Origin: Amoebidium appalachense
Taxonomy: Eukaryota; Protista; Ichthyosporea
Length of the DNA stretch: 64,000 nucleotides
NCBI GenBank assembly: GCA_963693365.1
Contig: CAVNZM010000003.1
Location: 2,858,606 to 2,922,605, forward strand
Direction: 5' to 3'
The notes under the pieces were generated by a model. It did no database searches. It was not told the origin of the DNA and saw only the letters and a list, made by a program, of their open reading frames with translations. Positions within the stretch are counted from its first letter, which is position 1; the number at the start of each line of letters is the position of its first letter. Made by a program: the position numbers and the translations under genes. Positions 1 through 64,000 of this stretch are shown piece by piece.

Positions 1-593
1 CTTTCAATTCTTTCCGTGTTCTTAGAGGTGGGCTGGCCACTTCAAACTTGTCGATGTGTATGTATTCTAAGCCTGACAAAGAAAGATGTGCCTATCATCG
101 TGGTAAAAAGGATTGTGATCGGCCATGGCAGATTCTTGGGGTAATTGAAAGATGTGAGATTCTTGAACTGATTGAAAGATGTGAGATTCGAAGGATGCGA
201 GATTCTTGAACTGCGCGGTCGCCAATGTAAACAGTTGGCAATGTAAACGGTGTCCTGCCGCGGTCGCCAATGTAAACAGTTGGACTAGTTAGGATAAGGC
301 AGAGTACAACTGAATCAAAATAAAGACAGAGAACGGGTAGAAAGGCACACGCGGCCAGGTTGCTTTTACTATTAAGGGATACGGGATCGCGCGGCTCGAA
401 TACTTTCTGGCGCCGCTCAGATCGATATCTATCTGGATTGAGTGGGCTTGATCTGCCTATTGGGCACCTAAGATCGTGTGGCCGAGCTATACCATGTACA
501 CACGGCATGCCACACACGTGTCCGGACAAAACTGCGCTGCACATTTTTCATGAAGGCGGGTTGTTTTCTAAATATATATGATAGGCACTCACA

Positions 594-914
594 ATGCTAA
601 CTTGCGCGGCTAACTACTGCAAAAATGACGAAGAAACAGTCTCTCCCAAAGATCCTACCAGGAAGATAAAGCTTTTTACTGTTCCATATGGATGCAAACC
701 AAATGTATTGGCTAGGAGGCATGCTTGGTTAAATGCTATAGGCAGGCAGGAGCAAACAAAGTATGAGCGGAAACAGCTGTTTAGCAATCAGGTGCAGATG
801 TCGATGGTAGGCACCCATTGGATGGTAGCTAAGGCTGTGGCTTTCTTGTGTAACATGCAAGAGCCACTATATAAGGATATGGTGGGGCCCAGGCACACCA
901 AAAGCATGGTGTAG
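594..914 (+). CDS. Internally deleted THAP/DDE_Tnp_4-type transposase (106 aa mini-ORF)
   Basis: N-terminus MLTCAANYC...LFTVP...RRHAWLNAIGR matches the first half of a THAP domain. C-terminus LFSNQVQMSM...VAKAVAFLCNMQEPL resembles the ISL2EU/Harbinger transposase tail (IL..vP.....i..VC..L.Nlq.PL). There is no THAP CxxHF and no DDE core. Confidence 0.6.
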   Translation: MLTCAANYCKNDEETVSPKDPTRKIKLFTVPYGCKPNVLARRHAWLNAIGRQEQTKYERKQLFSNQVQMSMVGTHWMVAKAVAFLCNMQEPLYKDMVGPRHTKSMV

Positions 915-995
915 AATTTTCGTTTTCGATTGCCTCTCCCTAAAGCCCCCTTCTCTGCTTTTTTTTTTTTTTTTTTTTTTTTTGTCTTTTTTTTC

Positions 996-1045
<50 letters not shown>

Positions 1046-1234
1046 AAAATATGAATGAATGCTTGCATGTATGTATTCGGCCAGTAGGGCTCCACTTTTC
1101 CTGTATAGGTAAATAATAATAATAATTGAAATTATTATGTATTTGTGTGCCAAGTACAACCTTGAGTCGTTCTCCCCCCCCCCCCCCCCCCCCCTCCCCC
1201 CTTCACACACACACACAACCACGCACACACGGAA

Positions 1235-1235
<1 letters not shown>

Positions 1236-1309
<74 letters not shown>

Positions 1310-1310
1310 C
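1236..1310. repeat. (GCAC)n microsatellite with flanking poly-C/poly-G in the element's intergenic spacer
   Basis: Seen directly; a (GTGC)n tract occupies the equivalent position in element 2 (~62008-62050). Confidence 0.9.
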
Positions 1311-1366
1311 GGATTTGCACACACGCACGCATGCACGCCCCCCCCCCCCCCCACACACACACGTGT

Positions 1367-1403
<37 letters not shown>

Positions 1404-1674
1404 GTAGGCACTTATGCAAACACCAAGGGGGGAGGAGGGACCGGGGGGAGGGGGGGGGGGGGGGGGGGGGGTAGGAAACATATGCAGGCACCAGGGTCTG
1501 GTACATTGCTCTCAGATTTGACACACGGTCTTCATTCATTCATTATAGGTTCACTAGATCGGTCAGAAGATTACTAACCCCCCCCCCCCCCACACACACA
1601 CACACACACATTATGAAAGATAACGTAAACAAAAAAAAAAAAAAAAAAAAAAAAAGGAAGGAAGGAAAACAGAA

Positions 1675-2886
1675 TCATTCAGTTGCATTTTCAGTGTTCG
1701 TGTTCTTCTTCTTCTTCTTCCACTTTTTGTGGTTTTCTGCCCTGTATGATGGATACATTTGCATCATAAACTTTTCATTCCAGGTAAAACTATACTTGTG
1801 TCCAGTAGGGTCTATTTGCTGTACAAATGCACGGAGCCCTACAAGGTCAGGCTTGTATGATTGGGCCAATTCTTCTACACTTGGTCCTACTATCCGCCTC
1901 TTTTTCGTACCATCTACATATTGCATCTCTATAACCTCTTCACCCTCATCATTACGTGCCCTTTTAGTTTTCACCACGTCTGCAGTTCTGTACTCTTGCA
2001 CCAACACACGTGCAGGTTTCATTAAGAGCTCAGGTTTTGCTTCTCCCTTTGGTACTTTCCATTCACATTTTTTGGCCGTACATATGCCCTCAGTAAACTG
2101 CCATATCTCTTTCATGGCAATTAGTGACCAAACCAGACAACTACCATGCGAGCAACCAGCACTGGGACCAATAGTACACACACATTTTACCTCCACTATC
2201 TCTTTCACTTTGTTATCTTTCCCCACAATGAATTTAACAACACAGAAAAAGAACCCCTTCCGAAACGAGCGTTGCACCATACCCCGCCACCAGAAATGGC
2301 AGTCACCCTCCTCACAGCCCTCCGGAAGATCATGTTTTGGATAGCAAAAGCCAAGTGTGGTTGCATCGTGTATGTATGCGCGGGCGTGTCCCCGCTTTAT
2401 CGCTTGTGGGTTGTTCCGAGCCACAAGGACCGTCCCCCCTCCCACCTTCATCGTAACCTTTTTGTGCACGAAATAGTCTTCCAAAACCTGCCGGTCACAA
2501 ACGGGCATTTCCCTCTGCTGATCAGCAGGATTGTAATCCCAAATTTCCCCCCCTGCCATATTGTTAATTTCCTGCATCAAAGATTTGTTTTTTGCTTTCA
2601 GTTCTTCCGCCCGCAAGCCATCTTCATCGAGAATTTTCTCACCTGTGTGTCTATCAACCCGTCCGGTGACGTGTTTGTGCACCCCACCTTGACCATGTTG
2701 ATCCAAACGTAAAAAATTTTCAAGGGCCCCTTCGATAAATCTGTAAGCACGCAAACGCCGTGGCGATACCGACTGGGAGCCGCGGGGAATGGGCGTCAAA
2801 TAGTCCACCGTGGCACCCAAGCTCGTGTATTTGGGTGCCTGTACGTGATTGGCTGGTGCAAAAAAATAATGTTTGCCTTCACGCAT
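1675..2886 (-). CDS. SWIM zinc-finger module (C-terminal part of the transposon accessory protein)
   Basis: CVCTIGPSAGCSH fits the SWIM CxCx(n)CxH pattern; it is preceded by RGMVQRS and followed by CTAKKCEWKVP, the CT...W..P motif typical of ISL2EU ORF2 SWIM regions. Confidence 0.75.
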   Translation of the reverse strand: MREGKHYFFAPANHVQAPKYTSLGATVDYLTPIPRGSQSVSPRRLRAYRFIEGALENFLRLDQHGQGGVHKHVTGRVDRHTGEKILDEDGLRAEELKAKNKSLMQEINNMAGGEIWDYNPADQQREMPVCDRQVLEDYFVHKKVTMKVGGGTVLVARNNPQAIKRGHARAYIHDATTLGFCYPKHDLPEGCEEGDCHFWWRGMVQRSFRKGFFFCVVKFIVGKDNKVKEIVEVKCVCTIGPSAGCSHGSCLVWSLIAMKEIWQFTEGICTAKKCEWKVPKGEAKPELLMKPARVLVQEYRTADVVKTKRARNDEGEEVIEMQYVDGTKKRRIVGPSVEELAQSYKPDLVGLRAFVQQIDPTGHKYSFTWNEKFMMQMYPSYRAENHKKWKKKKKNTNTENATE

Positions 2887-4052
2887 GCCCCAACATAATC
2901 ATCTGGTACTTCCCCCTGCACCCCTTCCTCCTCCACGTCCATCTCTCCATTCTCCTCCTCTTCCTCCCCCTCCTCCTCTACAGCCCCGTTTTCATACGTT
3001 CCATGTTCGTATTCAAGATCCCACCACTCAACCTCTTCCTCCACTGCTTCACCTCCTTTCCGTCCGATTTCGACTCTTCCTGCCCGTTCGTCCCCACCCT
3101 GCTTGTTTTCTGTGCTTTTAACGGGCTTTTCCTTCCCTCTTTTCCCCTTTCTGACCCGTTGTATATGCTGGAGCAGATCTGTGAACACAACCCCCGCAGC
3201 TACCGGCCTTCCCTCGCGTCCCCAGGCCCGGCACGCCTCACTTACAGCTGCGTGCAAAGTGCCCATGCCGATTCCCCTGAGCTTTTTCACATAATCACAG
3301 CCATTCACAATAGCAAAATAACGCAGTATTTCTATATCCCATCCGTCGAAGTTGTACTTCGTGCTTCTGGTAAAAACATCGGCGGGGGTTACAATCACTC
3401 CGTACAGTTTGGGAATGCGCACCGCATTAGCGGTCCCAGGGATGACCGCCGCATCCGCAATGCGCAGTTTGTATACAACCCGCGGGATGTTATACAGAAG
3501 AAGGTCGGCATCCTCAGTGACAACAGTGTGTGCCAAACCGGTACGTGCCATATAGGCAAGCTGGGGGTCTGCTTCGTATGGAGCTACTGTGTAATCGACA
3601 TTCTCATCTTTCAGTCTAAGGATGATTGCATGTAAAACTCTGTTATCTAACTCTGCAGCGCTTCTCCATTTGTTTTTAGTTACCTCCTCCTGTTTCTCTC
3701 TTTTTGTGGCTATTTCTTGGCGGGCTTTGACCACCTTTTCTGCACGGTCGTTATCAACTAGTTTTCCCTCTTTCAATCTGCGCCCATCAAACACATAGTG
3801 TGGCTGGACCCCTGCTAGCCTATACGTATTAACTTTGGACATAAAGTGATTTGCAATAGCTGCATATGTGTCGTCTGTGACTTTTTTGTCATCTATTTGC
3901 TGTTTGGCTACTGTGTCAGCGAAAACTGAAAAGGACTTGTGGACCTGCACCATCCCGTCAAAAGCAACTACCCCACGTTGCAACTCTGCAGTAACATCTG
4001 TGGCTTTTTCGGCACTAATGCCGAGTGCTGGGAGCAAGCCCTGCACACCCAT
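2796..4052 (-). CDS. EXO1/FEN1/XPG-family (PIN-fold) 5' nuclease, transposon-borne
   Basis: MGVQGLL start, VAFDG, YVFDG, APYEADPQLAY, VTEDADLL, helix-turn-helix GCDY..KLRGIG and FLHQ; all canonical acidic catalytic positions are present. ATG at 4052. Confidence 0.92.
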   Translation of the reverse strand: MGVQGLLPALGISAEKATDVTAELQRGVVAFDGMVQVHKSFSVFADTVAKQQIDDKKVTDDTYAAIANHFMSKVNTYRLAGVQPHYVFDGRRLKEGKLVDNDRAEKVVKARQEIATKREKQEEVTKNKWRSAAELDNRVLHAIILRLKDENVDYTVAPYEADPQLAYMARTGLAHTVVTEDADLLLYNIPRVVYKLRIADAAVIPGTANAVRIPKLYGVIVTPADVFTRSTKYNFDGWDIEILRYFAIVNGCDYVKKLRGIGMGTLHAAVSEACRAWGREGRPVAAGVVFTDLLQHIQRVRKGKRGKEKPVKSTENKQGGDERAGRVEIGRKGGEAVEEEVEWWDLEYEHGTYENGAVEEEGEEEEENGEMDVEEEGVQGEVPDDYVGACVKANIIFLHQPITYRHPNTRAWVPRWTI

Positions 4053-4632
4053 GGTAAAAGTGCATGTATTCAAAGTAGTTTCTTTTCATGAAAAAAATTC
4101 TTTCGGGTTGTGCGCCCTCTGCGTTAACGTGCGAACACAAAACTCGTTGTACGGTGTGGGTGCGTAGCAACGCGTTACGTAATCAGGGGGAAAAAATGCG
4201 GCGCCAGAAAGAAATCGGGGACCACTCAAAATCGCCGATCCCGTATCCCTTAATGGGCCGACTCAGTCTGTCTCAGACTTCACTGATGTGATCCCCGTAC
4301 TGGGACGGCTTTTTTATATAGCCCCCAGGTTTCGGATCAAGGCCCAGGATTGGTTCATCCGCGGCCAGCGCGGGTGGCAACATGCCATTCGTGATTCTGG
4401 TGCGGTCCGAGCCAGCGAGTCAGACTTTCGTCCTATATATGCAAACCTCTTATTGGTCCACTTCGTTTATGTGGTATGCAGCAATAGAATCATATATGGT
4501 TCAATTCTTAGGTCAGAGTGAGTCCTATTGGTGCGGACATAATATTTATGTGATATTCATGACAAAGCACGAATCGTGTGCTAGTAGATCACATTCTTTA
4601 GTAAACATGTACAGTTCATGTGTACAGTTGTT

Positions 4633-5569
4633 TACAACTATAGGTACAGGTTTAGATGATAATGTAAATGTGTGTAAGTTGTTAGCTATATCAGGTACAA
4701 GAACACCACATTTGTCTATGTTAAGGATCATAAGGTTTGCCTTGCACCACTCTGACACTACATCGAACAATCTTTGCAGGCGTCTAGGGGTACGGGCAAG
4801 GAGGGACAGATCATCAGCATAGAGAAGTGCAGGCGGAAAGTTATTAATAGGGTCATCGTTTTCGGCATAAATCTTGACAGCCAAATCATCTATAAATAGG
4901 TTAAACAAAAAGGGGCTAAGCAATGAACCCTGCAAGAGACCTCTAGTACGAGCAAAACCATATGAAAGATGCCCATTAACCACAGCTCTACCATAGGTTT
5001 GAGACAAGAGTGCTTCTAACAAAACACCAATGCAGTGTGGTACACCCCGTGCAGCAAGCTTTTCCCATAGGAGACCAGGGGAGACAGAATCGTAAGCAGT
5101 TTTCCATCAATAAAGCCAACATATCGTGCACTATAGCTAACTTGCATAGAATCGTGCAGTGCCATTATTTGAACATAACATGAATTGTTTTTACGAAAAG
5201 CGGATTGGCATGGGTGTATGTGAAGAATAGATTGAAACCTAGGGTGATGTGCAAATAACCTAAGTAAGCAAGCTTCAAAGAATCTACGAACAACCTGGGT
5301 TAGTGTGATGGGGCGAAAGGATGATATGGGGCCCTCAGAGTCCTTCTTAACTATGGGGATCACTAAGGTATCTAACCAAGATGACGGGACATGTCCACAT
5401 TTAACACACCAAGAAAAAGAGAGAGCTTAACATGATAGTAAGATCACTGTTTAATAGCACGATTACTTTCCTTTTGTGGGTAGGACTCGGGAACAAGGAT
5501 TTTAAGAAACCCAGCAGGGAGTCCATCAGGTCCACAAGACTTACTAGAGCTATAACTAGATATCACAGA
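4633..5569 (-). pseudogene. Non-LTR (LINE) reverse transcriptase fragment
   Basis: FRPITL, QSAFR, QGSLLSPFLFNLFIDDL and LLYADDL motifs; frameshifted; near-identical to ~8931-9938. Confidence 0.9.
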
Positions 5570-6132
5570 CCAAAATACCCAAACCCAAAGCTAGATTTTA
5601 AACCCAGATGTCACGCGTGCGGCATGACCGCCGCTTCGCACTGCACGTCTATGTATTAAAAAATAAAAATAAAAGGTATACTATAATAAGGTATCACTGA
5701 AAAATATACATATACTTATGTTCCCTATTAATTATATATTTTTAAGCCGAAAGTGTACCAGAAATATACTTAAAATCTTAGTCCTTGGCGTTTTCTTGCT
5801 TCTTCTTGTTGTCGCTGAAGCATTTGGGTTTGGGTTTGGGAATCTAGAAGACCCCCCCCCCCCCCCCCCCCCCCCCTCTTCTACTTTCCTATCCCAAACC
5901 CAGATTTTGGACCGTCAAACCCAATTCACCTGCCTTATTTGGAAAAGATGTGCTATCAAAGAGGCGCTTTTCTCATAAGATTCAGGTGCTTGATGGTGAT
6001 CTATGGCATATCCGACCACGCGATCATTGGTAGCAGATTGAAGTGCAATATTTCACTATCCAATCGACCGACAATACTAGTATTAAACTTTGAATCTAGG
6101 AATCTGGGTTTGGGTTTGGGTATTGGGGTGGG
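5570..6132. mobile_element. Possible MITE-like relic with (AAACCC)/(GGGTTT) inverted subterminal motifs
   Basis: AATACCCAAACCCAAA...AGATT near 5571-5597 is inverted relative to AATCTGGGTTTGGGTTTGGGTATT near 6101-6124; it begins where the LINE copy breaks off. No clear TSD. Confidence 0.35.
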
Positions 6133-6229
6133 GTATAGTCGCCCAGTGACTTCAACGGGGTTTACGCTGTTTACTCGAGGCAAAGAGAGACCAGTCTCAA
6201 GTATGGGGGGGTTTTGCTCGGAATATCCC

Positions 6230-7295
6230 CTCAGCGGTATATCATGATCACTGTCGGGTGATGATTATATATCAGGGTTTACTTTCTCTACCAGACACCA
6301 TAAAGAGTTCGACGATTTTCTGAGGGTACTGCGCTGCGCACTTTGTTTCGTACTCGGTTTGTGCCTCCCTTAATCAGCCTGAGTATGTTTGGATCGTCGT
6401 CTGCTGTTTGTCGTATGGAGGAATTGTCTCTTCGTTTTTGTTTTCATTTAGTTAAGATACCTGATGGTCACCCTCATAAGTTATGCTTTCTTTCCCCCCC
6501 CCTCCCTCCATCCCTCTTCCCCCCCGATTCACCAACGCTACTTCTGAATGTCCTCAGCCTACCCTCTTTCAACCTGATTCTCCCTCTCGCTATCTCACTC
6601 CCTCTTTCTTTTCTCTTCCTGTTTTTTCTGCCTTTTCGCGTTATTACCATACACAGTACAAGTTTCTTTCTCGTTCTGATAGAAAAATCAAAGGTAAAAC
6701 TCAGTCGGCATGTGTTATGATCCTTAGGCAACACCGTACTGATCATTATCGCTTTTTGGGAGCTTTGGCAGGATATAGTATAATCTCCTGCTGTACGTAT
6801 GGATACCACCCTATAGTAGATAAGTCTGTATGGTGCTCTGATGTTGATATTGCCTGGGAAGTTGTGCAGTGGCGTTGTAATTTTTGTTTTCATCGCCGCT
6901 CGTGGCACTTTTGTACTGAACTTTTTAATCGCAAGCATGTTGATAGGTGTGAGTTTTTATGTCGCGTTTTACCTCTTTCCCTACGGGTGTCTGCTACACT
7001 GGCTGGCAATGTGACCACTTTAGAATCTTTGTTGAATTCTGTTGGCCGTTACATTGAGTATTTATATGATTTTCACACAGTGTTCAGGTATCTCAGTATG
7101 CACTGGCACTTGTTACTGGATAACTCGTGAAGTTTTTTTATTGTCTAAGTTCTCATTATGCCGTGCATACTTGCATATCTTTCCGTCGAATAAATCCAGT
7201 TAAAAGAAAAAATAATTTTTTTTTATTGTTTTCTCAGTATGCCGTGCATACTTGCATATCTTTCCGTCAAATAAATCCAGTTAAAAGAAAAAAAA
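6230..7295 (+). pseudogene. 3' part of a LINE ORF2 (post-RT region, Cys/His tail) with a duplicated AATAAA/A-rich tail
   Basis: RMEELSLRFCFHL and WRCNFCFH...FNRKHVDRC are homologous to 12960-13892; a ~65-bp direct repeat at ~7150-7212 / 7231-7295 ends in AATAAATCCAGTTAAAAGAAAAA. Confidence 0.6.
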
Positions 7296-7539
7296 AACCA
7301 TAAAGACTAAGAAATTTTTTCTATAATGAATTTATTGATGTGCTCATAGAAGGTGAAAAGGCGAGATAGCAGATATTCCGGGATAAAGAAAAAACCGCTC
7401 ATGAAAAGAAGATATCGGCCAAAAAAAAAAATACATGGTGCTTTAGATAACATCGTAAATCAATTAGTTGGGGTTCCCCGTTTTTTTTTTTTGTTTTTTT
7501 TTTTTCTCGGGCTCCCCTGGGACACTCGGTATCAGCTGG

Positions 7540-7815
<276 letters not shown>

Positions 7816-8499
7816 TAGAATTTTGTAATGATGTGTTTCTCAAGCCAATCAATACATCTAATAAACAGGTCATACGACGTTTCGCGTGTTTAGTATAAAA
7901 TCAAGGATGTTGTAATTTCTAGGTAGGCTATCTTTCTGGGTGTCTGTTGTGAATGTGACGTGTGTGTGTTGCGGTATTATGTGGTCTATCAAACTACATT
8001 TGGCGATACATGACCGGTTAAACTGGTGTGTGTGTGTGTTGTTTGGACAATATGCAAACGATGCCACCTTATACTTATTACGGATCTCCACTGTATAGCA
8101 CGTGTACAGTAAAAGCGTGGCCGATCAACAATACCATCAGCTAGAGAAAGACCAATTCTACAGGAAGGTAATATGTATTTAGGTGTTACACATTTGCGAG
8201 CGCCATATTTGGCAATATGGTTAAGGCGGTCATTATATATAACTTAACGAGACATAAGGCTTAGTTTTTCAAGGTAGTATGCCCTCATCGGGTCTGGTGT
8301 CGTGTGGTATCTTTTTCCATTTAATATATTGCGTAATTATCTTGTGATTGTGTACATGTCTGATAAAGTGGCAGTCCAAAGTCACACGCACACTTTTGCG
8401 GGGTTTATTTGTATTTGTGCCCGGGGCAAAAGGAGAGAGAGAGGGAAGGAAAGAGGGGAGAGGTGAGGAGGGGACAGGTCGGATAGAGAAGAGAGGGTG

Positions 8500-11254
8500 G
8501 GAGGGCAAGTACTTCTTTAAGCGGCTTATGTGCTTATTGAATTTCAGCCGCCGCGCGAGATGGGATACCCTAGCAGCTATTGGGACCAGACCATATGTCG
8601 AGCGAGAGCGTTACAGGCCCAGGTTTACAACAGTTGTTAGATAGAAAGGAGGCAACTTCTGCTTCAAGGAAATTTGCCAAGGGTTTAAGCGCTCTAGTTC
8701 TCTCTTTCTTGATCCAAGCGGCGAGAAGGGGTAAACCATATTCACATGCCGGGAAGACAAAAGTGCGAATAAATGTAAGTCTAATAGAAGGATGGAGGGG
8801 TGTGTCTTTAAAAATATTAGCCGAGATGAAAGTTACCGCTTACGAGCCAGCTCTACCATCTTTTCGACCATATGGGAAAACATAGCACCAACAGAATTAA
8901 CCGGAACACCAAGATATTTGTATTCTGGAACTATAATAGGTACAGGTTTAGATGATAATGTAAATGTGTGTAAGTTGTTAGCTATATCAGGTACAAGAAC
9001 ACCATATTTGTCTATGTTAAGGATCATAAGGTTTGCCTAAGGCTTGCACAAGGTACAAGAACACCACATTTGTCTACTGTTAAGGATCATAAGGTTTGCC
9101 TTGCACCACTCTGACACTACATCGAACAATCTTTGCAGGCGTCTAGGGGTACGGGCAAGGAGGGGCAGATCATCAGCATAGAGAAGTGCAGGCGAAAGTT
9201 ATTAATAAGGTCATCATTTTCGGCATAAATCTTGACAGCCAAATCATCTATAAATAGGTTAAACAAAAAGGGGCTAAGCAATGAACCCTGCAAGAGACCT
9301 CTAGTACGAGCAAAACCATATGAAAGATGCCCATTAACCACAGCTCTACCATAGGTTTGAGACAAGAGTGCTTCTAACAAAACACCAATGCAGTGTGGTA
9401 CACCCCGTGCAGCAAGCTTTTCCCATAGGAGACCAGGGGAGACAGAATCGTAAGCAGTTTTCCATCAATAAAGCCAACATATCGTGCACTATAGCTAACT
9501 TGCATAGAATCGTGCAGTGCCATTATTTGAACATAACATGAATTGTTTTTACGAAAAGCGGATTGGCATGGGTGTATGTGAAGAATAGATTGAAACCTAG
9601 GGTGATGTGCAAATAACCTAAGTACGCAAGCTTCAAAGAATCTACGAACAACCTGGGTTAGTGTGATCGGTCGAAAAGATGATATGGGGCCCTCAGAGTC
9701 CTTCTTAACTATGGGGATCACTAAGGTATCGCGGGTATCTAACCAAGATGACGGGACATGTCCACATTTAACACACCAAGGAAAGAGAGAGTTTAACATA
9801 ATAGTAAGATCAGGTTTAATAGCACGATCACTTTCCTTTTGTGGGTAGGAGGGAAAAAGGATTTTAAGAAACCCGGCACTGCCGGAAGTCCATCAGGTCC
9901 ACAAGACTTACTAGAGCTATAACTAGATATCACAGACCACATGGTATCGGGACTGAAAAAGGGGAGGATCGATTCTATGGGGATCATGATGGGTCTACAG
10001 GCCACACAATAGGTTTTTGAGCGGGGGTCCTATCTTTAAACAGTTCCGAGAAATACTTATCAGAGTCTATGAGGGGGTCTCCACTGGTATCACCAATAAT
10101 ACGAGCCTCCAGGGGGGCCAAATCGATTCATACTAGCAAGCCGGCGTAGTCTTTCCTTTTGAGACAGGGGCTCGCCTAGTCTAGCGGGAGTAGTGTTTGG
10201 TAACAAGAGAGCATCGGGATATTTCTTCCTACCACCACCAGCATAATCACCGAGATCTATTAAATCATCAACAATAAAGTTAGTGCATGTATCTAGTACG
10301 AGATGTGAATCTTGTCTGGCTTGTGGAGATTCTAATAGGCGCATATATATAGGGTGTTTCATTGCATAGCATACACATACATCAACTTTACCCCACTGTG
10401 ACTTGAGCTGGGATAGACGGAGGCGAAAGGTGGGAGGAGGGAGGAGGGAGCAGATCAAGGGAGATCTTAGGTAGGGAAAGGATAGGAGAGTGGTCAGATG
10501 ACCTAGTGTTGTTTTGTACGGGTCTAAGGGAGCAGAGTGCACAGAGGTGTCATGTAAAACACGACTAACACATTAAAGAGAGGGCAATCGGAGTTGTTCA
10601 CGAGACATTGAAAGATTCAAACAACAACTGATCCTTTTATTGTGCTCTCGGTTCTTTTTGTACTTGCGACTTATCATCTTATCACAACTAAAGAGGGAGA
10701 ACCAATCGGTTCTATCAGAAGATAGAAAAACATATTCCAACGTCCGATTCAGTAACTAAAGTATAGAAACTCTTACTTAAATAAATTAAGTAATTATACA
10801 TCTAGTCACTATTAACTCAGTGACACATATATATTTATACTCGTCTCTATAAAGAAACTCATTTAAATACATATATTTCCTAATAGTCGACACTCTCAAA
10901 GTGAAGACACATTGCAATAAACCGAATTCCATATGTATCTATTGTCCAATCACAACACATATATTAATAGACAGGAATGCACAACACGATCTACAGATGT
11001 ACTCGCTCGCGACTATTGGCGAGCCATCCTATTGAGAACAAAACTAAGCCATTTTGAAATAAAGGAAAGACAACGAATGTAGCTAGCCAACCACGCTACC
11101 TTTCAGATAAACAGAGCCGGGAGAGCAAACAGAAATAAAATACAACAAGTTCTTATCAGGCAAGAGAGCCAGGTGTGCACAGATCTACAGATATCTGTGC
11201 TCACAGAAACAAGGGAGAGAGAGATACGGGGGGGGGGGGGGGGGGGGGGGGGGG

Positions 11255-11306
<52 letters not shown>

Positions 11307-12854
11307 AGAAAAGGGAAAGAGCACAAAGAAGGAAAGCAGACACGAATACAAAAAAAGCTAAGACACATACATACTTCTGAATCAAGGCTCTTGCTGTCAT
11401 ACGTGGTGACGTATTCCAACACCTAGAGAGGTTAGGAGGGAGAGAGAGTTTTGACATGGTTGATGGCCAAAAGGCCACTCCCCAGTCGGTGTTGTGGGCA
11501 TGGGATATTTGAGGGAACCGCAAAGTGTGACTTTGGACATACCTAAGGCTTGCTAAAAGGGTAGCGCGCTCCGGGGGCTTAGATGGGTACCCGACACTCA
11601 CTTGCAGTGTGTCTGTGTGGTGGAGTCGCGTGTTAGAATTCACCTAAAATAACAGTGGACATTGGTAACTGTGGCAACTCGTGAGTCAATTCGGCAACCG
11701 ACATAGATGGTGGATAATATACAAAAGTAAAAACATTAGAAAGAAACTCTATAGAAACCGAGAATTCCGTTTTTGCTACCGGTTTTGCACTTCACTCTCA
11801 CGTGTGGCGCGGCAAGTACAATAATGCCTCGGTTTTTCGAATAACCGGGGTGTGTGGATGTGTCGACCAATATAGGGTTGAATATGTGGTGGTTTTTAAA
11901 CTGTGTTTCGCAAATCACTGTAAAGGTGTGGTTGTTTGTCTGTTGTTGTATGTAGCTGATTTTATCGTCGAGTGTCCCGGGAGGGGAGGCCCTTTTGGGG
12001 GCCCAGTGTCCGAGCATTCCAGAAGAAGAAGAATAAATCAGGCATCGGTTTGGTCCGACGCCTGTGGGGTTGGTTCCCACTTGTCGCTTACGGGGTCGTA
12101 TGCACTGGCACGACCTTCCGCCAGCGTGAACAGTTCGCAGAATACTATTAGTTCGATTTCCATCTCGCATCGGTGTTTGCGCTTGAGTAGTTTCTCACCA
12201 GAAAACATCAGTTCCTTCGTGTCCGTGTCTATCACGCTCGTAGCATCGGTTTCCAACTTTGCGAGGAACTCTTTTGCCTTGCTGATGTGTACACGACAGC
12301 GTGTGGCGCACGCATTCTTAGCAGACACTTTACGTTCTTTGTCACTCTGCTTTCTGAATGTTTTTCGGCGCGCATGGGTCGTAGCTTGGGAGGTGGGTGA
12401 AGAAGCTTCCACACCCCTTTGTCGCGTCACGGATGAACGCGCGGTTATAGTCGCCCCGTACTGCCAATTCCAACACGTCGTATCCAATGAAGGACAGACA
12501 AAGGATGCAAGAGCACCGGAAGCCGAGAGCCTTGAAGATGGACCACATGGCCCTGTGTGGGCGTCTGCCGTGCTTGACTTTGAAATACACCCTCTCGTAT
12601 TTGGGTGGGATGTTGATGTTACCGTTTGCTTGGGTGTTCCCCTTAGCCGGCGGTTTGGGAGGGGAGTTGCGGCGGTACACGTTGCCTGCAAGAATGCTGG
12701 CATATGTTTCCTTGGCAATTTGGCGGAGCTCGGGTGTTTTACGAGAATTCACATATTCTAGGAACTCTGCCGGGAGCTGTGCTTCCGGTCCTGTGTTGTT
12801 TTGTGTTGGGGTGAAAATGTCTTCAACATACTGCATTCCTAAATGATTGCGCAA
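8500..12854 (-). mobile_element. Decayed near-full-length APE-type non-LTR retrotransposon (ORF1, AP endonuclease, RT), interrupted by AT-rich and microsatellite DNA at ~10550-11400
   Basis: ORF1-like 12342-12854 (LSFIGYDVLEL...YDP); endonuclease motifs ICETQ...RGIIVL, YYPP and VILGEF at ~11640-12000; RT motifs GPDG, FRPITL, QGSLLSP, YKYLGV and FPACEYG at 8700-10000; many frameshifts. Confidence 0.8.
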
Positions 12855-12959
12855 ACAATTCTATCCCCGCATAAGATCCGGAAAAGTTTCGCGCATTTCT
12901 CGTGCGTTCGGGCATTTCTCGTGCGTTGGCGCATTTCTCGTGCGCGTGGCCGCTTACAT

Positions 12960-13892
12960 ATCTATCAAGGAATATATTTTTTCTTTTGACTGGATTTTCG
13001 CAAATATGTCTAATATTCATCCTGCCAATTTGCTCACTCTTTATAAAGTTTTTCTTCGTCCATGTTTCGAATATGGCCTCCCGTTACTCTTGTGTGCCCC
13101 TCCACGGCAACAGCGCGCGGCTCTTCGGGAATTCGATTCCTTTCAACGTGAATTCATCCAGTTTATTTCCCGAACCTCGCGTAGGCATCCTTTGGCAGCT
13201 CCCTTGCTGAGTGTTTTTGGTCTCCCTCCGGCGCGCCAGCGTATGAATGAATTAGGACTTCGCTTTTGTTCTCATTTGGTTAGGCTTCCTTCTTGTCATC
13301 CTTTGTTGCAATTATTTCCTTCTTTAGCACCTGTTCCCTGCATTTCTAATGTTCGTGCGAAATGTCCTATCCCCAATCTCTCTCCCATTCCGAGATATCC
13401 TTTTAAATACTTATCTCCTTTATTTTTCTCTTCTACTAGTTATCAGCAGTATGTTACTTGGTTTCATACTCAATATCCTTTGCTTCATCGTTGTGATAAA
13501 GAGTATCATGGTAGGGCTCCTGAGCCTGTGCTTCTTTTTATAGGGAGACTCGTCTATTTTCTTTACAATCGTTGTGTAAATTAGCTACTTATATTTATCC
13601 TTCCTCTCGTAAACCTGCCACACTTACCGATTTTGCAATTCTAACCCCTCCTTGAGATATAGCTTGGAAATGTTTATTTTGGCGCTGTAACCTTTGTTTC
13701 CATAAATGTTTGTGCCACTTTTGTGCAGAACCTTTTTCTCGTAAACAATTAGATAGATGTAAATATTTATCTCAGACTATTCCGTTAGAAATTAGAAGAC
13801 TGGCTTATTTAGATAATCCTGAGGTTACGTCTATGGACTATCTGTTGAACCACGGTATGTTTAATGAGTTTTCTAGGTGTATGATTATTTAA
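12960..13892 (+). pseudogene. 3' fragment of a related but distinct LINE ORF2
   Basis: LYKVFLRPCFEYGLP post-RT motif, RMNELGLRFCSHL and CHFCAEPFSRKQLDRC. Confidence 0.7.
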
Positions 13893-14069
13893 GTCGTTAT
13901 CTCCTCCGTATCCGAGAGTGAGGGCTTTTGCATTTTCTTCTCCGAGATATCGGTGATATCTCGATGGCTTCTATTTTGCTGAGCATATCAATAAAGTCAT
14001 TATAAAAAAAGTTCCACGGTGTTTCATGTAGGCCTAGGGGGGCCGAGGGATTTTGGTGGTCGTGGCCCC

Positions 14070-14260
<191 letters not shown>

Positions 14261-14348
14261 CGAACGTGTAGGGGGGGGGCGGGAGAGGGGTGGGGAGTGA
14301 GTGTGGCCGGTGGGTGTGGGTGTGGGTGTAGGGGTGGGGGGGTTGGGT

Positions 14349-14390
<42 letters not shown>

Positions 14391-14688
14391 TTTCCGGCGG
14401 TTCCCCGGCCCGGGACCCGTGTGTATGTTACATTTATGTACCTTGATCATGAGGGCCGGTAGCTCCAGATAGTATATAGGCGGGCAACAACATAAAAGAC
14501 TGTCGGCAACCAGTATAGTTTACGTCAACGGTATTGATTACCTTAACGGTATTGATTACCTTTTGAGGAACCTATAATTTCTATATTACACCGGTACATA
14601 CTATTGTTTAGTGGGGGTTACACCGGTATGCCATGAAAACAGTGTTTATGAGCCACCACTGTGACCCAACCCCAGCCCCCTCCGAGGC

Positions 14689-14731
<43 letters not shown>

Positions 14732-15163
14732 ACAGGTAGTATGGAGCCCCAATAATTTCCTGACCAATCCTTCGGAATCCACCCCCTTCTCCCGCCACTT
14801 GCCCATCCAGAGTGCCGCTTAACCAGTCCCCCGGCCATCGACTCTGACCGGTCGAGAAGGGCAGTACGGCAGCCATGAAATGGGATGGGTCTCTTGTGGG
14901 CCATTAGACTTTTGGCTCCATGCACAGGTGTTTGCATGTGCAGGGCAGCATGCAGCAGACATGGCCTAGTAGAGATTGGCTACTGCACCATCTTGTGCCT
15001 AATCCCAATGATATGGTTATACCGAATTTGCTTTCTATTTGCTGGCCACACAGGTCTATTGTTGATGTGGTGGTAGCCATATTTGAGAGTGGCAAATGGG
15101 TGGTGGAGAAGAAGAGGATAACAACCATGGGGTGTCTCGTCCAGTGTGCGTGCGCTCACGTAT

Positions 15164-15232
<69 letters not shown>

Positions 15233-15787
15233 TTGTGTGCATGTGTTTTTTTTGTAGGAAGGGGAAAGGGGGGAGGGCTTTGTACAATGGGTGGTGGGAT
15301 TGGGGGGAGGGGGGGTTGGAGCCACAAAGGGTTCGTTCACAGGATGGCCCCTGAGTTATTCCAAGGCTGTTTTCAAACAAGGCTTTATTATGCCGCGGCC
15401 AAGATTAATTTATTCACTGCTGCATTTAGTGTTGCTTTGCCATACCCATACGGGCAAAGGCCTGTGTTCCTCTCTACTATCTATGTACAGTATAAAACGA
15501 TGGTATATTAGAGCATGTGTGTGCCTAAGAACTCTATGCCTACAGTACCTATTGCACGGCATGGCAAAGCACGTGCACATGTGTCCTAGAATATCTATGT
15601 GCTCTCTCGTCACAGGCTGCCCAGCAGCGGCAAGGTTTCAAACCAGGGCGCTCATTGGGCTGGGCTGCCACTACCACTCCTCTCTACAACATGTGCCGTC
15701 TAGATCTACCACATGTGCGATCCAGATCTCCCACATGTGCGATCCAGATCTACCACATGCGCCATCTAGATCTACCACATGCGCCAT

Positions 15788-17482
15788 CTAGATCTCCCAC
15801 ACGTATGCCTGTGTGACGTCGGCTGCTGCGGGCTGCAGGACCAGGTTGTGGCCGCTCATCCACGTGACCGTGTGGTCCTGGCCGCAGACCTTTGCAAACT
15901 TGTACTCGATGGGCTCGTCCAGCACGTTGGCCACCACAAGCACAAACAGGTGCGGGTTGTCGGGGTGCCGTGTCATGGCCGGGGCCGCCAAGGGGTCCCA
16001 GTCGCCCAGGCTCTCCCTGTCACCGACCATGACCACGCTGTCCTCTGCCTCTGCATGTGTGCACTCCAGCAGGATGCTGGTCTTGCCGGCAGGCACAAGG
16101 CCCCTGCTGCGGAAGGTTGGTGTGGTGGCCTGCTGGTGCCTGTGCGCCAGCATGTTGTCCAGTGAGCTGCCGCCCTCCAGGGCCGCAACCTTTGCTGCAT
16201 GGGCACTTTTGCGGCCGTAGTGCACCCAGATGGCGGCCAGGCCCAGCAGGGCGGCCAGCACGGCCACGGCCACCGTGATGATGACCACACTGCTGGTGCT
16301 CAGCCCCCCGTCAAACCCCACGGGGCCCACGGGCTGGGGGTTGGGCAGCTGGGTCACGTTCTTGGGCTGCAGCACGACCGTGTACGTGGGCTGGCCGGCC
16401 ACCACCGTGGTGTATGCCGTCACCGTCTGTGCCCCCACTGTGGCCGTGACCACGGCCGTGCTGGTGTCGACCTGCGTGATGGCTGTGGTGCTGGTGACTA
16501 CCTGCGCCGTGCTGGTGGTGCTAGTCTGCACCGCCGTCACCCCCTGGCCCCCGGCAATGCGCGCCGTCATCATGCCGTTGGATGCCTGCCCTAGCGCCGT
16601 GCGGCACTGGCCCACAGGCAGGCTGGATGGGCTGGGGGGGAAAGAGGTGTTAGCTCCTAGTTGAACTGGTGGTGGATTAAAGATGTGGGTCAGGTGGTGG
16701 GTCTAGATGGGAAGCATCGAGTTGTTTACAACACTCACACCTAGTTCTGAGAGACACTGACAGTGGGCCTGCTGGTGGACCATCCATCATGGGGACGTGC
16801 AGTTGATATTAGTGGTCTATGGGACTGTAAGACTACGACTGTAGTTGACCTATTGGCTACGTCAGTACTGCATGTTATGTGCGGGGGCTAGTTGTGAGTC
16901 GGTCTGCAAGCCAAAGATTGGAGCATGTGGTTGTGTCTGCTGTAAACACACATGCATCACCATGCAGCGACAGCTCAGCTCAAATATGCACGTCCTAGAC
17001 CAATAGGTTGGTCCAAGACTAACATGACAGCATGAACTATAACCTCATAAAAACACGCACCTGAGGGCACAGGCCTGTAGGGCGTTTGTCTTGCACGGGG
17101 CGGCACACAGGTTGAGGGGGCCGCTGGCCAGCTGGGGCATGGGGTACTCGCTGCCCGACACGGCCCAGCGCTGCTGCAGGCTGCTGGGGTCGCAGTTGCC
17201 CAGCAGCAGAGGGCTACCGTCGGCGCCCCAGGCCGTGACACACTGGTAGGGCACTGTGCTGGTCACCAGCATGCCCTCACTCGACAGCTGCCAGCGCTGG
17301 CCCTGGTTGGTGCCTGTGCTGTCACAGGCCCCAAACACCACCGTGGACGAGGGGCCGATGCCCATGCACATCTGCGTGCCTGACAGCCGGATTTCGTACG
17401 TGTACGGGTACAGCGCAACCACGGCCGCGCCGTGGGCAGACCCCAGCCAGGCGGCCGTAGCAAACAGGCCAGCCCAATGCAT
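15788..17482 (-). CDS. Spliced type-I membrane protein: signal peptide, ricin-B-like lectin, Thr-rich stalk, TM helix, C-terminal CBM20 starch/glycogen-binding domain
   Basis: Signal peptide MHWAGLFATAAWLGSAHG; C..QRW repeats (GACDSTGTNQGQRW, GNCDPSSLQQRW); TM VVIITVAVAVLAALLGLAAIWV; CBM20 motifs VGDRESLGDWDP, IEYKF and W.SG.N. Donor GT at 17060; internal exon structure is not fully resolved. Confidence 0.8.
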
Positions 17483-17495
17483 GGTGTGTGTGTGC

Positions 17496-17541
<46 letters not shown>

Positions 17542-19118
17542 ACTGATAACAGTGGCTACTGTGCCTGTCTCTGCGTCTCTGTGTCCTGCGTGCCTATACG
17601 TCCGTGGCGCACATGCCGCGCCAACCTATCTACTAGTGAAGAACTTTACCAGCTATGACGGACAAAAGCTCCCTTTCCGTAACATCGAACGCAAAAGTGA
17701 CGCTTGGGCCTCCAGGCAAGCCAAAGAGTACAGGACATTCCTGATCATCCCCTCACGGTCATTGGCTCTTTCTGTCCAATCGTAGCTCCACTGACGTTTT
17801 AGGTGCACCAATCAGCTGTTATTTTCTCTGCTGCGGGATGGCCGTGAATGCAATAATGTGCTCAATAATGCACACACGTGGCCACGCCCACATTATCAAT
17901 ATAAAAATGCATCTTGAATAAACAAATGTAATCATTTATCCACAATATTACAATATACCTGTGTATTCGGTGTTTGATGAAGTAGCAAAGGTATGAAAGA
18001 TATTTGCACATCTCTGCACGCCTCACATGCAGATATATGATTGGTTCACTAAACATTCAACAAACTGATTGGCAGCTGGGAAGACCTGCGCCAGCCGACT
18101 GCGGCCTCAGTTAGTCACTTTGCTTGAAATTTGAGTGACCGTCCGGATCCCTGCGGCCCGGCTCGTACCTTGTATGTTGCCGCATAGTAGTGCCCGGCCA
18201 CTTACGTAAGCTGGTGGGTACATAGCCTTGGAGAATAGGCCTCAGTCCTGACTCACCCAGGCCCAGGGCCTCTTGTGCGGCGCCGGTTTGGCTTGTGCGT
18301 AGCACTGCGCAGCCAGCCCACAGGCACACGTGCACACACCGTGACACACAATGCACCGGTCAAACATACACACAGATACACGAACGGACACAAGGTCATG
18401 CCATACACACACGCACACGCACACGCACACATACCCGCGCGCACGCACGCACGCGCGCACCCAAACGCGGGAATACACGCGCCTGCTCAGGGTGACACAC
18501 ACGAGTCACGAAGACGCACGCAGTCAAACACACTGAATCGGTTGGCGCGCGTACACAACACACGCACACACGCACACACGCACACACAACGCACGCACAC
18601 ACGCACGCACACGCACGCACGCATACACACACTCACACGCTCACACACACACAAACGCTCACACGCACACACACACACGCACACACAAACACGCACACAC
18701 AGCACGACACATACACGCAAAACCCACACACGCTCATGCGCACCCCGTAGCTTATTCTCAGAGACACACACAGACACCGCATCCCACGTGCACACCGTAT
18801 TGTCTGACGGGTGGTAGAGGCAGCCTTCCATGCGCGCTGCACACACTTAAGGTGGGGCGCACACACGCCACGCATGGGCAGCACGGGTACTGTCGACACC
18901 GACCCTAACATGAGCTCAGTATGGTACGGCACCGAAGCCCCTTCGTAGGTGCATGCCACCAAACACCACACGTACCACAGGCCGCGCGGACGCACTCAGT
19001 AAGCGTATGCAAACCTGGCTGTCCCTCGCGTACAGCCACACACCACCAGATGGGCTTTCTGGGAGCCCTGGATAATAAACAGCATGCTTTCCCCGCTTGT
19101 TACTCTGAACCCCCCCCC

Positions 19119-19149
<31 letters not shown>

Positions 19150-19746
19150 AGACACACACATACACACACATGCATAAACGTTCAAGAATCCGGCCTTAGC
19201 CTAGCCAAGGCCGGATTCTGTAGACGAATAAGGGGAGCTGCATATTACGTGACTGCAGGGTTGTGAGTTTCGTGAAAGCGTAGGGTCATACGAGCATTTG
19301 ACCTTTGCTATGGTTCACACAGCCAGACCACCACTAGTGCCATGATATGATAAATCTTTAGCAGACACCACGTGGCTAGTTGGCCTGCCGTGGTTGAGGA
19401 TGTCTGAAGGACCCGCTAGGCGCACCGGGAGGTGCAAGGCAGTGCCCACGCTGGAAACCTAAAAGGGCAGCAGCAGTGCATGGTCCGATGGGAAACCAGC
19501 TTATAAAAACCACACGTACCAACTAGGGCGTCTGTTGCCAGGGGGGCAGGATGAAAAAAAAGGTGGGGGGCAGTGGGGAGGAGAAGAGGGGGGGGGGGGG
19601 GAGGGGGGGGGGGAGGGAGGGGATACACGAACTTTTTTGCGAACACGGGAAAGGTGAGAAATGGGCCAAGTGGGTTGCTCAGTTCACTGTTCCCCCGCTA
19701 TTGCAATCGAACTCGGTCCTGAGAGGCCTTTTTGGGGGGGGGGGGG

Positions 19747-19782
<36 letters not shown>

Positions 19783-20186
19783 GGGGGCCGGCTAGGGTTC
19801 GGTGGGCCGGCTGGTCGCTGAGAAGGATCTTGGAATGATTTGACATGAAAGAAGGGATGGGCTGAGTAGTCCCCTGTCTGTCTGCTGTGCCGGCAAGGCG
19901 CTTGCATTGATATTAATTAATGAGGTGCCAGGCTCCAAACACCTTGGCAGGTTCATTTTGCATGCACAGCACACCACATCCATATGTACGATCATTCATG
20001 CAGTGATGATTCGGGCACAACCCTACGTGCAAGCAGCCAGGAATATGAAACATTACAGTGTCGGGCAGGTAAACTGACAGGCCCACTCAGTGCTACGGTC
20101 ACAGTGAGGGGGAGCATATCGCTCCCCAGACATTCATGCATCACACTAACACGTCACTACGTACTATAGTAGAAGCTGCACGGCTG

Positions 20187-21823
20187 CTACATAGGCAGGG
20201 GCGGGGGTATGTGGAAACATCTGATGCCCAGGGCAGCTGTTATCTGGCGCACACAGACAAAGGCATAGTGCAGCAGCAGCACCACGCTGCCCAGCGCACT
20301 GGCCCCCACGACCATGGCCGGGTCCAGGGGGGTGCTTGCAGGCAGGCCCAGGGCGGCATTCAGCAGGGGCAGCAGCAGGGGGGCCAGTCCCAGCTGCAGC
20401 ACGGGGTAGGGGGAGTGCGTCACGTGTGCCAGTATCAGCCGGCACGTGATGTGCGCAAACACACCGGCCAGCAGCACAAATAGGGGCATGGCCTGGGGGC
20501 CCAGCGTGTCGGGGGTCGCCGCAGCCAGGGCCGCATAGGCCAGTAGCAGGCCAAAGGGGCCCAGCCGCCGCAGCGCCGGGGACAGGGCTGGGCGGGTGGC
20601 GGCCTGGACCCGGCGCACAAAGCCGGCCATGGTGGCCAGGCCGGCCAGGCCCACGGCCAGCACCAGCCAGCGGCCCAGGGCCAGGCCGGCCACTTGCTGC
20701 AGCCACAGGTCGGGGCCCAGCATGGCCGTGGCCGCATACAGCAGGTAGGCCAGTGTCACGCCGTCGTCGGCGCCGTTGATCAGGCCCAGCAGCAGCTCCT
20801 TGGTGTGGTACTCGTCCCACGTCGTCAGGAAGAACACCCCCTGCGACCTGCAAGCCCCTCAGCCCCTGCCCTATATACCCCCCTCCCTTCCCCCCCCCTC
20901 CCCCCCTCTCCCTGCACATACACAGTCACCAGCAGCAGGGCCCACCGCAGGCCCAGCTGTAGAGTTGCAGCCAGGGTGGTGGCGCTGATGGTCACGTTGA
21001 CGGCGTCGCAGCCGTGGTCAAACAGCTGGCCCAGGGGGGACGAGCTGCCTGCACCCCCCGTCAGCACCCACATGCCACAGGGCAGCAGGGCGCAGGGCAC
21101 GCACCTGTCCTGCGGGCCTGCAGGCCGTCCAGGTTGTCCATGGTCTGGTAGAAGAACAGGGCCCAGGCCTGCAGCACATACAGCCACTGCGGGCCGGCCT
21201 CGGTCAGGGTGGGGCACAGGCGGGCCGTCAGGGCAAAGCTCAGCAGGGGCAGGGCCAGGCCCAGCAGGGTGATGGCGTTGGGGGCCAGCCACAGCGGCAC
21301 CAGGGAGAGGCAGCGCTCGGCAAAGGGCCGCAGCACGTGCTTGTACAGCAGCGACCCGTTGGACCCCCTGCTCCCCCGTCAGTGGGCTAGCCAGCCCCGC
21401 ACAGCAGGGGGGAGGTGGGGGGGAAGGGGGGAGATAATTGGGAAGGAAGAAGTTGCGTAGGACGGGCAGCCACCAGCCAGTTGGCAGACCCTCGCCGAGG
21501 GGAGAGGGGGGAGGGGGGAAGGATGAGGGCTAGCGCCATTTTGTTGCAAGCGGGCTGGACGCAGGGGAGGGGGGGGGGGGGGGGGGTGGTCACAGGCACA
21601 TACAAAAGCAGGCCGCTGGGGGACGGGAGGGGGGGGGAGGGAGGGGGGAGAGGGGGGAGGGGGGCAGGCAGTTGCCATGTGGGTCAATGCAGTCCGGGGT
21701 GAAAGCAGAATAAGGGGGATTCTTCAGTGGTGGCAGGGCTACAGCCAGAGGACTGAGAGTGGATTAGGGGGGTAAGGGGTTGAGGGAAACATTCTGGGTC
21801 CGAGGGGGAAGGAGGGGGAGGAA

Positions 21824-21855
<32 letters not shown>

Positions 21856-21927
21856 GGGTTGGGCAGGCAGGCACCTGTACTGGTAGGCGCGCAGGTTGGC
21901 CAGGCCGGTGTCTGTGAGGTACTTCAT
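20187..21927 (-). CDS. Choline/ethanolamine phosphotransferase (CDP-alcohol phosphatidyltransferase, CEPT1/EPT1 family), multi-exon
   Basis: MKYL...LRAYQY, LWLAPNAITLLG, YQTMDNLDGLQARRT|GSSSPLGQLFDHGCD signature, TWDEYHT; GT-AG introns. Confidence 0.93.
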
Positions 21928-22209
21928 GGCGCCGATAGAGTTCAAAGTGTGTAAACCCCCCCCAAGAAAGTGTGTAAACCCCCACTTCAAACCTCACCGT
22001 GTGTGGTGTGCTAATGGACCACCTGAATGATTATGATATCCCATCGGTGAGCTGCGACCGAGAATATTTGAAACCCTGGATGGTACGATGGCTCTCACAG
22101 ATGCCATATATATATGGTTGTGTTTGGTGGGCTGTCATTGGTGCTCCACAATAGTGCTTAAGTCAGTGCTACAGCCCTACCTCCTACTGAGGCGGTGTCT
22201 CCTTTTTCC

Positions 22210-22275
<66 letters not shown>

Positions 22276-22708
22276 AAAAAGGGACCGCCACAAGTAGATG
22301 TATAACGTCGCACGTGCGGCAACACGTCAGTACGTGTTAGGCTACAGCCCCCTCCGGTCGGAACCGACCGGCTGGCAACACCCGGCCACAGTTTGGTCGC
22401 AGCTGCAAAATTTTTTTATAAAAAAAAGCCAACCTTACAGCATATTATTAGCAGAGAGCGTAGAGTACTTTGGTAGAGGGTGCACGCACTGAGGTACAGA
22501 CACCACAGCTGGGCCTTTCCTGCGCCCTTCAGTCTCCGCCTGTCTTTCCTCGCCCTTTCTTTGCACCCACCCGCTAGTCAGGCGGCCAGCGGGCCGTCAA
22601 GCCTAGAGTTACTGTAGACTTGTGGCTGGTGGTGGTGTGCAGACAGACAGACAGACCCCCGCGGGCAGCCGGGTGGTTGCGGCGTGGCGGGACCATGAGA
22701 GGGCGGCT

Positions 22709-25055
22709 ATGAAGAGCCTGTTCCGGTTTGTGGGGGGGGGGCAAGAAGAAGAAGCCCAAGGACCCGGACCCAGCCCCGGCCCCGCCTGCCGACTCGACCG
22801 CGCAGGCGCAGTGGCTGGCCCTCCAGCAGCAGCAGCTGCTGCAGCTGGCCCAGTGGCAGCAGCTGCAGGCCCTGCTGGCCGCCCAGCCCGACCCGGTCCG
22901 TGACTCCCTGGTCCGTCGCAACTCCCTCGGGGGCACGGCAGACCCCCTGGTGCGCCTGCACAGTGCCCCCCTGTCCGGGCCCTTGCCGGGCCAGACTAGC
23001 CGCCTGGCTGCTCAGCCCCTGGACACACTCACTACCGCCCTGGGCCCGGGTGGTCTGCAGGTAGGCGCCCTGGCTTTGTGTGTGTGCACATACGTGTGAA
23101 TGCATGTGTGTGTGTGTGCCTGTAAGTGCACGTTTGTTTTGGTGGTCTTGTTCCTGAGTGTGTCACGTGCATGTGTACGTTTGTACGTGCATGCACACGC
23201 ACTGGTGTGTGTATACACGTGCTTGCATGCGTGTGTGCACGTGTGTGTGCATGTGTACGTGCGCCCACACACACACACTCGGGTGCGTCTGGGTACGTGT
23301 GTGGGGTGGCTGTGGGCCAACAGTGACCCCCGACCGTGTGCAGCGGTCTTCTTCTGGAGGGGCCCTGGGGCTGCTGCACCCTGCTGGCCATGTGGACGGC
23401 ACCAGTGAGGCCCTGGTGTGTGCCCTGCTGGGTTGGGGGGGGGGGAGGGGGGAGGGGGGGGGGGGGGGGGGGCTGGCTGGCAGGGGGACTGAGTGGTGGG
23501 TGCAGGGGCAGAATGGGTCTACAGTGGACACGGTGCAGGCACAGCTGCAGGCACTGTATGCACAACAGCCACACAGCAGCGAGGGGGGAGACACGGACGA
23601 GGGCAGGAAGACCGTCATGTTTGTGTGGAAGGCCGCCCCCGAAACAGGTGTGGTGCAGGCACACTCGCACACACAGACACACACCATAGTAAAGTTTAAT
23701 GGATTTATGGGGCAAGTGTATTTGGGGGGCTGATGAGGGGGTTTTGAAAGTGCGCTTCTAGTAGAGGCCTGTGCTGTGGATGGTGCTGTGGAGACAGGTG
23801 GACACTGGGTTGCCTGTGTGCATGCAGGCCTGTGTGGGTAGACAGAGGGGTGCCTGTGTGCATGCAGGCATTATTGTTCCTGTGTGTGGAGGTGGGATAT
23901 CCCTCTCCCTGTCGCCAAACCCGCCCCCCCCCCCCCCCCCCTCCCCCCACTGGGTGACACCCCTTTTGATGTGAGGGTCCTGAGGAACGACTCTGTTTGT
24001 TTCATGTTCCTGTGCCTGTGTGCAGTCCTGCTTTTCTTTTCATCTGCACCAGCTCTGGCCAGCCTCTGGGCCCCAAACCACCCTGCTGTGGCTGGGTCAA
24101 ACTGTGTGCTGGGTGCTGATTGGATGGTGCAGTGGTCGAGGTGGCCGGCACGTGGGACGGCTGGGTCGAGCGCATGCCCATGCAGGTGGGTGGCAGGGCA
24201 TATGCATGGCTGGCTATATTAGGGCGTATATTTATATGCATGGCTGGCTAGGGCATATATGTGCATGGCTGGCTAGGGCATATGCATGGCTGGACGGGGC
24301 ATATATATATGCATGGCTGGCTCAGACATAAGCATGGCTGGCTAGGGCATGTATATGCATGGCTGGCTAGGGCATACATATGTGCATGGCTAGCTAGGCA
24401 TATGCATGGCTGGCTAGGCATATGCATGGCTGGCTAGGGCATGTATATGCATGGCTGGCTCAGGCATATGCATGGCTGGCTAGGGCATATGCATGGCTGG
24501 CTAGGGCATACATGTGCATGGCTGGCTAGGCATATGCATGGCTGGCTAGGACATATATATGCATGGCTGGCTAGGGCATACATGTGCATGGCTGGCTAGG
24601 GCATACATGTGCATGGCTGGCTAGGGCATACATGGGCATGGCTGGCTAGGACATAAATATGCATGGCTGGCTAGGGCATACATGTGCATGGCTGGCTATA
24701 GCTAGGGCATATATATGCATGGCTGGCTAGGGCATACATGTGCATGGCTGGCTATAGCTAGGGCATACATGTGCATGGCTGGCTATATAGCTAGGGCATA
24801 TATATGCATGGCTGGCTAGTGCATACGTGTGCATGGCTGGCTAGGACATATACATGGCTGGCTAGGACATATATATGCATGGCTGGGTGATGACTGGGTG
24901 CCCAGGCGGACGGGTGGACACACTTTGTGGTGCTCAACCTTGCACGGGGCCGCTACGAGTACAAGTACATAGTGGATGGCCGTTGGACACACGACGTCAA
25001 CAAGCAGCGCACAGAGGACGGCCTGGGGGCGTACAGCAACTTCTTCCAGATCTGA
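22709..25055 (+). CDS. Protein with a C-terminal AMPK-beta-type glycogen-binding domain (CBM48), multi-exon
   Basis: KTVMFVW and a last exon LARGRYEYKYIVDGRWTHD...YSNFFQI* (stop 25053-25055); low-complexity Gln/Pro-rich N-terminus. Exon joins are partly inferred. Confidence 0.75.
24204..24885. repeat. Intronic minisatellite (~22-28 bp, GCATGGCTGGCTAGGGCATAT core)
   Basis: More than 20 imperfect tandem copies seen directly. Confidence 0.95.
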
Positions 25056-25657
25056 GCCTGCATACAGTCACCTGGCCAGCCGTGGTGCTATGTGATGGCG
25101 GCACCCGGGTGCATGGACACACAAATAGGCGCTAGAGCAAGTTTAGTGCATGGACAGAGATAGGTCCATATGTGGGCATAATAAATACTTGACAGAATGG
25201 GTGCAGACACGTGGGCACACTGTGTCTGCCCCAACAGAGCACGAATGGGGCTGTGGGGGGCATATGATGCGCGTAGCAAGAAATACACGAACGGCCTGGG
25301 GGGCAGCCCCGGGCAGATTTACTGTTAAAGTGTCTATAGGCATTCGTTTGTAGGGTGGCTCACTGCAGGCCACCCTGGTCCATGTGCTGCCCCTGTGTGC
25401 ACGCACGTACCCCTAAATCAAGAGCACACTTAACATGGTCTCAGATGTCTGTGTACATACACCCACATTTCCACGGGTCTTTACGTCTATGTGCATACAC
25501 CCACCCTCTATATATCTAAGCACACAGGTCTACTGTGTCATGTGCATCCACACCCACCCTATCTCCAAAACACACACAGATTTACTACATCTACGTTCAT
25601 CCACCCACCTACATCACAGGGACACACATGCATAGTGTCTGTGCATGCACCCAGTGC

Positions 25658-27396
25658 CTACTTCCTGTACAGATAGTATGCCAGGCCCCCCACGCCCAGC
25701 AGCACCACACCGTGGGGCCATGGCCGTACATGACACAGTGCCTGTGTGCGCCTGTAGGCCCCCTGCCGCTGCTGCACGCCGGGCACGGCCTCACACAGGG
25801 CCAGGCCTTGGGCCACAGCCGCACGGGTCTGCTGAGCCGAGGGGTCGTTTTGGGGGATGCGGGCCTGAATGTCCAGGAGAAACTGCTGGAAGATCAGCAG
25901 CACGCTGTCCATGCACGTGGCGTCCCTGATCAGGCGCACAGCCAGGCCCTTTCTGATCTTGACCACCCCTTCAAACACCTTCCCATTGTTGTAGCACTCG
26001 GCCAGCGTGGCTATGGCCATCACCTACACCGACCCCCTCAGTTGTGTGCCCAGCCTGGCTGTGCCCTGGTGCTCAGAGCGTCACCGTGTTCTAAGTGTGA
26101 TCTATTGTGTGCGCGGTGCACCGTGTTCCAAGTGCGTCTACCATGCGATGCACCGTGTTCTATTGTGTGTGCGGTGCACGCTGGTGTGTGTGCGGTGCAC
26201 ACTGGTGTGTGTGCGGTGCACACTGGTGTGTGTGCTCCTGTCCTGCATAGCACCGTGTTCTATCGTGTGTGGTGCACCGTGTTCCACCGTGTCTGCCTTG
26301 TGGTGCACCGCGTTCTATCGTGTGTGGTGCACCGTTTTTTATCGTGTGTGGGATGGACCGTATTCTATTGTGTGTGTGCTTGACCGTGCTTTATTGTGTG
26401 TGTAATAGCGTCGTGTTCTATTGTGTGCGGTGCACGGTGCTCCGTTGTGTGGGCTGCAGGGTGCATGGCCTACCTGAGGGATGGCACAGAAGCTGATGAC
26501 TGATGGGTTTCTGAGGCGCTGCATGTAGGCAAACAGGTCTGGGATGTGCTCGAGGGCATTGGTGATCAGCTCGTTGAGGCAGGCCAGCGCCTGTGGCCTG
26601 TGGTCCCTGCTTGCTAGGTCCTGTAGCTGCTTTGCATGGCGGGCCCAGACCTGCTGAGGCCAGAACCTCCTTCCATCGTGCAGGTCCTCCAGATAGTCTC
26701 TGATGATGTTGACCTTCTGAAGGAACAGGCCCATGCTGTTGGCCAGCCGGTCGTCCAGCCCCACCTCCCTGGACTCCAGACCGCTGGCAGCAAACAGGCG
26801 GCTCAGGCCAATGCCCACCAGGCCGGCCACGTGGTGGCAGTAGTGGTCCCAGTCAGACAGCGTCACCACCTGCACGGCCTCGCCACAGGCATAGTGGCAC
26901 ATGCCCTCGGCCATGCGCCGGGTGATGTCCTGTGTGCACACATATGAGTTATGTTGCCCACCAGGCACACTTGGGCCACCACAGCCATCAACTAGTCCAA
27001 GGGATTAATCACGCCCATGCACCACATCAAAACCCTTGGCCCAAACCACACTAGTCACACCATCAAGCCCTACCATGTGGATGCATGGCTATCATAACAT
27101 GTGGATGCATTATATGAATGCCTATTCATAAACACCCGACAACATCCCTTCATAAGAGAGACAACTTTCCTCCCCCCCCCTCCCCCCGCTGGAAAGGCAC
27201 CAAATCCCCCCCCCCCCCCCCCCCCCCCCCAACACACACAAAACCTTACAAGTCCTAAACCAACACAAGAAAATACCCATTTCGATGCAGTTCATACCTC
27301 CCCCCCCACCCCACACACACACACCCACCCTTCCCCCGTTTCCCCTCCCCCCCCCCCCCCCCCCCCCCCCGCCCCCCCTCAGGGAAGACAAAATGC

Positions 27397-27437
<41 letters not shown>

Positions 27438-27737
27438 CCCCTTCCCCCCCACCACCCATCCTTCACTCAGAAATACTTGATTAAAAAGATTACACACAGA
27501 CAAACCCATGCCCCCACCCACACACCTGGACCCTCAGAGTGCACGACACAGGCCACATGTGAAGAGAGAATCACCCCCTGCCACACCACCAACCTGCCAC
27601 CACCAAAAATCCCCCCCTCCTTACCACCCCTCCAGGGAACACGATTACAAACCCTCGTTACAAATCCCCTCCCCGCCCTTTCCCACCATACCCCCTCCCC
27701 CTCCCCGCCCCTTCCACCATATCCCCCCTTTCCCCCC

Positions 27738-27772
<35 letters not shown>

Positions 27773-28161
27773 AGCGCCCACCCCTTCCCACCCTATCACC
27801 CAGGAGGTCCAACCGGCAAGCCCCAAGGGTGCTGTCCCTTCCCTCCCCAACCACAGGCCCACCACACAACATCCACCAAGGGACCTATTAGTCCGCACAC
27901 CCTGTCGTTCTAAGCCCTACACCCACACCACCACCACCACCAGCACCAGCACCACACACCAACACTTCACCACACTCCAAGGCAAACCGCCCTCTCCAGG
28001 TAAAGTACATCAGTGTGTGTATATCCTCCCAAACCACCGGCCACAGGGGCTCTTGCCCAACCCCACCCTTTTTCCATTCGTGCCCACCAACACCACCAAC
28101 ACACACCCAACCACGGTGGCTGGTGGCCAGCACACCTGTCCAAGGACCCACTACTCTGCTT

Positions 28162-28193
<32 letters not shown>

Positions 28194-29153
28194 GCCCACG
28201 CACACACCTGTATCACGTCCTGGTACTCCTGCTTCAGCAACAGGAACTGCTCGATCACAACATCAAACTCGCACAGAAGAAACCGGTCCTTCTCTGCGGG
28301 CCCATTGCCCGTGAAGGTCCAGCCCGGCTTCTTGATGCTGTTGTGAAAGTCGCTCAACAGTGCCTATGCATACACGTCAGCACCCGCCATACTGGCTGTG
28401 TGTGTGTGTGTGTGGGGGGTTGCTCTGAAAGGGGTGCTGTGATTCTCGGTAACCGTTTGCGATGGCGTGATGGCACACATGAAAGTGTGTGCAGGGTTAT
28501 GCAGTGCCTGCGCTTGTACGTATGTATGTATTTATGCTTGGTGCATACTAGTGTGTGTTTATGGTTGCAAAGTTGTGCCTGGTGTATGTGCTTGAAGCTG
28601 CTGCTGCTGCTGTTTTGTCTACTGACGTGTGTGCACGTGTGTGCTGCGTGTGTGCCCTATCTACGTGCAGGGCCCAGGTGTGTGCCCTGGCCCTGAGGTT
28701 GCAGATGACCTTCAGGTCTGGCCCATAGCGCTTCTGCCAGTGCCCCAATACGCGCAGGCTGTGTGGGGCACAGAGGGGGCACAGAGCACAGGGGGGGAGG
28801 GGGGGGGCGCATACGATCTTGGTGTCGACGGGCAGGGTCATATCGTCCTCGATGGTGTCCAGGCCCCGCAGCACCAGGTAGAACAGGCACACGGGCATAC
28901 GCAGCTCGTCATCCAGCGCCTGTATGACGGCCGCAAAGGACCTGCTTGTGCGGTTGAGGTAGTCGTAGCAGCGCAGCGCCGACGGGCTCAGTTCGCCCTG
29001 CACCCCCAGTCAGCACGTGCCCACCTGCCCCCCTGCCTGGGCCCCGGCGGCCCGGCCACTTACAAAGCCCTTGGGCCGGCCCTGGCCCGACAGCTTGTAG
29101 GCAACCAGCGCGTACACCTCATCCAGGTGGTTGAGCGACCCCAGAAACTCCAT
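25658..29153 (-). CDS. FDFT1: Squalene synthase (farnesyl-diphosphate farnesyltransferase), multi-exon
   Basis: TSRSFAAVIQ, YLVLRGLDTIEDDM, YCHHVAGLVGIGL, MGLFLQKVNIIRDYLED, FCAIPQ|VMAIATL, VKIRKG and a C-terminal TM. ATG at 29153; the exact 3' end is uncertain. Confidence 0.96.
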
Positions 29154-32100
29154 TTTGGCTGTGTGCCTGCCTGTGTGCCTGCCTGTGTGCCTGCCTGTGT
29201 GCCTGTGTTGTGCTGCGCCCCGTAACACCTGCCAGCCTAATAACACAGCCCGAGACACAAGAGCGGCAGCCAGCACGCCCGACATAAAAATCTTTCACAC
29301 AGCCCGGGGTGCGAAATGGCTATTAGTGGTTTGCCGCAAGATGGACGGAACAGGTCAGCCAGGTGAATAGCTCCAGTGCACGCAATACCGAAACCAGCTA
29401 CAATGTAGTGTGCAAAAGCAGCCGCATACACAGTGCAAAACAGAAGTGCACCTCAACACTACGGTGCCTTGCTTGACCATAGGCGTATGTACCGTGGCAC
29501 ATCACAGACAGACATGGCACATGGTCAGTGGTTCCAGCCCTGATCATCCGACTGCAGGCAGCCAATCGCATGGCGGTGCGGGTGGCCAGCCAATCAGCAG
29601 GCCGCACCAGCCAGGGTTCGAAGTTCGAACATCACAGTCAACAGACCGTTGCCTGACTGTGAAGGGCACAGTGGCACGGTGCACTCTGGGCCAAGTCTCT
29701 GACGGCCCTCCTACTGTCCTACTCTAGTGGAAGATCTTTCTTATATGCTGCCTCGTTCGGTTAACCAACTCTTTCCAGCCCCCCGCCCCCACCCCCAACC
29801 ACCCACGCACACACACACGCGCGCACACACACGCTCGCCCCCCCCCCCCCCCCCCCCCCCGCTTCCGGCCCTTTCTCCGGATCCCCACCTGCCATTCCCT
29901 CTTCCTTTGAAAGACCCTTTCCTGTCCCCTGCTCTACAAACACGCTGCACCTGCCTTCCCATTCTCACCCCCACCCCCCTTATTCCCAAGCCTCCCCTTG
30001 CCCCCACCCTATCCCATCTGAACACCAACACAGAAAAATACCACTCCGTGCATCCTTTGTTGGCCTGCAGTGCCGTTGTTACAGTGAACCAGAAAGGCAA
30101 GGCATTGTCGAGGTTCACAAACCGGCGATAGAAGTAAATAGTCAAAAACCTGAAAAGTCGTGTTTGAGCCTTCCTCGATCTGCAATATGGGATATATCGT
30201 TGACCTACCCATATACCAAAAGACGCACAGAAACGACGACACACCCTTTAAGTTACACACTGTGCACGAACATATTCAAATAACACACCGACTTACACCC
30301 GAAACCCGGAGCTATTACTTGCTGCCTTACTAGGGTACTCACATGCACATTGGTGTAAGAGGAACCGTTGATGGTGGAACCCCCCCTTCCCCCCCATTAC
30401 CGCCCGCACTGCCAGTTATCTGCCGTCTCCGTTTTCGTTGTCATGTGCCTCTTGGCTGCACGATATTAGCTTACTTCGGGACAAAGAATTTTCTGCTAGT
30501 GCACGTGTGGGATAAACAGTGAAGGCCTGAAGAGCACCTCTGTAGTCTGTCATGATGTCTTGTTACGTTGTCCTTGGTAGGCAGCATGCAGTTCCACGCC
30601 ACATTGTCAACTGAACACGCAAACTTTTAGAAATAACAGAAGTAGAGGGTGATTAAGATTTTAGTTTTAGGAAATATTTATGATACTCTAAGCATGTCAA
30701 ATTATAAACTGAAAATCCCTCGCTTTAATTTTAGATGAATTGTACAAAACTTGAAAGACCGGCCCAGGTATTACAGCCTCAGCTACGCGTGAGCACGTAG
30801 GCTTGCCAAGCACACGGACTGTAGGCACGAGCCGAGGGCTGTGAGTACATAGGCTACGGTACTGTATACACCCTCTTACGTACTGCCACGGTACACGTAC
30901 ATATACCCGCGAGCCGCACGGCTCCCTGCAGGCTGTTACGTAATCGTAGCCGTTGTTGGCGCCCCCGGCTCATGATCACACATACAGAGCTGCACCACAA
31001 TTTTTTTGCGGCAGGCCCCCACTTTTTGGCACACCTAACATTCCCCCGCTGCACCATAGCTGGTTCTAGCCTTAGTGTACGCCCCCACATGCACTGAGCT
31101 GTTAGCACCTAAGCATATTAGTATTATACGTTGGCCCCATTTGCATGAGCACCTTGGCACAGGCGCACCCCGTTTGCACATAGCCATTAGCACCACTTGC
31201 TTTGTGCCCCATATGCACGCACCAGGCCTACTCCTTTGCCCTGCATAGCCCGCAGCCAGACACCCCTCTGCCACCCAGTGCCAGCACTTGTCCGACGCGC
31301 TGGGGCCGGCGAAGTAGACTGCTGGGCGCTGTGGCAGGCCCGGCCCACCTTGCACAGCCAGCAAGCAGCAGACCGTGCCCGGCTGCACACGGGTGCGCAC
31401 ACAGAGGGAAGGCCTGGGGGGGGCTGCTGGCCAAGCAGGCCAGGTGGCTGGAAGGGCTGCTAACACACACCTGGCTGGGGGACGGACAGAAGGGGCGTTA
31501 TTTTTTTGGAGCACAGGTGTGGTGTGTTGTACCGGTGATTGGCCAGACTGTGTGTGAGGATGGGAGTGGCCAGCATAGTGCCCAGGAGTTGATCATGGGG
31601 GTGGGGGGGGGGGGGGGGGGGGGGGGGGTGACATACTGGGCGAGGAAGCACACAACCTGGTTCGATCAACACGATCATCCTTTGTGTGAAACGGGGAGGG
31701 GGGGGGGGGGGGGGGAGGGGGTGACACAACGGGCCACAACGGCCTTTGGGTGGCAAGCACGGAGGGGGAGGGAGGAAGGAAGCACACAACCTGGTTCGAT
31801 CAACACGATCATCCTTTGCGTGAAACGGAAGGGGGGGGGGGGGGGGGGGGGTGACACTACGGGCCACAATGGCTTTTGGGTGGCAAGCACGGAGGGGGAG
31901 GGAGGAAGGCACAGTGGGCTGGTTTGAGGGGGTGGGGGATGCCTGTCTTGGATTTACAGAGGGAATGGATGGGGGAGACGGAGGCGGCACTGGGCCAGCA
32001 GGGGCAGAGGGTCCATGCACATGTGGTAGTGGTCGTGAGGCGGGTGGGGGCGTACCTGTGCGTGTGCCTCGGTGTGTAGCTGCACCGGTTTTTTTTAGAT

Positions 32101-32164
32101 TTTGAGAAGCCTCTGTGTGACCTTGTGTGGTGGTCTGACGGTGTGGCGCAGCAGGGGGGGCAGG

Positions 32165-35100
32165 ATGGACACGGCAGACCAGGTCAAGGTGGCAAAGGTG
32201 TGTGCAGGGGGGGGGGGGGGGGGGGGAGGGGCAGGTGGATAAGATGCACCTGGGGGGGGGGGGGGGGGGGGGGGGGGGAGGGGGATGTTTCTGATTGTGC
32301 CTGGAAGGTTGGGGGAGGGAGAGGGGGGGGGATGTTTCTAATCGTGCCTTGAGGAATGGGGGGGGGGGGGGGGGGGGGGGGGTGGGGGGGGTTCTGATGG
32401 TACATGGGGGAGGGGGGAGGGATGTTTCTGATTGTATCTGGGGGAGAGGGGGGGGGTGTTTCTGAATGTACCTGGAGGGGGGGAGGGGGAGGGGGGATGT
32501 TTCTGATTGCACCTGGTAGGTGTGTGTGTGTGTGCGTGGGGGGGGAGGTGGGGATGTTAATAATCGTACCTGGAAGGGGGAGGGAGGGGGGGGTGGTGTT
32601 TCTGATTGTACCTCGAGGGGCCGGGGGGGGGAGGGGGGAGGGGGGGATGTTTTTGATTGTTACCTGGGAGGTATGTGTGTGTGGGGAAGGGTGGAGGGGG
32701 GTGGAGAGATGATGTTTCTGATTGTAGGTGGAAAGGGGGGGAGGGGGGAGGGGGAGGAGGGGAGGGGGAAGGGGGAAAGTGTCTAATTATATTGGAAGGT
32801 AGGGGAAGGGGGAGACAGAATGCTTCTGATTGCACCGATTGTGCGTGGAGGGAAAGGGATGCTTCTAATGGGCTAGCAGGAGAAGGGTGCTTCTGATTGG
32901 GCAGCATGTGGCCATCGTGTTCCGGGAGGTGGGCTGATTGCAACTGATTGAGTGCTATCTGGACAATGGTATTGGGACTCTGATTGGCTAGCAGGGTCTA
33001 CCTGGCCCTGATTGGCTAGCAGGGCCTACCTGGCTTTGATTGGCTAGCAGGGTCTACCAGGTTTTGATTGGCTAGCAGGGTCTACCAGGTTCTGTTTGGC
33101 TAGCAGGGTGTAGATGGGTTCTGATTGGCTAGCAGGGTGTACATGAATTCTGATTGGCTAGCAGGGTGTACATGGGTTCTGATTGGCTAGCAGGTGGACA
33201 AGGTGTACCTGGAGGGGCCACGGCGAGTGGTTGGGCGGCTGAGTCTGACAGCAACACATCTGCTGTTTGCCACAGACACGGGGGACCAGGAGATATGGGT
33301 AAGGGGCAGGGGGCAGGGGGGTAAGGGGTGGTGGTGTGGAGGGACACACGTGGGTCTAGTGCAGGGCAGGAGTGGGCAAGTACTTATGGCGTATGCATCC
33401 AAGTACTACAGGCTCTTGGTGGTGTGGTGGGCATGCAGGAACAAGGCCAGTCATGTGCTGTGTCGTAGACCTGTAGAAACCTGCAATGGTTGCTAGAACG
33501 AGTTCCGGGTATGAGACTCCGACACGATCAAGTTTTGTGAGTTGATTTGAACATGAAGTTAATAATAACCAGCAAAAGATATTTTGTTCGAAAGCAAAAA
33601 GTATATGTACCCTTGGTTTTATGCAAAAAAAACTGAAAGCTCTACTTGGCATTCGAAACCCATTGTTTATGACGTAACTAGGGCGGCTGCCATAGATGTG
33701 CCTGGTGGCTTGATGGTGCACAAAAGCTGCCAATACTAACTGCTGATTGGAGTGCAAAATGGCAAGATATGGGCTGCACTAAGTCCCATCTCAAGGCGGC
33801 TCCGTGATCTCCCGAAATCCCTGAAGCCCCACCGGGACCATATACAAGGCAATAAGAAATAAAATCCAAAACCAACTTCAAAAAGGAGGTAGATAAGACA
33901 CATACCTGTTGACCCTGACATTTTTTTTGGGCTATTCCAATCAATTTTTATTGAGCCGCAGCAGAGTTGTTAAGGCTTTGAGAGGTTGACCTTATGTGGG
34001 CATGCAGGGGCAGCACCAGTCATGTTGCTGTGTGGCTAACCATATATGGGCATGCAGGGGCAGCACCAGTCATGTTGCTGTGTGGCTAACCATATATGGG
34101 CATGCAGGTGCAGCGCCAGTCATGTTGCTGTGTGGCTAACCATATACGGGCATGCAGGGGCAGCACCAGTCATGTTGCTGTGTGGCTAACCATATATGGG
34201 CATGCAGGGGCAGCACCAGTCATGTTGCTGTGTGGCTAACCATATATGGGCATGCAGGGGCAGCACCAGTCTTGTTGCTGTGTGGCTAACCATATATGGG
34301 CATGCAGGGGCAGCACCAGTCATGTTGCTGTGTGGCTAACCATATATGGGCATGCAGGTGCCGTACCAGACCATCGTGTCTGTTGAGCGGCGCAGCCTGA
34401 CCCGGCACGGCACCCCCCTGACGCTGCGCACGGGCACATTCCGGCAGCTGACACTGATCGTGCCCAAGGAGAAGGACACCAACGATGTGTACGACACAGT
34501 CATGGCCCTGGCATTCCCATGTGATTGCCCCCTGCACTGCACCGTGCATGTGTAGCCCTAGTGGCTGTTGGTCCAGGGGCACTGTTTGTGTGGTGCCTGT
34601 GGCCTGGTTGGCTGCAGGGCCATTGCTGTGTCTTGGTGTGTGCTGACTTTTTGCTGCAGTGCGATTGGAGGACCTGCCTGCCCTGCAGCACCCCCCAGAT
34701 GTCACCCTGCCTGGTGCGTAAAAGGGCCCAGGCATGCACAGGGGGGGTGCATGGCCACTGATTTTGCACAGGGGGCATGCATGGCCACTGACTTTGGACA
34801 GGGGGGGTGCATGGCCACTGGTTTTGCACAGGGGGGGTGCATGGCCACTGACTTTGCACAGGGGGGGTGCATGGCCACTGACTTTGCACAGGGGGTGCAT
34901 GGCCACTGACTTTGCACAGGGGGTGCATTGCCACTGACTTTGCACAGGGGGGGTGCATGGCCACTGACTTTGCACAGGGGGGGTGCATGGCCACTGACTT
35001 TGCACAGGGGGCGGCCGTGGGTGGGACATGTACGATGCTCTGGAGGAGTATGGCCGCATGGGGGTGCCCAACGACCAATGGAGGATCAGCACCGCAAACA

Positions 35101-36138
35101 GCAGCTACAAGGTGTGTGTGTGGGGGGGGGGGAGGGGTTGAGTTTGGGTGGGTGGGGGGGGGGGGGGGGGGGGGGGTAGGGGAGGGGGGGAGAGGGATGG
35201 GTGGATAGGTGCGTGGGGGTGGTTGGGTGGGGGATTGGGGGGGTGGGGGGAATGGTTGGGTGGGTGTGGGTGCAGTTGTGTTCAGATTAGCGTGGCCGGT
35301 GATCAAGATCAGAGACCACGAGAAGCAGGGCATGGCCGAGGGGGGAGTTGCCTGATTGGTTGTGTTGGCTGAGTGGTTGTGTTGCCTGATTGGTAGTGTT
35401 GCCTGATTGGTTGTGTTGGCTGATTGGTTGAATCCATGTGCTGCCTGATTGGTTGAATCCCTGTGTTGCCTGATTGGTTGAATCCTTGTGTTGCCTGATT
35501 GGTTGAATCCCTGTGTTGCCTGATTGGTTGAATCCCTGTGCTGCCTGATTGGTTGTGGCTGTGTGGCTACTGCACATGCAGCATGCATGGCTGCTGGTTG
35601 TGTGTGCTGACCTGTGTTCATCAGCTGTGTGAGACCTATCCCCGCATCCTGTTTGTGCCGGCAAAGGCCAGCGATGCCCTGCTGCAAAAGGTACACAATG
35701 GGGGGTGGGTAGTTATAAGGCAGCAGCCACACAGCCTGTTTGGGATGGGTTCTGGAGGAGATGGTACATACGGGAAAGAGAGTGCAAGAGAAGCACACGT
35801 ACAAATACACAGCATGAAAAGAAGTGAAAGAGAAGGAAAAGGAGGCACTCATATGGCTATTTACATCTATGGAGGGGGTTAGGTGGACAGGAGGGGGAAG
35901 GGGGGGGGGGAGGGGGGGGGGAGGAGGAGGAATGCCCTGGTGCAGAAGATACACACTACACAGGGGGGGGGGGGGGGGGGGGGGGGGCGGGGGTGGGGAG
36001 AAGGGGGATTGCGGGGAGGGGGTTTAGAAGGTGGGATGGGACTGACGACTGGGTGGGAGGGAGCAGTGTGCATCATTCCGAAGCAAGCACAGGCTGCCAG
36101 TGCTTAGCTACTACCATGCAAAGACAAAGGTGTGGGTG

Positions 36139-36170
<32 letters not shown>

Positions 36171-36207
36171 TGTGTGCAAGCGCGTGCGCGCACGTCAGTG
36201 TGTGTGT

Positions 36208-36262
<55 letters not shown>

Positions 36263-36334
36263 TGCGTGCGTGTGTGCGTGTGTCGTGTGTGCGTGAGTGT
36301 GTGCGTGCGCGCGCGCGCGCGTCAGTGTGTGTGT

Positions 36335-36410
<76 letters not shown>

Positions 36411-37699
36411 TTAGCTATTATCATGCACAGACCAAAGTGTCGGTGGATGGGCGCACGAGCGAGTTGTGCATTCTCCGGTGCTGGTGTGTATTTGTGTGTG
36501 GGTTTGTGGTTGTATGTGCCTGCACACACATGCACACGGCCAAGAGTGTGTGGTTCATGAACATGCTTCAGGTGTGCTCTGCTGTTATGTGGCATGTGGA
36601 TGGGTCGTCGATAGTTTCTATTTTCTCGCTGTGTCTGCACTTTGCTGGCTATGTGCTGATATCGTAGGAGCAAATCGCAACTGTGCCTGTGGGGGTGTGC
36701 ATGCCCGGTGCACTGTTGCTGACCCTGCATGCCCGACCAGGCCAGCATTGCACGCTGCAGCCAGCCCCAGGTGGGGCTCAAGTCACGGCGCTGTGAAGAG
36801 GACGAGAGGATGGTGCAGGTGCTGAGCCATGCATGGGGAGGTGTAAGGGGTGTGGCTGGTGCTGATTGGTGTTGCAGCTGATCTTTGGGCCCAGCACTGG
36901 GAGGGAGCACTGCATAGTCGATGCACGGCCATACGTCAACGCCATGGCTAACAGGTGCGTGCCCTCGGGGGAGGGGGGGGGGGTGGGGGGGGGGGGGGGG
37001 AGCAGGGCTGAGTGAGTTGCAGGGCCAGCGGTGCGGGGTACGAGAACCCCGAGTGGTACGTGTGCAGCTACCGGTTCATGGGCATCGACAACATCCACGT
37101 CATGCGCAGCGCACTGGCCAGACTGCTGGACGGTATGTGCCCTGCCTGGCCCTGTGCTGTGGGTGCTGACTGGGGCTGCAGGGTGCCATGCCGTGGACGG
37201 CAGCAGCAGCAACTGGCTGGGGGCCATGCAGGCCAGTGCATGGCTGCACCATGTGGGCCTGGTCCTAAGTGCCGCAGTGCTGGTGGCTAGGTGCGTGCAA
37301 GGCATGTCATATTGGGGCTTGCGGGTGGCATGCCACGGCTAGGCCAGGCCATGCGGGGAGCATAGAGTGCACGTGATACACTGGGGGTGCATGGTCAGTG
37401 GGGTTGTGCAGGTGCATGCTAGGGGCCCCATGCATCATGTGGGGCCGTGCTTAGCTGGTGGCCTTCCTTTTATGTTGGTCATGTGATAATGGGCCAAGCA
37501 GTTGCATGCTAAGTGGGGCCAAGCAGGTGCATTGCTAATTGGGGCCAAGCAGGTGCATGCTAATTGGGGCCAAGCAGGTGCATGCTAATTGGCCAAGCAG
37601 GTGCATGCTAAGTGGGGCCCACACAGGGCGGTGGCGTGTGATGGGGCCAGCATGCTGGTGCACTGCAGCGATGGCTGGGACCGCACGGCACAGCTGACC

Positions 37700-37753
<54 letters not shown>

Positions 37754-37755
37754 AC

Positions 37756-37830
<75 letters not shown>

Positions 37831-37837
37831 ACGTCTG

Positions 37838-37887
<50 letters not shown>

Positions 37888-37889
37888 AC

Positions 37890-37957
<68 letters not shown>

Positions 37958-38584
37958 GTGCCTGTGTGTGTGTGTTTGTGGGTGGGTGGGTTGGGGTGTG
38001 TGTGTGGGTGTGTGTGTGGATGGGTGGGTGTGTGGGTGGGTGGTGTGTGTTGTGAGTGCATATGTGTGTGTGTGCGTGCGCGCCTGCCTATGCGTGTATC
38101 TGTTTGTGTGTGTGTGCATGTGTGTGTGTTTGGGGGAAGGGGGGGGGGGGGGGTTTGTGCATGTGCTGGATGTGCGCCTTCTGACTGCCACGCAGCGCTA
38201 GCGCAGGTGTGCCTAGATCCTGTGTGCCGCACCATCGATGGCTTTGTGGTTGGTACTCCCCATCCCCTCCCACCCTGTACATCCCCCTTGGCCCCTGGCT
38301 GCCTCCTGCACACCCCTACATTGCCTGCATAGCCCTCACACCCCTCTATTGTCTGTATCTCTGGGCCCATGCGCTGTGTATGGGCACTGGTTTGGGGCCA
38401 GTGGCCTGCATGCCGCATGGTTGGCTGCGTGCTGCAAGCTGATTGGCTGTGCAGCGGCTGGTGTGCAAGGAGTGGCTCAGCTACGGCCACAAGTTTGTGG
38501 CCCGCTGCGGCATGCTGGGCCACGACAAGAAGGAAGCCTCCCCCATCTTTGCACAGGTCTGTACGTGTGTGTGGATGTGTGTCT

Positions 38585-38683
<99 letters not shown>

Positions 38684-40127
38684 GTGTGTGTGTGTGTATG
38701 TGGGTGCCCGGGTGTGCATGTGTGTGTGTGTGCCCGGGTGTGCATGTGTGTTTGTGTGCCTGGATGTGCATGTGTGTGTGTGTGTGTGTCCAGGTGGGCA
38801 TGTGTGTGTATATATGCCCATTAAGAAAATGCATGTTGCCTGTGCCCCTGTGTGCATGCATGCATGTGCGCAGGCTGACAGGGCCGCAGTTTCTGGACTG
38901 CACGTGGCAGATGCTGGTGCAGTGCCCCACCGCCTTTGAGTTTGGCCCCCAGCTGCTGGCCACCATTGTATGTGCCCCCCTCCCCCTCCCCCCCCCCCTG
39001 CATGCACAGTGCCTGTCTGCCCCCCCCCCTGCATGCACAGTACCTGTCTCCCCCTGCATGCACACGCCTGTTTCCCCCCTGCCTGCCTATCCATTGTCTA
39101 ACGTGGGGCCCAGCATGACGAGCTGTATCTGTGCCGCTACGGCACATTCCTGGGCAACAGCCAGAAATACAGGTGCGTGTGGCCAATCAAATCACAGATA
39201 GGCCGGGTCTGGCCAATCAAATCACAGGCAGGTTGGGCCTGGCCGATGCTTTGACTTGCAGGGCGGTGGGGTTAACGGCTGGTGGGGCAGGGAGCGGCAT
39301 GGGCTGGCACGCAAGACAGCATCCCTGTGGGACCACATCGAGGCCAACAGGGACACATTCACCAACCCCACTTACAGTAGCTACGTATGTGGTCCCCCCC
39401 ATTACCCCACATACACATCTTTTGTTTACCACCCCACAAGAGCTAATCATGCAGTCCGACCCCCTACCACCCCACAGTCGCATGTTAGGTGATTGCACCC
39501 CCATCGCCCCACACATGCAGATCATGAAACAGGACCCACATATGGTCTATGTCATTGCACCATCCTTACCATTCAACATTCACAAATTGTGCTATTGCAA
39601 CCCCTTGCTACCCTACACACACCAATTACGTGATTACTCTCACTCGCCCATATATGCTTTTACATATGTCCACCCCCCATGACCCCCCATGCATAAAATT
39701 GCACCCCCCATGTGACCTTCGGCCGCATAGACAAAATATGAGTGCCCCTCCCCTCCCCTCCCCCCTCCCCTCCCCCCGGCAGCGAGCATACCTCACATAT
39801 GCAACATATAAGTGCGCCACCTACTGAGCCTACCTCACTGCAATAGTGATGTCACCTACATAAGGCCATGGGCAAGTGGAAACACAGCCTTTTATGGACC
39901 ATGGGCCATAGGATAGGAACCCCAGGGCGTAGAATGTATCATAATGGCCACCCTGAATGCTGTGGTCCTTATGTGAAAACCGATCGCATTGGCCCGCCAA
40001 GTTGCTGCAGCAGCACTCATTGTGTGAAGCATACTGTGTTCAATTGTTGTTAGGCTCTGCTTTGGGTTCAGTGTTAACCTGGATCGAGCCGACGCGGCCT
40101 GGCCAGGAGTGCTCTGCAGTGTTAAAC

Positions 40128-40163
<36 letters not shown>

Positions 40164-41547
40164 AATTTGGGCGTTCAAATTTGAGCCTTGGAGGGGGCCA
40201 CAATGCACTGTAGCTGCATGGTGTGCAGTCACAGGTCTAGGGTGGTCGGCAGGTAGGGCCACAATCTGCCTGGTTGGTCGTTATAGAGGCTCTGTCGAGT
40301 GGGGAGGGCAGGACACCCCCCTGCATGCACAACATCTGTGTGTGTAAACCAGACCCACCGACGTCTCCCCCCCCCCCCTCCCCCCCCCCCCCCCCCCCCA
40401 GCCGGCCCTGCCCCCCCTTGTCCCCGGGTGCTGACCACTACGTGTCTTCCCAGGATGGTCTGCTGCTGCCAGACACTGCGCCCCAACGGCTAAGGGTGTG
40501 GACAGACCTGTACTGGTAGGGGGGGGGGGGGAGGGACAGGCCTGTACTGGTGGGGGGGGGGGGGGGGGACAGGACTGTACTGGTAGGGGGGGGGGGGAGG
40601 GGGAGGGACAGGCCTGTACTGGTAGGGGGGGGGGGGGGGGGCAGGCCTGTACTGGTAGGGGGGGAAGAGGGGGGGCAGGCCTGTGTTGGCAGGGGAGAGG
40701 ATGAGAGGGGGGGCAGGCCTATGTTGGTAGGGGAGAGGATGAGAGGGGGGGCAGGCCTGTGTTGGTAGGGGAGAGGATGAGAGGGGGGGCAGGCCTGTGC
40801 TGGTAGGGGGGTGCTGACAATATGTGCAGCCAGTACGAGCCAGACGTGCAGCCGCAAGAGGACAGCAGCAGTGCCGTGGTGAGTTGGGGGGGGGGGTGGG
40901 GGGTTAAAGGGTGCCGCGTGTGTCTGTGGTGCTGACTGCATGGTGCAGGGTGAGCTGTGGCAGGAGGTGCTGTGGCTGCAGGCTGCTGTGAGCCGCATGG
41001 AGGCAAAGGTGGCGGCCCTGGCCCAGGCACAGGACACGGCACACACAGAGTGGCTCACTGCACTGCACACGGTACTGTGCCCCCTTGCACCAACCAACAC
41101 CCCCCCCTCTGGGCAGGCACCAACAGCAGGGCGCACAGGTGGCGCAGGACCAGCCCAGCTGCAGGGATGAGGTGGACTGTCTGCTTGCAGCACATGAGGC
41201 CCCAGAGCAGCCCGCCATGCATGCGGGGTAGGTGCATAAGCGCCCCCAGCACCCCCTGATGGCTGGCCTCCTGCCCTTCTATACATGCAGCACCATGTGC
41301 CCCCACAGCATGATGATGACCTCACTCCAGCCCCCGTGTCCTCTCCCAGTCACACACCCTTCACCTACACGCATTCATTCACAGCACCCCCTGCCTTGCA
41401 TACAGGTGCATGCCACAGTCCTGCACACCGTGATCTTCGTGACATTTGCATGCACATACAAGCAACATGAACACTCAAGTGTACAGCAAAGCTCATCACG
41501 AGTGCCACACTGGCACACACCGGATCCGCACACACACACACAAATAC

Positions 41548-41580
<33 letters not shown>

Positions 41581-42304
41581 AACACACATACTGTTGCACA
41601 CGGAAGAGATCGGGAGGGGGGGGGGGGGAGGGGAGGGGGGGGGGGAAGAGGGGGGAGGGGGGTATAGGGAGGGGGAGGGGGGAAGATACAGAAAAGAGAG
41701 AGAGAGGCTTGCAGGAAAGAGAGAGACAAGAAGTAGCGGAGAGAGCAGAGACGCTCACACACACACACACCACGGCTATGCACACCCATGAAAGCACCAT
41801 GTGGGCATTTGGACACAAACACTACCTAAGCACACTGGCACTCCAGTCAGTGCCCGGGTTTATATTCAGACGTGCTGTGATAAGTGGGTGTTAAATGCAC
41901 ATGGCAAATGCTTGGGTGGGGGATTTGATGTGCTGACCGTGTGGCTTCAGATCCAGCAACAGTGTGCCTGCCTGGCCGGCTATGGTAGGTGGATGCTATG
42001 GCCGGAGGCGGGGGGGGGGGGGGGGGGGGGGGGGCATGGTTCTGACTGGTTGGTTGACCGTTAGGAGTCTGCAGGGGCCTGTGAGAGCTGCCGGGTGCTG
42101 TTTGGGCCGCAGGGGCCCAAGAAGGTGGGTCAGGGGCAGGCTGGGGGAGGGGGGAGGGAGGGAGGCGCTGACGGTGTGCAGCATGTGTGCTGGGTGTGCT
42201 GCCGCGTGCTGTGTGCCGACTGCTCCCGCTGGCGGCTGCTGGCCCCGGACCTGCACTACCAGAGCCACGTGCGCGCATGCAAGGCCTGTGCCGCCAGACC
42301 CTGA
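32165..42304 (+). CDS. Myotubularin-related phosphoinositide 3-phosphatase (MTMR6/7/8-like) with coiled coil and degenerate C-terminal FYVE finger, many exons
   Basis: [18 protein letters not shown]; [39 protein letters not shown]; active site [10 protein letters not shown] (37657-37686); [20 protein letters not shown]. The start (MDTADQVK|VDKV) and the 3' exons are inferred. Confidence 0.9.
32980..33193 (+). repeat. ~29-bp tandem array, each unit ending in branch-like CTGAT + GCAG acceptor
   Basis: Eight copies of (C)TGATTGGCTAGCAG; the last is the acceptor of the VDKVYLE exon. Confidence 0.9.
33998..34357 (+). repeat. 50-bp tandem array containing GCTAAC branch + CATGCAG acceptor
   Basis: CATGCAGG recurs at 34001, 34051 ... 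34351; the last precedes the VPYQTIV exon. Confidence 0.95.
34735..35008 (+). repeat. 28-30-bp tandem array containing CTGAC branch + GCACAG acceptor
   Basis: About 9 copies of GGTGCATGGCCACTGACTTTGCACAG filling nearly the whole intron. Confidence 0.93.
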
Positions 42305-45300
42305 CGGCCAAAGGCAAAGGGGCATGAGAAAAGTGCACCCGGGCCGTGTTCCAGCTTGCGTGGCTTATGGATGGGGGAGGGAGGGAGGGGGGGGGGGGGG
42401 GGAGGGGAGGGGGGGAGGGGGGGAGGGGGGGGGGGAGGGAGGAGGGAGCGAAGGAGGAAGGACCTGAGTGCAAGCCATTAGTAAACACTCGATCCGATCT
42501 TGGGCCTTCATAAACCTAGAGTGAAAACCTTGAAAGGGTTAGAACTTGAAGACCTTAGATGTAAGCTCGATGGTGAAGGAGCAAAATGGAAGATGTATTT
42601 GTAATGCTGACTTGATCAGATGCAATTGTCTTCATACTTGCCCAATCAGAAATATAATAATGCTGTGTACATTTAATTCTGGAATTGGACAATCATGTGA
42701 ACCCTCGAGGGTACAAGAACCACGACTGACTGGCTCAGTCATCACTTTACTAGTTGAATGAGAAATACTCAATGACAGAGTTTCCTGTGTGTCTGTGGTT
42801 TGATGTTCTCCACCCCAGATATGCATGGACTGTGGTGCTCTGAAACACACTCATGCTATGTACACCGCCACGGAGTACCATGACACACCATGGCATACCA
42901 TGACGCCAACTTAGACATGACCGACAAACCCGGTGGTTAGCAGATTGTTCTGCAGCCAAGAGACAGACCCTTCCTCGTGATCAAGCCATGCCATGACTAA
43001 TATGTATCTTCCACGAGAAGACAAACGAAATTATAGCTCGATCGGCATCATTAGACCTATTTTTTAAAATCCAATGGTTAGCAATCAATATAGTTTTATA
43101 GTTTGAGATGGGACCAAATCGATTTGATGATTGGTCAATTTCACGATTCAAGTCCAATCGTCATCCGAAGGCTTGAGAAAAAGGTTTTTTGAATCGGAAC
43201 TTGTAAAAAACCACATATACCCTGATAAACTTTTTCTGGCGGCGCGCTGCCAACAAACAAATGGTACCGCCCGATAGACAAAAAAAAGTTAGCCTTCATT
43301 TAAACGTAGGTTTGAGGGGGTTCCAATCGGTGCGAAGGGTCGAAAATCGCAAAAAACGAAGTTTTTCTTCTCGTGGAAGATACATATTAGCATCCCGGTG
43401 ACAAAAAAAGACTGGACTCCTTGAACAGAACAGTATGGCAGCAACTTCTGTGCACCAACAAGTTGTAACAGTTCAACCCGACACACATGCTGGCATGTAA
43501 TTTGAGAATGAAAAGCCCTGAATGCAATGAAGGAGACTCCATGCCATGTGCAATGACACCAACGAACCAAGTACGCACGTCTCAACTTGAAGGTTTGCAT
43601 TACCCTGAAGCCCTGGTCAACCGTCAATATCCGGCACAAATAATTGTTCAACTTGAAGGAGGAAGCACAGCTGTAACCGCAAGTGCCAGGCCTCAGTTTT
43701 GCCCCCGCAACAGGACGCACCGTAGAATGATGACCCATGACCAAGATGCCACTCTGCCGTGCCTGTCATGTGCTGAGCTGATTCATATTAGGTTGCTTCT
43801 ATATTTTGTGTTTTGGTGAGTGAATTTCGGGGGTTTTCTTGCATAGTGATTCCGGGGTCTAAGTGTAGTATGGGGAGATTATTCAGTGGTATGGGGAGAA
43901 TCTGATGCAGCAGCGGCTGATTGTTTGGTGCGCGCGTGCATGCCCCATGCCTCTGCGTACTCTCTATGTTAAATGTTGTATTGCTTCTTGCTGTGTGCTT
44001 GGCGAGACCCATGTTGCCTGCTCGCGTGTGTGTATGCTTGTATGTATTGTGAGTAAAGGTGTGTACGTGTGCTGTAGGGGTGCCTGAGGTGGCGGTAGCC
44101 AATGGTGTGGAGTGCGTGTAGCCTGTGGGGGAGGGAGTGTTGTGATTGGCTGAATGTCACTGTGGTATTTGTCTGGCCAGTGGGCCGCGTGTCTGTGAAG
44201 TGTCTCGCGGGGTCGCGGGCTTTTCGAAGTTCTTCTGAGAACACGTAAAACTCGCTTCCCACCCAACTCAAAGAAAAGTTTATACGTATACACAGTTTCA
44301 AGCCCCTTTAAGCGTGCAGATAGTTAGAGTAGTTCGTATACACGCGAGGGCGTAACACGACAGTGCCAACGGCCCCACACCATCCATCGCCATTCCCTCA
44401 GTCACCATCTCTCAAGCCTACCATGAAAATGTCACTCATAAGAAAGAAACCAACAACTTGCGGTCAGATCAACATGGATCGGATGGGGCCACAGTACAGT
44501 CAAGTTTGCACTCTCATGTGAACATGAAATTAATCTAAACGGGAAAACAGGAAATAAAGTTTTAGAAAGTTGAAAGGCTTCTGTCATAGTTCTGTGGCCC
44601 GGTTGTCGAAAACATATGTAGCAACTTAACTTCGGTGAAGTTCGATGCCTTGTCACGGCGTAACTTAATGCTGGAAACTGTTAAAGAACCACTCGGCAGC
44701 TTGACTCAAAGATCGAATCCTGCGGATGCGCAAAATTTAATGTTTATTTGATTCGGAATCTGAAAGGGAAGGAAACCGGCGGTTGGCTGTGGCCAGTCAT
44801 GCCAACTGAGCAACTTTTATAACTCCTATAAAAGACCCGAAGTCAGTCGAGAAACCGTTATACAAACGGATCATATAACTTGATCATCGGATACCTTTAC
44901 CTAATCCACTTCGTGAAAAGTGGAGGTCTCCAAGTCATATAGATCATTCTGCCGATCATTTGCCAAATAAAAAACTAGCAGGCCGGATCGAAGAGTTGGG
45001 CCCGAAATTCTTTTCATTCACAAGCAGCAGCGTTCCATCAGTAATTCCTCCTTCACGCCGGAGTATATCATACGGAAAAACACGAATCAATGTGGCGACA
45101 TGGTTTGCATGTGATTTGCACCCTGACAGCCATTAGCTACTAGTCCCACGAACATTCCTAGCACACAGCCTGAGGTTGTTATATATACACCTGACCGTAG
45201 TAGGGACTTTTTTTGTAGAGTGGGGAGGGGGGGAGGGGAGGGGGGAAATTGCGGACCCAATCAAATGGCTCAAATCCTTTCTTTGAGAGGGAATTGCGAG

Positions 45301-46627
45301 CCCAATCAGATACTTGAGTAATATCGAGTTGAAGGCTGAACAACATTAGCTTAAAAGAGCTAATAAACTCCCATAAATAGCTGGTTTAGCTCATATGACT
45401 CTCAGATAATCCAATTCCATGACTTAGCTGCTTTTATGCAAGCGATATACTATATTTCTTCGCATAGAAAGATGCTGTTTGTGCCCGCCATAACTAACAC
45501 TAAACCGATTTTTGATGCCCTCCTCTCCACAAACGGCTTGAGCTGATTGACCGAAATGGAAGGAGATCGGAATGCAGCGTAACTATGGAACACTAATAGA
45601 ACACTAAGAATGTGTATATGCTATGGATATTGCACATGTCATACACGTTGAACGAGCCACGATTTCAAAGATATGCCTAATGCATATGTGCGGATATCTA
45701 TACTATGTGCATATGCTGTGCACAGACTGAGTGTGTACACGTATTAAGTACCATCAAAGGAACACCAGGATGTCTAAACATGATATGTGCTGTGCACCTT
45801 CGTAAATGCCATAATATGATGTACGATACAGGCTACTACTAGTAGCATATCTGTGCATGTCACAGGTGTGGTTCTGTCCATAAGACATCCCGTGGCTATC
45901 ACATGGATATGAAATACATTATGAACTATTTCCACCAGGGAATTAAAGAAAAAAATTTGCCTACGAGGTAGTCTTTTGTATTTTCGGCGCCATGATACAA
46001 CTGTACATTCCAGGCATATGTACTCAAAGGGCATTGATAGCATAAAGTTTCGGGTGATATGTAAAGCTAGCTGACCACATGGCTGTCTACTGCCACGTTT
46101 TGCACAAAGACTTCTCCTGAGAAACAGCAAATTTTGAGCATCATGTCGCTTCCACTGAGGTCTGGTAAGTTAGTTAGTAATACAGACAACTTTGAATATT
46201 ACAGCCACTGCCGGTCCAGTCTGATGTCTGTGCACAGCACACATGCATGCTCAGGATGCACATAACATGTATGCTGGAATCTGCAGCACATTCAGGCAAT
46301 ATTTAGTTTGTAAACATGAATTCTTTGCAGGAGAATTAGATAGCCCCGTTGGAGTGAAATTGTGTGTTGCGAGTGTGCTGTAAACTTCGTAGTAGTAATA
46401 TGTTGCAGGCCTTGGTGTGTTTGATGTGTGTGCAAAGTTTCAGGAGTGCTAGCATTTTTATTTAGGGAGCTGTAGTTGTTTTATATTCTGTGGGATATGC
46501 CATATGGATATATTGATGAGTGTGAGTTATATCTAGTCCGAAATGGGCGGCAATTGATTTGGTCTTTGTGATCTGGGGGTTTTAGCCACTTGTGAAAAAT
46601 TTTCATTGGTTGATGTGCAGCAAAAAT

Positions 46628-46653
46628 GACAGTACCTCAGTGATACGGTGTTC

Positions 46654-46745
<92 letters not shown>

Positions 46746-47300
46746 CCGCCTGGTATAGAGGCCAATTTCTCGACTGTACATGTATGATTCATGCTAACAT
46801 TTATTAATTTAATGCAGACGTGGCACTGCTGGACGTACACGTATACAGATGGTCTACAGTACATGTATATACACATACCATAAATGGCGCCCCCATACTC
46901 TACAGAAACTTCTACTCACAAGTACATGTAACAGGTGCTAGAATCCGTACAACTGATTATATGACATGAACATGACATGACACAAAACATGACAACAAAA
47001 ACATGATACATCACTTGATAAAACGTCTAGCTACCTGCATGTACACATACTGATTTACGGACACACTGTCAAACAGTCGGAGATTCACACATACAGAACA
47101 TGTACATTGTGGAAATTTCTCTCTCTCTCTCTCTCTCATGAGGCTCCTCACCGTGCCCACTCCCCTCTCTCTTTCTCTCTCTTTCTCTCTCTCTCTCTTT
47201 CCAAGGCTCTCTCTCTCTCTCTTTCTCTCTCAATATCTGTCTCTGTCTCTCTCTCTCTCTCTCTCTATCTCAAAATTTCTTATCAAATGCCCCCCCCCCC

Positions 47301-47331
<31 letters not shown>

Positions 47332-48297
47332 GAGCTGCCGTCTGAGCAATAGCCACCTGAGAGGTGTAGAGCCCTGGATAACTCTTCATCAATCAAATGC
47401 AAATCGATGTAGATATACGGTGGATATTTTCGGAAAACTTTGCACATTTCACACGGCACACTTAGCCACACTTATGTCAGGCCCCACCGCAATCACCTCA
47501 TTATTGCCAAGCGATATGGACCACAAACCTACTATGAGCCTGCTAAATACGTGCTTTCAATCTTTCTTCTGTACTTATACATAGAATACAGACAGATAGC
47601 TATATAAAAAGAGAAAAATTAAAAAAGTGAAGGTACACGTAGTAATGCGTTATGGTCAATTCAGGATATATTTGCACTAGGTAAGGGGGGGGGAGATCGG
47701 CGAGGGGGAGGGGGGGGAGGGGGGGGGAGGGGGGGGGGGGGGGGCGGGAGGGCGTGAGAGGGGGAAAGGAGTGAATTTCCCATCGTAAGTATGAGCACCG
47801 TGTACTGTAATGCACATTTTGGGGCGGTGCCGGATATATTTACACACTGCCTGCAGGCAAAAGTAGCTATACGTGCTCGCGGAATACATTATTTCTAACT
47901 ACATTTTGAATAAAACAAATACTAACATATTTCTTTATAATAAAGCCTGATATAAAGCCTCACTAGTATTTAGTCCATATGCACCATTATACGTACTGAT
48001 GATACGGGGGTCGCATGCTGAGTCGCATGTGACGCGGCAGCATACGGCCTACAATTTCCAGCCCTGCGCCAGCGTGGCAGGTTGTGTGACGTCATCTGTA
48101 TGACGTCAGTTGCGGGTCGGCCCGGGAACCAGTGTTTCGAGCCGGGAACCACTGTTTCAAACTCGGGAACCAGTGTTTCGAGCCGGGAACCACGGTTCTG
48201 GCCCGGGAACTAGCCCCTAGATTCGACCCGTGTTTGTTCCCGGGAACTGCATTCCAGCAGCTGGAATGCGGGAACACCGTATCACTGAGGTGCTGCC
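46628..48297. mobile_element. Non-autonomous TIR element, 29-bp TIR, 8-bp TSD (Merlin-like by structure)
   Basis: TIRs 46628-46656 / 48269-48297 (2 mismatches); TSD GCAAAAAT at 46620-46627 and 48298-48305; empty site in copy B (~54300); CGGGAAC subterminal repeats at 48122-48247. Confidence 0.85.
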
Positions 48298-48344
48298 GCA
48301 AAAATTCCATTGTGGTAGATTTCATGGATTTGATAGGTTCTAAG

Positions 48345-50941
48345 CACGGCCATCTAGAAACACGGCCATCTAGAAACACCAGGCCGTCTAACGCGATTAA
48401 CATTCCCGGGATAATGACATCTTAACCAAAAAAGGCTATTCTGCATTCCACAAGGGGGTGCGGCCTACTTTTCATGGCAACCGCGTATCCAGACGATTAC
48501 GTAATCGTGCATTGAATTTGAAGATCCGAATCGGGTCACACCACGGCCCATAATGCAGCGCTTATCATTTGTAAATATTATATACTCAAATCGAATCGGG
48601 CTGAAAGAAAAGCCCGACGGGTATCGCGGAGAAAACTCAGGCTGCTGCACTTGCCGTACAAACAAAAGCATGAGTAAGCTGTTTTTCTGCTCCACTTTTT
48701 TTGTCTTGTTGTTGTGAGCACTTTGAGCCACTTTGGGCATATAATGAGAACACAATAATCTATCTAACATATACCTTCATTTGCAAGGATGGCATACGGC
48801 AACTGTTATGGCTGGTAGACCCGGATCCGTTCCGGTTTCTCTCTGTTCCCGCCCTCCCTCCTCTCACTTTTTGGCGAGCGGACCTCAAGCGTTAGCGTGT
48901 TGCTGCTCAGTCCTCGCAACTGTACGGGTTTCCACTTTTCGGTGAAAGCCGCTACTATATGGCATTGCATGGTGCAAAGCTCTTCATTATAACAGCAGCA
49001 TCGGCAGCAAAACACCTTGGAAATGTGGTGAGTACAAGAGCTCTCTTGTCGCTCCGTAACCCCTAACAACCGGCACAGGTCTCCCGGACGGCCCTGTTTG
49101 AGTTTCTTTATGTCCCTTGTTACCAAGTATTTTTGTCACAACTCTGACATAAAAGGATAACCGTTGTATTTTCTATTGTCTTTTTGCTGACCGCTCTATT
49201 ATTCAGACCAACTACCCATGTACCTGGGTTCAAACACGACATCTCTATCTCAACGTTTTACCTAAGCCTAAGCCATGTTTTTCCAGTTACTGTTTTGGTT
49301 GGAATGTTTGATACACGTGTGTAAGTTCTTGCCTCTCTCTGCACACACACACACACACACACCCACACACACACACACCCACACACACACACACACACAC
49401 ACGCACCCACACACACAACACCCACACCCACACACTTATCCCAAAGCTCACACACACACACGTACACACGTACACACACACACACGCACAACACATACAT
49501 TCACTCTGTATCTATGAATTTATGTGGATATATGTATATGTATATACGTATTTATATATGTCCAAACTGCACATGTTGAAAAACAACGTCACTACACTCA
49601 GGGCTACACCTGCACTTCATCGTGCAGGTTATCAGCTAAAGTTGCTTGGTTATTCAACATGCTATGCCCGTTTGTTTTTATATTCACAACAGGTTGTCTC
49701 TACTTTTGCACTACATCTACCCGTTACACATCTATTTTAGGGTGTGGTACTTAACAAATTGGCGGTGGTAAGGGGTTGCGCTGGCGGGGAGGCGGGTAGG
49801 AGGGCAAAGGCTACGTAGTGACCATCGGATGTGAAATGGACATGATGTCCGGCTAGTATGGGGAAAGGGAGCGTCCCGTTTTCGGTTTCCTTAATTTTGG
49901 CGTGGGTTTGAACACAAAAACTCGACGCCACACCGGTTGTGGTCTTATGGGCTGACCAGCACGGATGGTGTAGAATTGCTTGGCACACGGCATCAATGAA
50001 GTTAGTGTCTGCAAACCTAATTTGGTCTGCAAGGACACGAGCATGCTCCTGCTCGAGCATAAGACGCTTGCTTCGCTCCTCTGCCTCTCGTTCGCTAAGT
50101 TCCCGTGCACGTTTCTGCTGTGCTTCACGCTTACGTGCGTCTTTCTCCGCTCGTAACTGTTGCTTGCGCTCCTCCTCCGCCAACCGTAGTATAGCGGCTT
50201 CTGCCTCGATTCTGTGTGCCTCCCTTTTCGCTGCTGCCATTCTCATGTTTATGCTCCTTTCACCTAGAACGATGGTTTTAGTTGGGTCCTTAGGGTCAGA
50301 GAAGATGCGAGGGGCAATGGGTGGGTCGGAATTGGGATCGCGAGAGAAGATCGCTTGCTTAAGGGGCCGGTTCCCTCGCGTTGGATCACAGGACCCCTTG
50401 GGAAAATAATCTGCGTCAACGAAATGCTTGACGCAGACGTGAGGCCTACCATCTTTGTATGTTTCAAAGAAGCATGCCCTGCTACCCCATACATCCCCTG
50501 CCTGAAGGCAACTTTCATACCACAACTGCCACAGCTCTGGCTGCTTTTCCGGGTCGGGAAACCTAAAAGTAGAAACGGTAACGCTCTGGCCGACACCGGC
50601 TTGCGGGTTTACATTTTCCTTACCCCTGTCCTTTCGAGTCTCACTAGCATAGTTACTCTTATAGTTGTATACAATGCACTTGTTCCCCATGATCTCTAAA
50701 GCGGAAACTAACCATCCCTAAAAAGATACAACGCCATGGCATGTTAAACGTCAAATAAAAATTAATGAAATTTAACTCGTTTGTAGAGCACGTTGCTGCC
50801 GAAGGCGAATAAATCTGTGGAGATCATTTTCCCGTCATTTTAGTAGGCCGCACCACCCCCGAGACCAAAAAACTTGCGCAAACAAATGAGCTAATTCCGA
50901 TGCCGTTGCCTTAGACGGCCTGGTGTTTCTAGATGGCCGTG
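48345..50941 (-). mobile_element. P-element-like transposon (31-bp TIR, 8-bp TSD), internally deleted
   Basis: Perfect TIR CACGGCCATCTAGAAACACCAGGCCGTCTAA at 48361-48391 / 50911-50941; TSD GTTCTAAG at 48337-48344 and 50942-50949; empty site at ~54339; THAP ORF inside. Confidence 0.9.
49737..50690 (-). CDS. THAP domain + coiled-coil protein (N-terminal part of a P-like transposase)
   Basis: MGNKCIV..., FRFP...LWQLW, VCVKHF and PP (THAP; the expected second Cys appears as Tyr), then an E/R/K/A-rich coiled coil; no RNase-H core seen. Confidence 0.75.
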   Translation of the reverse strand: MGNKCIVYNYKSNYASETRKDRGKENVNPQAGVGQSVTVSTFRFPDPEKQPELWQLWYESCLQAGDVWGSRACFFETYKDGRPHVCVKHFVDADYFPKGSCDPTRGNRPLKQAIFSRDPNSDPPIAPRIFSDPKDPTKTIVLGERSINMRMAAAKREAHRIEAEAAILRLAEEERKQQLRAEKDARKREAQQKRARELSEREAEERSKRLMLEQEHARVLADQIRFADTNFIDAVCQAILHHPCWSAHKTTTGVASSFCVQTHAKIKETENGTLPFPILAGHHVHFTSDGHYVAFALLPASPPAQPLTTANLLSTTP

Positions 50942-52471
50942 GTTCTAAGTCATTTCTTCATATTTCCATAGGCAAAAATGTGGGCCGCACTATATAATGA
51001 GCTTGCGCGGCCCCAGGGAGGTCAGTTGCGGCGCCACTGAGCGTGTTTAGGTCTCTTTAGGCCCAATTTTTTAGCTAGGTTTTTTAAAACTCTAGTCCCC
51101 GTTTTTCGCGCTGTTGTTCGCTTTTTCTCTAGTTTATTTTGCCCAGGAGCGCGCGCTTAGCTTCGGCAGCATCTTGTATGAATTTTGCGTGCGCGCCGTT
51201 GCGTTTTAGCTGGTTTTCGGACGTTTTTTTTTTTTTTTGCGGTTACGTTTTTCCCGCGTTTTTTGTATTTTGCAGTCTTTGTTTTCAAGTTTTCGTGCTC
51301 TAGTCTGGTTTGTGAGCATTGCAATGGCCCCTCCTCCTGCTCTGGTCGCCAAGAGGGCCGCTCTCCTCGAAAAGCTTTTGGAGATCTCTACCGATGCGGA
51401 CGACGTAAGTCTCAAAAGTCTGGCCGTTTTGTAGTCCAACGCCCTCCCCTGGAACAGCCTGCCGGCAGAAACCGTCAACAGTGTGGTTTCAGCCCTCAAG
51501 GCGCGCTTGGTGGCTTTTGATGACCCTGAGATGGTCGGTTGAAAAGTCACCGACCAGCTTCACTTGCTCTGTCGCACTCCTCGCAGCGGCCGTGCCTCAG
51601 GCTCCCCCCCACCTGGGTTGCCCTCTCCCCAGCGGCGTTCTGATGGTGTAGACGTCCAAAAGCAGCTGCAGGCGCTTTCTGCCCAAGTGCAAGCCCTCTC
51701 TGTTGCCCAGTCTGGTCGCCCCAAGAAGCTTTCTGTCGGCGTCCTGCTGAGCACGCTGTCTGCGCGGGCAAAGGGCAAGGAGCCTGTCTATGTGTCTGAC
51801 ACGGGCAGTGAAGACACCCCATCGTCGAGTGAGGATTCTTCTTCCAGCAGCAGTGGCTATGGTCGTTCCTCTCGCAGCCGTCGTTCCTCTGGCCGTTTCA
51901 AACCCAACCCCAGTCGTTATCTGCTGTCCAGCGGCACCAAAGTCAACCTGCGCGTCAAAGAACGTCTGGCCCCTTCCTACCTCAAGAGCACCTTGGCTGA
52001 CCAGGCCTCGGTCACTGCGGCTGTCCACTCGGCGGATTGGGTCAGCTACTGCAACAAACGGGAGGCTCTGACGCTTGCCCGTATGCTGGATCTGCTGCTG
52101 GCTGCCGACCCTAAGGCCCGCAAGGCGTCGCCTGCTGTTGAAGTTGGTGTGCGCCGACTGCTGGCTGTGCAGACTGCTGATCAGTCCAACGAGGACTGAG
52201 CTGTTGGAGAGCAGTTTGAGGAGCTCCCTGCGCGCAGCCTACCCCTGCCCCCTGCCTTGGCCACCCGGGCTGTTCGTCAAGCCAAGACCCTCGCCGAAGT
52301 CACCCGGGCTCGGCGCGGTCCCGGCAGTGGCGGCGCCGGTCAATCGACCCCTCCGGGGGCCGGTGCCTGCTTGTGAGATTGATCCACAGGCACCGGCTCA
52401 TGTATCCCATTGCTGGGGCTGGTAAAGACGACGCTGGAATAAGAAGCACTATCCTCACTTGGAAGTCCTGC

Positions 52472-53960
52472 TTAGGCTAGCAACGCGTCTGGGTGTATAT
52501 ACTTAACCGCCGTTTCCATTTCCACTGACATGAGACATGAGGGCACTACAATGGTGGGTAGGAGGGCATCACCGTACGCAACAATAGTGGGAATGATGGA
52601 TAGGTGCCAGTCTTGCTCCGCAAACCCATAGCCGACCTTGTATGTGTTGTTCATGTCTGTGACCGTGAGAAGTTTCTGACCCGCACGCCCGTTGGTTATG
52701 CGCAGTTGTTTCTCGTCGTCTCTGAACAGACTCTCAGAATCCATGAAGTCTGTTTTTCTTTCTACTTATGAGTGCGTTACGATGGTGTCTGCAGGGAGAA
52801 GTAGACTCTCAGAGTCCAGGGAATGTGTTTTACCTTCCTCACATGAGTGCATTTTGATGGTGTCTTGCAGGGGGGATTAGACTCTCAGAGTCCGCTGACA
52901 ATGGTTTTATATCCCATAGACGTTCACCAGTTCCTCCACCTTATCAAACCAGAATTCATCTTCTCCTCCGTGAGGGCGGAAACGCGCGCTTTCAAAAGTT
53001 CATTTTGTTTGCGGAAAGTGAGGTTGTAACTGTGCTATTTGGCACGGCGTTCGAACAAATTGAACCACCCCTCACCCGGAAGCTCGTCTGCTGTCTTGAT
53101 TTTTTGGCGTTACGCTCAGCAACTTGAACGTCCCGTGCAGACCTGAGAACTTCAGCACGAGAAACCCCTAACCCCCTCCCAGCCAGGAACACCAGCCCAC
53201 TAGCAAGGCCAATCTCCTCATCTGCTGTTAGAATGGGCTTTCTTGTGCCGTCACTCTTTACTCGCCCCAGCAAGGGGATAGATTACTTGCAGTGTCGTGT
53301 GTAGCTGCCTAGGCTGCACGCACAAACACGTGTGCTCTCCAAGGAGGCACACTTTAGATGGCAGGCCATCACCACAGCCACTCAAGGGAGGGTGGGCGGG
53401 AAAAACAAAATGCTTGACTAGAGAAAGCAACCGTTTACGGGCCTCAGGAGGCCCTGCCAACTTGCTAGACTAAGGACACAATCTGCTGAGGAGCAGGGCC
53501 AGCGACTGAGAGGCCTACGAATCTGCAGGCTAGCGGTTTATATACACGCAGGATATGGCTCACAAACATCCGATTGGCTACAGAGGAATGTAAAGACCAA
53601 ATATGGCTACACTTAAACAGGACCAATAACACATAATGGGAGAAATTGTAAACTTTACAACGTTGGGTAATCCACGACAGCCTATATATATAGTTGTCTG
53701 TATAGTAAAATGATCGGACCTGTAGGTGCAACTTCCCATGAAATGGGAATGATTTACTGATGTCGACTGGTAATCGGCAAACACGGAGGCAAGAAGCAAA
53801 GGGAAGGGAAGGGAAGGAAACACCGGTCGAACGCCGTCATTATAGTTCATCTCAGGTTTAAACCAAAACCCTGCCGGCACTGCCGGCAGAACACACCTGC
53901 CTTCCAATCTTGTTAAACAGACCGATTTCATCCATGTACACAGGGAACCGGAGAATTATT
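52472..53960 (-). pseudogene. Fragments of pogo/Fot1-like (CENP-B HTH + DDE_1) transposase
   Basis: KPILTADEEIGL...GRGLGVSRAEVLRSA (HTH_Tnp_Tc5-like), IIPTIVAYGDALLPTIV, and YMDEIG near 53925; heavily disrupted. Confidence 0.55.
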
Positions 53961-53984
53961 TTAGCCGGCTTAGATACAATAATA

Positions 53985-54483
53985 AGTTTGTAAACATGTT
54001 TTCTTTGCAGGAGAATTAGATAGCCCCGTTGGAGTGAAATTGTGTGTTGCGAGTGTGCTGTAAACTTCGTGGTAGTATAATGTTGTAGGCCATGGTGTGT
54101 TTGATGTGTGTGCAAAGTTTCAGGCTGCTAGCATTTTTATTTAGGGAGCTGTAGCTGTTTTTATGTTCTGTGGGATATGCCATATGGATATATTGATGAG
54201 TTTGAGTTATATCTAGTCCGAAATGGGCGGCAATCGATTGGGTCTTTGTGATCTAGGGGTTTTAGCCACTTGTGAAAATTTTTCATTGGTTGATGTGCAG
54301 CAAAAATTCCATTTTGGTAGATTTCACGGATTTGATAGGTTCTAAGTCATTTCTTCATATTTCCATAGGCAAAAATGTGGGCCGCGCTCTATAATGAGCT
54401 TGCGCGGCCCCAGGGAGGTCAGTTGCGGCGCTACTGAGCGCGTTTAGGTCTCTTTAGGCCCAATTTTTTAGCTAAGTTTTTGC
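53985..54483 (+). repeat. Copy B (uninterrupted, 3'-truncated) of the dispersed repeat
   Basis: Near-identical to 46305-46627 + 48306-48344 + 50950-51080 and to 58260-58757. Confidence 0.9.
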
Positions 54484-54890
54484 CCACCCACCACACCTTT
54501 GCCTATTTAGGCACTAGGCTACGTTTTTTGAGCATGTTTCTGTATGACATTTGTCATTCTTTTCATTGCTCCTGTGGAGCACACCTGTGCCTGCTTGTGA
54601 GATTGATCCACAGGCACCGGCTCATGTATCCCCTTGCTGGGGCTGGGAAAGACGACGTTGGCATAAGAAGCAAAATCGGCAGACAGGCCTGTGGTTTACC
54701 GTTTTCGATAGATCATACATGAGCTAACACATGCTTACATGCTTGCCGCGCGCCTATTTGTGCTTATAGGGTTACCAGGAAGACCATGCAGTATGCCAAA
54801 TTTCACGAACCAACACCTGCAAATAAGAAGGGAAAACATGTGTCTGGAGATTGGGACAAGCAGAAGAGAAATAGATAACGGACTCAGAAC

Positions 54891-55087
54891 GAACGTCTAT
54901 GGGATATAAAACCATTGTCAGCGGACTCTGAGAGTCTAATCCCCCCTGCAAGACACCATCAAAATGCACTCATGTGAGGAAGGTAAAACACATTCCCTGG
55001 ACTCTGAGAGTCTACTTCTCCCTGCAGACACCATCGTAACGCACTCATAAGTAGAAAGAAAAACAGACTTCATGGATTCTGAGAGTC
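54891..55087. repeat. 197-bp inverted duplicate of 52729-52925
   Basis: Reverse complement read directly; contains recurrent GACTCTCAGAGTC quasi-palindromes. Confidence 0.9.
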
Positions 55088-56391
55088 CATCTCCTAGAGC
55101 AGAACATGCTAATCAACCACATATTGTAAATGCTCAAAATACCAACCAGACTTTGAAAATACGGGGTGGTTTTGTATATGACGTACACTTGGACCGTTTG
55201 AATTCATCGAAAGAAAACAGACAACACAACACACACGAGTACTCCAACATTAAGTTAACGAATAAATGTCCAAAAATAAATTTCCTTACATACCATGTAT
55301 GGTATATAAGACTATTGGTCCGTTATGTCCACACCAATCAAATTGAGTGCGGGGATGAACCATGCATGTGCATAACGGCAGATCGTAACCCCCCATACTC
55401 CCTAACTCCCGATACTCAGTGGGGGCCGATAATCCTACATATGAAATTTGATCAATTACATAGTGAAATTTCAAAATGAACCCTTTGTCCTTAAATTATG
55501 ACATCCTACGATATTTCTTCTATCTCAAGTGGACAGGGTGTCCGTTCCTACAAGGAAAAATAAAAATTGCCGAAATATATGTACATAACAAGAAACTCTT
55601 ATTCACATAAGGTCGTTTAACACAATGGAGAGGCCGGGACTCTTTGTCGTAAGTCAGCATATCTACACCGTGGAGGTAGTTTACTATGATGAATTATGCC
55701 AATTGCGATTTCATTCCAAGATCATAATACCATACGCATTCGTGTGAAGGTCTATGTAAGTCATTCTAGTCAGCCCAGACACCATTCAAAGTTTTACTAT
55801 CCCTTTCGAGGGTTTCCGAACGATGGTATTTTTGTCTTTATGGTGTTAATATGGGTACCCTTGGTCGTTTTGCGGGGACTGGCACCTCCGTAGATGCTCG
55901 GTGCTTTGTTTGTCCTGATGGGTAACGATATAACTTTAGTTACAACCAACCCTCAAACATTCCTGCATACGTGCTTTCATTAACTTCACACACACACTCA
56001 CACAAGCTCTCTCTTTGTCACTCGGTCTCTTGCTGTGTATCTCATCTCTATCTCCCTCTCTATCATCATCTCTTCTCTCCCCCTAACTCTGTCACGCGCA
56101 CACAAACCTTTCTCGATTCCTCTCTCTCAACCCCTATTTCTTTCGTTCTTTCTCTTTTCGAAAACTGTCCACACACCTTCTGTTTTTCAAGCTCCCACTT
56201 GCTCTCTTGCTCTTTCCATCATGGCATTTTCTCTCTCTTATTCTTTACTTGGCATCTATCATCATGTACCCACACACACTCTCTCTGTCTCACTCTCCTC
56301 GTGTCTCACTCCCTTTATCCCTCTCCATCTCTCTCCCTCTCACTCTCTCCCCCTCTCACTCGCTGTTGCTCTCTCCCCACCTCTCTCCTCG

Positions 56392-56466
<75 letters not shown>

Positions 56467-57150
56467 CCCCGTCTCTCTCCCTCCCTCTTAGCCCTACCTC
56501 CCTATCTCCGAATCTCCCTATTTCTCTCGGACATGCAAATGCACATGCACTGCACAGAAAATGGCATATACATTGGTCACCAAAAGCCCGTTTAAGCATC
56601 AACACGAACAGGCTATGGAATAATGCCAGTAGAGATACATACCCGTCTTTGACATCATGAGCGGTTCGTTTTCTGAATCACTTGACACGTCGGTTTGGAG
56701 ACTGTTGGTGTCACCATCGGATTTGCTGGCCACACTGTCGGGGTTCTTGATGTTGTCGTTGTTGCTATTACTGTCTGAGCTGTTGATGTCTGCATTGTGA
56801 ATGTCAGTCCGAGTTCAGAGCCAATGCTCAGATAAAGATTCGAAATGATTTTGTTGGTGTGGGTGGGGGAGCCTCAGAAGGTGTTTTGTTACTTCTTTCA
56901 AGTCGGAAATTTTATCACCATTGTTGTTTTTCTGCCCATACCCATAGGAAATGTGGAGGTGGTGGTGGTTGTGGTGGTTGTGGTGGTTCGGTGTGTGCGT
57001 GTGGTTCGGGGGGGGGGGGGGGGGGGGGGGGGGGGGAGGGTGGGGGAGGGGGTATGCCATGGGGGGAGGGGGAAAGGGGGGGGGGGGGGGGACCCGTGCA
57101 TGTCATTGGCCGTGTGCAGGTTTGTGTGTGTGTGTGTGTGTGTGACACGT

Positions 57151-57240
<90 letters not shown>

Positions 57241-59010
57241 ATGTGCATGTGCATGTGCATGTGTGTGGACGTCTGTCTCTGTGTACATGTAAATTATCTG
57301 CTGTAACGTTCGGAAACGTAATGTTTTGGGTTGATCAAATATGGGCCAGATTTACATCGTAAGAATTGGGTAATAGATTAAATACCTTCGTTATTGTGGT
57401 GAACGTGAAAATCGAGGAGTTCTTGGGCAATATATCCTCTTCCTCTTCTTCTTCCTCATGGTCAATGCCCTCTTCCTCACTGTGGTCGCTGTCATCAGCA
57501 TCCTCACTGTAACATTCATCGTCCTCACTTGAGTTGAGTGGGTCTGCATCAACCGGCTCCTCAGTGAATTCGTATGCGGCCTGTGCATCTGTACCGTATA
57601 TTGTTTTTGTGCATGTGCGTGTGCGTGTGTGTGTATGCACGCATGTGTGAGGGGGTGTGCGTGTTTATTGTTTTGTTTTTTTTTGTTTTTTTTTTGGGGG
57701 GGGGGGGGGGAGTCATGGTGAGGAACCGTTTGACATATTATGAGATAGGATGACCGATTTGCCAATGGGGTAGACTATTGTAAGAGAGGTATTATGAGAT
57801 AGCATGACCAATTTGCCAATGGGGTAGACTATTGTAAGAGAGGTAGTTTGTCGCTCAGCCTGAGAAAGAGACATAATGAAGAATTAGAGTTGGTGGGTGG
57901 GTGTTGGTATGTACTGGGTAGTTTTCGAAGCGGAAACGCACGTCATGCAAAGATCTAAAGCATTGACCATGTCATTCTGCAACAGTGCCTGGCCTGACAG
58001 CACACACAATTCATCACCAGGGCAGGGTAGGCCACGGTGTGTGTATGAGAGGTATTGTGTGTTTGAAAGGGGGGATTGGGGGGGAGGGGGGGGGGGGTTG
58101 TCGGTTCGGGGATGGTATTGGCTTATGCAAGTTACGCAAATCCTGTCCTTCAATTGTTCATTTTACTTTTTGCAAGATCAATAAATAAGAAAACCAGATA
58201 CAAGATTATAGGGTTATGGTTTTCTTTCTTTCTTTCTTTCTTTTTTTTATTTTTTATTTAGTTTGTAAACGTGTTTTCTTTGCAGGAGAATTAGATAGCC
58301 CCGTTGAAGTGAAATTGTGTGTTGCGAGTGTGCTGTAAACTTCGTAGTAGCAGCATGTTGTAGGCCTTGGTGTGTTTGATGTGTGTGCAAAGTTTCAAGC
58401 TCTAGCATTTTATTTAGAGAGCTGTAGCTGTTTTTATGTTCTGTGGGATATATGCCATATGGATATATTGATGAGTTTGAGTTATATCTAGTCCAAAATG
58501 GGCGGCAATTGATTTGGTCTTTGTGATCTAGGGGTTTTAGCCACTTGTGAAAATTTTTAATTGGTTGATGTGCAGCAAAAATTCCATTTTGGTAGATTTC
58601 ATGGATTTGATAGGTTCTAAGTCATTTCTTCATATTTCCATAGGCAAAAATGTGGGCCACGCTATATAATGAGCTTGCGCGGCCCCAGGGAGGTCAGTTG
58701 CGGCGCTACTGAGCGCGTTTAGGTCTCTTTAGGCCCAATTTTTTAGCTAAGTTTTTGCAACTCTAGTCCCCGTTTTTCGCGCTGTTGTTCGTTTTTTCTC
58801 TAGTTTTTTTGCCCAGGAGCGCGCGCTTAGCTTCGGCAGCATCTGGTAAGAGTTTTGCGTGCGCGCCATAGGGGTTCAGTATTAATGACGTCACAGCGGC
58901 GATCGCTCCGAGAAGGAGGGCAAGGGTCCGAAATGTGCGTTCGCACATCGATTCACGAAAACGAAAAGGCCACGAAAACAAAACAAGCACACGAAAAGTA
59001 AACGTAAAAA

Positions 59011-60625
59011 ATGGGGTTTGATAATCTTTTACCAGTGGTTGGCCTGACGGAGAAAAAGAAAAAGGGGTGCACTTTTGCCGAGCTCTCTAGTTTACTCTGT
59101 GACAAGCGGGTGGGCATTGATGCTAGTGCTATTCTTCACAAGGCCCTTAGTAGTGTACCTGCAAAGTCGAAGGAAAGCCATGAACTAGCTATGTTGTTGC
59201 ACACATCTGACAGCCCACACACAATAGTGTTACCAAAAGCAATAGTGGAAAAGATAACCGACAAGTTCAAAAAAGAAATATACTTCTGGCAACATGGATT
59301 GGGAGCTACCTCTGTTTTTGTCTTTGATGGGCAGCTCATGCCTGCCAAACAAACAGAGAAAAGCAACCGGTTAAAGGCGTGCGAAAACGCGTATAATGAA
59401 GGGAAACGACTTCTGGGCACCCTTTGTAACGCCACTTCGTCGGAGGAGAGTCAGAAAATACAGGAGCGGGTTGACAGCCAGTTTAAACAGTCCCACTTTG
59501 TCGTCTGGTCTATGGCACGAGTGGCGTTGGCAACATGCCAAGCGGAGGGTATAGAGAAGGTGGTGGCCCCTTACGAGGCGAACGCACAGCTCGCGTTCAT
59601 GGGGCAGAATAAGATAATTGACGTAATGGCGGTGGACGACAGTGATTTGCTTGCATATACATCCTCACCCATACTCATCGGTGGTCTGTCGCGGGGCAAG
59701 GTCGACCAAAAAACAGATTCCCTCACTCGTTTTCAATGCTACCTCGTCGATCACGCTCGCGACATTTTTAAAGTACAGACATACAAAAATAAACAATATG
59801 ATTTCTCAGGCTGGAATATGGACGATTTGCTTCTTTTTGGCATTGTTGGTGGTTGTGATTATTTGAAACTAGTGGGTGTGGGTGAGGTTGGCGCATACGA
59901 CTTTGTGAGGAAAGTGAAACAAAAAGGGGACACGCACTCGTTAGACCCATGGCTGGAGTGTGTGCAAGATGTTCTTGAGAACTCGTCACTTCGCCTTGCC
60001 CCCAAAATGCACGCACACGAGCTTGATACTGTGAGTGTGTTCACGGCATTTGAACGGGCGCTCGTAGCCTTCCGCTCCCACATAGTGCTGAATCCTGTTA
60101 CGCTTGAGCACTGGCACGTTTGCTGGACACCAACAGAGCCTCGCCCAGAGGTGTTGGGCACACCAATCGATGCCAACCTTTTGGACTGCTATCTGACCGG
60201 CCATATTGTTCCGCACACTCTTGAATTTCTACCGCTCAGTGGCACGGGAGAGAGTGGGCGGCCTGATATATATAACAACCGGGTGTGGGTCTATGGGCAG
60301 GACAAGCTTCTGGCAGAGCTACCCGTCGTTCCAGATGAGGTAGGGTATGGTTCCACACATAGATATGATGGTAAAGGCCGGGGGGGGGGGGGGGGGGGGG
60401 GGGGGGAGGAGAAGCCCCGGTGGAAGGTTGGGGGGGGGGAGAAGGGGAGTAGTTAAGGGAGTGAAGCTCGAAAAGGAGGGGGAGGGGGAGGGGGGGGGGG
60501 GGATAAAGATGGGAGAGTGAAGGTAGGAAGGTGTGTGGGAAAGAAGCTCGAAGGGGAGAGAGGTAGAAAAGAAAATGAAGGGGGGAGTGGAGGGGGGGGG
60601 GGTGTAGATAAGAGTGATGGTTTCT

Positions 60626-60658
<33 letters not shown>

Positions 60659-60879
60659 AACGAGATAGATATGTCAGTGCAGTTCGGAAGGAGAGGGGCC
60701 TGGGATTCTTGGGTAAAGGGGAAAAGGGGTACAGAAGAGATGAAGGCCGAGGGATGGAGGACTATGGACCCGGGGAAGGGAGGAAGGAGAGGGGAAGGGG
60801 GGTAAAGGGGAGGTGAATGGGAGTTGGAGGGGGGTGGGGAGAAGGGGGAGGGGGTATTGGGAATACATAAAGACTGACA

Positions 60880-60910
<31 letters not shown>

Positions 60911-61780
60911 CATCTTCGTCCCCTTTCCCGCGCTTTCTCCCTACACACACTGTGAATATCCACACTACACACGTGCTTGCGCGGACACCTATATACACAT
61001 GTGCAGGTAATCATGCAGCACTTCCCCCTCAAGAATTTTGTTCGCGGTTGGCGGCGGGCAATGTCGTGCAGTGAGTACCTGGCGGTCTCCTACTGCAAGG
61101 ACGGCCGCAAGGTACTTCTGCGAGGCTTAGTGCCCCGTTCCATGGCCACAGACTTCTATGTCGCCTATCTGCATTTGGAGCTGGAGGAGGAGAACAACGT
61201 GGTGAAGAAGGTGATAGATGGTTTGTGTCAGTGTCCACAGGCTCGCATTGCATGCATACACCAAGCTGCACTCATACACACAAACGCCGATATTGTTAGG
61301 CTCTCTGGTCGGGTCCCCGGGGATGAACCACAGTTGTTTGCAAGCACTAGCCAACAAAAACGGTGGGGGGTTCCATCGGGGCAGATGTCGAAAGATATAA
61401 TAAAACCCATCGAGCAGTATATTTTTCAAAGAAGGGAGCCTCGCATGCCTACAAAAAAAGGAAAGGTTGGGGAAGGTGGTGGGGTAGGTGATGGCAGGGA
61501 ACGGAACGGGGGTGGGGGTGAGGGTGAAATGGATCTTGAAGGTGATGGCCAGAGTGGAGGGGGGTCTGGGCAAAAAGATAGTGGCAAGTTTAAGGGGAAG
61601 GAAGTAGGGTGTCATATGAATCCTATTTTCTTGCGCGAGAATCCATTGCTGAATGCTAGTGTGGCCGTGAATGCAGATAATGTTAAATCGATGATGAAAT
61701 TAATAGATAATATAAATGATGTGTATGCCAGAGAGGCCCGGGCCGCAAAGGCATCTGTACTCGCTCGAAAGAAAAGGTAG
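59011..61780 (+). CDS. EXO1/FEN1/XPG-family nuclease fused to a SWIM module (predicted 700 aa after removing intron 60340-61006)
   Basis: MGFDNLL, GIDAS, FVFDG, APYEAN, VDDSDLL, GCDYLKLVGVG; a phase-0 GT..AG intron joins in frame to RGLVPRS...CQCPQARIACIH...STSQQKRWGVP. Confidence 0.88.
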
Positions 61781-62008
61781 ATCGATGTAAAGAGATAAGT
61801 CTCTTTTATAAATTAGTAACGCTAGTAGTAGTGCTATATGGTAACCATAACCGGGCCCGGTTAAGGATAAATGGTGTTTGTGTTCTGTATAAATGTAATG
61901 AAAATTGTAACTAGGCAGTGCTGTGCACTAGGTTATGTATGCCATGTGCTGTAATGAATGAAGGTCTACTGTTACCACAACTACTGAGGTGGCAAGGTCT
62001 TGCGTCTG

Positions 62009-62051
<43 letters not shown>

Positions 62052-62403
62052 CCAGGAATGTGTAGTGGTTGTGTGTGGGAACAATAGGCGGGAGGAGGGG
62101 CCTGGGGGGGAGAGGGGGGTAGGGGGGGGGGGGGGAGACAGGAAGGTTTCGTTTTTTTCCCTCTCTGTCGGGCTCGTGTTTTTCTAAAGGGTTCCTTTCC
62201 CCTTCCCCCTCTCCCCCTCCTCCTCCCCCCCCCCCCCTTCCCCCCGTTTCAGTGAAAAACATAAACACACGCCATTTGTTTATGTTGGTACTTTTATATA
62301 TACATATTTTTTCACGGGGACTGGGTAACTGAAGGGGGGGGGGGGGGAAGGGGGAGGGACGGGGAAGGGGGGGGGGGGCTGGAGAGGACACAAACAATTA
62401 GCT

Positions 62404-62649
62404 TTATAATGGGGCTTCTTCCTCCCAGTGCACGAGTTTGCCTTGGAAGCGTGTAAGCCCAAAGCAAACTTGGACAACCTGGGAGTGATTGGGCACCATG
62501 GTGATGGGAACAGTATCCGTGAGGATCTTGTTCTCCTTGTTCTTAAACCACGAACTAACAACCTCTGCACTGTGCCTTCGAATAAGCACCTGCTTACAAC
62601 CAGGCCCAGCAGTGGCCTTGCAGTGGTCTGCTGCACAACGAGAGGGCAT
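62404..62649 (-). CDS. Internally deleted THAP/DDE_Tnp_4-type transposase (81 aa mini-ORF)
   Basis: MPSRCAADHC...SSWF (THAP-like start) fused in frame to KENKILTDTVPITM...QVVQVCFGLTRFQGKLV (ISL2EU-type transposase C-terminus). Confidence 0.6.
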   Translation of the reverse strand: MPSRCAADHCKATAGPGCKQVLIRRHSAEVVSSWFKNKENKILTDTVPITMVPNHSQVVQVCFGLTRFQGKLVHWEEEAPL

Positions 62650-64000
62650 AGTGTGGGCACCCCTTAGGGGTATACCTTTTAAGATTCGCAACAGAAGGTA
62701 AAAACTAAATAACAAGTAAACATACAATTTAGTTCCCAAGTTTTACGTTTAAAATTTTTCTTTTTTTTTAATTAGCCGCGTAACGTGGTGCACACATGGT
62801 TTCGTTTCCGTTTTGCAAACAGGAAAGTCTCTCGCGGCCCCCAATCCGTGCTTGCCCTCCTTCTCAATTAGTGACGTCATTAAGACCGGACCCCTATTGC
62901 GTTTTTAGCTGGTTTTCGGACGTTTTTTGCGGTGTCGTTTTTCCCGCGTTTTTGCATTTTCCAGTCTTCGTTTTTAAGTTTTTGTGCTCTAGTCTGGTTT
63001 GTGAGCATTGCAATGGCCCCTTCTCCTGCTCTGGTCGCCAAGGTGGCCGCTCTCCTCGAAAAGCTTTTGGAGATCTCTACCGATGCGGACGACGCAAGTC
63101 TCAAAAGTCTGGCCGTTTTGCAGTCCAACGCCCTCCCCTGGAACAGCCTGCCGGCAGAAACCGTCAACAGTGTGGTTTCAGCCCTCAAGGCGCGCTCGGT
63201 GGCTTTTGATGACCCTGAGATGGTCGGTTGGAAAGTCACCGACCAGCTGCACTTGCTCTGTCGCACTCCTCGTAGCGGCCGTGCCTCCCCCCACCTGGGT
63301 CGCCCTCTCCCCAGCGGCGTTCTGACGGTGTAGACGTCCAAGAGCAGCTGCAGGCGCTTTCTGCCAAAGGGCAAGCCCTCTCTGTTGCCCAGTCTGGTCG
63401 CCCCAAGAAGCCCTCTGCCGGCGGCCTGCCGAGCACGCTGTCTGTGCGGGCAAAGGGCAAGGAGCCTGTCTATGCGTACGACACCGGTGGTGAAGACACC
63501 CCATCGTCGAGTGAGGATTCTTTTTCCAGCAGCAGTGGCTACGGTCGTTCCTCTCGCAGCCGTCGTTCCTCTGGCCGTTCCAAACCCAGCCCCAGCCGTT
63601 ATCTGCTCTCCAGCGGCGCCAAAGTCAACCTGCGCGTCAAAGAAAGTCTGGCCCCTTCCTACCTCAGGAGCACCTTGGCTGACCAGGCCTCGGTCACTGC
63701 GGCTGTCCACGCGGCGGATTGGGTCAGCTACCGCAACAAACGGGAGGCTCTGACTCTTGCCCGTATGCTGGATCTGCTGCTGGCCGCCGACCCTAAGGCC
63801 CGCAAGGAGTCGCCTGCTGTGGAAGTTGTTGTGCGCCGTCTGCTGGCTGTGCAGACTGCTGATCAGTCCAACGGGGACTGGGCTGTTGCAGAGCAGTTTG
63901 AGGAGCTCCCTGCGCGCAGCCTGCCCCTGCCCCCTGCCTTGGCCACCCGGGCTGTTCGTCAAGCCAAGACCCTCGCCGAAGTCACCCGGGCTCGGCGTGG

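Follow-up and report, generated by a model that had tools for sequence, protein, structure and literature searches.

ISL2EU transposons belong to the PHIS superfamily, and their described families come from animals only (PMC4482050, PMC4122938). According to the available part of PMC4482050, they are defined by an AT target-site duplication (TSD), a THAP-HTH-DDE_Tnp_4 transposase and a second ORF encoding YqaJ; their target is A|AT|T, their terminal inverted repeats (TIRs) usually start with GG, and their THAP-bearing transposases measure 426-552 aa (Table S2). We found no tested role for the second gene in the accessible portions of the ISL2EU literature. The lineages of Kolobok, especially KolobokE and KolobokD, are distinguished by their accessory nucleases, one of which is lambda-exonuclease-like, and the list in the available text of PMC9587614 holds no EXO1/XPG-type accessory.

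We analysed a stretch of 64,000 nucleotides of the Amoebidium appalachense genome (hereafter the window), which carries two elements, 1 and 2. Element 2 shares with ISL2EU a 2-bp AT duplication, short TIRs, a length of about 4-5 kb and a two-gene plan, in which a gene led by THAP is accompanied by one for an accessory exonuclease; its SWIM module resembles that of YqaJ/Viral_alk_exo clusters. However, the nuclease here is of the EXO1/Rad2 fold and lies N-terminal to the SWIM module, with no YqaJ, element 2 carries no transposase, and the ends do not start with GG (AG in element 2, TAAGG in element 1). Carriage of a Rad2/XPG-family nuclease by a DNA transposon is a feature in common with AcademX, whose nuclease is XPG-type and part of the transposase protein, and for which we know of no SWIM or THAP partner. 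The papers surveyed on nuclease-bearing transposons describe no EXO1/XPG-SWIM gene in ISL2EU or Harbinger elements, though Repbase may contain an earlier annotation.

Insertion and gene content of element 2

Element 2 spans 58870-62895 (4,026 bp), with exact boundaries. Its features, and those of its empty counterpart, are as follows:

50941..52318, plus strand: uninterrupted paralogue of the host repeat, with the empty site at ~51198-51199
58868..58869, no strand: left TSD, AT (from the sequence)
58870..58894, plus strand: left TIR, starting AGGGG, 22/25 against the right TIR
59011..60339, plus strand: exon 1, EXO1-type nuclease, 443 aa (Pfam, alignment, AF2, Foldseek, PDB numbering)
60340..61006, plus strand: predicted GT-AG intron, 667 nt, splicing inferred from the sequence
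61007..61780, plus strand: exon 2, SWIM-like zinc-finger module (C-x-C...C-x-H, then W-x-x-P) and Gly-rich tail
61781..62403, no strand: low-complexity gap of 623 nt separating the two convergent stops; it includes a GTGC tract of 11 units (62008-62051)
62404..62649, minus strand: THAP-like remnant of 81 aa with the first two Cys and no C-x2-H (sequence, similarity to the element 1 ORF)
62871..62895, minus strand: right TIR
62896..62897, no strand: right TSD, AT

Element 2 is a real TIR-bounded transposon insertion, and the 4,026-bp unit has moved, as the first-pass annotation had proposed. It splits a repeat whose uninterrupted copy was identified by sequence comparison within the window, and the left and right flanks are 94.9% (over 257 nt) and 93.5% (over 1,121 nt) identical to that copy. 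The announced 25-bp TIRs are present as inverted ends but are imperfect, as 22 of the first 25 bases match; only 5 of 20,000 random position pairs within the window reached 21/25. AT flanks the element on both sides, although the only empty paralogue (n=1) bears GT at the insertion site. Compared with this paralogue, an AT duplication involves one substitution (score 107), and a TA duplication one substitution together with an indel of 2 bp (score 100), which favours the proposed AT. The target C|AT|T half matches the A|AT|T of ISL2EU, and a TTAA reading is impossible for the ends of element 2. With an empty paralogue nearby, this copy is a good insertion record.

Joining 59011-60339 to 61007-61780 yields a stop-free frame of 700 aa. 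There are 27 GT/AG pairs that would leave the frame open, and the predicted intron contains six G/C runs of 10 or more, like the inter-exon DNA of host genes; an intron probably joins the EXO1-type nuclease to the SWIM-like module. Pfam recognizes XPG_I (5.9e-11) in the element, and XPG_N at 6.6e-4, below the cut-off. A single-sequence AlphaFold model was unusable (pLDDT 36); the usable AF2 model of exon 1 (pLDDT 82.6) was built on an EXO1 alignment, so that the matches in fold and in sequence are not independent of each other. The top Foldseek matches of this model are human exonuclease 1 (PDB 5v09, 3qea; E 9e-18, TM 0.80 by target) and FEN1 (2e-10), the best viral match being at 6e-13. XPG_N, XPG_I and the EXO1 fold are all present, as is characteristic of the EXO1 subfamily of Rad2/XPG. 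Identity to the human enzyme is 18%, however, and the C-terminal half is a SWIM module instead of the host tail. The best database matches of the element nucleases are host EXO1 proteins (~30%).

EXO1 is a 5'-3' exonuclease and flap nuclease in which D152 is a metal ligand (PMC4066805), one of seven acidic residues (D30, D78, E150, D152, D171, D173, and D225; PMC5499597). Element 2 retains six of the seven. The position of human D152 is occupied by N191 (codon 59581-59583), whereas it is Asp in 63/63 homologues, and the alignment confirms that the APYEAN motif noticed earlier falls at a catalytic position. The description of the fusion as apparently intact thus applies to its open frame only, since this Asn replaces a metal ligand, a change which probably cripples the nuclease. 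Without a transposase and with a lost metal ligand, this copy is a poor reagent.

As Pfam SWIM (PF04434) has no match in the element 2 protein, the SWIM label is based on the C-x-C...C-x-H motif and on ESM Atlas neighbours. These include SWIM clusters at 0.94 (first match SWIM-type, 28% of members) and SWIM/Viral_alk_exo/YqaJ clusters, the latter with a recognition score of 1748, below the tool's bar of 2300. Pfam detects no YqaJ domain in element 2, which has an EXO1 domain instead. Pfam matches none of the ORFs that run antisense to the nuclease genes.

The mini-ORF convergent with the nuclease gene had been called THAP. The convergent ORF is indeed there, and it is THAP-like only through its similarity to the element 1 ORF (28%, E 2e-4); Pfam gives no match for it, and a search for C-x2-H-[FW] on its strand of element 2 returned none, which leaves the C2CH ligands incomplete. 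It probably represents the first exon of a transposase gene since lost, read on into the following intron, and the adjacent 623-nt gap is the likely site of the deletion. No DDE transposase was detected among the 156 ORF translations scanned, and the gaps (623 nt in element 2, 760 nt in element 1) leave no room for a transposase of 426-552 aa. The window has only four GCAC/GTGC tracts, of which two lie, similarly oriented, in the gaps of the two elements; such a tract occurs in 50 of 1,266 segments of 700 bp, but this placement was noticed after the fact. A KP-like repressor role for the mini-ORF was also considered and judged weak, because its zinc ligands are incomplete.

Element 1 and EXO1-SWIM fusions elsewhere

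Three features describe element 1:

371..4254, no strand: element 1 with its outer bases, 18-19 bp of perfect inverted ends
594..914, plus strand: THAP remnant, 106 aa (PF05485, E 2.6e-4, below the cut-off), followed by a 19-unit GCAC tract at 1235-1310
1675..4052, minus strand: EXO1-SWIM gene, with a frame shift between ~2800 and 2900

Its duplication can be read as AT, TA or TTAA, and the window contains no empty site for it. Under the AT reading the element starts TAAGGG, and in each of the two elements the inverted match extends outwards as far as AT. In the alignment, its nuclease keeps 7/7 acidic residues. The convergent layout is the same in both elements and their proteins are 24-28% identical, while their TIRs share no DNA similarity. 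Their C-terminal modules, with the SWIM motif noted earlier, do align (E 2e-5; 0 of 5,000 shuffles). The window also contains a third, unrelated THAP element, again without a transposase.

Beyond these, 2 of 14 long matches (metagenomic proteins P0131 and P0132, from other samples) are EXO1-SWIM fusions; their contigs measure 5,604 bp and 4,967 bp, respectively. The C-x-C-xn-C-x-H motif is conserved in all four fusion proteins; against the element-derived profile, the SWIM region of P0132 scores E 0.0048 and that of P0131 E 3.5, which is not significant. No SWIM was found on the 120 shorter EXO1 matches, nor at the best 80 of 405 metagenomic EXO1 loci (drawn from 26 of the 64 parts of the collection). 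A word-based homologue search with the SWIM alignment yielded none among 1,003 candidates. Nothing was returned by scans of viral-contig loci with the SWIM alignment, the nuclease alignment and P0132, or of metagenome loci with the SWIM alignment. Two loci, one giant-virus FEN1-like (L081) and the other archaeal FEN1-like (L082), were set aside as unrelated.

Elements 1 and 2, 24-28% identical, have a common layout and SWIM module, and the same fusion is present in P0131 and P0132. Sequence comparison thus supports the earlier view that the EXO1-SWIM fusion is not a one-off gene capture. The common ancestry of the nucleases is another matter. The monophyly check called for in the first-pass annotation was run: one tree gave a grouping with support of 94/68, in which long branches meet, but the group was absent from the free tree, and one clade had an AU p of 0.505. 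All four fusions came together in 0% of 200 bootstrap trees, and the element nucleases are separated from everything else by 4-9 changes per column. Monophyly of the EXO1-SWIM nucleases is thus neither shown nor rejected. The proposal of an old, diversified ISL2EU-like clade agrees with the AT duplication and with a SWIM module akin to YqaJ-linked ones; the free tree does not recover a single clade, and the 156 translated ORFs include no DDE transposase tied to these TIRs.

Origin of the elements and possible role of the nuclease

Our preferred interpretation, which we hold to be reasonably probable, is that element 2 is a TIR-bounded, AT-duplicating transposon with an EXO1-fold nuclease (predicted to be spliced to SWIM) and no transposase. 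It likely arose by deletion, as a non-autonomous copy, from an ISL2EU-like family in which EXO1 replaces the YqaJ of animal members. Two features point to ISL2EU, namely the AT duplication and the similarity, weak by the tool's measure, of the SWIM module to YqaJ-linked ones; as a missing DDE is expected of a deletion derivative, its absence does not exclude this family. Against this interpretation count the lack of a transposase linked to these TIRs, the atypical ends and half-matching target, the single empty paralogue with its GT, and trees that do not unite the fusions. It is unlikely that the cassette instead resides in another THAP-DDE superfamily, or in several, with no single ISL2EU-like clade. 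Element 1 might then be of Kolobok type, since a reading of its ends as GG..CC flanked by TTAA matches the Kolobok signature (TTAA, RR..YY). Moreover, accessory nucleases vary among Kolobok lineages (available text of PMC9587614), the two elements have dissimilar TIRs, and trees do not join all four fusions. However, TTAA cannot be read in element 2, whose 2-bp duplication is favoured as AT by the empty site, the inverted match reaches out to AT in either element, the layouts are identical, and one clade is not rejected by the AU test. Independent captures of host EXO1 fragments as passive cargo (Pack-type elements) would fit the host EXO1 best matches and trees that do not prove one origin. 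Such captures are nonetheless very improbable: host EXO1s are without SWIM in the searches above, the same fusion occurs in both elements and in two proteins from elsewhere, and the nucleases are too far from all else to look like recent captures. That the elements derive from AcademX is scarcely credible: AcademX does encode a nuclease, but its TSD of 3-4 bp (available part of PMC10045372) differs from the 2 bp of element 2, the SWIM module and separate convergent THAP-like ORF point elsewhere, and the 156 translations include no Academ transposase.

Two other explanations concern the missing transposase. Its absence could be the normal state of an old lineage of nuclease-carrying helper or parasite elements, which would rely in trans on the transposase of other elements while retaining a short THAP-like ORF. 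Both elements of the window (2/2) lack DDE yet have a nuclease gene and a THAP-like ORF of similar size, while being only 24-28% alike, and self-encoded repressors from internally deleted elements exist, such as the KP element (accessible part of PMC8700633). We consider this clearly improbable, as n=2, the last zinc ligands are missing from both THAP ORFs, which contain donor-like AG|GT sites ahead of intron-like DNA, each nuclease gene has suffered damage (D152N in one, a frame shift in the other), and the third THAP element suggests that such decay may be common in the window. A shade less credible still is an assembly artefact, namely a collapse between microsatellite or homopolymer tracts in each element: both gaps hold a long GCAC tract and 4-6 G/C runs, but the window is free of N, coding and intron sequences elsewhere in the elements are coherent, and real recombination between the same tracts would give the same picture.

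Under the preferred deletion-derivative interpretation, a full-length sibling would supply the THAP-HTH-DDE transposase in trans. Binding the TIRs, it would excise the element and reinsert it at AT, the two strands being cut 2 bp apart. Docked on the transposition complex, perhaps by the SWIM module, the accessory nuclease would trim 5' ends or flaps. It might act on the non-transferred strand or, alternatively, at the donor break, where resection would make the sister copy a favoured template for repair. In element 2, a deletion probably removed the transposase gene from the first intron on, possibly with GCAC tracts as its endpoints; it may predate or postdate the jump of the element. A broader scheme, which we regard as quite unlikely, places the elements in an old, mostly non-animal PHIS branch. 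Its cut-and-paste transposition would need a second enzyme, an exchangeable 5' exonuclease brought in by a SWIM adaptor (EXO1 in these elements, YqaJ in those of animals), the nuclease gene being split here onto the transposase-free helper units of a two-part system.

If two unrelated 5'-3' exonuclease folds do fill the same slot on a SWIM module, then the requirement is probably for 5'-end processing and not for a particular fold. Moreover, where eukaryotic assemblies contain divergent 'EXO1' genes in multiple copies, these may be cargo of transposons.

Insertion of element 2 into a repeat

Element 2, the transposon under study, inserted through a TIR/TSD mechanism, as indicated by its inverted ends, its AT flanks and a continuous empty copy of its target.

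Element 2, its target and other features of the window
58870-62895: element 2, 4,026 bp, with TIRs and flanking AT
59011-60339: EXO1-type nuclease ORF (Pfam XPG_I, XPG_N)
60340-61006: predicted GT-AG intron, 667 nt, whose removal yields a 700-aa frame
62649-62404: THAP-like ORF, minus strand, convergent with the nuclease gene, 81 aa
58255-58869 and 62898-64000: host repeat split by element 2
46297-46627, 50941-52318 and 53985-54483: further host-repeat copies
371-4254: element 1, same layout as element 2
48345-50941: third TIR element, whose insertion into this host repeat left an 8-bp duplication
49740-50717: its THAP ORF, minus strand (PF05485, E 6.5e-4, with C-x2-H-F)
52729-55087: 2.36-kb unit with 197-bp perfect TIRs built of ~75-bp subrepeats
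4549-5572 and 9051-9939: broken LINE-type reverse-transcriptase fragments, 96% mutual identity
15791-17593, 26342-29009 and 33191-37287: host genes whose introns are rich in homopolymers (a beta-trefoil lectin ORF with a CBM20 starch-binding ORF nearby; squalene/phytoene synthase; myotubularin-like phosphatase)

Both flanks match one continuous repeat copy, 50941-52318 (left, 257 nt at 94.9%; right, 1,121 nt at 93.5%), a result that bears out the claim of the first-pass annotation that this unit moved, with the bounds 58870-62895. Its description of 25-bp TIRs with an AT duplication holds in part: AT lies immediately outside each end, the ends pair at 22 of 25 bases (5 of 20,000 random position pairs attained 21/25, in slightly offset windows), and the empty paralogue has GT at the position for which the filled site predicts AT. 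An AT duplication requires one substitution (score 107), while a TA duplication with GGGG ends requires a 2-bp indel in addition (score 100); judged from this single paralogue, AT appears to be the better reading, without being certain. Both TIRs also hold a perfect palindromic octamer, TGACGTCA (58882-58893, 62872-62883), which resembles a CRE/ATF site.

No fewer than two distinct TIR elements have landed in the host repeat. The repeat carries a decayed reading frame about 330 codons long, which matches no Pfam family convincingly and may be a retroelement's 5' gene. The third TIR element, whose THAP ORF has a charged helical tail, yields no transposase match, and we take it from its TSD length to be a P- or hAT-like non-autonomous element. 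The 2.36-kb unit includes the host-repeat part 53985-54483 and has no Pfam match.

The nuclease gene and its predicted SWIM-like exon

The nuclease ORF matches XPG_I at 5.9e-11 and XPG_N at 6.6e-4 (under the Pfam cut-off), and the proteins homologous to it are EXO1s, which share about 30% identity with it at most. An AlphaFold model (pLDDT 82.6), for which a 65-row EXO1 alignment was the input, has human EXO1 as its best structural match (9e-18), followed by FEN1 (2e-10), the top viral match being at 6e-13; as EXO1 sequences guided the model, this match and the sequence evidence are not independent of each other. Of the seven acidic residues that PMC5499597 lists for EXO1, six are retained. 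The exception is residue 191, an Asn aligned to D152, a position that is Asp in 63 of 63 aligned homologues and in element 1. Since D152 is a metal ligand in EXO1 (PMC4066805, PMC11574390), the activity of the nuclease is probably impaired; the fusion, earlier called apparently intact, is open as a predicted 700-aa frame and altered at its catalytic site.

The nuclease and SWIM-like exons are joined by predicted splicing. Among 27 frame-compatible GT/AG pairs, the 60340-61006 join is preferred on two grounds: a W...(L/M)PV...F motif, uninterrupted in element 1, is made whole again, and the predicted intron has six G/C runs (the exons have none), like host-gene inter-exon DNA in the window (4, 2 and 5 runs). 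Exon 2 carries a C-x-C...C-x-H motif, then W-x-x-P, and aligns to element 1 at E 2e-5 (matched by 0 of 5,000 shuffles), in agreement with the proposed alignment of C-terminal motifs. It does not match the Pfam SWIM profile; its first ESM Atlas match is a SWIM-type cluster (0.94) with PF04434 on 28% of members. For the C-terminal ORF of element 1, the retrieved clusters are SWIM ones and others bearing Viral_alk_exo (13-50%) and YqaJ (40%), at a recognition score under the tool's bar.

Relatives of the EXO1-SWIM fusion

Elements 1 and 2 show no DNA similarity and 24-28% nuclease identity, and are indeed as different as first proposed. The element 1 nuclease keeps all seven acidic residues but contains a frame shift. 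A search for long relatives retrieved 14 proteins; among the 10 inspected, two metagenomic proteins combine an EXO1 nuclease with the Cys/His module seen in the elements: P0132 (819 aa) and P0131 (785 aa), both single-member JGI records from contigs of 4,967 and 5,604 bp. A profile built from elements 1 and 2 only placed P0132 at the top of 145 proteins (E 0.0048) and P0131 third (E 3.5, below significance). The module was found in none of 120 shorter EXO1 matches, and in none of the best 80 of 405 metagenomic EXO1 loci.

Trees were built from nuclease domains of subsets of the 120 EXO1 matches, with no outgroup. Elements 1 and 2 are not joined in a quick 45-row tree, are joined at 94/68 with a long-branch warning in a careful 30-row tree, and in a careful 28-row tree element 1 joins P0132 at 97/97. 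In the latter, the four fusions never grouped together (0% of 200 bootstrap trees), although a tree constrained to that group was 0.75 log units better (AU p 0.505). A single origin is neither shown nor rejected by these trees, and the shared architecture is the stronger argument for it; independent captures of the nuclease by the two elements seem very improbable to us. That the fusion is no one-off, as suggested, is supported by its recurrence in element 1, P0131 and P0132; the proposed old clade was not recovered as monophyletic.

Separately, divergent EXO1-like proteins (P0002/P0135-P0140 and P0109/P0141-P0145) occur at several loci in Ptychodera flava and Porites lobata. They lack SWIM, have a non-host C-terminal part in common, and may represent another family of mobile EXO1 genes, this one in animals.

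The absent transposase and affinities with known transposons

The 81-aa ORF of element 2, first annotated as a THAP mini-ORF, is convergent as described and resembles the 106-aa ORF of element 1 (28%, E 2e-4; score 54 was reached by 0 of 5,000 shuffles, the best being 53), which matches THAP just under the Pfam cut-off. It has no Pfam match itself, and the closing C-x2-H is missing from both ORFs, each of which has an AG|GT donor-like site ahead of intron-like DNA. No DDE family was found among 156 translated ORFs of the window (20 + 120 + 16), which outside the elements comprised the longer ORFs of ordinary complexity. The stop-to-stop gaps between the convergent ORFs are 623 and 760 nt in the two elements; THAP-bearing ISL2EU transposases measure 426-552 aa (first 30 of 41 places in Table S2 of PMC4482050). 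Two of the window's four GCAC/GTGC tracts of at least 5 units lie in these gaps, in the same orientation (50 of 1,266 700-bp windows hold such a tract, a comparison for a pattern noticed after the fact). They fit a deletion between repeats, and also an assembly collapse.

Element 2 would work like ISL2EU, yet it cannot be filed there, because YqaJ is absent, it has neither the GG ends nor the A|AT|T target of the definitions in passages of PMC4482050, PMC4122938 and PMC9179366, and it offers no transposase to compare. With its insertion, duplication, nuclease fold and lack of a transposase demonstrated, we consider it fairly probable that an ISL2EU-type transposase, supplied by a full-length sibling, mobilised element 2, and that the SWIM module would couple a 5' exonuclease to the transposition reaction. 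YqaJ/lambda-exonuclease proteins are 5'-3' exonucleases. As EXO1, which has 5'-3' exonuclease and flap activity (PMC4066805), shares this direction, the nuclease might trim the non-transferred strand or resect the donor break.

That the EXO1-SWIM units belong instead to another or a mixed superfamily is unlikely, even if element 1 is readable as TTAA-flanked and Kolobok-like (PMC9587614). We regard a lineage that does without a transposase by design as distinctly improbable, and give about as little credit to a transposase lost to assembly collapse, with which the tracts in both gaps would agree. Derivation from AcademX, whose nuclease we take to be of the XPG type, is barely credible.

Nucleases borne by transposons are no novelty in themselves: accessory ones occur in Kolobok (PMC9587614) and AcademX bears one (PMC10045372). 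Our literature searches, which took in passages of PMC12730594, PMC5753468 and PMC5718144, turned up no account of the EXO1-SWIM form; Repbase lay outside their reach. Element 2 is a damaged non-autonomous copy whose insertion is real, and its EXO1-SWIM gene is a real variation, apparently not described before, in the nuclease of a known transposon plan.
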